From Mizuhopecten yessoensis (taxonomy: Eukaryota): a stretch of DNA of 64,000 nucleotides. The translations under genes were made by a program, and so were the position numbers. The stretch lies in contig NW_018408822.1 of the NCBI RefSeq assembly GCF_002113885.1, forward strand, positions 388,420 to 452,419. The letters are read 5' to 3'. Of the stretch, positions 1 to 64,000 are shown piece by piece; position 1 is the stretch's first letter; the number at the start of each line of letters is the position of its first letter. The notes under the pieces are model-generated. The model did not search any database. It was given only the letters and a program-made list of their open reading frames with translations, and was not told where the DNA came from.

Positions 1-3000
1 GCATATCATATCCAGTTACCCACAAACATATTACATATAATATCCAGTCACTCACAAACACATTGTATATCATATCCAGTCACTCAAAAGCAAATTACAT
101 ATCATATCCAGTCACTAAAAACCAAATTACATATCATACCCAGTCACTGACAAACACATTACATATCATATCCAGTCACTCAAAAACAAATTACATATCA
201 TATCAAGTTACCCACAGACACATTACATATACTATCAAGTCACTCACAAACACATTGCATATCATATCCAGTTACCCACAAACACATTACATATCATATC
301 CAGTTACCTACAAACACATAACATATAATATCCAGTCACTCACAACACATTGCATATCATATCCAGTCACTGACAAACACATTACATATCATATTCAGTA
401 ACCCACAGACACATTACATATACTATCCAGTCACTCACAGCCACATTACATATCATATCCAATCACTCACAAACACATTGCATATCATATCCAGTCACTC
501 AAAACCAAATCACATATCATATCCAGTCTCTCACAACCCATTGCATATCATATCCAGGCACTGCCAAACACATTACATAGCATATCGAGTCACTCACAAA
601 CACGTTGCATATCATATCCAGGCACTGCCAAACACATTACATAGCATATCGAGTCACTCACAAACACGTTGCATATCATATCCAGGCACTGCCAAACACA
701 TTACATATCAATACTATCCAGTCACTCCCAGCCACATTACATATCATACCCAGTTACCCACAAACCCATTACATATCATATTCAGTAACCCACCAGTCAC
801 TGACTGTTAAACACTAAACATATCGTATCCAGTCACTGACAAACCCATTACATATCATACCAAGTCACTGACAAACAGATTGCATATCATATCAAGTTCC
901 CCACAGACACATTACTTACATACCATGCCTAGTCACTCACAAACACGTTGCATATCATATCCAGGCACTGCCAAACACATTACATATAATATCATGTCAC
1001 TCACAACACATTTCATATCATGTCCAGTCACTCAAAACCGCATTGCATATCATCCCCAGTCATTGACAAACACATAGCATATAATATCCAGTCTCTCAAA
1101 GCCGAATGGCATATCATACCCAGTTACCCACAAACCCATTACATATCATACCAAGTCACTGACAAACAGATTGCCTATCATGTCAAGTTACCCACGAACA
1201 CATTAAATATACTATCCAGTCTCTCACAACCCATTGCATATCATATCCAGTTCCCCACAAACACAATACATATCATATTCAGTAACCCACAGACACATTA
1301 CATATACTATCCAGTCACTCACAGACACATTACATATCATTTCCAGTCACTCACAAATACATTGCATTTCATATCCAGTCACTCAAAACCAAATTACATA
1401 TCATATCCAGTCACTCAGACCCAAATTACATATCATACCCAGTCACTGACAAACACATAACATATAATATCCAGTCACTCACAACACATTGCATATCATA
1501 TCCAGTCACTGACAAACACATTACATATCATATTCAGTAACCCACTGACACATTACATATACTATCCAGTCACTCACAAACACATTGCATATCATATCCA
1601 GTTACCCACAAACACATTACATATCATATCCAGTCACCCATAAACACATTATATATCATATCCAGTCACTCACAAACACATTACATATCATATTGAGTCA
1701 CCCACAAACACATTACATATCATATCGAGTCACTCACAAACACATTGCTTACCATGCCCAGTCACTCACAAACACATTACATGTCATTTCCAGTCACTTA
1801 CTAACGCATTACATATCATATCCAGTTACCCACAAACACATTACATATCATATTCAGTACCCCACAGACACATTACATATACTATCCAGTCACTCACAAA
1901 CACATTGCATATCATATCCAGTCACTCAAAACCAAATTGCATATAATATCCAGTCACTCACAAACACATGATATATTATATCCATTCACTGATAAACACA
2001 TCACATGTCATATCCAGTCACTTACTAACACATTACATATCATACCCAGTCACTGACAAACACATAACATATAATATCCAGTCACTCAAAACCAAATTAC
2101 ATATCATATCCAGTCACTCACAAACACATTACATATCATATTGAGTCACCCACAAACACATTACATATCATATCCAGTTACCTACAAACACATAACATAT
2201 AATATCCAGTCACTCAAAACCAAATTTCATATCATATCCAGTCACTCAAAACCAAATTACATATCATATCCAGTCACTCAAAAACAAATTACATATCATA
2301 TCATACCCACAAACACATTACATATCATATCCAGTCACTCAATAACAAATTACATATCATATCAAGTTACCCACAGACACATTTCATATATTATCAAGTC
2401 ACTCACAAACACATTGCATATCATATCCAGTACCCACAAACACATTACATATCATATTCAGTAACCCACTGACACATTACATATACTATCCAGTCACTCA
2501 CAAACACATTGCATATCATATCCAGTCACTCACAACCAAATTACATATCATATCCAGTCACTCAAAAACAAATTACATATCATATCAAGTTACCCACAGA
2601 CACATTTCATATACTATCAAGTCACTCACAAACACATTGCATATCATATCCAGTTACCCACAAACATATTACATATAATATCCAGTCACTCACAAACACA
2701 TGATATATTATATCCATTCACTGATAAACACATCACATGTCATATCCAGTCACTTACTAACACATTACATATCATTCCCAGTCACTGACAAACACATAAC
2801 ATATAATATCCAGTCACTCAAAACCAAATTTCATATCATATCCAGTCACTCAAAACCAAATTATATATCATACTCAGTTATCCACAAACACATTACATAT
2901 CTTATCCAGTCACTCACAAACACATTGCTTACCATGCCCAGTCACTCACAAACACATCACATGTCATATCCAGTCACTTACTTACGCATTACATATCATA

Positions 3001-4140
3001 CCAAGTCACTGACAAACACATTACATATCACATCCAGTTACCCACAAACACATTACATATCATATTCAGTAACCTACAGACACATTACATATACTAGCCA
3101 GTCACTCACAGACACATTACATATCATATCCAGTCACCCATAAATACATTACATATCATATCCAGTCAGTCACAAACACATTACATATCATATTGAGTCA
3201 CCCACAAACACATTACATATCATATCGAGTCACTCACAAACACATTGCTTACCATGCCCAGTCACTCACAAACACATCACATGTCATATCCAGTCACTTA
3301 CTAACACATTACATATCATTCCCAGTCACTGACAAACACATAACATATAATATCCAGTCAATCAAAACCAAATTACATATCATATCCAGTCACTCAAAAA
3401 CAAATTACATATCATATCATACCCACAAACACATTACATATCATATCCAGTCACCCATAAACACATTACATATCATATCCAGTCACTCACAAACACATTA
3501 CATATCATATTGAGTCACCCACAAACACATTACATATCATATCGAGTCACTCACAAACACATTTCATATCATATCCAGTTACCCACAAACACAATACATA
3601 TCACATCCAGTCACCCACAAACACATTACATATCATATCCAATCACTCACAAACACATTTCATGCCATGCCCAGTCACTCACAAACACATTACATATCAT
3701 ATCCAGTCACTGACACGCATTATGTGTCATACCCAGTCACTAACAAACACATGATATATCATACCATGTCACTCACAAACATATTACATATCATATCCAG
3801 TCACCCACAAACACATTACATGTCATATCCAGTCACTGACAAACACAGTACATATCATATCGAGTCACCCACAAACTCATAACATATTATATCCGGTAGG
3901 TCATAAACACAGTACGTATCACATCCAGTCAGTCACAAACACAGTATGTATCATACCCAGTCAGTCACAAACATTACATATCACATTCAGTCACTCACAA
4001 ACTTAACATGTCACATCCAGCCACCCACAAACCACAAACTTTAAAAATCATTCTTAGTCAGTTACAAATATATTAGATATCTCATTTAGTCACTACTAAA
4101 CACATTATATATCATATCCAGACACACACAAACACATTGC
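1..4140. repeat. 32-bp minisatellite/satellite array (consensus CATTACATATCATATCCAGTCACTCACAAACA), more than 100 degenerate copies, runs off the left edge
   Basis: Unit visible by eye. The ORF track shows 32-aa (3 x 32 nt) periodic peptides in all + frames. Divergence increases towards 4.1 kb. Confidence 0.95.
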
Positions 4141-4599
4141 TTATCACCTTCTGTAGCAGGATTGTTAAGATAAAATGTAAGCGCTAACGTTTCGGTTTTC
4201 ATGACGTCCGTCGTTTGTTTGAGTTATGCTTGTAGCTTTTGAACACAAGTCCTGTACCTGTTAACAAGCTTTTAATGAGATTCACGTTTCAATACAAGGA
4301 TTCAATGATACACACAACAAGACAGGTAGCGATATCCAATAACCAATATGTGAACAATTAAATTGTCTTTCCCTTTTGGTCATTATTTGACACATGCGAT
4401 TTCAAGGCTAATATATACTCAGCCATCTTGACATTCATTGCAGATAATCAAGTTGTTTTTCTGAGGTAAGGACATGTTTTTGTGCAGAATGGACAATAGA
4501 GCGCCGCACATACATACATAATGAGAATAACCGTGTACAATTACCACGCATACGAAATGGAAAACCCAATTTTAAGTGGAACTATAAACATATGTCAAC

Positions 4600-4733
4600 C
4601 ACAGGGTCACGTTACAAATGTCTGAAATACACATATGCTGTACTGATACGGGTCACAACACATGTTTATGTGTGTTATGACCCGTATGAGTATAGCATAT
4701 GTGTATTTCAGACATTTGTAACGTGACCCTGTG
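4600..4733. mobile_element. 134-bp palindromic MITE, CACAGGG...CCCTGTG termini, 7-bp TSD TGTCAAC (P-element-like)
   Basis: Near-perfect arms of about 60 bp (cacagggtcacgttacaaatgtctgaaatacacatatgct / agcatatgtgtatttcagacatttgtaacgtgaccctgtg). tgtcaac at 4593-4599 and 4734-4740. CA..TG ends with a 7-8 bp TSD fit the P superfamily; that assignment is inference. Confidence 0.85.
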
Positions 4734-5022
4734 TGTCAACAGTTTTCTTTAGAGGAGTCATAATCAAATACTCAGCCAACAGACAGCAGTCATACGTTCG
4801 GCAATAACGCAGGACTGCCAGGTTTTAAACTCTTCATACTGTCGATACTTGTGTGTGTCACATATGTGTTCTTAGCGACGTGTAACTGCACCCGTCATGG
4901 TTTTTCCAATCATGTGACTACGGTTTACATAATATATGTACGACATTCAGGAAGTTGTATTTTCCACAATGTGAATCATGTGAGTGAAATTGTCCACACA
5001 TTTGTGATGATTGAAAGGGTTG

Positions 5023-5067
5023 TTATATAAGTCAACGACCAGAATGCTATGAAGCAACGAGGTAAGT
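5023..5067 (+). promoter_or_regulatory. Candidate TATA box and non-coding first-exon donor for the 8357 gene
   Basis: TTATATAA at about 5023-5030 followed by a strong donor GAG|GTAAGT at 5061/5062. Acceptor-like sites at about 8294 and 8310 lie just upstream of ATG 8357. Confidence 0.3.
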
Positions 5068-8000
5068 TGTTAACAAAACGAACCTGACAAATTAATCTGC
5101 TTTTTATACCTAATGTATGCTACTTTTTCTATCTGTAGCACTATCCCGTATAAGAATGTAGCAAAATTAAATGATACACATAACAGAAATAAGAAAATTG
5201 CATGTATTCTTTAACAGTTTAATATAATTTGGAACCTAACATCTCTGGATACTCATACCAAAGATGGTTAATCGTTTACAGAGGTAGTCATTAATGTCGT
5301 CCCTCAGCTTCAAGAAAAGGCTATCACTTACGGCATGTACCAACATGACGTGTTCCGAATATAAGTATGTTCGGAACGAATAAAGAAGACCACCTGCATC
5401 ATTGGAAGACTATAAAGTGTTCCAAATATGCGCAGTTTTGAGAAAAAGACAGTAAGACAGTTATATTTGCCTGATTATTGAATGTATACATATTTCAACT
5501 GTAACAAAGGATAACTCATTCTGATGAATTGTTGAAAAGAAAATCTTTTAATGACTAACATTTAAGATATGTTCACCATCCACAGTTTAACTGCTAAACA
5601 CTCACAGAATTAAGGATGCACACAAATATACAGATTTTTCTTATCCCCGACAGTTTGGGATATAGTGAGTTTGAAATAATAGCAGACGATATAAATATGC
5701 TGTTAGGATAATACGTACTGATCACGAGTGCACGTAATCATCGAGCCAGGCTACACAAAATATTGCCAGAAGTTGTAAAGTTAATAAAGAAATGTAGCTG
5801 ATGTTGTGTAAGCATGATTTACCATGTAGAACGTGCATTGAATAATTTTGATTTAACGATTATGGCGAAACGGGTGAACAGGTATGTGTATCAACTGTAA
5901 TGTTACGCTTGGGTAGACATATACACTGCTAAAGACTGCTGTCTGGGTATACACAATAAAGCAACGAATATTTCCCACAATAAACAAAGATGTTTTAATG
6001 TTTTGTAGGTTGTGGGGGAGAACATGTCCCATTAAGACATCAAAGGTTGGATGCTTAGTTTGGGCCCCCTTTTCAGGATTTCCTCTCTATGCAGTCAATG
6101 GATCGTCTCTATGTGTAGTAAGTCTCTAACGTTATAACTGAACTATTGTAGTTTGACACGTTTGTGTCGACTAAGTTAAGCTTGTCATAGTAGACAACGA
6201 TCATTAATGTATATCGTATAAAACAATACTGCGTAAAAAATCGTATGTTACTATGTATAAGATAAATATATGTCACCAGAAAGGAAATAAAAGGAAAATG
6301 TAATTATCATATACTTACTCTAAACACAGGTTATTTGTTTTCATCAAAGCATCCAATGTCCCTATGTACTCTCCCCTTTATCGCACTACTAAACAACCCT
6401 TTATCTCATCCCTTTATTATAACACTTCCGTACACTCTAAAGTAAACACATGAAACACATTATAAATATGTCACTTTTCATATTATAATCCGTACCAGTC
6501 TTCAACCAATATCAGATCTCGCGATAAGATTATACGAGCCATGCTATAGAAATGGCTACGTGATAGTTCGTACGTGGAGTATAACTGGAAATATTTGTGC
6601 ATAACCTGGAGTTGTCCTTGCTTGGCTCTATCAGACTGGAAAATGCGCCTGTTAAATCGATAATGATATGTACTTAAGCATCGTATTTCCTGTTATTAAG
6701 TACAAGGAGGTAACGGCATAGATAAGTCCAAATGTAATTCATTCATCAATACAGCTTGTAGCTGCATTCACACATATAAAGAAGAAACAAGATTGTTGAA
6801 TACAAAATAGTCTGTTATACATTTCTCGAAAAAAACTCCATATAAAGCTGCTAGAAGTTGGTAACATTTTTAGCTGCTAACGATAGTGAACAAAACCCTA
6901 GACACGATTTTCATTAGCCAGTTTGTTTAATCATGACGGTAAACCTTGTGCCTTTATACAAAATATGACAGCCAGCCCCACTTGTACTAGCACTGCATTA
7001 CAGTGTTAACGCCCAATACGACCACTTACGCCGGTACAGGAGACGTACCAGTACGTTCTTTTACATCAAAATCACTCCACGGGACCGAACTTTAAATATT
7101 TTGGAAAGAAAATATCAAACAACTACACTATTATATCCGTTCCAGTATAATGGCTATAATAATAAACCGTAACAAAGTAGATTTAAACACCGTAAACCGT
7201 TTTCCTTGATAGTAATTTAGAATAGTTATGCTACTGTGTTTTCGTTAATCCAATGCTAGTTAATTGTGTCGGGGTTTTACCCAAGTGACTAATACATTGC
7301 ACAGCATATGTTACTTCCCTTAATGCTTCACTCTATGCTGGTTGACCCTATTTCAGGGGATATCAGTGTATCCTATTATTACATAATAATATGTCTATCT
7401 TGGATAGTTACATGGTTTGACGTCACAGGAATCATTGTGAAGGAAACCAATTTTTACTCCTCTTCTATTGGGGATTTGTGATGTCTCCTCAGTTTTCACC
7501 TGTTTTTTTTTAAAATTTAGTTTGAGCGCTTCTTTTCTTGATTTTGTGTATTTTCTGTTTTGTAAATAGAAAGGCTATGCAAAAGTTTCGATGCAGTCAT
7601 AACACATTCCAGTTCACTATGCCAACATATTCTTATAACAACTTGTGCTAGGGTATCATGTATACACACAACCGACAAACTATGTGTTTACATTACAATG
7701 CAGCGACGATACACAACATCCGTAAATATACACCAGCAATTCAACCCCGCTGTTTAACCTATTGTAACCTGACACAATCATGCAGACTTAGTTAGGGTAC
7801 AATATGGTTTTATGACTTGCTATCCGCTGATTAGCACAATGACATTCGTCACCTTCCGAAGCATGTAATTCTTTGTCAGGATATACACAGAAATCAATTA
7901 CATAACACAAAGTATAAGAAAATGTGAATTAACAACATGATTAATAAAATATCATAACGTTTATCTACTGCATAATTAAATTATCTTTTGATGATAGCAT

Positions 8001-8356
8001 ATTACATAATTGAAATTTGTAGACAATATTTGAAATATGGCCGTGTTATCAAAGATAGTTTAACATAAAAAGATGAAGTTATTTAGAATATAATTATAAT
8101 TAGCACGTAAACTTTTGAACAGGACTGCGATACAATAACATTTAATTACGATTTCGTGAAATTTCGGAAAAGAAACAAGTTGTTCAGAAATCATAGAAGG
8201 ACAGATTTAGTGAAAAACATAGGGATTGATTAATAATAGTTATTGTTATAAATATACTAAAAATATTGAATAAAGATTTTTGTTTTACTTCAAGGTTTTC
8301 ATGAATACAGATTTCGGAAAAAGGCCGCCAAGCTGTAGGTCATTATCATATCAACA

Positions 8357-9769
8357 ATGAACGAAGAAGAGAAACGCGCTTTCTTCGAGTGTTTCCTACG
8401 TCTTGAGCGTCACAGAAGACAGCTTCGTGATTTTATCTCACTTTTATCCTTGCATGGTGTGATCACTAATAATGATGGCACAAGTATTCGAAAATCTATA
8501 AGAACACATTCAGACATAAATCTTGAGGTTATTAAGGATATACCTAATCACTGCAGCAAGGATAGACTTCTCAAATGTCTGAAGATGAATCATAAACTGT
8601 ATAAAAAGTTCAAGAATAAACTTTGCAAGGCAACCTCGCCTGTACTTACTCCGCAAAGTATAAACCCAAATGGCGCAAGAGAAACATACATGAATAACTT
8701 CTATGAGGTGTTGAAAGCCAAAGCATTGAAGAGTGGAGAACTAGAGTGGACTACAGATTTTCAACGATGGGCCATTCAACTTTCATGCACACTCCAAAGC
8801 TTGCCCTGTGGTAGCGACAAACGCAATGTCGCAGACTGCTATTTTGTGTTACTGGATTTACAAGCGGTAATCGAGAAACAGCACAAAGCTGATAAAACCC
8901 AGCTTTGGAAGCGTCCGGTGTTTCAGGCAATGGAATCCATTCTTTGTGAAACATCAAATCCTTCCTTGTCAAGGCTCATATTTCAATCTCGAAAGGGGAC
9001 TGCATGTGCACAGTCTAGCGAATATGAAGAAACATTGAAATACGCCTCTCTTGTGTTGTGTGACGTTGCTATGTTTTCGAGTGGGAAACAAATAGGAAGC
9101 TGCATATTCGCGGTCGTAAATATGTACTTACAATACTACAGTTACCTCTGTAAAGCCAATAGGCTTGTGGAGGCAAATGAGTGCAAAAAGCAGATCCTGC
9201 ACTGGATTGACGTTGGATATCTTCAGTTCGCAGACGAGGATAAAGATGTGATAAAGACTTGGAGAAGAGTATATCTGGACAAGAAAATATACTGTCACCT
9301 TGGGATCGATATCTTATCTAGGGATATCCAGGGTACTATAATATCAGACGACGATATGGAAAAAGCAACACAATGTCTTCAAGAAATGGAGGCACTAAGA
9401 GATGGAATGGAGAGGTTGAGGTTATTGCATTTTTTCATTGCGCACGGAAAATTGAATATGTGCAAGGGATATACATTGGCTGCGAAAGGCTATTATGAAG
9501 AGGCGTTGAAACTCGCATATGAAGGGAAATTCCATTCCGAGGTTGCAGTTTTGAAAGAACGTTTTTTCCCACCGTGTGGCAAGCCCGGGGAGGAAAATGC
9601 GCTTGGCAGGCCCGGGGAGGAAAATGATGAACTTAGTCCACCTGTGACATCATCCATTTCTGAACCTTCTGAAGACAATGAGGAAGACTCAGTCAAAAGT
9701 ATTATTACACAGGTCCAGAAAAAACTTAATATCAATGACGATAACGCTTACTTGAACGTTAATAATTAA
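8357..9769 (+). CDS. Uncharacterised 470-aa protein: possible degenerate CARD/death-fold N-terminus, alpha-helical TPR-like C-terminal half, acidic/Ser-rich tail
   Basis: Uninterrupted 1413-nt ORF in AT-rich DNA. In-frame upstream TAG at 8336, ACAATGA start context, AATAAA at about 9975. N-terminal LRDFISLLSLHGVITNNDGTSIRK...IKDIPNHC...LLKCL resembles the CARD pattern. C-terminal FFIAHGKLNMCKGYTLAAKGYYEEALKLA is TPR-like. A 27-bp internal duplication encodes GKPGEEN/GRPGEEN. No TE motifs. Confidence 0.85.
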   Translation: MNEEEKRAFFECFLRLERHRRQLRDFISLLSLHGVITNNDGTSIRKSIRTHSDINLEVIKDIPNHCSKDRLLKCLKMNHKLYKKFKNKLCKATSPVLTPQSINPNGARETYMNNFYEVLKAKALKSGELEWTTDFQRWAIQLSCTLQSLPCGSDKRNVADCYFVLLDLQAVIEKQHKADKTQLWKRPVFQAMESILCETSNPSLSRLIFQSRKGTACAQSSEYEETLKYASLVLCDVAMFSSGKQIGSCIFAVVNMYLQYYSYLCKANRLVEANECKKQILHWIDVGYLQFADEDKDVIKTWRRVYLDKKIYCHLGIDILSRDIQGTIISDDDMEKATQCLQEMEALRDGMERLRLLHFFIAHGKLNMCKGYTLAAKGYYEEALKLAYEGKFHSEVAVLKERFFPPCGKPGEENALGRPGEENDELSPPVTSSISEPSEDNEEDSVKSIITQVQKKLNINDDNAYLNVNN

Positions 9770-10157
9770 GCATAATTTTGTATAGTCTTTAGATCACGCC
9801 GTTACTGTAAAATGATCATGGTCAAGTGAAACTACATATATAAAATATGTGCCAGTTGGATTTTCAGTAGGAGTTGTTGACGACGATTGGCGAATTGATC
9901 TATCTGAAATTAACGTTTTTATCTTGACCTTACAAAGAAATTGAGTGATACAGTGGAGATATCACATTTCCTTTAATAAAGAGCAACATAGATAACGCAT
10001 ACATGGATTTTAGATCTTTGTTCATATGGACATCTACTTATACATGTACATATTGTTTTACATAATTTTTTAGAGTAAATCATAAATCATATTTCATTAC
10101 ACAGTTATTGACTGTAGTAAGTAATTGTGGATATGATGTGATATAAACATGGAAAAG

Positions 10158-10192
10158 TGATATTGACTGAGGCGGAGCCGAGTTCAATATCA
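10158..10192. repeat. Hairpin TGATATTGA-ctgaGGCGGAGCCgagt-TCAATATCA, probably part of a dispersed non-autonomous DNA element (about 10.1-10.9 kb)
   Basis: 9-bp outer stem plus a GC mini-hairpin with a GNA loop. A related GGCCGAAGGCT lies at about 10296. Confidence 0.4.
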
Positions 10193-13100
10193 GTTTTAGA
10201 GCATATCAGAAAAATATTTGTTTATACCTTCCCATGGTGCAGTCAAAATATTTGACCCAAGGGGGCAATAGTTGACAACGTGTTATAATGCACAAGGCCG
10301 AAGGCTGAATGAAATGTAATGCATAGTCAACTACAATCACCGATGGTTTAACGTTTTTGACTTTACAACTGGAAGGCAGCAAACAACCTGTATTACAAAT
10401 ACATGAATATGCATAATATGAATCACACAATGTTTAACTTCATGGACCTTCAGCAATATTCATTGGCGGTAGTTCAATATCAATTATCATCGAAAATTAT
10501 AATGGAATATTGGACACATTCCAGTTCTACTTTAATACCCTGCAAAAAGCTGGTACAAGTCGTCCGCAGTAGCGCAGAGAAAACCCCTTGCAATTTTGAC
10601 AGCCAGACGACAGATACATAAGGTGAAAGAACAACGTAGTCAATGGCAGTTGAACGCTTGAATCAACGTCTATTTGGAATATTGTAACGCGACGGTTACT
10701 TCACCTTGCATATATACTGGTCACGCGACACTGCATAACAAATAATATATTGCAAGGTCACATGACCATTTATTAGCGCAATATAACATTTTACAGAGCA
10801 ATAACCCTATATAGTGAAATAACAAATAGCGGAACACGTTTGGCTTATGAAGATATATATAACAAAGCAGTGTATTATGTCATAAATATATACAGAGCTT
10901 TGTTTTTAATAAATACGTAAAACTAAAATTATTTGTTCCGGTGATAAATAACTAAATTTTGACATCAAAAAAACATTTGGAGAAACTTTAAAGCGACTTC
11001 ATCCCAAAAACTGTTTCCCATTTCCAAATTTGGCTTGTGACAGCGTCGCATTAATATTTAAGCGAGTAGCGAGAAGTAAATTTTACCACAGCATTTACGC
11101 TAGTACCCGACATGAATGGGTTCATAAAATCGGGTCTAATGCTATTCATGGAGTTATATATTGTCCATAGGTAGCGATAGCGATTAAATATATCTGCATT
11201 TATTGTTTATGTTACATACATTTACGTATCGTGTAAAATAAAGGGAATCAATGTCAAGATCGAGCACTGACACCCACACCTTCGGAGGTCAGTTAATTTT
11301 GTGAAAATATTAGCATCAACTTTTGATTGCTATTATTAACAAAATGTAAATGAATAAATAATCAAGATGGTAAATTACTTGAATAAGTCTTTCGTGTTTT
11401 TATTTTAGTTATTGTAGACGATGGAGTTGTAAGAAGTCCTCGTAGGTAGTCCTAGAAATGTTTATGTCGAACATCACCAATATACTATCTGAATAGGAAA
11501 TAAGAGGGTTGGACAAGTATCTTATGTCCCTTCGTCAATAACTGGCCTTTATGTAGTATACATTATAATAAAGTTACAAAAATAATGGATCTTCTAGAAG
11601 AGTAGAAGAATTAAGTTTAATATTATCCTGAAATGAAATGAAAGAGCTACAAATGACACTTAATAGCCGTTAATAGTTTTGTTCTTTTTTATTTTAGACG
11701 TTCAACTATAAACGGTGATCTTTTTATTTCATTCAAAAACATTTGAGTAAGTCTGAGAACTATTCTATATGAAGCTTCAATGGTATCAGCTGTAATCAAC
11801 TTGTGTCATATAAGATCAGTGAAATATGTGATGCTTTTAATGTGTTCCTGTTTGAATATATGATATTTGTTTTGAAACACTCTAGTCATATTTGTTCGTG
11901 TATCACCCTTGTGAATCGTTTACATACAGCTTAATTCTAGATGGTATATGGTCCGGAACTACCACTCGTTAACACGCTCAATGCAATCTGGGTTTAATTT
12001 CTTGTAGTTCCACATACTCTCCGCTTGCAATGCTATGCAGGTATCTATTTGTCTTTCTGAAATATTCCAAATTTCACCTTTACCCCCAAAAAACCATGAA
12101 TTAATTTAATAATATTTAAATGTAAATTTTAAGGTATAATTATTAAATCTACAAGTTCACAGTTCAATATAGAGGGTTATTATTATAACTGCTTAACGGC
12201 CTATCAACACACGAGAAGTTATTGGGACAAAGGAATGGTTGATAAAATCAGACGTTGAATTAAAATAACATCAAACAAAGGAAAAGGTAAAAGACAAGAC
12301 AAACGTGAACTTGAATATTAAACGTGGCTACATGTATATGTTGACATATATCTTTTAGGACAGGACAACAGTTTCAGATAGCTTCACATTTTAGGGACGC
12401 TTATTGTTGATTTAGGGTCTGATTTGTGTTCACGTCTCTAACATTTTGCATCTGACTTAAATAGGCTGATTCCCATGTATCTCATGTAACAGATTTTTAT
12501 GTGAAATCTGTGATCTGAAATCCTGAACGCATACATTTTTAAATTACCTGTATGTAGGGCAACTTGTTTTGATAGGGATTATAGTCTTTTTCTTAAAAAG
12601 TGTCTTATTTTTAACAAGTGAATCTACCTGTAAATCATACCTGTTGGCACATATGCTTATATAAATAATCATATATATGACCTACTTCTTAACACTGGTA
12701 TAACCTTTCAACATCAATCAAACATCGAACTGTTTAAAATATTAGTAAATGACTTTCCCAGGCAAACAGCAAAATATCTGTCGAAAATATTTGATAAAAG
12801 AAAAATGTATTATTTCGTAAAAATTAAGATTTTGTCTCATTCTACAAGTATATATATAATTTAATTGTTATTTAACCAACGACGCAAATGATATTTTGAA
12901 GGTAAATTTAAGTTAAAGTGACCTATAGACCCTTTGGGTCGGGTGCTAAAATAATTTGTGAAACATTGTACACGTATGTAATTTTGATGTTTGCACATGT
13001 CACTATAATAAAAAAAATTGTATTGTATTGTATTGTATTGTATATATATATATATATTTACCTCTAAAATTTTCTTAAGTTTTATATTTTTGATAATAGA

Positions 13101-15962
13101 TGTATTAACAAGCTGTTCCATGTAATATTTGATATAATATTAATTGAACTGTTCTTTCAATAATAGATAAACAAATAAATAATATAGCACAATTAGTTAA
13201 AATTTAACAACACCCTAATGTTTTGGTCATTTGCTGAGAAACCAAATCTGTAATTATTTATTAGTACCTTACAGGTGTATAAGTGATCAAATAACATTTT
13301 AAATAAACACTGTGGTTTAAAAAAAATAGTATTACAATGTACAGTTTATTTGAATAAACTGGAAAATGAAATTTCAAACGAAGATAAGCTATTTGTAGGT
13401 GTTTGAAAAACTGTGAATAAACGGAAATATGTATGTCTGGATTAGAATCATTTGAAGAAACCACCCTCCTCAGGTGAGAACTGGCAATGCCCTCAAGAAG
13501 TACCCAGGCATCAGTTTTATAAACGTTTCCTTATCGTAAGGAAAGTTCTTATGTTTCTTTCCACATGATAGCGTTATTGGAGTTGAAGAGAATTCTAGTT
13601 TAAGAAATTTTCCTTAAATTTTGTAATGCTTCACTATATATAAGATCATTTTTAAGTTAAGGAATTTCCCTAATAAAGTAATGTTCATAAAACTTGTGGA
13701 TATGAGAATGGTACCCTATAGGGGAGCTGTATCTGTCTCACCCTTTGCAATATCTGGATAAATTACATCACATCAGATCTAGATATACATCTGACAGCCC
13801 AGTCGTTATGTAAAAAAAAAAAAAAAAAATGTTTCATCCGAGCTACTCAAAATCGAACACTAGTGACAGACTTTGGGCCTAAAGCAAAAATTGTATCTTT
13901 AGTTTCATTTTTCTTTTATTTTCGGCATTTTATAAATTACTTTTCTGGCTTTTAATTTTCCAAAAAAATAATCGTCCATTTCAGCCTTCGTCATATATGT
14001 ACTTTTCCTCCTGATAAAATTATTTTTCTTAGGAATATACAGAGTTAAATGCAAAATCAGATAATAAAGGAATGGTTAGGGACTATATATTTATCACAGA
14101 TACAGGAATATTTCACTGTTATTTCAAACATTATCTGTATTCTATTTTTTTTCCTTCAAAACATAATGAGACACTTTTCAGTATTTTGTAGATATTACAT
14201 TTTTATGATTTGACCAAAAATATTGAAGCAAATTTATCATTATCTAAGAAAGCATTCTTCTTATTTTTATTTAATTTGCACCAGTATAAGGCGTATGACA
14301 GTATTTTACCTCATGTAAATAACACCTTCTATAATTCATAGTGCTCTATGTTAGTAAATTGGAGTCTAGTCTTCCCCCCTTTTCATATGTGAGCTCCTTT
14401 ATGCAACTAACAACTTTGTAATGTACTGATTTTAGTTTCATTATTTAATATCTTTTAAAATATATTTGAATACATCAGAGTATTAAGAAGTATCATTTTC
14501 CAATACATGATATAAATGAAAAGTGAAATTTACGTAGTTTTCTTTCACACTGATGATGATGATAATATTCTTTGGAACCTTATGCAAGTTATATAAACAT
14601 CATAATTTTTTACCTGTAAAATCACAGGTAGATCTACTGGTAAAATATCTCAGAAAATATAGTACATAAATGATACAAACTATAATTACCCTCCCTTTGA
14701 TGTTTCTACCTATTGTTCTAAAGATGTATGCGTTCAAGGAACACCCCCTTAAATAAATGTTTCCTACCCCCGACATTACCTAGTACGGGATTGATTCCGC
14801 TATCAGATATACGCCCAATGTAATGAATGGCAGTTGTCACGGCCGACAGAGGATCACTTACATTTACTTATATCCCTGACTAGGTTCAGTGTTACCGACA
14901 GTCACCAAATTAACGAGATGTCTTCAAAATATAAAGGGTAATCTAAGCAAACAAAAAAAACAAACGAGAACGCATATATGTACGTTTTACGGATCAATTT
15001 CTAATTATCATTATATCATATATCCAGAGACGTATATTCCTGGAAAACCCGTGTGCCCGTTGATTTCTTCCGGATACAGAAATTAAATATAAAGTTAAAC
15101 GGTATCCCTATACGATGAGAAAATATTTCAGTCCTTACTATTTTATGGATTCGTTTTAAAGTTCTACCATTACGTCAATCGAGGATGACCGTGTTCGTAA
15201 CATGAACTTTAAACATATGGATCGCACTTTAAGACCTGAGATAATATTCATAAAGTATAACATTTCTCAATAAATCAGATACTACATACCTCACCTTGGA
15301 AACCCTGACGAAGGAGTTTCACCACGACTAACAACTTGTTATGTATTTAATTCGACACTTCCGCCATCCTTGCCCAAAACCCTGAGGCATCTGCAATCTC
15401 TAAAGATAAAAATATCCGCAAATGCAAATATGCCCTTTGGCATAACTACATACAGTATGTTTACGAGTCTTACTATACTAGTTAGTCACGATCCCGGGAA
15501 CTTCAAGATCGTAGCTCTTATTTGTATATCCACTTTAAACAAGATAAAACAATATCTTTAAAAATTATCAAAGATAATATATTGTAGATGAAGCAAATGT
15601 AATAATTTAAGCGAAAAGAAAATGTACTACTTGTCACAAAATTACCGTGTTATTCAGTGAAATCGCCCGTATAATATACGGTACTCTGAAGATAAACTCA
15701 TGTAATATGACTTTTTGACGTCATAAAATTATAATAAAATGGCATCATACATTTCAAGATTATGTCATGATGTAACAATAGATACACTGTATAAAAGATA
15801 CAAATAACAGCTTAAAGCCTCAAAGTGACCTTCAAAAGTCGTACTATGAACAATTTATACCCGCCCAAATTGATTCATATGATAATAAAGGTTTCGTGTT
15901 TACCTACGACTATTTTTTTTCTTCATACCTCCAATTCCTGATAGTACTTATTGAATGTAACT

Positions 15963-18900
15963 CATGGGCGGATCCAGCATTTCATAAAAGGGGGGGGGGG
16001 GGGGGGGGGCAACTTCATGCCAAAGGTTATTTGAGGACCGAAGGCCGCCGAACGGGGGCCGTAGGCCGGTGCCAGGGTGAGGGCACGAGAGGGGGGCTGG
16101 CAGCCCCCTTCTCGTAAGGGGTGTACGGGGGGTCTCCCCCGGAAAAATTGAAATCCTAGATGACCGGAGATGGCTTTTAAGCACTTTTGAGAACAAAATG
16201 AGGATACTTGTTCATTACATACAAACATCGATATCCTGCAAATTATTTTCCATTCAACTTTAAAATTGGGGCATTATTTGGCAATAGACCCAATGTCACC
16301 CATTGGACTTTTGGATATTAAAGGAATTTAAAAGGTTATACAATACTCAAGTAAATACCACAGGTCAGCAATAAAATCATTATCAAAGAAAAAAGATACA
16401 AGTGTGGACGTAATTTATCTTCAAAAACCAGTAACATGTAAACGTACATGTAAATAAGCCGTTGCATGCGAGGATGAATGTCAATATATATGTATTGGAG
16501 AGGAAAGTACAGTGTCAGATCAAGTAACTAATAACATCGCAATATGACTTCACCACAACAATTTACTTGTCTCCAATTGTTATGTACCAGTCACTGAGAG
16601 AGTATGCAGCCAGCAAACATTTTTCTGATGTGTCTCTGAATGAAGGCCTGGCACACTTTGTCCAAACCAATGTCGATATCATGGTTCATGTTCATGAGTG
16701 CCAGTCCTGTCAGTCTATTTTCTCCCATCCTGTTCCTCAAGTAAGTCGTTAGCCGTCGCAGACAGGAAAATGATCTCTCTGCCTCGCAACTGCCCACAGG
16801 TAGGATACACCCAATTCTTAGCAGCGTGTTGAGATTAGGGAACACATCTTCGTCAGCATTGTCCAGGCAATCCACAAGGTTGAGCGATGAGGCAGGCTCC
16901 ATTGGCATTTTGGTATTCCAAAACCGCTGCCATTCCTTTATCTCCGCTCTGAGAGTTGGTGGATTAGGCAAGTCTTCTTCCCAGAATTTGAGGTTTTCAA
17001 CAACCTTCTGGACATCCTCCGTCTTTGTGATGTTCGGTGGCAGAAGAGCGAGGATCTCTACATCCTTTCTGGTTTCCGGGGTGAATCGGTTTGCGAATTC
17101 CGAAGATAAGTGGTCGCAGAATGGAATTGCCACGTTGCGCAAAAAATACTCACTTGGAGTCGTGCTAGGGGCGTTGAGTCGATGAAGTTGTCGTGCTGAT
17201 TTTGGTGCTCTTGGAGCGGAAATGGGAATGCCGACAAGTGTTGCCAATCGGGTGGCATCCTCAAACCAGACACTGAATTCTTCTTCAATGTCTTTTCGCA
17301 AAGTCACAATCCGAGCTTTGGTCTGGTCAATCATACCGTACGCCTGGTGTATGTCCAAATCCCTCTTCTGAAGCTTAGATGCAATTGGTCTTACATTCTC
17401 TAGTGCATTTTTTGTCACGAGAAAGGCGATTATTGTCTGTGAAGAGCACATACTGGCCAATAACGCCTGCGCCTTCGTCCTTGTTTCTTGGTCCCGGCTA
17501 CCGGTCCAGGTGTCCATGTAAATGTCTGGATATCCAGATGGGTCCAGTATTGCTTCTAGACATTCACATAAGTATCCGTACATATCGTAGAATGTGTCGA
17601 AGCATGTATGTCTCTCCACCCACCGGGTCTTGCACAGCCCAACAAGCTTCTTCTTGCGGGTGGTTGGCGCCATGTTGTCAAGAATTCTCTCGAGGAACCT
17701 CTGTCGTTTCGGAGACAAATCAAAGAACAGAAACACGGCGTTCAGAATGTCTATCATATTCCGGATGGCGGGTTGTTTACATGCACTAGCAATGCTGAGA
17801 TTGAGGACGTGGCTGTTACAGTGAACATATAACGCGCGCGGGGAAAGTTGTCGGATCCGTGCCTGGACACCCATCTTCGCCGAGGACATGCAAGCTGCGC
17901 CATCGTAGCTCTGGACCCTAGCCTGGGATATGTCAATGTGGTTTTGTCTGAGACACTCGGTGATAGCATGTGCTATTGATTCCCCAGTCGCCCTCTCTAG
18001 ATAAACGAAATTGAAAAATAGTTCGCGGACCCTTGGACGTCTACCGGTCAGCAACCTCAAACACACGGACAAAATTTCCTGGTTACTATAGGGGTCAGTT
18101 CTTTCCTGTCGCCAGGTGTTGTTGGAGAACATCGTCGTGCTTTGCCTGCATTTCTAAAATAGCCAAAAAGTTCCCTTTATTTGATGATGTGCTGGTCCGG
18201 TCATCTCTGTGGCCTCTTAATGGAAAATTTTGCTTCCCGCACAGAACAATCGCTTCAGTTGTACATGGTGTACCTTCATTTCCATTGGGGGTTTTCTTGG
18301 CTTTTTTGTGATACCAAACGCCAAAAGTGTTGCCGGTTCATGATTCCGCCTTTTCTTAGGCGCCATGCTATACCAAGACAATATTAAAAGTGAAATTTTA
18401 ATATGCAATAAACTGGAATATAGCATAAAGGAATAGGCTACTATGATGTGTTATCAATGATTAATATTGGCAATGATGGGCTTCCATACTTCTTTATGTT
18501 TTGTTTTAACAAAATACGTCTCATACCGAACTATCTTCAATATGCTTTAACAATTACACAACATATCTTAAAATCGTTGTCAATGAAGTGAACATTTACA
18601 GTTGTTTCTCGTTTTTAGTCTTATTCATATGACGTGTTTTGATTAAGAACTTACCGAGAATCGTAGTAAGTTTATGACCCGACGTTCACCATCTCAAATC
18701 TTCGTCGTCTGCAACAAGCATTATCTCCCCTGTCTCACTACGGTCACCAGTACACACCACCCGGTTTACGCATCTCCTTCGTATTTTTTTTTTATTCGGG
18801 AATCTTAGCAGAACTTACCAGATGGGGTATTTACCAAACATTGCGAGTCGGCGCGTCCGATATTCCGTCATTTTACACAAGTTTATATAATCGTTAAACG

Positions 18901-19656
18901 ATATATATATATGAAGGACTTTGCACATACTTTTAATCACAGGTGTAGCTTGTCATAAGATATTCCGTCCCTCCATCAAGATCCCTACCCGACCCGCGGG
19001 CAATGAGGGGTAGTGGTCGGATTCTGAGATGCGATAAAAATAATCCTATACTTGTGCAAAGGGAAATCATGCCTATTATAGGCATGGTTTCCATTTGCAC
19101 ACACACCCTCACACCCTTGAAAATGTTAGTGTGTGTTTGTGTCTGTTGAGAGGTTATAGTAGACAGTTCAAGTTAATTTGGTGAGGTTTTAGGGGGATGG
19201 GATAGGGGATGGGATGCGTACGGCAGCTACCCCCTCCCCCCAATACATCTGTGTCTGGCTGTCAACTGTCAGGTTAAAACATTCATGTTCCCTCCCTGTG
19301 TCTTGCTATTGTTCCAAATATTTCCGTGTTTAAGCATATCAAATGAATACAAATCAAAAATAGAATTGTACATTATGATTTCCGTGGAGTATGATATAGA
19401 AACAAGCATCTGTACTAGGTACATGTATAGGGTTTGATAAGATTAACATTGGTACCGACCCTACACCAGTAGTCTCATATTATTGGGAAATTTATTTACG
19501 GCGGTAAGTAAATATATGGCCGAACGAAGCGAGGCGACAATTTTAGGCGTAAGTTTTTAAAGAAAAAAAAAACGGTGGTAAAAAGGGGGAGGGGGTGTCC
19601 GGACCCCGTGGACCCCCTCCCCCCNNNNNNNNNNNCCCCCCTTGCATCCGCCTATG
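15963..19656 (-). mobile_element. hAT DNA transposon (ZMYM1/PRKRIR-like DUF4371 transposase), internally deleted, about 3.7 kb
   Basis: Imperfect TIRs CATGGGCGGATCCAG (15963) and TTGCATCCGCCTATG (ends 19656). GC-rich subterminal regions with poly-G/C tracts. Transposase ORF inside. The TSD is degenerate and not convincing. Confidence 0.85.
16591..18366 (-). pseudogene. hAT transposase, defective: C-terminal about 500 aa open, N-terminus broken by deletions and frameshift
   Basis: Motifs QSYDGAACM (second catalytic D), VHCNSH (CxxH), CKTRW, AERSFS (catalytic E) and the C-terminal dimerisation region LRNRMGENRLTGLALMN. Upstream in other frames: MAPKKRR start and the DUF4371 motif CGKQNFPLRGHRDD...NKGNFL. 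The junction at about 18110 removes the first catalytic D (DExTD reduced to TDP). Confidence 0.88.
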
Positions 19657-19797
19657 TTAAACTTAATCGATAGTTATATCAAAGTATATTTGAACTCATG
19701 ATACAACATGTCTACGATTGGCACAAGGTCAAATAGTTCTCATTGTGATCATCCCAATACGACTGTTAATTTTTCCAGAAAGTTGTTGCGGAGATAG

Positions 19798-19920
19798 GTA
19801 CCAGACATCGTGATACATACCACGGACTGAGATAATCTAATTCCGTGGTACTAGACATCGCGATACATACCACGGACTTAGATAATCTAATTCCGTGGTA
19901 CTAGACATCGTGATACATAC
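19798..19920. repeat. 50-bp tandem repeat (about 2.5 copies) containing a 27-bp mini-palindrome CACGGACTTAGATAATCTAATTCCGTG
   Basis: Palindromic units at 19821-19847 and 19871-19897, separated by the 23-bp gtactagacatcgtgatacatac. Confidence 0.85.
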
Positions 19921-20599
19921 GTAAGGAAACGCCTTTCATTATCATTTGTAATGCCGAGTACGTACCTTAGACATCAAAACATAGACTTACATTGTAACAC
20001 ATCACCTGTCGTTATTACGACTGATCACAAACATTGTATTCCATTGATATCACAACCACAATGGGCTTTGGTCTGGTAACGACTATTTTATACTCATGGT
20101 ATAAATAGATAAAAAAAAAACATCTATTATATATATAAGCGACAAAATGGCACGAAATTTGCATCGGTAACAAAGCTGCAGCTGGGCCATACGGCTGTTT
20201 TATATATATTACATGATTTTACCACTGACTTAGAATCTAATCCCTTGGTTGTCCTCCGCAGACATCAACATGTTATAGAAGTATCACATTACCAACGAAC
20301 GCAAATATTCGTAAAACCACGGAATTATCTAAGTCTGTGGTAAAACAAATCCCTGACCTTCATCAAGTCTTCAATGTTGCCAACTTGACATTATGATCTG
20401 TATTAAATGCTCATTCTTATAAGAGCATAGTGTTCACACGTATATTCCTAATCATAATACGTCTGAAGTATTGTAGTCACAAAGTGTATCCATCATTACA
20501 CAAAACAGTATTGCATTCTTAAACATTGCTATAGGGAGTAGAACTGATTATAATAATATATGACAACGATAGAAAATGTGAACTCTTAAATAACTACTT

Positions 20600-22210
20600 T
20601 AGTTCTGTGTGTTCGTTATCAGAAATTGATACAAAGAATTGCCTTTTTTTGAGAGGAGGACTGACTCCATCTTATCAGAAATAAATATAATTCCCAGTGA
20701 AGTTGAAGATATTATAAAAAGTCTAGATGTAAATAAGGCATCAGGTCCTGACGGTATTAGCCATAAAATGCTCAAATTATTATCTAGCGAGATCTCTGTA
20801 CCGCTATCCATTATTTTTAATCATTCTCTGTCTTCTTGTTCATATCCTGATAACTGTAAAATCGCTCATGTCATGCCTATCTATAAAGCGAATGATGCAA
20901 GTATTACCTCCAATTACAGACCGATTTCATTGATAAGCTGTATTGAAAAACTGTTTGAGCGTTTGGTTTATAAACATGTATATAACTTTTTGATTGAAAA
21001 TGACCTTTTTTTTACAAATATCAGTCAGGATTCTTACCTAACCATTCCACGACACATCAACTTATTGAGCTATATCATTCAATAGTTAACTCTTTAGACA
21101 ATTACGAACATTCTCTATTAATATTTTGTGATTTTTCAAAAGCTTTTGACCGCGTCTGGCACAGAGGTCTAATACATAAATTGAATAATTATGGCATTTC
21201 TGGCCCTCTTCTTCAGTGGATAACTAGTTATCTTTCAAACAGACAACAGGCGGTTTTTATCAATGATTCTCTTTCTTCCTTTAAGGTCATAAAAGCTGGT
21301 GTTCCTCAAGGTTCTGTTCTTGGTCCTCTTTTCTTCCTTATATACATAAATGATATTTCCTGTGATCTTTCCTCTCTCTCTAGACTTTTTGCAGATGATA
21401 CCACTCTTTCTTATTCGTCCCAAGACATAAACACAATTTCATCCAATGCAAAATCTGATCTGAGAAAACTTGAAGTTTGGTCCAAAGAATGGCTGATGTC
21501 TTTTAACCCTACCAAAACTGAGGCCCTAGTCATCTCAAATCGGCAAGTTCCATTCATCCCTGCATTCACATTTAATAATACCCCCATTCAAATAACTAAC
21601 CAACATAAGCACTTAGGTGTTAGTTATTCTTACTAACGACTGTAAATGGAATGTTCATGTTGAATATATTGTCAGTAAAGTAACCAAATATATAGCAACC
21701 CTTCGTAAACTAAAACTTATTTTAAAAAGAAATACATTAGAAAAACTATATCTTACTTATGTTCGACCACTACTGGAATATGCATGTGAAGTATGGGACA
21801 ACTGCGGTGAAACAAATGCCCTGTTACTAGAAAAAATCCATCTAGAAGCTGCAAGAATAGTCACAGGGCTGCCCACATTCACTAAAAAAGATTTCTTATA
21901 TCAAGAAACCGGATGGTTACCCCTTTCGAAAAGAAGAGATGCTCGGAAACTTTCCTTGTTTTATTCTATAGTAAATAACATGGCACCTAAATTTCTTACT
22001 GACTTATTACCAATGTATATTGGAAATATAGCTCCGTATAATTTGCGAAATGCACATTTACTGCGGGAACAGCACTTCCGTTTACAACTATCAAAAAATT
22101 CTTTCTTTCCTTCCACATTAAAATTCTGGAACAACTTGAACAACACTGTAAGAAACTCACCCTCACTAAATTCTTTTATGTCTAATGTAAAAAAGTCCAT
22201 GATAGTAAAT
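20600..22210 (+). mobile_element. 5'-truncated CR1-group LINE ORF2 (reverse transcriptase) fragment, frameshifted
   Basis: KASGPDGI, NYRPISLISCIEKLFERLV, DFSKAFDRVWH, GVPQGSVLGP, LFADD, HKHLGV, RPLLEYACEVW and SFFPSTLKFWN, split over three frames. Confidence 0.92.
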
Positions 22211-23329
22211 AATTTGTTTTACATAAGGTACAATTGTTCCCGGTTGGTGTTATAGTCGAAGTAACAGTAGAAGTTCTTGTCGGTCAATTCCAACGTCAAA
22301 TACTTCTTATTGAAGAAGAATCTACTACGCTTTTTGGCACTCTTTTTCTGGAGGGAAATTTTACGAATTGCTAGTCTACTTTCTCAATGCATAGTGAAGT
22401 CTTATACTTTATTTTTGTTCCAACTAAATGTTAGAGAAGTGAACACCTTCATTATCGTTCTCGCTGTTTGCTAATTTGTAAAGTAAAATAATTTCTCCTT
22501 GGAGTCTAATATAGCGTCGGTAGATTGAGTGAGTTTAGTCTATTTTTGTATCGTAGGCCCTTCATTTGAATTTTGTCAGTTTCTCTTCTTTGTAAATTCT
22601 GTTTTTTTTCTTCTATATTTCAATATTCACATGCTTACCTTCTCAAAGTTAAGCCGTAGTAAATACTCCATTTTATCATTCCCCTTTTAACTTTTAAAAT
22701 GCCTTTTATTTTGCCGAGTTCCTGCTCATCATTTAAAAACATTTTAAATGCACTGACAAAATGATAAAGCTACCGAAATAATGAACACAACACAGTTGTA
22801 GATTCACAAAATGTATTGCAGTAGAAATTGAAATCGATAAATATCTGAAAATGTCACAATAGAGTCAGTAACAACAAAGCAAAGTATTGCGTGACAACAT
22901 ATGGTCTCAAACCGGTAAACGTTTGTTTGTACACCGAATAAAAGGACACTTAATTATCTCAGGGTCAAAACTTCTTCAGAAATCTTCTGATGCGTGAGTG
23001 TTACTTAAAGACATATTTCTAATTGCTGAATAATTTTGCTGCAAATTAACCGATGCTTGCATCATGGATTTTTTGTTTTCAATCATATTTGTCATATAGG
23101 TCACAGCGACCATATGCCCAGATAAACTGCTTGAATGATTTGGGTCAAATGCCAAAATATCAGTTAAACTGATATAGCCTGCTTCCTAATACATACCTGA
23201 ATCCTAGTTTTATAGTAAACAAAATATGTCCCTAATATTTCAAGACTTGGGTCATATAGGTTAAATATTGGTCAAAATGACCTACATTTAGTGCGCAAAA
23301 AAAAACAATCTAAAAATGTATCTGATAAA

Positions 23330-24165
23330 ACAAGAATTCCACGGAGGTGGATGTGTCGCCTGCGCAGGAAGCTGGGAGATTTCGAAGAAATAGATACACT
23401 TTTCATTTCAAGAAATAATGTTAAAAGTAAGCAATAATCATAGATTATGTTTTTGAATGGCATCATTTTGTTATATAATCTGTTATTCTGGGAAGAATAC
23501 TCTGAGTTTTAAAGAACTTGCGATGGATACTTATTGTCTCAATTCCAAGTTTAATTTGTATGATTTGTCGGATGGTTTCCCATAAATAAATGAATAAACT
23601 TGTGGATTATGATGTTAAACAGCTAGTGTTGTCAATAACATTTGGAGTAAGACGGCATTTCAGATGTATACACGGTGGGTCAAGTGGTAGATCAAAGCCG
23701 TTCAGTATACAGTTTTAGTGAAGTTTCTATTTATAGTAACAGTGACCTTGACCTTTGACCTTCGGACATGAAAAGCAATCCCAAGCAAGCACTTTTGGTA
23801 AGGAAGCACTTCATGAAGTTTGAGTTTGATCGGCCCAAGGAAACTAGTTAGTGCAAAACAGTGACCTTGACCTTTGACCTTCGGACCTGAAAAGCAATCC
23901 CAAGCAAGCACTTTTGGTAAGGAAGCACTGCATGAAGTTTGAGTTTGATCGGCCCAAGGAAACTAGTTAGTGCACAACAGTGACCTTGACCTTTGACCTT
24001 CGGACCTAAAAAGCAATTCCAAGCAAGCACTTTTGGTAAGGAGGCACTACATGAAGTTTGAGTTTGATCGGCCCAAGGAAACTCAAGTTATTGCACGAAA
24101 ACCTCTGTTCGGACGACGCTGACATTGCAATACCTATGTGTCACCAGCTTTTCGCAGGCGACACA
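23330..24165 (-). mobile_element. Non-autonomous Helentron-type element (HINE) with an internal 119-bp tandem array (about 3 copies, 23741-24085)
   Basis: Subterminal IR tgtgtcgcctgcg (about 23352) / cgcaggcgacaca (about 24153). Terminal hairpin, GGACGACG microsatellite remnant, GTGACCTTGACCTTTGACC satellite units, A/T-run insertion sites. Confidence 0.8.
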
Positions 24166-24540
24166 AAAAGTATAGAAAAGATTTTCTGGACAATCCCCTG
24201 TTAAATTATTGGGACTGTGCTCAACATACATGTAGACTGGCTGCATTTTACTACTAGCTTATCTCCCCCTAGTTTGAGAACTTAGAATCAAACATCCAAG
24301 TGATCACAATTTTTAGAGTTTATTTTTTTCTTAATGATTCAATATTCTAGAGATGGGGGCCAGTCGATGCTCAACATAACAATCACAATGACCTACTTTT
24401 TACATGACAAAATCCCATCCCAAAATGTACCTACCTTAATTTGGTAACTCCTTAAAACTATAAGAGATATGCACAGGGAAACTTTTGGGACGGAAGGAAG
24501 GACGGAATGCAGAAAAAAGATTAATAAATACATACAAATG

Positions 24541-24735
24541 GAGAATTCGTTACATCTATATTTAGACCAAAACTAAGGTGTTTATAGTAATTTTACACAA
24601 TTGGGGGGTTTAGATTAATTTTCGGTAAAAATGCCAGCCCCAATTATCATCATTGGGGGTTGCATTTTTACCGACCCCCCCCCNATTACTCTAAACATCT
24701 TAGTTTAGGTCCAAATATAGCTGTAACATATTCTC
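24541..24735. mobile_element. MITE-like foldback element (about 195 bp) with about 50-bp TIRs and a nested inner inverted repeat
   Basis: gagaattcgttacatctatatttagacc... / ...ggtccaaatatagctgtaacatattctc; inner cggtaaaaatgc...gcatttttaccg. Confidence 0.65.
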
Positions 24736-26503
24736 AGGTCCCTGTGATCGTAAAGTCTACACTTACTTTTTTTCCATGAAGTAATATTCTACATTTTAAC
24801 ACATTCTTTTCATAAAATAAATGTAGAATAATGAGATTAGTTTATTATTTAAGAAGAACTCCATGAATGTGAATGCTTTATCTGCCCCCATTGGTAGCCA
24901 TGTTGATTTTTATACTTGGGACTAAATCAACATTGAGCGGGTATGGATATTATAGGCGTGCATAGAAACATTCACGAAAATCAAAGCACTCATTCAATAT
25001 TTCATAAAACCCAAGTGTTAAATTTCATGTTTGGTTCAAAATGGAATTTAAGCAGTTAATAGATACTATTGGCATGTACAGATCCTTTCATGAAAATCGA
25101 AGGATTCCTTCACCATCATACGTAAACCATGCAGCATATCATAAAACCAAAGATCTCAGCTGCTGGCATTGTTGATTTTCAGATTGAGCTTGAGCAGGTA
25201 ACTGTTACATTTACTATTGGTATGTGTAAAAACTGAAAAATGAAAGAGTTACGGCTTGGATAACATTTGTCCAGACGATGACAATGCAAGGTGATCCTGT
25301 CAGCTTTGCTTTGCATGTGACACAAAAATGGCAAGGAATGATGAAATACAATAAAATTGAATGATCTACATGTGTACAATGCATTACAATAATTACACTG
25401 ATACTACAGATCAAATATAATTTACCTTACATTAAACACAGGTAAGGACACTTAATGATAACATGGAATGGGAATCAGATCTAGACATACTGCAACTGTA
25501 TCAGGAAACTAGACATACTACAGCTGTATCAGGACAAACATCACCAATATGATCTGCTTACTATTGATCTCCTCAGACAAATTACACAGCAATTATAACC
25601 TTGCGATTTCTAACAATACAATATTGAGGGTATAAATACCAATGACATAACTAGGGCAAAAGAAAATATCAAACTCAACACAAATAACGTGTTACATATT
25701 CGTACACAGTATACAAGGTACATCAAATACATGCTAGGAGCTGGATACAAAACTGCAGTTGTAATATCAAAAGACTATTGTTCAGGTGAGAAAACAGCTT
25801 TATTTCTGGGCCCAGTTGTTACAAGTCTGATCAGCCCAGTGCCAAATTTACACAAATCTGTCATTATCTATAACTTACAGTAAAGCCTTGTCATACTGCC
25901 ACCATCCAGTTTAACGGTTACAACCAGCTGAACCTTTAGGTTTTGATCTGAACCGAAGCTGACCTCAGGATTATTTGACACATGTGTATTGAGGTGTACA
26001 GACAAACCTGACTGAAACTAAAATGCTAACTATTGCTATAGTTTGCTTTATTTCTGCATAAAGCAAGAACGATTGACATACATATTTCGTGAGTTGTTTT
26101 AAAAGTAAGTGTCCAGAGAAATTTTACCATTATAAAGGGGTTTGGCAATAAATTGAGGGAAATGTATAGACATTGAAATATTTTGCAGTAAATGACCATG
26201 AGGTGGCAATTGAAATGAGGGGCATTATATCATGGTTTTACTGTATTTTAAAAATTGATAAAATTTAAGACTTCATGTACAGAACATCAAAACTTTTTTC
26301 CTTCAACAAAAAACATTAAGATATTTCTTGAAAACCCCTAGCAATGTGAATAAAAATATGTTGATTTGTTAAGCTTATCAATCTGTGAACATGTATAAAC
26401 GTATACCTTGATCATGATGATTAAGAAAATATGAAATTGTAGAACTTATTGCAGATTTGCATTTTCTTACATGTCACTCAAAAACCCATGATGATATAAT
26501 GAA

Positions 26504-27462
26504 ACAAGAGGCCCATGGGCCTTAACGGTCACCTGGTATATTTATACAGAGAGTTGATTTGATTTTTAACATGAACAGATTATACAGATGAACCGATTCT
26601 AAGCAAGGAAAATGAAGAAATTTTAGCACACTGACTCCTTTGGGCCCCACCCTATAGCCCTTGGGGTAGGGCTGGCTCAAAATGTTCAAACTGTCAACTC
26701 AGAGTTATAATTCCAATCAAGTTAGTAACATGTAATATTCAAAGTATCATTTGCCAATATAAACCATAATAAATTTTGCCCCCCCCCCNTTCCCTAGGGG
26801 GTAAACGTGAGACCCTAGGGTCATAAACCTTAAGACCCTTTCATCTATGAAGAGTGTTTTGATTCTTCCATATCTGGGTTTTTGAGAAGAAGATTTTTGA
26901 AATTTCAATCAATTCAACCCTTTTTGGCCCCACCCATCAGCCCGGGGGGTCAGTCAGGGCTGATATGTGCATACCATCAAACTGCTATCCAATACTGATA
27001 ATGCTAACCTAAATTGAATTACTTCCAATGGAAATTACACAAATGTTGGTCCAAAATGTGATTTCCCTATATAAACTATACATGTAGTAAAGTTTACCCC
27101 CTCCCCAGGGGGAAATGTGAGACCTCAGGGTCCAGAAATTCACAATTTTGGTAAAGCAACTTAAGACCCATCCATCTATGAAGAGTATTTGATTCTACCA
27201 TACCTGGGTCTTGAGAAAAAGATTTTTGAAATTTTAGTCAATTTGACCCTTTTTGGCCCCACCCCTCAGGCCCCTGGGGGCCAAACCGGCCACTATTTTT
27301 GTTGACCTTTGGCCATGGAAGGTTTCTGCAAAATTTCAATGAAATTGGTTCAGGGGTTTTGGAGAAAAGTTGAAAATGTAAATTGTTTACGGACGCACGC
27401 CGGACGCCACCGGACAAAAGGCGACTGCAATAGGTCACTTGAGACTTTTTCTCAGGTGACCT
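26504..27462 (-). mobile_element. Non-autonomous Helentron-type element (HINE, oyster Helitron-N2/pearl-like)
   Basis: Ends ACAAGAGGCCCATGGGCC...GGTCACCTG and GGTCACTTGAG...CTCAGGTGACCTAAAAA. GGACG microsatellite at about 27390. Internal about 300-bp duplication containing GAAGATTTTTGAAATTT and TTTTTGGCCCCACCC. Confidence 0.85.
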
Positions 27463-29209
27463 AAAAAGAAATGCATCATGAAATTGTTGCAAAGACAAAA
27501 TCATGGCCTTTCTTCTTCTATTTGCTCTGATTTTGTAATTTAAACAAAAAAACAGGTTTACGATCATTTGCTGACCTGTGTAATAAAAGGAATGTCAAAC
27601 ATATCTAATTGCAACTTTATAAATTAGAAACTCATTGCAATACTTTCTATAAATAAATGAACTCAATGTATCACAAAAACTAGACGTTGTTTTATAACGT
27701 TACGTACACAATAATGTCCAATAAGGCAATAAAACCTGAAAACATCTATGGAACAATTTAACATTATCTTTCATATAAATAAAAGAGAACAATTTTTAGC
27801 CTGTCAATATTTTTACAAAATAAAATGGTATAAAGAAAAAATGTCAGATCTTATAACAAACATGCATAAGCACATAAAACAATATCAATTCTTTTATACT
27901 ATTTTTGTAGGGGGATATCATATATTCATATATTATTGGCTATAGTAACAATTTATGACATAAGAGTATAAATAAATATATAAAGTGGAGCCTTGCTAGA
28001 CTGCACAATTCCTACTCTAGTATTATTTTCCAGATTAATGACATGGACAGTCAGCTACAAAGACTTGTACTTGTTTGTATTCATGGAAATGTTGTCATGC
28101 TTAAGCTCAAGATTTTGCACTCAAAACTGATTCCTTGTTCTGGTGATAAATTATTAAAACTTCCCTTTGTTGATGATCTGGGTGAACTCTGACATGACCT
28201 GAAGGTGAATACCTTTTCAATGTCAAGACCCTACTTCTTGGTTGCTGTCACATGACTTTCAGTAAGTTACAAGGAAGTTTGAACACTCTATCTAGAGTTT
28301 ATGCTGGAACATGAACATAAATGAATATGTATAAAGCGCTTATTTCACATACCAAGTTAATGGATTCCTAGTGTACTTACTGTGAAATCATTAATTTCCT
28401 TTTTGTTTTCATTTCATTGCTTTTCCCATACCTGGTAATCACGTTCTGTGGTGACATGAACTTGGGAAACATTTGCACCAAAGATTGATTTTTGAACATG
28501 AATACACGTCTTCCAACAGGGTTGATGGCATGTCACAATTTAGGTCTTTATTGAATAATTAATTTGCAGAATTGTGTTCCTATTACTCTATACAAGGAAA
28601 CTGTCACCCAGACATATATAGCTGCCTTCACCAGTAAACTCCCTGTTCGCTCGGTTTTAATTTTGCCCTTAAAATGTAATAGCTATATATATCTGTCTAC
28701 TTATATTCCCTTTTAAGATAAATTTGCCCTCATTGTGAAGGGTAAAATGATGAAAAGTAAACTGCGGCAAACATTTCGCAGTATGCAATATCTATCTATA
28801 CATAAGGAAAGTAAAGATTTCACAGTAACCAACCAAAGACTATATCTAAAATATCATACATGATTAAATATGGAATTGCAATAATATCACACACTAGTTT
28901 CTGTGCCAGTTCTACAGCTAACTGAGAAAAGACCTTTATCAAGACAAATAAATATTTCTTTTTTTTATCAGTTCAACCACTTAAATGAGGTTTTTGTACC
29001 AGAATTCTGTAGCTTGAAATTAAGAAATGTTGCAAGAATCTTTCCAGTTTTCAAATTCTGTAATGGTTTTTTTGTAAGTTCATGCTTTTTTGAGTAGTTT
29101 GAAACTTTATTCTATGACATCTTTCTTCCAGTTATCAAATTACTGGTTGTTTTTTCCTTCTTGTGGTTTCCATTTTCTTTATGTACCCCATGATGTGAAT
29201 ATTAAAGGT

Positions 29210-32200
29210 CTATGAGTTGACTGACCAGTCATAATCCATGTAGTCTACACGGTACTTCTTGCTGTCTAACAGTTCGGTGAGCTGTGACTTCCTGTCTCCC
29301 TCCGGCATGTGTGCTTGGATCCACTGTAAGACCTGATAAGACCAATAAAATTCACAGGTAAGCTAGCGCTTCAGCTATGCAAATATTGTAGAAATGTAGA
29401 GGAAATATATTCGTAATTATTTCCTACAAAAGAGGATACAATTTCACAGGGCTATGATGTATTGAGGAAGTAAACCTTTAGCGAGTTCTTATCCTATTTG
29501 AGAATTTCAAGTAAAAAATTGTCATTTCATAGCTTAGTAATTTTAAGTATTTCTTTTGGAGACTTCCTGGTCAAAGTTTGTGAGTGTCGGTGATATCTGT
29601 TGCAATGATAAGGCATTAATATATAAAAAAAACATAAATGAAAGAATGACAGCAATCATATGATAGAAAGGGTCTACCAGAGTTATCTCCCCTTTGAAAA
29701 TCACTTCACGGTTTTAGTGTGTTTTGGAGGGTGAAGAAACATGCAGATATCTGTAGACAGGCGTGATTATTAATGAAAGCATTGAAAATAATGATAACTA
29801 AAACTTCAAGTCACAAGCTTATATACTCTTCTCCATGAAAAATGATTTAAAATCAGTTGAAATACAGATATATCTAGTGATGAGAATGTGTAGCAGTTTC
29901 ATAAAAGTCTGCTTGAAGGTTTTATTAAAATAATGCTGGAAATAAAGTATTGCAAGGTTTGCTTATTTTGCAGGGCTCTTTTTTTTTTGCTACTTTCCAG
30001 GAAAAATTATACAACCCTCAAAATGTATGGCACATTAATCCAACCTTCCTGTAGCATGTACATGGTGTCACAGCCACTAGACCATATATCCGAAAAAAAC
30101 AGATCCCACAAAAATGATATTTTAGGAAAACCAACAAAAACTGTTTACTATATATAAATTATCTAAGGATAAAAATATTTAGCTAATGAGGATAACTCCA
30201 GTAAATATAGCTGGGTAAAAAAATGATATACTGGATTACAATTCTAAACCAGATCTTACTGGGATCAACTATTTCATTGCTTGACACAGGGTCTGGTTTA
30301 ATTTATACTGAGAGAGATATACTGGATACCAATGTTAATGATTTTTGTTATAGAGGATAATTTTACATCAACATAAAACCAATTAAGAAAGTTCCATTAT
30401 TTAACAGGAAAGTCAAGACTTGCTGTACGTATGGCATACAGATCATGACTGATTACCAGAAAAGGAAAATCACTAAGTAATGTTATGTTAAATCAATTTC
30501 AAATAAAACATGGTTTCTCTGAATGTAATAAATGTCAAAATGGTTGTATTAGAAACAAAATAAATAATAATTAACTGTACCTCCTCTTTATTCTTGCCAA
30601 AGTCTTCCTGATACCACTTCAATATCTTGGAAAGTCTGATCTGCCGTTTTTTCATGTCAATCTGACAGCCATCATCACCCTCAAGGAAAGCCTCAGCAGC
30701 AACTTTCAGTTGTTCGTATATACCCTGTTGTACAGAACCGCCTTAAAATCTTTAGTTCTCTATGGTACATCTGTATTTATCTGGCAATATGCTCATGCCA
30801 GCTATTGTAGGAGAGTAGAATGCCAACAAATGCTATACATTTTCCTGTAAATATCATCCCTGTAGTTTGAGCCAGAGATAAAGTGTACTTCCCTGAGTAA
30901 ATTGTAGGATATACATGGTTAACACTCTGTCATACAGAACACCAATACCAGGTTAACACCCTGTCATACAGAACACCAATACCAGGTTAACACCCTGCCA
31001 TACAGAACACCAATACCAGGTTAACACCTTGTCATACAGAACATCAATACCAGGTTAACACCCTGTCATACAGAACACCAATACCAGGTTAACACCTTTA
31101 TCTTCATAAATGTACACTACACTCTAAATTACTTAATTTTCATGTATATATTTTTTCTTTTTTCTTTTCTTTTGTTCCTTCAAAACTACATTTGCAAAGA
31201 AAAAATCACAAAAGGAACAATAGGAGCTTAATTTAATATTCATTGTTTGTGTCTAAATAAATATTCCCAAAACGTTTCATTTTGTGATGGTATCTCCTCA
31301 CTAATTCCTATGAATATAAGTATCGCACATAACATTTAAGAATTCAAAGTAAGTCTATGCTATATCGAGGTAAAACTTATCATACTTCTGAAAAAATGCA
31401 ACCTTCATGAATTTAAAAAGATAATGAAGCTATTCACATCCCTTGGAAATAACTAACACCTGGTAAATAGTTTATGAAACTATCAACCTCTTCATGACTA
31501 TTAAAATGTAATATTTTTTTGTACTCCAACCAATTTTTTTATCAAAAACATTATTTGACTTTTTAAAAGTTGGTTGGCTGTTGTACATGCTGTTAACCAA
31601 TCAAAGATTCTGTTACCAAATTGATTTTCAACTATAGAATGGTCAACGGTAGTCTAATGGTAGGACGCCGGGCTCGTGACCTTCAGCATAGAATCTACGC
31701 AGATCTGTCCAAAACATTCACATTATTCAGATTTCACTGAAAAGACTAGTAGAATAAAACACTCATTCCATGGCTATTTTGGATGACAGCACATTTGTTA
31801 GTCCCTTGGCAGGAGTTTTCGTCAAGCTTCACCGTCAGAAAATAGTTCCAGCTTAGTTAGGGCATAAACCAACATGCTATCTTCCAAAATAGCCATGTGA
31901 TTATAAATGTACAGTTTTCCTTTTATATACATGTACTAAATGATGTACTTGAGACTATACAGGAATTGGTGTCAAAAATCTCAATCTATTAAGTATATCT
32001 GAGAGTTAAGTTAAATGAGACTGACCTTTGTGGAGTAGGTTTTTATGGGCGGACAACTCTTGGCTCCACATACAAGTGCAAAGTGAATGAGTGGCTCATG
32101 TTTCTCCAAAGCTACTTTGAAGCGCGGCTCTGACTGGGAAAATGGTCTAGTGAACATACCTGTCAATGAGTAAAAGAGTCAAGTATGATTGTTATTATGT

Positions 32201-35200
32201 CACTCACCAAGGGTTTTGAAAATGTACAAATAAATGTATATATTCTTATTGAGCTTGACCTTAAATATCTTAAATCTAAATTGGTGAACAACAGCATACA
32301 GGTGTGGTGATGTTCCATTACATTATTTTGAAAAAAAATCAGTGAATTTTAACTTCACAGTGATATTGTAGTAGGGATCTTTATCTTTGCCTGTGAATCT
32401 TTGCCTGTGTTTTAACTCTTTGTCTCCAGAATATTGCCCCCTTTTATCGACCAGGAGTTCTCACTTGAAATATCAAAACAATTCTTCTTGAAATTTGGCT
32501 ATGATAAACTTATTATATACCACAGCTGAGACATAAAACTACACTACAGAAACAGCTTTTAAAACTTGTATAGAATTATCTTATCCATTGTGATCCCCTT
32601 TTTGGGCCTCTAAGAAATTACATGTAGGTCAAAAATAGCAGTGTCCTATATCATACCCAACATGCATGCATAACAAGTTTGAATATGTTTCAAAATTTTA
32701 AGAAGTTAAAAATGTAAAAATAAACATGTCGTAAATGGCAAAAGTTTAACTTGTATTTCATAAATACAGACTATGATCTGGAGTTGAACAATATTAAATC
32801 AGTAATCTAAAAGTATTAATCAAAATATATTTTGGTGTACGTTAATTATTAATTCATAGGCAATCTTTCTGCCCTCGACTTACCAACACCCTTTCTGTTT
32901 GCCCGCAGTACACCATTCTCAATATCCTGGAGCGAGTAGGATTCTCCACCAATGATGTAACGAGTTGTGTTGAAAAACTGAAACAAAAACATGGGACATT
33001 TAGGTATCAACAGAATCAGACAATATCTCTGTGTGTTAGGCGAGGAGAAAACATGGCATGGTTCAAAGAGATGTTCACGACATTTAGGTACATGTATCAA
33101 CAGAATCAGACAATATCTCTGTGTGTTAGGTAAGGAGAAAACATGGCATGGTTCAAAGAGATGTTCGGAACATTTAGGTATCAACAGAATCAGACAATAT
33201 CTCTGTGTGATAGGTAAGGAGAAAACATGGCATGGTTTTAAAAGATGTTTAAGCTGTGAACGTAATATCTAATGGTTTTGATGTTTTAATTAAAAGAATG
33301 TTGACCTTAACATGAACTATCATTTTAAACTTGAAAAAAATGTAGGTTGGGAAACTATTTTATTCCGTTTAACAAATATAAAAACAATTTTAACTGATTT
33401 TTACTAAATTCTTAAATAATAAAAGCTATATGTTATTATTTGTTGCATGATTTGATATCAAAAATGTACAATGCAGGGATATTCCTGGAGGGGGCCGTGG
33501 GGCTTGGCCCCTAAAACCTGGAGTTTGGCCCTGATAATTTCCATTTTCTTTATATTTTACATATACCAGTACATGTTATAATTATTGCACCTTTTACTTT
33601 TCATATAAAAACGAAAATGGCCCAAAGTCTACCATTGCTCTCAGCTTCCAGGATTTTTCCTGCCAGGCCAAATTGAAAATTAATCCAATGCTTTTCTCAC
33701 TGCAAACTGGTCATTAGCATTGATCAGAAGTGAAATTCAAATTTCGCTGAGTGACTTCACCATCTTTCCATTGAATCTAAGATCTTTCCATGGAAAGGGA
33801 AACCCTTCCAATACTTTCAAATACTGTTTTTGAAAATATGAAATAAAACAAGACACCTTCATGATTGTGAAAGATAAATTTTCCATTTTCTACCTTAGCA
33901 TACATGTACCATCATAACTCCCAATACCTGTAACAATCACTAGTCAAATTATGAACATGACGTAGAAAGAATGGACATATTATTATCCTTAACATTTCAA
34001 GTTTACAGTAACTAATATCTTGCCAATTTGGGAAATATAATAATTATTGAAATAAATATGGCAATTGGTCATCCTATTTACCTTAATCATGAATTACATT
34101 GTAATTTTCAAAATATCAACAGATTATTTTGATATTAATTAACCAGTGTTGTATGAACATAATAACCAACCACCATGTGTTGGGGAAACTTACAATAGTA
34201 TTATTATATATACCTTATACCTCTGCCAGAGGTTTGTTGCTGGGCCAACAGACACATTGGCATGGATGACCAGGGCATTGTATATATTTATGAAAAATGA
34301 TAACTTCTCTTCGCGAGTAGCCTCTGAGATTTGGACACGATGAAGCTCCTTCGTCAGTCTTCCGTACACTTCAAACTCCTTGCTTTCAGCTATACCTTTG
34401 TAGTTCACTTTCTTATTTCAGGGAAAAGTTGAATAAGATAAACCTTAACAGCATGGACATTTAATATCATTTTAATATATTATGCATATCCCAAAGTGTT
34501 CACCTTTAACAAGGAACAAAATACATGCTGAGGTTTCATTTTATATTGTAAGTTGTAGATAGTTAGAATGAAAACATTAAAATGACTAAAGCTGTTGTTT
34601 AAAATGTTTTAATCACAAACAGTCTTGTTATATTACCAAACAGAATTCTAATTCGATTTAATACATGTTGTATTTATACAAGTTGTATGGCAAAATTCAT
34701 GAAATTCAAGAGATTGTATTTAGATACCTTTCCATCCTTTGATAAAAAAGTATTGTATATCTTCAGAATCTGTTTCCTGATTTCCTCCCCCAGTTCATCA
34801 GCTGTGCGAAATAAAAATATGGATACGTGCAAGTCATCTTTGTAAACAAAACATTCCATATTATACATTGACCTCACCAGGGAAGAACTTGTACTTGAGG
34901 TTTCATTGGCATTTTTACCTGATTTGTGTCCCAGGAATCCAGGTTGTACTTATAACTAGGAGTACCACCAATAAAATGTATTTAGAATTTCCATAGAAGT
35001 AATAGGCAAGAAACAAAACCATGTATATAAGTAATAAAGGATATCCCCTGTATCTCTTCATGGTAAGGGTGGTACAATGAATGCCATGTATATTTCACAA
35101 GTATGACAGAATACTGATATTTTTCACAAGTGTGAAGCACAAGGGAAGTTATTAGTACATGTATATTCTATCATATAGGAGAGTGAAAGATAACAGATAT

Positions 35201-38200
35201 ATCAAATTGATAGAATGCAATATTTCACTGGTGAAATGTTTTAATAAAACAGGGTTGGTGACCTTGACATGCACATTGAATACAAATTTAAGTCATGATC
35301 TGTATGTACACACCTGGTCTTGGTTCACACTGGGACGTTTCGCCCGCATTAAGGGCCGAAGACTCATCATCTTCCAACAGTCTATAGTACTTGTCTGGAG
35401 CATCCTGGAACACTTCCTCACTCTTCACATTGTGACCAAAGTGCTTATCAATCAGGGCCTGACCCATCTCAACAGCTGCATCTCGTTCTAGAAATAGAGA
35501 TCAGTATACATAGACAGGGCCTGACCCATCTCAACAGCTGCATTTCTTCGTTCTAGAAATAGAGATCAGTATACATAGACAGGGCCTGACCCATATGAAC
35601 AGCTGCACTTCGTTCAAGGAATATAGATCAATATTCATACACAGGGACTGACCCATCTCAACAGCTACACTTCGTTCTAGGAATATGGATAAATATAAAT
35701 AGACAGGGCCTGACCCATCTCAACAGCTGCACTTCATTCTAGGAATATAGATCAATGAACATAGACAGGGCCTGACCCATCTCAACAGCTGCACTTCGTT
35801 CTAGAAATAGAGATCATTATACATAGACAGGGCCTGACCCATATCAACAGCTGCACTTCATTCTAGGAATATAGATCAATATACATAGACAGGGCCTGAC
35901 CCGTATCAACAGCTGCACTTCATTCTAGGAATATTGATCAATATAAATAGACGGGGCCTAACCCATCTCAACAGCTGCACTTCATTCTAGGAATAAAGAT
36001 CAATGAACATAGACAGGGCCTGACCCATCTCAACAGTTGACTTCGTTCTAGGAATAAAGATCAATGTATATAGACAGGGCCTGACCCTTATCAACAGCTG
36101 CACTTCATTCTAGGAATATAGATCAATATACATAGACAGGGCCTGACCCGTATCAACAGCTGCACTTCATTCTAGGAATATAGATCAAATTTACATTTGC
36201 ACTGCATAGTGCCTAGATAACTCTACTGGTCCCATTGTAATATATTTTCCAATGAACTACAACGGGGATTAGGTCAGTGTAGTGATACATAATTTCAACG
36301 GAAAACACAGTCATGCCCACCACAGTTTTAACAGAAAGCACAGCATCAAAATTGTCTACTTCATCTTCTGCATATATCAGTCTAATTTGTCTTCATTCAC
36401 GTCAGGTTCTACCTTTCATGGATGTTCATTTACCTTCGATAAACAGTGAAAACTTTCAATAATGGCCGCCTCCGCCAGCTGATCTCTGACCTAATTACCG
36501 CCAAGTGGCGATGTTCCGCTGTGCTGTGTCTTAAAATGTTATTGTATGATAGTTAAATCGCTAAATGACCACAACATATATTAAAATGGTCACATGTTAG
36601 TATACAAATTGGTAATTGACATATATGCATTTAAATAAAAAAATTTTATTATAAAATTGATGTGTTTACTGTGGAACTTTCTTATTTATTTATTTTGCCG
36701 GCCTGGTTGCCCTTGACAACGACTGTGGAATGCGAAACTACCCGGCTGTTCCGAACAAAATATGACAACCAATCCTTAAATATACATTGACAGGGCCTGA
36801 CCCATCTCAACAACTGCACTTAGTTTTAGGAATACAGATCAATGTACATAGACAGGGCCTGACCCATCTCAATAGCTGCAATTTGCTCTAGAAATAGAGA
36901 TCAGTATACATGTACATGGACAGGGCCTGATCCACTTCACTAGCTGAACTAGTAATCCTTTCTTGCACGAAATAAAAATGAATATACATAGATATAGGGC
37001 TTGACCAATCTCACCAGCTGCGCTTCATTCTAGGAAAATAGATCAATATAGATAGACAGGGCCTGACCCATCTCAGTAGCAGCATTTTGCTCTAAAAATA
37101 AAGATCAATTTACATGGACAGGGCCTGCTCACTTTCAACAGCTTAACTAGTAATCCTTTCTTTCACGGAATAAAAATGAATATACATAGACAGGGTCTGA
37201 CCCATATCAACAGCTGCACCTTGACTCAGGAAACAAAGAAAAACACAGTATGTAGCACCTAGTTGGTGGTCTAGTTTTCACAGCAGTGACATCTGGCTGT
37301 CAGTCTGGTTTATACAGGATTACAAAGAAATTCATACAGTATGTAGTACCTAACTGGTGGTCTGGTTTACTTCTGGTTCACACAAACGGTCCGGATTATA
37401 CAGGGTTACGTAGAAATAAATAGAGGGACTGATTGAAGGCCTGTTTTATAAAGGTGTACAGATCTTACAGGATTACAAATAAATGTGCAGAGTCGAACAT
37501 AGTAAAAGGTCTTCAGGTTTTATGCTTTTTACAGGGTAACAGAGAAATGTATACAATGTGAACTGTTTGAATATATGGTTAATAGAGTTTTCTGTATTAT
37601 ACAGGTTTAAGATCTGATAGGACCACTTATTCAAAATTACACAAGTAAAGTTAGCTTACCAAGCTCCTTTGTCTTGACAACCCAGTCCACAAACTCACGG
37701 CCCACGAAGGAGCGTTTATAAGTGGTAAGTATCTTAGAGTGGTCCTTGATAAGACCACTGGCCTTTAAGTCCTGTACCAGCTTGGCATACTCATCTGGTT
37801 CACATGAAAACTCGCCAGCATCTGAAACAATCAACTTTCTTATTAACAATTCCTTAAACTTAGGTCTCCCTCCTAAAAAGTTACATACTAAATATATGTG
37901 TCATAAAACTTCACTGTCAATATATTACCTTCTAGAAACACATGTTGTATGTATCCACCAATTAAACCTGTATGGCTGGTAATAAGCCCACTCATATCTA
38001 TTGCAGTTCTTAGAAATGCCAACAAATGTTATTGCATAATTGTCCTGAAATAAGCCCACCCCCATACCTTGAATCAAACATCATGAGGAAGTCCCCTGGG
38101 GCATCCTCCATACTCCAGGGGTTGTGTTTACTTTTACTCTCTGCACCCCTTGGAATATGTCATAGCAAAACCGGAGGCTCGATCAGTGTGCGCCACCTTG

Positions 38201-41200
38201 TGGATGAGGCAGGACGACTAGTTTGATCCTTTGAGGTACATCAGAAGAATCTCTGTAGTGGGGTCGCTCCTCTGTAATCTTCAAAGGACAGGTATCAGCC
38301 AAGCGATTGGTCAGTTTTTTTTTACCCGAGACCAATGAAATAGCTACCCACGTGCCTTCAGTTTTATTATGACATATTCCAGGGGTGCAGAGAACATTAG
38401 TGAGTGTAACCCCTGTAGTATCAAGGATGCCCCTAGAGCTATTACAGGATAAATATGGTAGCTTTCCAAACAAATGTGTGTTTCAAACCAGTTTTTTAAT
38501 TCCTGAAAAGATCGTTTTAATTTATACAGTGATATTATACACATACATACACATACATGTTTGTAAAGGGGTGATAACCATTACAGAATCAATGCTTCCT
38601 ATTAAATTGGGGAAGTGGCGGTGTTGTATAGATAATTAATTTAAGGTCTAGGAAGGGCAGGAGTCAAAAATTGACATTCTTAATAAATTTTACTTATTCA
38701 TTATGTACCAAACTACTCTAGCTTCTTTTAAAATTGAAATATCTATGGAATGAGAGTTGTAACTGTACTGTGCTGAATATACCACACATGTAACTTTTCT
38801 CTTAGCTTCTTATCTGAATTGTGCAAAAACTACAATATATCATGAAATGTAATTATACGCAATACTAATTTAAACCACTATTAACCAGAAAATCAGCACT
38901 AAATAATACACTCAATATACATCAGTATATGTAGCAACTAGCAAATAGACATTTATTATTGAGACATTTTAATATGTTCAGGTATAGACAACCATATAGA
39001 TAAAGAAGTAGTTGAAGTACCAGAGTCTTTGACAGCTGTGCTGGGGTCTGGTGGCTGTGGGGCATCACTTCCGGCTACATTGTTCTTCAGCTCCTCAATG
39101 CTTGCCTCCCACTGACTTTTGTCATTCACCTGCATTATAACACACAAAGCTCAATATTTTTTTTCAAAATCAAAACAAATTCAACTTTTGTGCCTTTGTC
39201 ATCCTGGGGAAAATGGAGTATTTATAGCATGAACAAAATGAAGATAAAAATTCATCAAGGAAGAACATCATAATAGCAATAAGGTTGCAAAGGAATCTAC
39301 CAATAGCATTCAGCTCATACCTATGTATAGAAGTGTGTACATTTAAGTATGTTTGAATGTATATGTTTCGATAAAACTTTATATAAGTCTGAAAGTCAAG
39401 TAGAATACATCATATGAGTGCATGTTTCAGGGTGCTCAGACTTAAAGTCCAAGGTCACTATTGCTTTTTATAAGAAATCTTTATCATCATACTTGTTTAC
39501 CATTAACACAGGTTGTAGAGTTCTTAGATTTGTGTTAAACTATATTACTACATGTAGTAACATTTCAGCAAAAAAATTCAAGTTGCACATCTAAGAGATA
39601 GGGACATTTATTGTTTGTTACCGCAAGTATAAATCTTAAACAAACATTTGTTTAATTTTGTTTATAGGGGTCTCCATATGAATTAATGTACTACGCCTGA
39701 AGTGGAGACCATTTACTGGTTAAAACAATGTGAGTGAGGTTACCCAACCACAGCTGGTCATCAGTATCAGGCCAGGAGAAAGGGAGGGCGACAGAGATCC
39801 AGCTCACTGCCATCTCCGACAGCTGGTCATAAGTATAAGGCCGTGAGAAAGGGAGGGTCACAGAGATCCAGCTCACTGCCATCTCCAACAGCTGGTCATA
39901 AGTATAAGGCCGTGAGAAAGGGAGGGTCACAGAGATCCAGCTCACTGCCATCTCCGACAGCTGCTTTCAGAATATCATCATCTTAAAATATTTAAAGTTG
40001 ACTTGTAACAGACATTAGTAATGTGCTTCCATCGGGGATCAAACCTGATACCACCAGCGTCTAAGTCCATTTTGATGGTGACCTACCACAGAATGCAGGG
40101 GACATCATTTGTAATAGGAAAGGCAATAGTACATGTGCTGTCACCAGGAATCAAACACACGACACACTGCAGCTTCCCAGTCTGCCGCTCTACCAATTGA
40201 GCTAAAGGGAAATTACCTCTTTATTGGTAAGTTTGATGGTAGAAGGCGGCCACAATGGAGAATTAATCTACCACAATCTGAGCATTGGGACCGAAAACAA
40301 CAAAACCAACAAACAAATGGCAAGGTGAAATTATATACTCCACTACCATTGGTGTATCACTTTAATGTTTGATGACACTGCAAACTAACTCTCCAGTTGT
40401 TCTGTCGGAGTCAACTGTTTTGAAAGGTGTTGCACCAATTAAGCAAATTAAGGTATAGTTTACTATAAATATGATAGAATCATTGCCATTTAAGTTTTAA
40501 AAAGTTAAAGCTGTAAAACTGTGGACATGACCAAATATGGTTCCATGCAATGTAAGTCTTTGCTATATATATACATGCAGTTACATGCTTGTAAATATTT
40601 ACACATCTACATTTATGTCCATCTGAGCACACATGAACCCATTTCTCTCCAGTTTTAATGAGCATTAGAACCATGTTTTTCTGTTTGTTATGCTTGATTA
40701 TGTAAAAGGCACATTGCATAACCCATAACGTATCACTATAGTCATTCCCCTGTTTTTATTTTATATTAATTATGATAAAGAAAGAAGTGAAAATATCCTG
40801 ATTATTCAAGAAAGATTTGTTTAAAGAAAGTTACAATTTAATTGAACCTTTATCTTCAAATGAATGAAACCTATCTCAACGGAATTGAACTTAAATATAA
40901 ATACAACAACATGTATCAACTTAAATATTTCCCTGTCCTCTTATGTAAGTTTGTTTGTTCACACCTGAAAGGAATTGAAACTGCAAGCCCCTCTCAAAAT
41001 ACAGTAACACAGCAGAACTTCTATTTCAATTTCTCCTTATTAGGATAAATTGTAAAAGGGAGGCTATTTTCATTTGCTTAACAATCCTACAGCTTTAACC
41101 CTGACCCTATATATCACATCAGTGCTTTACTCCCCACTTTAACCAGGGGTGGGTGTGTCGGGTATGATGTTCTGGACCCACCCACAATTCAAAAAGACTA

Positions 41201-41801
41201 CAAATATTATAATGCCTCCACATTCCCCATCTGTTTTGCAGCAGTACCCTAGCTACTGCCAGGCAAAGCTCCGCCCATCTTCCTCTCAAATTTAAGGGTA
41301 CAGTGTATTTACGTGTACTTGGTACCACAGGTGCTGGACACTGATATGTGTATACTATCTATATACACACATCGTATCAGTGTCCAGCACATGTGGCATC
41401 TATCAGTGACACTGTTTCTCTCCCATGCCCAAACGTCACTAAAATGCATTGCTTGTCTACTAGTGTACTACTAGTGTCGCTCCCTTACCCCTACCCCCCT
41501 ATACTCCCACCCCCTTCAGCAGGCCTTTATTACACTGTTACACATGTTCTACAGGTACACATAACGTTACGGTTACCAGTATTTGTAGGTCATCATTTCC
41601 ACCTATGTGTCTCGCATTAAAGAACACCTGCGGTACAGTGCGTCTGCCAGTTCGCTGCTTCAATTCTTCTCGACATTGCGGGTAGGCATCCAGGCTAATG
41701 TCAGTGTAGGGGACCCCCAGATCCTGTAACGTGTTTTTGGCCTTCATGCAGTGAGGACATCCTAAGATTGAGTAGACGATCACTCGTCCTTTCAGCTCCA
41801 T
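29210..41801 (-). CDS. Glutaredoxin (CPHC)-DEP-DUF547 domain protein (class IV glutaredoxin-like), 10 exons, 478 aa (531 aa if ATG 41960 is used)
   Basis: Exons on the minus strand: 41801-41577, 39129-39021, 37821-37660, 35487-35314, 34801-34728, 34411-34214, 32977-32884, 32159-32026, 30724-30581, 29332-29210 (TAG). All introns are GT-AG, intron phases 0,1,1,1,0,0,1,0,0 are consistent, and the total is 1437 nt. Grx motifs YSILGCPHC, TVPQVF, IGGNDDL. DEP motif YKRSFVGREFVDW...AVEMGQAL. DUF547 motifs LSFFINIYNALVIHA, YSLQDIENGVLR, EPLIHFALVCGAKSCPP, LSKILKWYQEDFG, YDWSVN. Confidence 0.95.
30917..31096. repeat. 34-bp tandem repeat, about 5 copies (GGTTAACACCCTGTCATACAGAACACCAATACCA), intronic
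   Basis: Direct inspection. Confidence 0.9.
31769..31897. mobile_element. Small inverted-repeat element (CATGGCTATTTTGGA...TCCAAAATAGCCATG), preceded by a tRNA-SINE head fragment at about 31648-31682
   Basis: 15-bp perfect terminal IR extending imperfectly to about 30 bp. ggtagtctaatggtaggacgccgggctcgtgacc matches the head of the SINE at 47558-47910. Confidence 0.6.
32993..33250. repeat. About 81-87-bp tandem repeat, 3 copies, immediately upstream of the exon 7 acceptor
   Basis: Repeated gacatttaggtatcaacagaatcagacaatatctctgtgtgttagg...acatggcatggttcaaagagatgtt. Confidence 0.9.
35453..37220 (-). repeat. 62-bp minisatellite derived from the intron 3/exon 4 boundary: about 12 copies (35453-36188) plus about 7 degenerate copies (36789-37220), split by a about 600-bp unrelated insert
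   Basis: Minus-strand unit: tctatgtatactgatctctatttcTAG|aacgaagtgcagctgttgagatgggtcaggccctg. The last copy in transcription order is the true acceptor plus the exon 4 start. Confidence 0.92.
38102..38429. mobile_element. MITE of about 330 bp with long imperfect TIRs (CATCCTC...AGGATG), possible 9-bp TSD CCCCTGGGG/CCCCTAGAG
   Basis: Arms ctctgcaccccttggaatatgtcata / tatgacatattccaggggtgcagag. A second, interrupted copy lies at 46899-48938. Confidence 0.75.
39750..39963. repeat. 69-bp tandem repeat, about 3 copies, intronic
   Basis: cagctggtcataagtataaggccgtgagaaagggagggtcacagagatccagctcactgccatctcc repeated. The ORF track shows 23-aa periodicity. Confidence 0.9.
40130..40210 (-). mobile_element. 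Degenerate tRNA-derived SINE head
   Basis: Minus strand reads tagctcaattggtagagcggcagactggga...gtttgattcctgg, with A-box/B-box-like motifs but no intact cloverleaf. Confidence 0.45.
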
Positions 41802-42439
41802 ATTAGTTGACGACAAGTTCCAGAATGTGACAGCGAGAGATTCTATATCCGGGTATCGTCGGTATTGACTCGGTACAGATCGTGTCGGATATTTGTAAGA
41901 CTTGATCAATGAACTCACCCCAGCGGAAACTACACATAACAGGCGTAGACCGCGAATCATGTTCCGTGTTGGAAGTCCTGCCTGGAATGTTGGTGTAGGG
42001 GGAATAACTCCTATACAATTTGTAGTATTTTGTGACATGTTTTTTTGTGCTCACATTAGCTTTTTGCGACACTTGTTCGTAAATTTACATCACTGAAAGA
42101 CATGCAATTTTCATTTCAATAAAAAAAAAATACGAACAGTTACAAATGAACTAAATCAGAGACATATAAAGCCATGCGGTATATACGTCTCTGACTAATG
42201 TTATAAATAGCTCTTGTTGTCACACCTCTCATGTGAGTTTCCTGTACCAATGATGAGTAAAGACAATTGTTCCCTTTTCTCTGAATATCAAGTGTAGCAT
42301 TGTGTGCATTTTTATCGTCCGAAAGAAACATTTACGTTTAATTGCCAGAAATGTAAAAAAAAAAATTGAATATATATATATATACACAGTATGTCATCAT
42401 TTAAATCACAATATACATTTAAAATGTATAGGTAATACT

Positions 42440-42726
42440 AATAATAATAATATACAGCATTTATATAGAGCCCTATATAATTTGTAAAATTACTCTGAGG
42501 CGCTTTACAACATATGTATAATAGCAATGGTTATAATTGTGAAAACAAACAACAAAGGCTTGCAATCACTTTCATACATTTATCAAGCAATGTGCACATA
42601 ATTGAACAAATAAAAGGGTGGTATTTACATGACGTCTTTGCAAAGATTCTAAAATGCAGACATGAAGAGGTGAGTTTTTATGTCCTTCTTGAACTTGGCC
42701 AGGGTATTCGACTTCCTAATAGCAGA
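42440..42726 (-). mobile_element. L2-clade LINE 3' end (ORF2 C-terminus, 3' UTR, (TTA)n tail)
   Basis: Minus strand: IRKSNTLAKFKK followed by an out-of-frame KTHLF-like motif, then ttgtaaagcgcctcagag...gctctatataaatgctgtatattattattatt, a typical L2 tail. Confidence 0.75.
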
Positions 42727-42749
42727 NNNNNNNNNNNNNNNNNNNTCGA

Positions 42750-45669
42750 ATGCAGGTGAATGACTGTGATGTGCGTTTTCAACTAGACAGTGCTGCGGAT
42801 GTAAACACTATATGCAAACGGTATGTTCGGCGTGAACAGGTACGTGCATGCACGACAAAGATTCGCATGTTTAATGACAGTACTCTATGCCCTGAAGGTG
42901 AAGCAACGCTTAACGTACTGAATCCTAAGAGTGGAGAACAGCATAATGTAAGCTTTATTGTGGTCCCTAACAAGCTACAGTGCCTCCTAGGACTTACAAC
43001 AATTACAAAGCTTGGATTTGTGACTGTGAATCAAGAAAAGTTCATTGGGAAGATTGAAACTACAAGTCAACCAGGAGATTTGGGTGAGGTTACTCTAACT
43101 ATTGACCCCGAGGTCAAACCCGGATTCCTGCCCTGTAGGAAAATACCCATCGCTCTTAAGGATCGTGTAAAGTCTGATCTTGACAACCTTGTTGAGAGAG
43201 GTATTCTGATACCAGTGACAAAGCCCACAGCCTGGGTCAGCCAGATGGCTGCAGTACACAAACCTAATGGCAAATTACGAATCTGCCTAGACCCTCAAGG
43301 TCTCAACTCTGCCATGCTGCGAGAAGGTTATGCCTTACCAACACTGGATGATGTACTACCTAAGCTATAAAATGCACGTGTATTCAGCAAATTGGATGCT
43401 AAAGAGGCTTTCTGGCATGTCCGTTTAGACGAACAGTCTAGTGAACTAACCACTATGATCACGCCTTTTGGTCGCTATCGATGGGCACGCCTACCATTTG
43501 GATTAAATGTATCCAGTGAAATTTTCCAACGCAAGTTAAACGAGGCTCTTGAAGGACTTGATGGAACATTCACCATTGCTGATGACATCATCATTGCAGG
43601 ACAGGGAGAAACTGATGAGGAAGCACACCGGGATAATGACAGGAAACTGCAGGAGTTGTATAAACGTTGTGATAAAAGGAACATAGTGTTAAATGAAGAG
43701 AAGAAGGTGATAGGGCTGAAAGAAATCACTTTTCATGGTCACACCATCACAAATGAGGGGGTGAAAGCTGACCCCAAGAAAATTACAGCTATCATTGATA
43801 TGCCAAGTCCTGTGGATGTTGCAGGTGTGAAAAGATTTTGTGGTATGATTCAATACATGGCGAGGTTCTTACCTTGTCTGTCAACAATGTTAGAACCAAT
43901 GAGAGCTCTGACTCGCAAGGACACTGATTTTAACTGGTCATCAGCCTGTGAAGATGCATTCCGAGAGGTGAAACAGAAGCTCACAAGCGCCCCAATACTT
44001 TCATATTTTGACCCTGGGAAGGAAATATGGCTGCAGGTTGATAGTAGCAAAGATGGACTCGGTGCTGTTCTACTCCAAGATGGGAAACCCATTGAATATG
44101 CGTCTCGGTCTCTAAATCCCTCGCAACGCAAATGGGCACAGATTGAAAAGGAAGCTCTGGCTGTACTATACGGTGTAGAAAGATTTGACCAATCCACCTA
44201 TGGACACAAGATCATAGTACAAAATGATCACAAACCTCTAGAGTACATTTTGAGGAAACCTACCAGCAGTGCTCCCCGTCGGTTGCAAGATATCACGTTA
44301 AACCTCTTAAGGTACGATATTGAGTTTAGATTCCTTAAAGGTGATAAACTTATCATTGCCGATACTTTGAGCAGAGCAACGGTCGCTGACCCATCTGAAA
44401 ACCGTGATCGTATCATGTCAGTGAGCGTAAACGACAACCTAAGTGATAAGAGACTTACTGAGATAAGGGAGGCTACTCTGGAAGATGAAGATCTACAATG
44501 TCTGAAGAACAATATCCGGGCCGGATGGTCAGATGAAAAAAGGGATGTTGAGGACTGTTGCAAGCCCTATTTCGACATGAGAGACAATCTAAGCGTCTAT
44601 GAAGAAATAATTGTAAACGGAGAGGCAATAGAAATCCCCAAGGCCTTACGAGCTGATGTGAAATCTCGACTACATAGTTCGCACACCGGCTATGACTCAA
44701 TGATGCAGAGAGCGCGGGGTACCGTCTACTGGCCCCATATGAACTCTGACCTCAAACAACTAGCTGAAAGTTGTGAAGCCTGTCAGGAACTTAAACCGCG
44801 TACAACAAATACACTACTAAATCAACATGATGAAGGACAAGCCCCGTGGCAAAAGATTGGTTTGGAATTGTTTGAAATAAAGGACAAGCGCTACTTGGTC
44901 AGCATTGACTATTATAGTAACTTCATTGAGGTTGACCTCTTACAGAAAACTACTTCAACTGTGGTCATTGGCATCCTCAAGAAACAATTTGCGAGATTTG
45001 GCATCCCGAGGACCATAGTATCAGATGGTGGCCCCCAGTTCACCTCGAGTGAATTCAAGACATTTACCTCAAAGTGGTGTATTTTTCACCAGACCTCCTC
45101 ACCTCACCACCAGCGAGCAAATGGTAAAGCAGAATCTGTGGTGAAGGTGATTAAAAACTTAATGATAAAATGTGAGCGGAACAGACAGGACCAATTCGAG
45201 GCTTTGATGGAGCTGCGGAATGTTCCTCGACAGGACACTGGACTGAGCCCTAACCAACTTATGTTTGGACGTCAAACGCGCACTTTGCTTCCAGCATGGA
45301 ACCAGGAGGCAGGAATGAAAAGTGAAAAACGGGAAAAGCGGAAGAAATCGTGATTTGCCGAGATTAAAGCGTGAACAAAATGTGTATTTCGAACACAAAC
45401 CGGAAGAGAGGTGGACACTCGGAAAGGTACTAGACGCCATTGGCGAGTACACATACAGAGTGCAAGCACAAAATGGTGCTACATACAGAAGAAATCGGGT
45501 TCATATCAGACCCACTCGTGTGGAAGCCGTGCACGACCCAGAAAAGACTGCTCCAAAAGTACATGTGGAAACACAATTAACGCGGCAGCCCAGTATCGCT
45601 GGACGTGAACACCGCCCAGTGCGCCAACGAAAAGAACCTGGCTATTTAAAAGACTTTCTTCGTTACTGA
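42750..45669 (+). pseudogene. Gypsy pol polyprotein (protease, RT, RNase H, integrase) with one in-frame stop (43368-43370) and a frameshift near 45330
   Basis: LDSAADVN (protease); LRICLDP, LPFGL, IADDII (RT); VDSSKDGLG, QIEKE, NDHKPL (RNase H); HSSH...CEAC, SDGGPQF, NGKAE (integrase); YRRNRVHI tail. Confidence 0.92.
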
Positions 45670-46027
45670 TTTTCATATTTATTGTTTATAAGTTTATGTT
45701 AGTAGTTTCTAGGTAGCCAAGTGACAATCAAGGACTCTGTAAAAAGTGACATTCTATTTTGCTCTAGTGCCAATTTAAATTTATTTTAGGTTCATGAACA
45801 CTGGTAAAAATCATTCATACATTTCCATTATGGTGAAAATTGACAGTTGATTAAGATATAATACAAACTGCATTTAAGCTTGTTAAAAGCAATGAATTTT
45901 ATTACTCAATATTCTAGTCGTAAAAATTTGAGTCATTCATTGGTATGCTACACTATGTCAGTTTAATAATTTGTGTATGTCCATTTCATTTTGACACTGA
46001 CAGTCATGTTCTTCTAAATAAGGGGGA

Positions 46028-46193
46028 TGTTGATGATTGCGTTCCGTTAGTTTATATCATTCCTAACATTACATGTACCGACTGTGAAACCTCGTTATGA
46101 GATATAAACAGCTAAGATGGTAGTCCATGCTTGTTGTTGTCTTTGATCATGAGAACCCGTACCTATCTGTAAGAACTTGAAACGTTATCAACA
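46028..46193 (+). repeat. 3' LTR (166 bp), TGTTGAT...ATCAACA
   Basis: Starts right after the PPT and has inverted termini. L2 coding sequence resumes at 46194. Confidence 0.85.
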
Positions 46194-46535
46194 ATCTTGA
46201 CGGCTGATACAGGGTAACAAGTTCCTGTAGGTACTGAGGAGCTGTTCCATTCAGTGCTTTGTATGTGTATACCAGAATTTTGTACTGCGACCTGTATCGT
46301 ACAGGTAACCAGTGCAACGAATAAAGCGCAGATGTGATGTGCTCTCTCTTTCGAGTACGAGTAACTAGCCGTGCTGCAGTGTTCTGAACCCTCTGCAGAC
46401 GACTTGTTAGTTTGTCAGATATACCACAGAGCAGGGCGTTACCATAATCCAACCGAGAGGTAACAAGTGAATGCACCAAAGTCTTGCCTGCATCTGCAGT
46501 TAGAAACTGCCGAATACAGCCGATGTTCCTGATCT
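46194..46535 (-). mobile_element. L2-clade LINE ORF2 fragment (5'-truncated), upstream part of the element interrupted by Gypsy
   Basis: LVHSLVTSRLDYGNALL...LQRVQNTAARLV...HITSALYSLHWLPVRYRSQYKI...APQYL. Confidence 0.88.
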
Positions 46536-46659
46536 ATTAATGAATATAGGTGAATATTAATGAACTTGTGAATACGTACGTGATTATAGTTATTAAACTT
46601 TATTTATTTTACAACAATTAAGAAACACGTTATTTCAATTTGTAATAATCGTTCTTATT

Positions 46660-46824
46660 GGCCCGTATGTTAGCGTACGGGGTCTTAATATTGGAGGAAA
46701 CTGAAGTGCAGAGAAAACCGACGCCGTCGAGTAGGTGACCTATACCTTTTCAAGTCCGATCGGGGAGTCGAACCCCGGCCGCCTTGGTTACAGGCATGTG
46801 TGCTATCAACTGCTCCAACTGATC
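46660..46824 (-). mobile_element. tRNA-derived SINE with a V-domain-like core
   Basis: Minus strand: gttggagcagttgatagcac...ggggttcgactcccc (A/B boxes), then ggttttctctgcacttcagtttcctcc, resembling the V-SINE ggtttcctccgggtgctccggtttcc motif. Confidence 0.65.
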
Positions 46825-47294
46825 AAAATCTGTTGTGGGAAGTGAGAATGACTCATTATCAAAGTTTATACATTAATTTAGATATTACCAAGGCACCGCA
46901 TCCTCGATATCCAGGTACCGGTGTTACGCTCACTTTCGCTCTCTGCACCCCTAGCCATGGCATAGCAAACTCGAAGTCTCAGTGTGCAGCATCTTGCGGA
47001 TGAGACGAGAAGACTAATTTGATCCTTGAATGTGCATCAAAAGAATCTCGCGTTCGTGTAACGGTACAACTTACTGGCTTTGAAGTCGGGCGTCGCTCAT
47101 CTGTAATCTTAAAGAGTATCAGCCTAACTAGTGGTTGGTCAGTTTTTATTACCTGACACCAATCAATATATCAATATATATCAATGGATAATGGATTATC
47201 GGTGGAATGCATGTATTTAGACTATAAGAAGTCCTTTGAAACTGTCCCTCATAACCGGTTACTAACAAAACTGAAAGCATACCAATAGCAACGC

Positions 47295-47409
47295 CAATCG
47301 GGAACCGTCGACACTTTCCGTAAACGAGAAAATACCAATCGGGAACCGTCGGCACTTTCCGTAAACGAGTATTTTCTCGTTTACGGAAAATGCCGACGGT
47401 TTCCGATTG
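47295..47409. mobile_element. Palindromic CAATCGG...CCGATTG insertion with a duplicated 41-bp left arm, inside the LINE
   Basis: caatcgggaaccgtcggcactttccgtaaacgag twice, then its reverse complement. Flanks atagcaacgc / aaagcaacgg are a possible degenerate TSD. Confidence 0.7.
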
Positions 47410-47557
47410 AAAGCAACGGGTGACGGTAAATGGGAAGCATCCAGAATGGTCAAAACGCGATGTCCGGAATCCCACAAGGATCAGTCCTCCGACCAATTTA
47501 TTTGTGATGTTTGTCAACGATCTACCAGACCTCGTAAAATTATACATGTTTTTACTT

Positions 47558-47910
47558 ATATAATAATAATAATTGGAGGTTCTTATATAGCGCTTTATCA
47601 CAACCTAGTTCGTAGGTCGTTGCAAAGCGGTTCACAAAATATTATCCGTGGTTATAGGGCCTTTCCACCCAGCCAATACATTTCTCAACTCCATTAGGAG
47701 CATACAGCCGGGGCTGCCATTTCGGCGCTGACAGCTAGCATTCAACAATTCTAGCACTGCCCAACTACCTACTCATTTACAGCTGAGTAGACTGGAACAA
47801 GCGGAGTAAAGTATCTTGCTCAAAGATACAACACATTGCCGTGCCGTGGCGCGAAACCGCAACCCTTCGGTCACGAGCCCGGCGTCCTACAACTAGACTA
47901 CCTTGCCTCC
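47558..47910 (-). mobile_element. Full-length tRNA-derived SINE (CORE-like centre, L2-like tail with (TTA)n)
   Basis: Head ggtagtctagttgtaggacgccgggctcgtgaccgaagggttgcggtttcgc; centre ctttgagcaagatactttac...ctcagctgtaaatg; tail aagcgctatataagaac...ttattattatta. Confidence 0.85.
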
Positions 47911-49759
47911 TAACGATAGAAAAATAATCAAGATCATAGAGAATGATAAGGATAAGGCTACTCTACGAACAGACTTCGACAGTATGTGTGAATGGAGCAA
48001 AACATGGCTATTGGAAGTACATCCACAAAAATGTAAACATATGCGCATAGGAAATCCAGTTGAGGGGACAACATTATATTCTATAAACAACATAGTGTTA
48101 GCCAAAACAGAAAATAAAAAGGATATCGGTTTAAGGGTGGACTCAATCCTCACCTTCGAGGATCATATAAGTCAGAAAGCGAAGAAAGCTAACTCCATGT
48201 TCGCAATGCTCAGAAGAAGTTTCAATTATATGGACGAAAAATCATTATTACCATTGTGCAAGGCAATAGTACACTCACCTAGACTTTGCAAGTTCAGTAT
48301 TGACACCATTTAGACTCAAAGATATTGAAAAGATGGAGGGAGTCCAGAGAAGGGCGACTAAGCAACTAACTACCATGAATGAAAGACCTCCCTTATGAAG
48401 AAAGGCTGAAGAAGCTAAAATTACCATCATTAGCATACCTTTGCACTAGAGGTGACATGATAGAAACGTCCCAGATAATGAATGGGATATACGATAACGA
48501 TATAAATAGTATTCTCCGCCAGAATTATCTCAAGAGGGAACACCGGAAAGATTTTTCCACAGAGGGCCAAATCAAGTTTGAGACATAATTTCTTCTCGCT
48601 GAGAGTAGCCAGAATTTGGAACTATTTGCCAGGGCCATAGCCACCGCACCAAACACAAACACTTTTAAGAACAGACTGGACAAGGCCTCGAATAAACAGG
48701 AGCTGTTGTAAATAATAGAGCTTAAATTAGAACAGGGTTACACGGAAGTTACAGACCAACACTGGAATTAAACGACTAGTCCGGTGTATAGGAAATATAT
48801 AGTTCCTGTACTGGAAATCAACTATAAGTTACTTTAAGTAAGTAATCAAATAGCCAGCCGCGTGCCTTCAATATTACTTTGACATATTCCAGGGGTGCAG
48901 AGAGCAAAAGTGAGCGTAACCCCTGGATATCGAGGATGCAGTAGGGAAATAAAGTTCAGCGTGACCACCGTGTACCCTATAGCTTCACTAGTGGGGTATT
49001 AGTATCGAGAGATAAGTGGTATCGGCATCAAAGCGAGACGGAGATCACGTAGGCAGGTCAAAGTACTTTTATAATTTTACAGATCTATCTTGTTACCCAA
49101 AATGTTATGCAAATGTAAGGGGTTTGGGAAGTGTTTGGGTAGAGTATGTTTTCTGCTTTTTAGAAAGAGGTTAATAGTTGCATTTCAGTAAAGAGTGCTT
49201 TAAAGCAGTGACATGTCAAATTAATCCTGAAAATTGTGTGTGGGCATTGACATTTTGGAAAAGAGGGCAGCGGGGTTTTGTCTAAATATATAATAATTGT
49301 GATGTATGATAATGAGAAATGTTATTTAAATATTTCCCGATAACAATAAGCATTTAGGACAATGGCTTTATCGCCACCGCTCATTGCTGTAAATAAGTAT
49401 ATGTAAAGGAACAGATGACGACGCTTCTATTATCCTTCCTTATTCTGTTTGGCTTTAAAACCACAGTCAGGATTTTTCCATAGTCATTCTGATATAGACA
49501 TCTCAAACTGAAAGCCCATTGCCCTTATAAACCAAAACCTCAATACCACCAAGAATTTTTAGGATTATAATGATATTTTACCGCTCCCCCCCCCCCCCCC
49601 CCCCCCCCCAACACTATATAATTCAACTCTTAAACTCTTATGAAATAATATTCTTCACAATGCAATGAGGAAAATATCAGCTTGAATTGCAAGGTCAACG
49701 AAGTTCTGACAGTATCCACCAGTGTTTGCGACTTCGATGGGGAATTGCAAAGTGGATAT

Positions 49760-52700
49760 TAGATTGTTGTATCACTTTTACATTCCCGCCACCCGTAAAC
49801 AACATTTTGGAAAGCAAAGATATGTCTGGAGAAAAACATAAACTTGTATATGTGCGTACAATTTTAAAGCCGGCATCAGCCTTTATGTCTTCTCACAGAC
49901 TAAACTGAATTTGTTTTGTGTCATTAAAGTTTAATAACTAAAGATCACATATCTGAATTCCGATGTTTTATTTGGGTCTTCAACTATAACTTATTACGGT
50001 GTTGAAATAATGCAAAAGCGATAGTTTTATGTCCAGATCTTTCGGAATAGGACTAAAGATAACTCACCTTGCCGTTAATGCCATTCGTGAACCATTGAAC
50101 CATCTGTCTCAAACCATGGTACTCCTAACTCTTACTATACACTTCACCTCTCTACAACCATGTACTATTGTTACCTCTTGTTTAGAACCACGTACTTGTG
50201 TTACCTCTTGTTTATAACCACGTACTTGTGCAACCTCTTGTTTATAACGATGAACTATTGTTACCTCTTGGTTATAACCACATACTTGTGTAACCTCTCC
50301 CCCATAACCACGTACTTGTCTAACCTCTTGTTTATTGCCATGACCTATTGTTACCTCTTGGTTATAACCACGTACTATACACTTCACCTCTCTACAACCA
50401 TGTACTATTGTTACCTCTTGGTTATAACCACGTACTTGAATAACCTCTTGTTTATTGCCATGACCTATTGTTACCTCTTGGTTATAACCACGTACTTGAA
50501 TAACCTCTTGTTTATACCCATGAACTATTGTTACCTCTTGTTTATAACCACATACTTGTGCTACCTCTTGTTTATAACCACGTACTTGTATAACCTCTTG
50601 TTTATAACCATGAACTATTGTTGCCTCTTGTTTATAACCATGTACTTGTGTAACCTCTTGTTTATAACCATGAACTATTGTTATCTCTTGTTTATAACCA
50701 CATACTTGTGTAACCTCTTGTTTATAGCCATGAACTATTGTTACCTCTTGTTTATAACCACGTACTTGTGTAACCTCTTGTTTATAACCATGAGCTATTG
50801 TTACCTCTTGTTTTTAACCACGTACTTCTGTTTATAACCACGTACTTGTGTAGCCTCTTGTTTATAACCATGAACTATTGTTACCTCTTGTTTATAACCA
50901 CATACTTGTGTAACCTCTTGTTTATAACCACGTACTTGTGTTACCTCTTGTTTATAACCATGAACTATTGTTACCTCTTGTTTATAACCATGAACTATTG
51001 TTACCTCTTGTTTATAACCACGTACTTGTGTAACCTCTTGTTTATAACCATGAACTATTGTTACCTCTTGTTTATAACCACGTACTTGTGTAACCTCTTG
51101 TTTATAACCACGTACTTGTGTAACCTCTTGTTTATAACCACGTACTTGTGTAACCTCTTGTTTATAACCACGTACTTGTGTAACCTCTTGTTTATAACCA
51201 TGAACTATTGTTACCTCTTGTTTATAACCACGTACTTGTGTAACCTCTTGTTTATAACCACGTACTTGTGTAACCTCTTGTTTATAACCACGTACTTGTG
51301 TAACCTCTTGTTTATAACCACGTACTTGTGTAACCTCTTGTTTATAACCACGTACTTGTGTAACCTCTTGTTTATAACCACGTACTTGTGTAACCTCTTG
51401 TTTATAACTACGTACTTGTGTTACCTCTTGTTTATAACCACGTACTTGTGTAACCTCTTGATTATAACTACGTACTTGTGTTACCTCTTGTTTCTAACCA
51501 CGTACTTGTATAACCTCTTGTTTATAACCACATACTTGTGTACCCTCTTGTTTATAACTACGTACTTGTTTTACCTCTTGTTTATAACCACGTCCTTGTG
51601 TAACCTCTTGTTTATTGCCATGACCTATTGTTACCTCTTGTTTATAACTACGTACTTGTGTAACCTCTTGTTTATAACCATGAACTATTGTTACCTCTTG
51701 TTTATAACTACGTACTTGTGTTACCTCTTGTTTATAACCACGTACTTGTATAACCTCTTGTTTATAACCACGTACTTGTGTAACCTCTTGTTTATAACCA
51801 TGAAATATTGTTACCTCTTTTTTTTAACCATATACTTGTGTTACCTGTCTCTAATGTGTTGTTACCTCTGACTATTAACACCCCGATCACCTTTTACTAC
51901 TGTTACCACAAACCATGTACGTAGTATATATTAGTGTTACTCTGACCATAAACAAGTGCTATTCGTTCCGTGTGCTTGTAAGATTACCTCTGAATCTAAC
52001 AACTCTGGTTTGCTCCTGGTTATATTAATCACATACTAATATTAAGATTTAATACGGCGTCAGCCCATGTACAGCGCTTAAATCTATATTGTACTGCATT
52101 GTTCGATGTTTCAGTTAACAGAACACGGCTTTCGCCTAACCATGCACTATAGAAGTCTACGATGTGTCACGTCGAACTCATAGTCTACATGAATATTTTA
52201 TTAGATGTGCCTAGCACGATTCGTCCATACCGAAGCATTGGCAAAAGGTCTAGTATAAATCAATGCAAAATCTGTAGGAAGTCATTGCTAAAGTCGTGTC
52301 AAACGGTCGAATGCAAACTGTATATGCCCTAAAACAAAAGCACAAACATGAAGTGCTATTTGCACGAACATTGCATGCCGTATAACAACAGAAGTAGTGA
52401 TGGTCACACAATATTACATTCGGTACATAACGAGCACTTTAGGTTAGTAGCGATCCTCGCACGGAAATTACATTGCTCTTTATACAACAAAAGCACTTGT
52501 ATATAGCGGTTGAGACTTTTTATACAACGAACTACGAGAATGTATTGTTCCTTACACGGACTTTTCCTTAGGTATATAACGAAAACAGGTATGTGCTGTA
52601 ATCGTCATAAGGAAATGACATCTGAATGTAACGAAATTACGTATATTATATACATCGACCGGCACACGGGAATAATATTCCTTGTATAACGGAATCAAAT

Positions 52701-53303
52701 GAACATATATATATCGTTACAGGAAATTGACATTCTGTATGTAACGAAAACTCGTATGTAGCCAAGGTCACACATAACTTGAGGTTTTGTATATAAAGAA
52801 AGCTTAGACAATCTTTTATATATAGGAACTGTGTAGTGATTTTCTTACGGGAATTAGGCTTTGTATGTATATATTAGATGCATGCGTATGCAGTAATCGT
52901 TACATAAGCATTAACGAATTCACGTGCATGCAGTGGTCGTTTTCCAATATTTGCCCTTCGCATATGTAATAAATATCGCATAGATAATGATACTCTACAG
53001 ACATTAATGGTCTAGAGCAATGTATTTTGAAGGGAGCAATAGCCACTGGAGTATTGCATGCCCAACAGTAATATTACGAGTGGGTGCAGATTGAAGAGAG
53101 AACTCAAGAAAGACAAAACGTACACAGAGAACGGAGCACGCCATTGTCTTGGGACAAAAGTAAGGAATCTGATAAGTCGTTGACGACACCTTCCGCAATT
53201 GTTCAATTTCGCCTTTGGATGCGTTGTCATTAAATCTAACTACGGCTCGGAGTTAAATCTCTAGTCGCTGTTTTCATCATTCAGCCCTGAAGGCAGCATC
53301 ATT
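49760..53303 (-). pseudogene. Candidate decayed multi-exon pseudogene of unknown family (exon remnants about 53303-52995, 52271-51988, 50124-50068, 49825-49760)
   Basis: Acceptors tgtctccag, cttcctacag and tttttctccag; donors AG|gtaatc and AAG|gtgagt. Stop-riddled but protein-like translations: DFALIYTRPF..W..RA..IHVDYEFDVTHRRLL*CMVRRKPC and V*DRWFNGSRMALTAR|HIFAFQNVVYGWREC. Confidence 0.35.
50135..51845. repeat. 30-bp minisatellite (GTTACCTCTTGTTTATAACCACGTACTTGT and the variant ...CCATGAACTATT), about 55 copies
   Basis: Direct inspection. The 10-aa periodic ORFs LFITTYLCNL are artefacts. Confidence 0.95.
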
Positions 53304-53579
53304 CTGGAGACATTTCAAAAGCCAATATAATTATGTGTGACAATACTTTTTTATCCATTAAAAACACTTTAAACGGAATATATATTTGAGCAGAGAAGTA
53401 TTTTTCATGTAGCTTTGTCTAAAAGGTTATATTGACATTAAGATATATAGGTGATGTGAAATGTTTAAATTGCCGTGCAGTTTGCGTTGATGGTGAATAG
53501 GAGATTTCTGTGAAGGAATTCCACTGCCGTGTGATAACCATGCCATGTGCTCCGGCTGTCAGTTTCCCGGAAAGATCAA

Positions 53580-53671
53580 TGAAATGGGGCGGGGCTTCGG
53601 AGTTGTATAGTTGCTGACAGTCTGATATGTATACAGTGTTAGTTGGAGGGCCGACATGGCAGAAGGTAAGC
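53580..53671 (+). promoter_or_regulatory. GC box and first coding micro-exon (ATGGCAGAAG|gtaagc) of an unidentified + strand gene
   Basis: GGGGCGGGGC at about 53586. Strong Kozak context GCCGACATGG at 53656, followed after 10 nt by the consensus donor AAG|GTAAGC. Confidence 0.55.
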
Positions 53672-54415
53672 TATTTTTAATAGTTTTTGTAATTTGTGAT
53701 TTGTTGTCATCAACATCATCATCAGTTTTTTATAGGCCGTGTTTGATGAATACCTTATTTACTAGGAACAGAATACGGGGTGTATCTTGTGACTTAGTAA
53801 ATGTGTATAACGTAAAAGGTTCACGATACAATGAACATAGTTGTTGCACCTGTCGATGTACACGTGGGTTGCTAGGTAAACCCAACACCATACCTGCTCA
53901 CATAGCCACGATACCGATGCACCTATTTGTAATTCCTGTTATCTACTGGAGAGGAGCTCACATCTGTGATGTTCATCCTCACCTGAGAAGCTGTTGAGCT
54001 ACACCTGGATGAGGCTCGAGCACTGTAACCGACAGATGCATCATATAGCGTTTAGTCTGCTTACATCTGCTGTTATGTACGTGGATTCTAGCGTGCATGG
54101 TCGTCGATGCGTATTCTGTTGAAAACTCTTGCCATTCAGATCATATAAACTTGAGCACGATTAATCAAATTGACTATGTTAAATATTTTTTATTCAATTA
54201 GATAATTTCGGCAAAGCTTAATGTTGTTAAGTCTTTATTAGATTTACAAAATTTACATCAAATTGTTATACATTTTTAGAACACGGTCGTATATATCGAT
54301 ATTTCTTAACATGCAAATGTATGACGTTATAAAAGTGACGTAGTATTTGTAATTTCTCGTACAAGTGCACCATATATCAAAGGATTTCCAATATACCACA
54401 TTCTAATGATTACAG

Positions 54416-54445
54416 ACAACATCAGAACTGCCGGAAGCCTTGAGG
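54416..54445 (+). CDS. Candidate 30-nt symmetric (phase 1-1) exon, (D)NIRTAGSLE
   Basis: ttCTAATgattaCAG acceptor with branch point, GAGG|GTAAAC donor. Open and in phase with the 53656 exon. Confidence 0.4.
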
Positions 54446-57099
54446 GTAAACAATTGTTTTTATTTATCATCAATACCCGTAGAGTATCAATAACAGGCTA
54501 TCGGCAGGAAAACCCAAAATGTACTTCATGTACAGAGCTAATCCGACAACACTAAATGTACCAATACAGCAATGTGAAGTGATGATTCCCGGTTGTATAA
54601 TAAAGTGTATCAGTTGAGGCTAGAACGTGAACTCAATTATACTTTAATTGTATTTTGGTGTAATAAAGATTCCCTGGTGTAGATATGAGGACGTTTCAGA
54701 CCCGTATGTGCGTGAGTGCAGTATCTCTGTTGTGTGTGTGTATGTGTGTGTATCTTTTAACGATCATAGCGAGACTTGTCAAGTTGGATTATTTGGATGG
54801 AATGTATTCGAGAGGATACTATGTCACAAACATGTTTTCTAACTGACGAATATACATTTGATGAGCCATATATCAAACGATTTTGGTTAAGTAAACGTCA
54901 TCATTTGTTCTGAAATAATTGTATTTATTTTTCTGTTGTTTTAAGCCATACGAGAATAATATACGTCATGATTTTGCTCACCTATGTCCCTTTTCTTAAA
55001 GACTATGTGTTCTGAATTAAATACTTGTTATTGAAAAAATTCAGCCATGATGAACTATAAGCATAAGTGTTATGATATAAACACAACGTGGCGTAAGCTA
55101 CATATGTTGCCGTTCCAGTTCTTGTGTGTCATTACCGTAGTATCATTCGTTTGCAATATGGTACAAAACGATATCTGATATATCTACTGTACACAGCATG
55201 TTCAGGTAACAGCACCGTCAGGTTAGAATACATCATTACCATTGCTACTAATGTAAAATATAAATCAAGTCATATTCTATGAATATATTCCATATAAAAC
55301 GCGTCTTGCGATCCATTTTAATGAAATACAATTGTTCGAGGTGTTTTTCTGAAAACAAATATAAGAATAAACAAGCTTATAAACACAAAATGCAAGAAAC
55401 AGAATTATGACCAAAATAACCAGGGTCCTATTCACTACCAACACCACACATTTTACCGACGTTATTATCCAGGAATGATCAAAATGAGGGATGAACACCT
55501 TACCAAGGGTAGTAGCTTTCAGCTAGAAAACGCCTTTATATTGCTAAATCCTGTGTACATGTATACATGTATACATGTATGAGAGAGACTATTCCGAATC
55601 GGATAAACTAATCTCTAAAGGGGAAATATTCTTCACGGTTCTAACTGTTGCAGTGGTACTCTTAACCTGTTCTATGGTCCGATAGCAGGTACAGAGTCAT
55701 TGACGTCAATACAAATCGCCACCTGGGCTTAAGTATTGAACTGCTTTCAGTTGGCATTCATGGCATTCAAACTACCATTTTTTGGAATCTGTTCATCTCA
55801 TAGAAAATTCAATTACACTTTTTATTATTCAGCATTTAGTTCAAATAATGTATGTATCGTGTTTGCTTGTTCAATGATTAGAACAGCCATCGCCCATGGA
55901 TGGAGGGTCAGTGGTATCCAACGTAGCAATTATGATGTCAACAATCGGTCCACGTATTCACAGCCTATATGATTGCCAACTGAATTTGGCAGGGTTATAT
56001 AGTGGCAGTGCCATGAGAGGGTAAATATAAGGAAATGAAAAAAGTGCGGACGGTAAATCGTGGTTAAACGGTTGCAAATTATTTTGATTGATCTATGTCA
56101 CATCTTTGATTAAAATTTACCATATAAAAATATAAACGAAACGACCATACTGTGTATTTAATATTTAAAACAAATTGGTCTTACGAATGTAAATTTGATA
56201 TATTGGTAAAATATGTGCCACGACAGAATGTGTCTCAGTCAATTTGAATAAGCATTGCCTATGACTACCGTCTATCTATTTCCGTAATCTAAACTCAATG
56301 TACATTTAGCAGGAAATCGGAGCTTCATCGAAAAGCGAGACACTCACGTTATCCAGATCACCGGACACACGCCGGAATAAAAGCTAAAACAGGTTTTAAG
56401 ACCACCCCCTCAAAACAATGATAGACGTAGATTAATGGATATTACGTGGTTTTTGGATTGGTTAGAAAATAAATGCATTACTTTCGGGCGGAATATTTAT
56501 CTTGATTGCAAGTTTTTGTTTGTTTATTTGTGATGTTGACGATAAGTTAGATTGTCTTCAGACAGGACTAATGTATACCAGCAGCTGCGTGGTCTGTCAT
56601 TGAGATCTCTGATCGAATTTGATTTAAATAGGACAGACATCTGGACTCTATTGAACGAATCGTAATTACCTAACGTTTGAATAAATGATATTTTCATAAT
56701 TATTAAAACTGAAAAAACCCACGCTATAACTGGCATGGGATTCCAATTGATCCCCATAAAGTAATATATACAACAATACTAAGAGTTCTACATAGATAAA
56801 AGAAAAGAATAAAAGATAAGATGGATATTGTACTATATATATTATATATATATTGATAATTGCGTGTCATTGCAAATTGAAAAATTGTTGTTACAGAAAC
56901 TTTATAATAAAAACAATATAGAACAAATAGGCAAATGATGCTTGTTGACAGCACACAGTACAATTATGTGTTGATGTCATTCCACACAGCAAAGTCATGT
57001 GAAACTAGATAAACAAATAAGTGTAATCTAGTAAAAGCGTCCAGTGTCTTCAATGAATCTCTGAACCATCTCTAGAATACTTACACTCATATTGATATC

Positions 57100-57800
57100 G
57101 AGTTTTCGACATCCATAAACAAAGTCTTAGTATTTAATGGAATAGTGTCATTAAGAGCAGAAATGGAGTTCAGGAGAATTTGCCTTTCATAAGCATACAG
57201 GGAACAGTTGAGAAGGAAGTGATCACAATCCTCAACAGGAAAATTACGTAAGCAGAAAGGGGTATCAATTAGATGATATTAAAATAGATATGAACTCAGG
57301 TTACTGGGTCAGTTTTGTAAGCTGACAAAAGGTTATATTAAATTTTCGATCACTATAGTATTTAAAAATATTAGTACATTGGAGTTGAGAATCCATTTCA
57401 GCTGATTGTAAAACATCTCTTTTATAGCTCTAATTGATGTCATTGTGGGATACAGGCAAGTTGGATCATTCCATTCAGACATCAGTTTGGGGAAAACCCT
57501 GGCATTATATAACTGAGTTCTCGGTATAGGAACATCAAACATTCTATTATGGGGAAGATGAAAATAGTCAGTATTATTGTTAATGTACGGTTTACTTATA
57601 TCATAGACATGAGAGGAGCTTTTCTTATTATGTATTTCATAAAAGGTAGTATTTTGATGCAAAAGTCTTCTTCTATTAAGTGTTATAAAACCAGATTCTC
57701 TATATCAGATGTCATGACTTGTATCAAGTGATTAACCTGTAATAATACGTGCTGCTTCTGGTTGGATTGACTCCAAGACACTGCATTCAGAATGAAACTA
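57100..57800 (-). mobile_element. Old CR1-group LINE 3' fragment
   Basis: Minus strand: LESIQPEAARIITG...RESGFITLNRRR and RTQLYNARVFPKLMSEWN, with many stops. Confidence 0.7.
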
Positions 57801-59952
57801 TCGTCCATAGTTTGTCACGGCTGGTAAATTGTTATAGCTGTGAGATTCTATCAAAACGATGTGATTACCACACTGGTGGATGATACAAATGGAATGGTAG
57901 TCAAACCGGTGTTCTGTCTGATCAGTGATATTCTTTAAGGTACTGGCAGGTTTCACAATAAACTGCTGTCGAACGTTTACTTTTGCTTAGCAACTCCCAT
58001 GTCATCTCTTCAGCGGTAAAGAAGTGAGCTAAAAATAAGTATTATTTCGGATTGGTCAACACATGACGTCATGGTACCATGGCGGCCGTTTGAATCTCCT
58101 TCACGGATGTTTACCCGCGGTAAAGTACCTTAATTGATACTCAATTTTATAAGTGGTCAGTCATCTTTACTAACACTAACAAATAACTGATACTAACTTT
58201 TATAATTAGTCATCTTTATTTACAACTCGCTTAGGAATGTATCTATATGGAACCACTGGAGGAGAGAATGCACGCGTGCGGAAAGACAGTGATTAGGACC
58301 CGGGGCCCTCCGAACTCTAGACGAACTCTCTAAGCAATTAAGCCACCTTGTCGCATGAGATCGACCCAGTCAGGTTTCGCTACTTATATAAAAATCATCA
58401 TTAGTGGTATGCATACGTGAAGGAATTCAGTACTGGCATACCTAAAGCGCGATAAGATGCCTTACTGTAAGTTTTATAAATAGCTATCTTTACGAACCAT
58501 ATAAATGAATAACATTTGATCAATTCCAAAATATTAGATGGGTCTGCAAAATAAGCTGAAATTATATAAATGCCACTTTTTGCATAAAAGGTAATTCTAC
58601 CAAACCGGCAATGTGATAACACTCTTCATCGGTTAATAATCATGTATTATGTTGTCAAGAAACCATGCACGTGGAACGTTCTTATACAATCCTCTCATGC
58701 ATTGCAAATGTAAACAAGCAAACCAAGGGACTTGTCGAATGATGGTAAACATATTTGTTTTGGAATATTGGCTAACGCACAAGCTAAACATTTTTTGTTT
58801 AACCTGCAAATATACTAAAATCGTGTCAAGCTCACGATTAACTCTTCCGCCGGTCATACTATGAAGGTAACTTGAAATAGTGTTTGTAAGTCTATCAGGT
58901 GTTATATAATTAGTTCATGTGTTGGCGAGCGGTGTCAACATATTGACGCCTTTGGTAGATTGATGCCATGTTGTGCAAAACATGACGTCATGACGATATT
59001 TATCAACTGTTTCTAGAAGAGATTTAAGTCAGTAAAAATGTGAAACAAACGTAGCGAAAAAATCAAAAACAAATCCGTCATCAGCACGCGCATTTTCAAC
59101 AACCATACCCATACACAACTGTCCATTCAGCTGGATAACACTTTGGCCTAAAAAGTACTCAATATCCTTACAACTCTTGTCCGGAAGAACATTTTGATCA
59201 TTCCAGTAATTCAAATGTCTTCCACTGCATGAAATATTGACAACGGCAACACTTTATATTCCTACTGGGGACACATTATGAATTCAAAAAATAGACATTG
59301 TATTTTCTAGTTTGGTCACCGAAATGTCATAGTTTAATAGATTATTTCCACCATTCTGTATTTTGTAAAGTTTCTGGATTTATTTGCTAGATTTTTGGAA
59401 TTTCGACGTGCAACCACGACACAAATCAGCTTATCTGAGTCTGACACGTATTTTGGTTTGAATTGTGATATTGAACTGTTAAGGATAATATATATTACTA
59501 ATCGTAACTTTGACTAGGACCTATTTCGAGGTCAACAGTAAGAAAAAGACAGCTATAATACTCTATTCCTGCCCTGCAGCTGTATACAGATGTTTATGCT
59601 TGTTCATGCACAGTTATTAATAGAAGACGGGACTTGTGTACAATCTAGATTTAGTCCAGTATAATGTTACATTATTTCTGCGCTGTAACAATTCATTGTA
59701 ATTTTATGTTTTATTAGATTAAAAACAGTAGGAAAATAAGTTATCTCAATTGTTTCGATGTGTAATCTATTATGAAAGGAAAGCAACATGTCTGTCTATT
59801 AAGTGACTTAAACGCAATAAGAAATAGCACAGGCGATTGCAACGTTTTAGTCTCTTTTAAATGTTTTCGGTAGGACCTATATAAATTAGACGATTTTTAC
59901 GTGTTGGGGATTAGGATGAAATATGTGTTAAAATATGTCACTGCTGTTTATT

Positions 59953-60114
59953 TAAGCATTGAACTGTTACAAGATGCAGTATACAGTCGATATGAATGCA
60001 ATTTGGGTGATAGATAAATAGAATGGCGCCTAACGGGCGACATGAATATTTATCTGTCACTCAAATTGCAATCATATCGACTGTATACTGCATCTGGTAA
60101 CAGTTCAATACTTA
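59953..60114. mobile_element. About 160-bp foldback MITE (arms of about 67 bp)
   Basis: aactgttacaagatgcagtatacagtcgatatga... / ...tcatatcgactgtatactgcatctggtaacagtt. Confidence 0.75.
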
Positions 60115-60633
60115 TATTTACATTTATATAGTTTGTTTTTTTGTAACTTAAGCAAAATACGTTTGAATTTCCCGCTTATCATATCTGTGACATCGGTAAG
60201 TTCAAATCCCAGAACAGCCGAATTTTCCAGAAGAAATAATCTAGTTCCTCGTGTCATTGGAAACCACACGCACCTAAAATGGTTTGAACACAAACATAAC
60301 TTAATTATTTATTACATATGAGTGTGTATTTGTTAAAAAAATGTTAGTAATTGCATAACTTCTGCTTGTTTAAAATCAAAGCTGTTTTTCTTGCATTGAT
60401 GGATTACATGTATTTGGAAGTGATGCGGCACTGAACGGACTTGATTGTTTCCTCGGGAAACGCTTATGTTTCTATCGACTGGAATATTACGTTTTTTTTT
60501 TCAGAAGCATATATACTCAGAAATGTTTAATTAAAATGGTCCTTTCAGTAGGTGATAACGAGTCCAAGGACGTTTCGTTTGAAACAGATTCCATGTCTAA
60601 TCTGTCAGATTAGCATCGCTAGCAGACGACGTT

Positions 60634-60816
60634 CACAGGGGCTCGGTTTCGTGATTTTGAGTAATGGATGTCATCACTGAAGAAACACAACACTTAAATA
60701 GGTATTTACACACAATCTAAAACCTTGTCGATACCCTCGACTTTTACAAGGTTTTATTGTTGTGGTTATTCACTGATGTTAAGCATAACTTAAAATCTCG
60801 AAACCGAGCCCCTGTG
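60634..60816. mobile_element. MITE with CACAGGGGCTCGGTTTCG...CGAAACCGAGCCCCTGTG TIRs
   Basis: 18-bp perfect TIR, about 29 bp imperfect. Flanks agacgacgtt / tgatgacgtt are a possible degenerate TSD. Confidence 0.75.
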
Positions 60817-61991
60817 TGATGACGTTGATAAACTTGGTAATTTCGTATCTAGAATGGCGCTTACAATAATTTTGTGGTACCTACACATCTTATAATAAAT
60901 GTATATATCGTCATAATTTGTCAAGTTGCTTTATTTTGTGGGATGACCTACATTGCTAAATGCTAACGAACACAGAAAGTTCTCTGACTATAGGCCTATT
61001 GATATCGAATGTGACTGGCGGCCATGTTTGTTTACCTTGTACCAGCTGAATTCCTACACTGGCCGAATCACTGTCAATTGTAGTATACAGTCTCATATAC
61101 TGCAATTTGGTTTACTAACGACATATAGGCAAATACAACACAGAATGTAAATATAAATTCATGAACTGCATTGAATTCTGTTTTTTTCTAAAGAACATTT
61201 AAAATTTTAAGTTGAGTTTACTTGTATATATTCTAGTATTGCATAAAATAACACGAACAATTGTCGAGTAAACTCAAACAAGTGGTTCTACAATGAAACG
61301 CGTTTTTCAAACATGTTACTGCAAGAATATGATAAATTTATAACCATATTAATTGCATGTAAATAAAAATTGAGAGAGCCAAACTGGTATCCCAGCCTTG
61401 TAGATATCATATCTGACTGTGTAATTGCCAACAAAGTTCATTTTCATATTTTTGATATGGTTTTACTAGAAGCAATAATGCTTGTACTCCTGTTATCCCT
61501 AGCTTTTGTTGTTGATGCAAAACAACGATAGCCAGCTGGTATCCCATCCATTTAATTGCTTTTGTTTTAGTGAAAAATTACACGTATACAAAGTCTGCAT
61601 TTGATAGGTATTTTATTAAATATATTATTTACCATTATCGCATTATTGGAAATGTCTTGCACATGCATCGATATGTATTGTTACATGTAGCTTCGCACTA
61701 AGTCTAAGGAACACGAACATTAGTTGTAGTACGCTGTAGTATCATGAAGAACAGTACGATGAATAATTGTGACATACATGATATATGCACGACTCATGAC
61801 ACGCTTAAGCTGTCATTACGCATAGTTAACCATTGGAATTGTAGGGCTACTGATTAACTCTGTCCCTCTCGGGGAGTCGTTCTACGGGTCAGGGTCAGGT
61901 TTCACGAACGCTCATCAATGCAATGCAAATCACAGCATTGCTGTATGATGGACACACTTAACATAAGTCAAAAGTTGTTGATGGAAATAAC

Positions 61992-63470
61992 AGGGTTGTG
62001 TGTGTCCCAAGGAAGTGTAGGCAGGTTTTGTGTGTCCAAAGGCAATGTAAAACCAAACAAACTAAGTTATAAAAGGCAGGATTGTGTGTCCCAAGGCAAT
62101 GCAAAACAAAATAAACCAAGTTCTAAAATTTAGATTTTATGTGTCCCAAGGCAATGTAAAACAAAATAAACCAAGTTCTAAAAGGCAGGTTATGTGTGTC
62201 TCAAGGCAGTGTAAAAAAACAAAAACAAAGTTCTAAAAGGCAGGATTGTGTGTCCAAAGGCAATGCAAAACAAAATAAACCAAGTTCTAAAAGGCAGGTT
62301 TTGTGTGTCCCAAGGAAGTGTAGGCAGGTTTTGTGTGTCCAAGGTAATGTAAAACAAAATAAACTAAGTTATAAAAGGCAGGTTTTGTGTGTCCCAAGGC
62401 AATGCAAAACAAAATAAACCAAGTTTTAAAATTTAGATTGTATGTGTCCCAAGGCAATGTAAAACAAAATAAACCAAGTTCTAAAAGGCAGGTTATGTGT
62501 GTCTGAAGGCAGTGTAAAACAAAATAAACAAAGTTATAAAAGACAGATTTTATTTGTCCCAAGGCAATGCAAAACAAAATAAACCAAGTTCTAAAAGGCA
62601 GGTTATGTGTGTCTCAAGGCAGTGTAAAAAAAACAAAAAACAAATTCTAAAAGGCAGGATTGTGTGTCCAAAGGCAATGCAAAACAAAATAAACCAAGTT
62701 CTAAAAGGCAGGTTTTGTGTGTCCCAGGGTAATGTAAATACATATAAACAAAGTTCTAAAAGGCAGATTTTGTTGTCCCCAAGGCATTGGAACAAAATAT
62801 AAACCAAGTTCTAAAAGGCAGGTCTTGTGTTTGTGTGTCCGAAGGCAATGTAAAACGAAATAGTTCTGAAAGGCAGGTTTTGTGTGTCCCAATGCAATGT
62901 AAAACAAAATAAACAAAATTCTAAAAGGCAGTTTTTGTGTGTCCCAATGCAATGTAAAACAAAATAAACAAGATTCTAAAAGGCAGGTTTTGTATGATTC
63001 AAGGCAGTTGAACAAAACAAATCATTTTCAAGGCAGGTTTCCGAAGGCAATATTAAACAAACTAAAATAGGTATTAAAAGGCAGGTTTTGTATGTCCCTA
63101 GACTATTAAAAATAAACCAAGTGCTCAAAGGCAGGTTTTGTGTATGTGTGTCCCAAGGCAGTAAAACACAAAATCAACCAACTTCTAAAGGGCAGGTTTT
63201 GTGTGTCCCATGGCGATCAATCAAATGTCTGTCAAGGTTCTAAAGACAAGTTGTGTGTGCCAAAAATAATTTCTTAAATGATTCTTAGCGACATGATTTG
63301 TGTAGCCAAAAAATATATAACACATCATTGACAAGATTTGAAGAGGCAGGGTTTTTGTGTTCAACGGCGATCTAACCCAACATTGAAATGTTCTAAGAGA
63401 CTGACTTTGTGTCTAAGCTATCTGATACAACATTGATAGGTTATAATGGGCAAGGTTTGTGTGTCTCGGG
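61992..63470. repeat. About 54-bp satellite (AAGGCAGGTTTTGTGTGTCCCAAGGCAATGTAAAACAAAATAAACCAAGTTCTA), about 25 copies, decaying rightwards
   Basis: Direct inspection, with higher-order duplication of 61995-62290 in 62295-62700. Confidence 0.92.
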
Positions 63471-63914
63471 GCGGACTACCAAAACAATAAGCCAATACAA
63501 TGTTTTATAGACAGATGACTCGCTGACACTTTTCAATATATCATTGGATGAATTAAGCAGCTGCTTCTCCTTATTTAAATAAAAGTACAATTTAGACTAA
63601 ATAAAAATATCGACTTCCAGTTATTGCATAACTACTCAACTATTCTTCCCATGAAGAAAAGACATGACAAACATGTCAATATACAATCTAGGACTAAACC
63701 TACATTAGTGATACACAGAGGATGAAGTTAAACCGTATGGAGCTTTAGTTTCCCTGGTCATATATTCACGACTTATTCCTGAAAATGATTTTGCAGCATT
63801 TAATTTCTTGCAACACCGTTCGCAAAAGTCTTCGAATTCTCAGCGTTTAAATAGTGTTCTACATAAACTTAAAATTCAATAGTTAAATTTGGCTATTTTT
63901 CGCGTATTTTTCAG

Positions 63915-63927
63915 ACCGTGAAAGTAG
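63915..63927 (+). CDS. Candidate 13-nt micro-exon ((D)RES..) continuing the 53656 gene
   Basis: tatttttcgcgtatttttCAG acceptor and TAG|GTAAAA donor. Open in phase 1. Confidence 0.35.
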
Positions 63928-64000
63928 GTAAAATAAACATCCGAGTAACAACGACACCATGCAGTATAATTTTAAGCAATGTTTGAATGAATATTTATTC

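Follow-up and report, generated by a model that had tools for sequence, protein, structure and literature searches.

Minisatellite-like tandem duplications that join the 3' end of an intron to the 5' part of the following exon are known from the amphioxus globin gene BflGb6 (Ebner et al., PMC3087553). They are termed 'mirages', a name that follows the amphioxus Adh3 case, and the globin gene BflGb9 is also listed among the mirage minisatellites in that paper. As described in its part on BflGb6, AG and GT are present in many but not all units, splicing is regular and the length of the array is unstable (PMC3087553). Further lancelet examples are PGBD5 and troponin C, and the passages on them in PMC3902484 report that regular splicing is undisturbed.

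Human genes provide two related arrangements. The CBS allele 844ins68 carries a 68-bp duplication across an intron/exon junction, and it is the distal site that is used (PMC2630376, PMC1802585). Human minisatellites at donor sites have been described in F7 IVS7 (37 bp), IFI6/6-16, CBS IVS13, LMNB2 and PDGF (PMC1557585).

The locus described here is an array of tandem copies of the intron 3/exon 4 junction in a Grx-DEP-DUF547 gene of Mizuhopecten yessoensis. Only the last copy is used in the RNA seen, and the array is likely to be a mirage minisatellite that is neutral to selection. Neither a scallop mirage nor one from any other mollusc was found in the open-access literature, and the scallop case therefore widens the published range beyond the lancelets a little.

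The host gene and its repeated junction

The window, the whole stretch of 64,000 nucleotides that was analysed, comprises positions 388420-452419 of its contig and was screened within the 988-Mb M. yessoensis genome. The host gene is LOC110464448, a Grx-DEP-DUF547 gene whose RefSeq product (P0001, 531 aa) is labelled uncharacterized. Pfam places a Glutaredoxin domain at residues 60-119 of P0001, DEP at 189-255 and DUF547 at 330-457. A model with ten exons on the minus strand (41801-29209) and the acceptor at 35487 reproduces P0001 from residue 54 up to the C-terminus, exon 6 matching it at 100%. Intron 3 is located after residue 218, within DEP, and is in phase 1. Ahead of the conserved MELKGRV start P0001 carries a 53-residue N-terminal extension (41802-41960); homologues in Pecten, Ylistrum, Haliotis and Mytilus have similar extensions, and that of P0001 could represent a targeting peptide in a gene with two start codons.

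In plants the GRX, DEP and DUF547 architecture goes by the name of class IV glutaredoxin (PMC13621322). LOC110464448 shares the order of the three domains, whereas the plant proteins are longer, about 630 aa against the 531 aa of the animal homologue; by the account given in PMC13621322 the function is uncharacterised in the plant proteins, as it is in the scallop protein.

The features of the junction are as follows, in the direction of transcription:

37660..37821, minus strand: exon 3, with the donor TTG/GTAAGC at 37660/37659; the model equals P0001 here, and the exon 2-3 joint (37821-39021) is present in 25 reads of the RNA run X24
35488..37659, minus strand: intron 3, 2172 nt, GT..AG, phase 1; array and insert occupy its 3' 1.75 kb
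37191..37222, minus strand: partial unit, the 5'-most, with the exon-like part only, aligned to the terminal unit
36791..37190, minus strand: distal block of units D1-D6 of 72, 62, 62, 74, 68 and 62 bp, with 74-90% identity to the real unit
36779..36790, minus strand: stub of a split unit, its first ~12 nt, the remainder being P1
36190..36778, unstranded: dispersed repeat of ~0.59 kb, placed inside one unit at a T-rich site
35515..36189, minus strand: proximal block of units P1-P11 of 61-65 bp, with 81-98% identity to the real unit
35488..35514, minus strand: intron part of the terminal unit, with a branch-point-like CTGAT (A at -14), a pyrimidine tract and the TAG that is the used acceptor
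35314..35487, minus strand: exon 4, 174 nt, which contributes its first 35 nt (35453-35487) to the unit

The repeat unit combines 27 nt of intron end (TATACTGATCTCTATTTCTAG) with the first 35 nt of exon 4. An initial annotation of this DNA had given the unit this make-up and had counted about 19 copies, in agreement with the 18 full units (six distal, eleven proximal and the real terminal unit) and the one partial unit near 37191-37222. It had also drawn the array as continuous from 35453 to 37220, which is incorrect, as the dispersed repeat interrupts it at about 36190-36778; its unit length of 62 bp describes the proximal block but not all of the distal units, which measure 62, 68, 72 or 74 bp. 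Tandem Repeats Finder places 12.0 copies of the 62-bp unit, with 89% matches, at 35453-36196; a second, decayed block, at 36779-37219, has a higher period of 204 bp. The distal block is a duplicated triplet with this period, in which D1 resembles D4 and D2 resembles D5.

The homologous AG is retained in 13 of the 17 upstream copies and the internal GT in 15. In the distal block the AG persists in D2 (37091), D3 (37029) and D5 (36887). In the proximal block it persists in ten of the eleven units, whose first exon-like bases are 36171, 36109, 36047, 35986, 35924, 35862, 35800, 35738, 35676 and 35552, while P10 reads TTG instead. Any two units differ at between 1 and 21 positions. P11, the copy 65 nt upstream of the real acceptor, is identical to it from -27 to +5. 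Elsewhere in the M. yessoensis genome no further copies of the unit were found by a search that may miss common words. Exon 4 itself encodes ERDA at a site where most of the upstream copies would encode ERSA and two an N; the site reads ERST in Ylistrum, ERSV in Ostrea and DRNV in Pecten, and the array may retain earlier states of exon 4.

The dispersed repeat has 74 matching pieces in 40 scored of 98 candidate places genome-wide, at 84-98% identity. An inverted copy of the 5' end of the element is present in four of the five other copies compared and is deleted here. The element is likely a non-autonomous transposon, and we take its layout to recall that of Helentron-derived non-autonomous elements. 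Its junction with the array is identical to the reference in contigs of X15, a 2025 run that is unlabelled and likely DNA.

The window contains other repeats and mobile elements. An array in intron 6 (32996-33249, 90 bp x 3) stops 18 nt short of the acceptor of exon 7 (32977), and its repeated sequence includes the branch-point region without the AG; arrays thus stand at the 3' ends of two of the nine introns of the host gene (introns 3 and 6). Two minisatellites lie away from splice sites, in intron 1 (39750-39963, 69 bp x 3.1) and intron 8 (30917-31096, 34 bp x 5.3). On the plus strand at 19797-19920, a 50 bp x 2.5 repeat is flanked by an acceptor-like TTTTTCCAG and, right at its end, by a donor-like GTAAGG, and is possibly an exon with an internal repeat. 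Translation by eye reveals a Ty3/Gypsy-like pol with stops beside an assembly gap that lies a short way upstream of the host gene (42723-45669, plus strand), a hAT-like transposase (16591-18153, minus strand) and LINE reverse-transcriptase pieces (20630-22255, plus strand). A single open frame of 476 codons at 8339-9769 (plus strand) has no obvious repeat origin. The long ORFs in three large satellites, at 2-4146 (32 bp x 130), 50156-51846 (30 bp x 57) and 62019-63214 (55 bp x 21), are repeat read-throughs.

Decoy products and acceptor choice

Intron 3 contains 140 AGs, and the full product (478 residues) arises from 35487 only, as had been proposed for the most downstream copy. All 13 upstream copies with an AG would lead to an early stop, 818-2360 nt before the last junction. 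In seven of them the stop is immediate (G/AA TGA), and in four it follows after 20-21 residues at the in-frame TAG or TAA of the next unit, both of which had been pointed out in the initial annotation. Its statement, made for the copies translated there, that an upstream acceptor yields a stop within one unit is true of these eleven but not of P3 and P9, which would add 26 and 48 new residues. The decoy exons would measure from 239 nt (P11) to 1778 nt, against 174 nt for the real exon 4.

Each unit had further been credited with a micro-exon encoding ERSAAVEM, bounded by the AG and the internal GT. The AG-to-GT segment is indeed 24 nt long and keeps the frame, and the GT is as frequent as noted above, but among the 13 copies with both AG and GT only one encodes ERSAAVEM, while seven carry a stop and one a frameshifting deletion. 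The corresponding donor-like site in exon 4, TGG/GTCAGG at 35464/35463, is weak and its use is not seen in RNA.

Splice-site strength was gauged by pyrimidine counts and U1 matches relative to the nine introns of this gene. The decoys have 7-9 pyrimidines in 11 positions and the real acceptors of the gene 5-9; the donor-like site of the unit, with 5/9 U1 matches, equals the weakest real donor. With these counts and the identity of P11 to the real acceptor, core sequence does not explain the choice of acceptor.

Acceptor use was assessed in RNA; none of the 24 sequencing runs listed was recognised as an NMD-blocked library. Four raw RNA runs (X19, X22, X23 and X24) were mapped on the exon 2-3 side (37225-39700). 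On the exon 4 side (35245-35514, likeness 85, loose ends listed from three reads), the RNA runs X23 and X24 were used together with RNA contigs (X8) and the X15 contigs. The evidence on decoy use comes from reads that reach exon 4. An attempt to determine the acceptor from the exon 3 end was abandoned as a repeat near 38100-38450 crowded the loose ends there, leaving depth and the exon 2-3 joint usable; this interspersed repeat in intron 2 attracts hundreds of partly fitting RNA reads per run from other loci. The letters that follow exon 3 identify the acceptor: AACGAGATG for the real one, AACGAAGAAATG for P11 and AATGAAGTG or AACGAAGTG for the others.

In the polyA run X24, all 15 loose ends at 35488 with shown letters carry the end of exon 3 (agreement 1.0), base 35488 being common to both sides of the exon 3-4 joint, and 14 loose ends at 35314 carry exon 5 letters. 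By depth arithmetic 16 reads of X24 and two of X23 end at the real acceptor, and one X24 read continues into the array with a 62-nt step back. The junction depth is low, amounting to 19 reads from two runs of which about a quarter each was read, with mates possibly counted twice. Array-derived reads thus make up at most 1/19 (95% interval 0.1-26%), and no decoy or micro-exon joint was identified among the 19 junction reads (95% upper bound 23-26%). At the listing threshold of three reads, neither a 24-nt step back nor a loose end from the internal donor appears. Among the X8 contigs, a 3434-nt mRNA contig with a depth of 126 joins exons 3, 4 and 5 directly, and depth over 37225-37639 is 0 in all four RNA runs. 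The 15 reads and the mRNA contig fit the suggestion that the spliceosome ignores many near-perfect acceptors here. Judged from the exon 4 side, in steady-state RNA at low depth, the junctions come out for 35487 in all 15 reads with shown letters, and no decoy joint was identified.

X8 also contains a 92-nt array contig with a depth of 4.65, up to 3.7% of the mRNA depth. As proof of decoy use it was rejected, being a collapsed P8-like loop (92 = 62+30) with a mean 31-mer multiplicity of 1.76. The X8 contigs leave the intron part of the terminal unit uncovered, with a depth of 0 at 35497-35514.

A probably neutral array and its alternatives

The copies have diverged evenly across positions. The mean deviation from the array majority is 0.106 per position, 0.111 in the intron part and 0.103 in the exon part, and the latter has no codon-position pattern (0.112/0.113/0.083). 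The 13 of 17 intact AGs compare with 13.6 expected under uniform decay, and the splice signals of the decoys show no sign of selection. Identity to the real unit drops with distance (Spearman 0.60, p 0.012, for 17 units that are not independent; p 0.25 in the proximal block alone). Concerted evolution inside the cluster, from which the boundary unit is exempt, belongs to the amphioxus definition of a mirage. In the scallop array the real unit departs from the majority sequence at five positions, but P11 and P7 lie within 1-3 aligned positions of it. Some units are close to one another, with 1-6 differences within the groups P1/P2/P5/P6 and P4/P8. The TGA variant amounts to a single C>T change of the CpG type (CGA>TGA), and the unit tree suggests that it spread by copying. 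A case for selection that disabled the nearest competitors, from the loss of the AG in P10 and of TGAT in P9, is post hoc with one event each and was not counted.

These observations are consistent with a neutral duplication of the mirage type that is likely tolerated through exon definition and NMD. The proposed history starts with a duplication of 62 bp that spanned the acceptor, so that the exon stayed intact at the downstream end only. Slippage or unequal crossover would then have enlarged the array in steps of single units and triplets, and a transposon would have landed in it, with the copies now decaying at one rate across all positions. Arrays with units of at least 28 bp number 11, cover 14.7% of the window and occur in four of the nine introns of the host gene. 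If 62 bp of the gene were duplicated at random, the chance of covering an acceptor would be about 3.4%; a duplication across an acceptor is therefore not rare here.

The last AG would win through pairing across the 174-nt exon with the exon 4 donor, that is, by exon definition, and leaked decoy products would be cleared by NMD. Such clearance is proposed because the next TAG falls in frame, given the length and phase of the unit. With the same core as the real site and an exon of 239 nt, P11 is the one decoy whose silence exon size alone may not explain. The array could serve as a natural minigene for the choice of 3' splice sites in a mollusc, in which the contrast of P11 with the real site would separate exon definition, exonic enhancers and NMD as reasons for acceptor choice.

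A first alternative, which is unlikely though the best of those considered, is an unselected leak, whereby some transcripts use upstream copies, most likely P11, and are destroyed by NMD. A variant of it would produce a pseudo-exon of 86 or 148 nt from the AG of one unit and the GT of a later one, and longer arrays would lower expression slightly as a side effect. The 13 intact AGs with pyrimidine counts like those of real acceptors, the donor-like site and the position of every decoy stop far before the last junction all allow for such a leak, as do the single array read in X24 and the X8 array contig. There is precedent for it in human IFI6 (6-16) and CBS intron 13, where proximal pseudo-donors of the minisatellites are used (PMC1557585). 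The X8 array contig is however a loop of one P8-like unit, decoy read-through would need the bases 35497-35514 that the X8 contigs leave uncovered, and the single X24 read is comparable to intronic background, of which a read at 39549-39700 is an example. X24 contains 25 exon 2-3, 15-16 exon 3-4 and 14 exon 4-5 junction reads, counts that follow different rules but would be compatible with a leak. The bound that the RNA sets on decoy use is weak, since the products of the decoys are predicted to be degraded by NMD; if a 10-fold decay is assumed, the point estimates allow for 18-36% and the upper bound for 74%.

It is improbable that the array is self-poisoning, with sizeable hidden decoy splicing to NMD and an array length that sets gene output as a heritable VNTR rheostat. 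The listings of literature searches contained no title on an acceptor VNTR that tunes NMD. If the idea were true, it would provide a copy-number splicing variant of a redox-signalling gene in farmed scallops.

A still less probable form of this idea takes the array for a selected device, that is, a regulated cassette of poison or decoy exons or a bank of micro-exons whose copy number acts as a heritable rheostat. The in-frame TAG would make each read-through product self-poisoning, with an immediate stop in seven of 13 copies, and the 24-nt segment preserves the frame. Against this, an in-frame TAG is expected by chance in one of three cases, the TGA variant is a single change whose spread by copying is suggested by the unit tree, and splice signals within the array are not conserved above background. 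Moreover, there is no micro-exon in the reads or contig examined, a transposon-like insert is tolerated, and the unit order in X15 is that of the reference with no hint of length variation. The decoy or poison rheostat of the initial annotation accordingly finds no positive support, with AG decay at background, no micro-exon joint and no copy-number difference in X15.

The X15 contigs contain D2-D6 in the same order and with the reference spacing of 62+68+74+62, and also match the P4/P5 junction, a P9-P10-like pair and the 65-bp P11. X15 may itself derive from the source DNA of the reference and its short-read contigs cannot give the total array length; at the junctions covered in this one run no copy-number difference is visible. 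An apparent extra perfect copy of the real unit in X15 record 3 was discarded, as second pieces always show 0 differences, even for D5 and D2, and the record is not a length variant, the 'CA' between its pieces being the start of P10. A seeming SNP in the stub was likewise set aside, as it comes from the consensus of three contigs. Short tandem units are hard to assemble and the exact copy number could be off, but a mis-assembled expansion of the junction is barely conceivable, with units that differ by 1-21 positions and X15 contigs that reproduce units, spacing and the insert junction; the array is therefore not an assembly artefact.

Comparison with described systems

Regulated poison exons give a product with a premature stop, have conserved splice signals and show detectable inclusion with a regulated rise under NMD block. 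The scallop decoys resemble a poison exon or AS-NMD cassette in that 13 of 13 carry a premature stop far before the last junction, and differ from it in splice signals that are not conserved above background within the array.

The F7-type minisatellites are similar in that the end unit spans the exon/intron boundary and the authentic site is mostly the sole one used, whereas it is the 5' donor that is repeated there and the 3' acceptor in the scallop (PMC1557585). IFI6 and CBS IVS13 differ further, as the nearest pseudo-sites are used there too (PMC1557585). CBS 844ins68 shares with the scallop array a duplicated 3' splice site of near-equal size, the use of the downstream copy and a normal mRNA. 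It has two copies only, and as reported in PMC2630376 and PMC1802585 it is G runs between the sites that promote the distal one.

The closest likeness is to the mirages of amphioxus. Both consist of tandem copies of an intron 3' end and an exon 5' part, with units of 10-160 bp there and 62 bp here, and in both many but not all copies have the AG, identity being 81-100% there and 74-98% here; regular splicing is undisturbed in both (PMC3087553, PMC3902484). The scallop array has 18-19 units as opposed to 3-6 in BflGb6 and is split by a dispersed repeat, and length and somatic instability are described for Adh3 and BflGb6 but not for the scallop array (PMC3087553). Its unit spans the boundary and the authentic junction is the end unit; its units of 61-74 bp are diverged, with AG and GT in 13 and 15 of the 17 upstream copies; and splicing is undisturbed in steady-state RNA, as judged from 15 of 15 reads and the X8 mRNA contig, with one array read. 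The scallop array belongs to the described class of mirage minisatellites.
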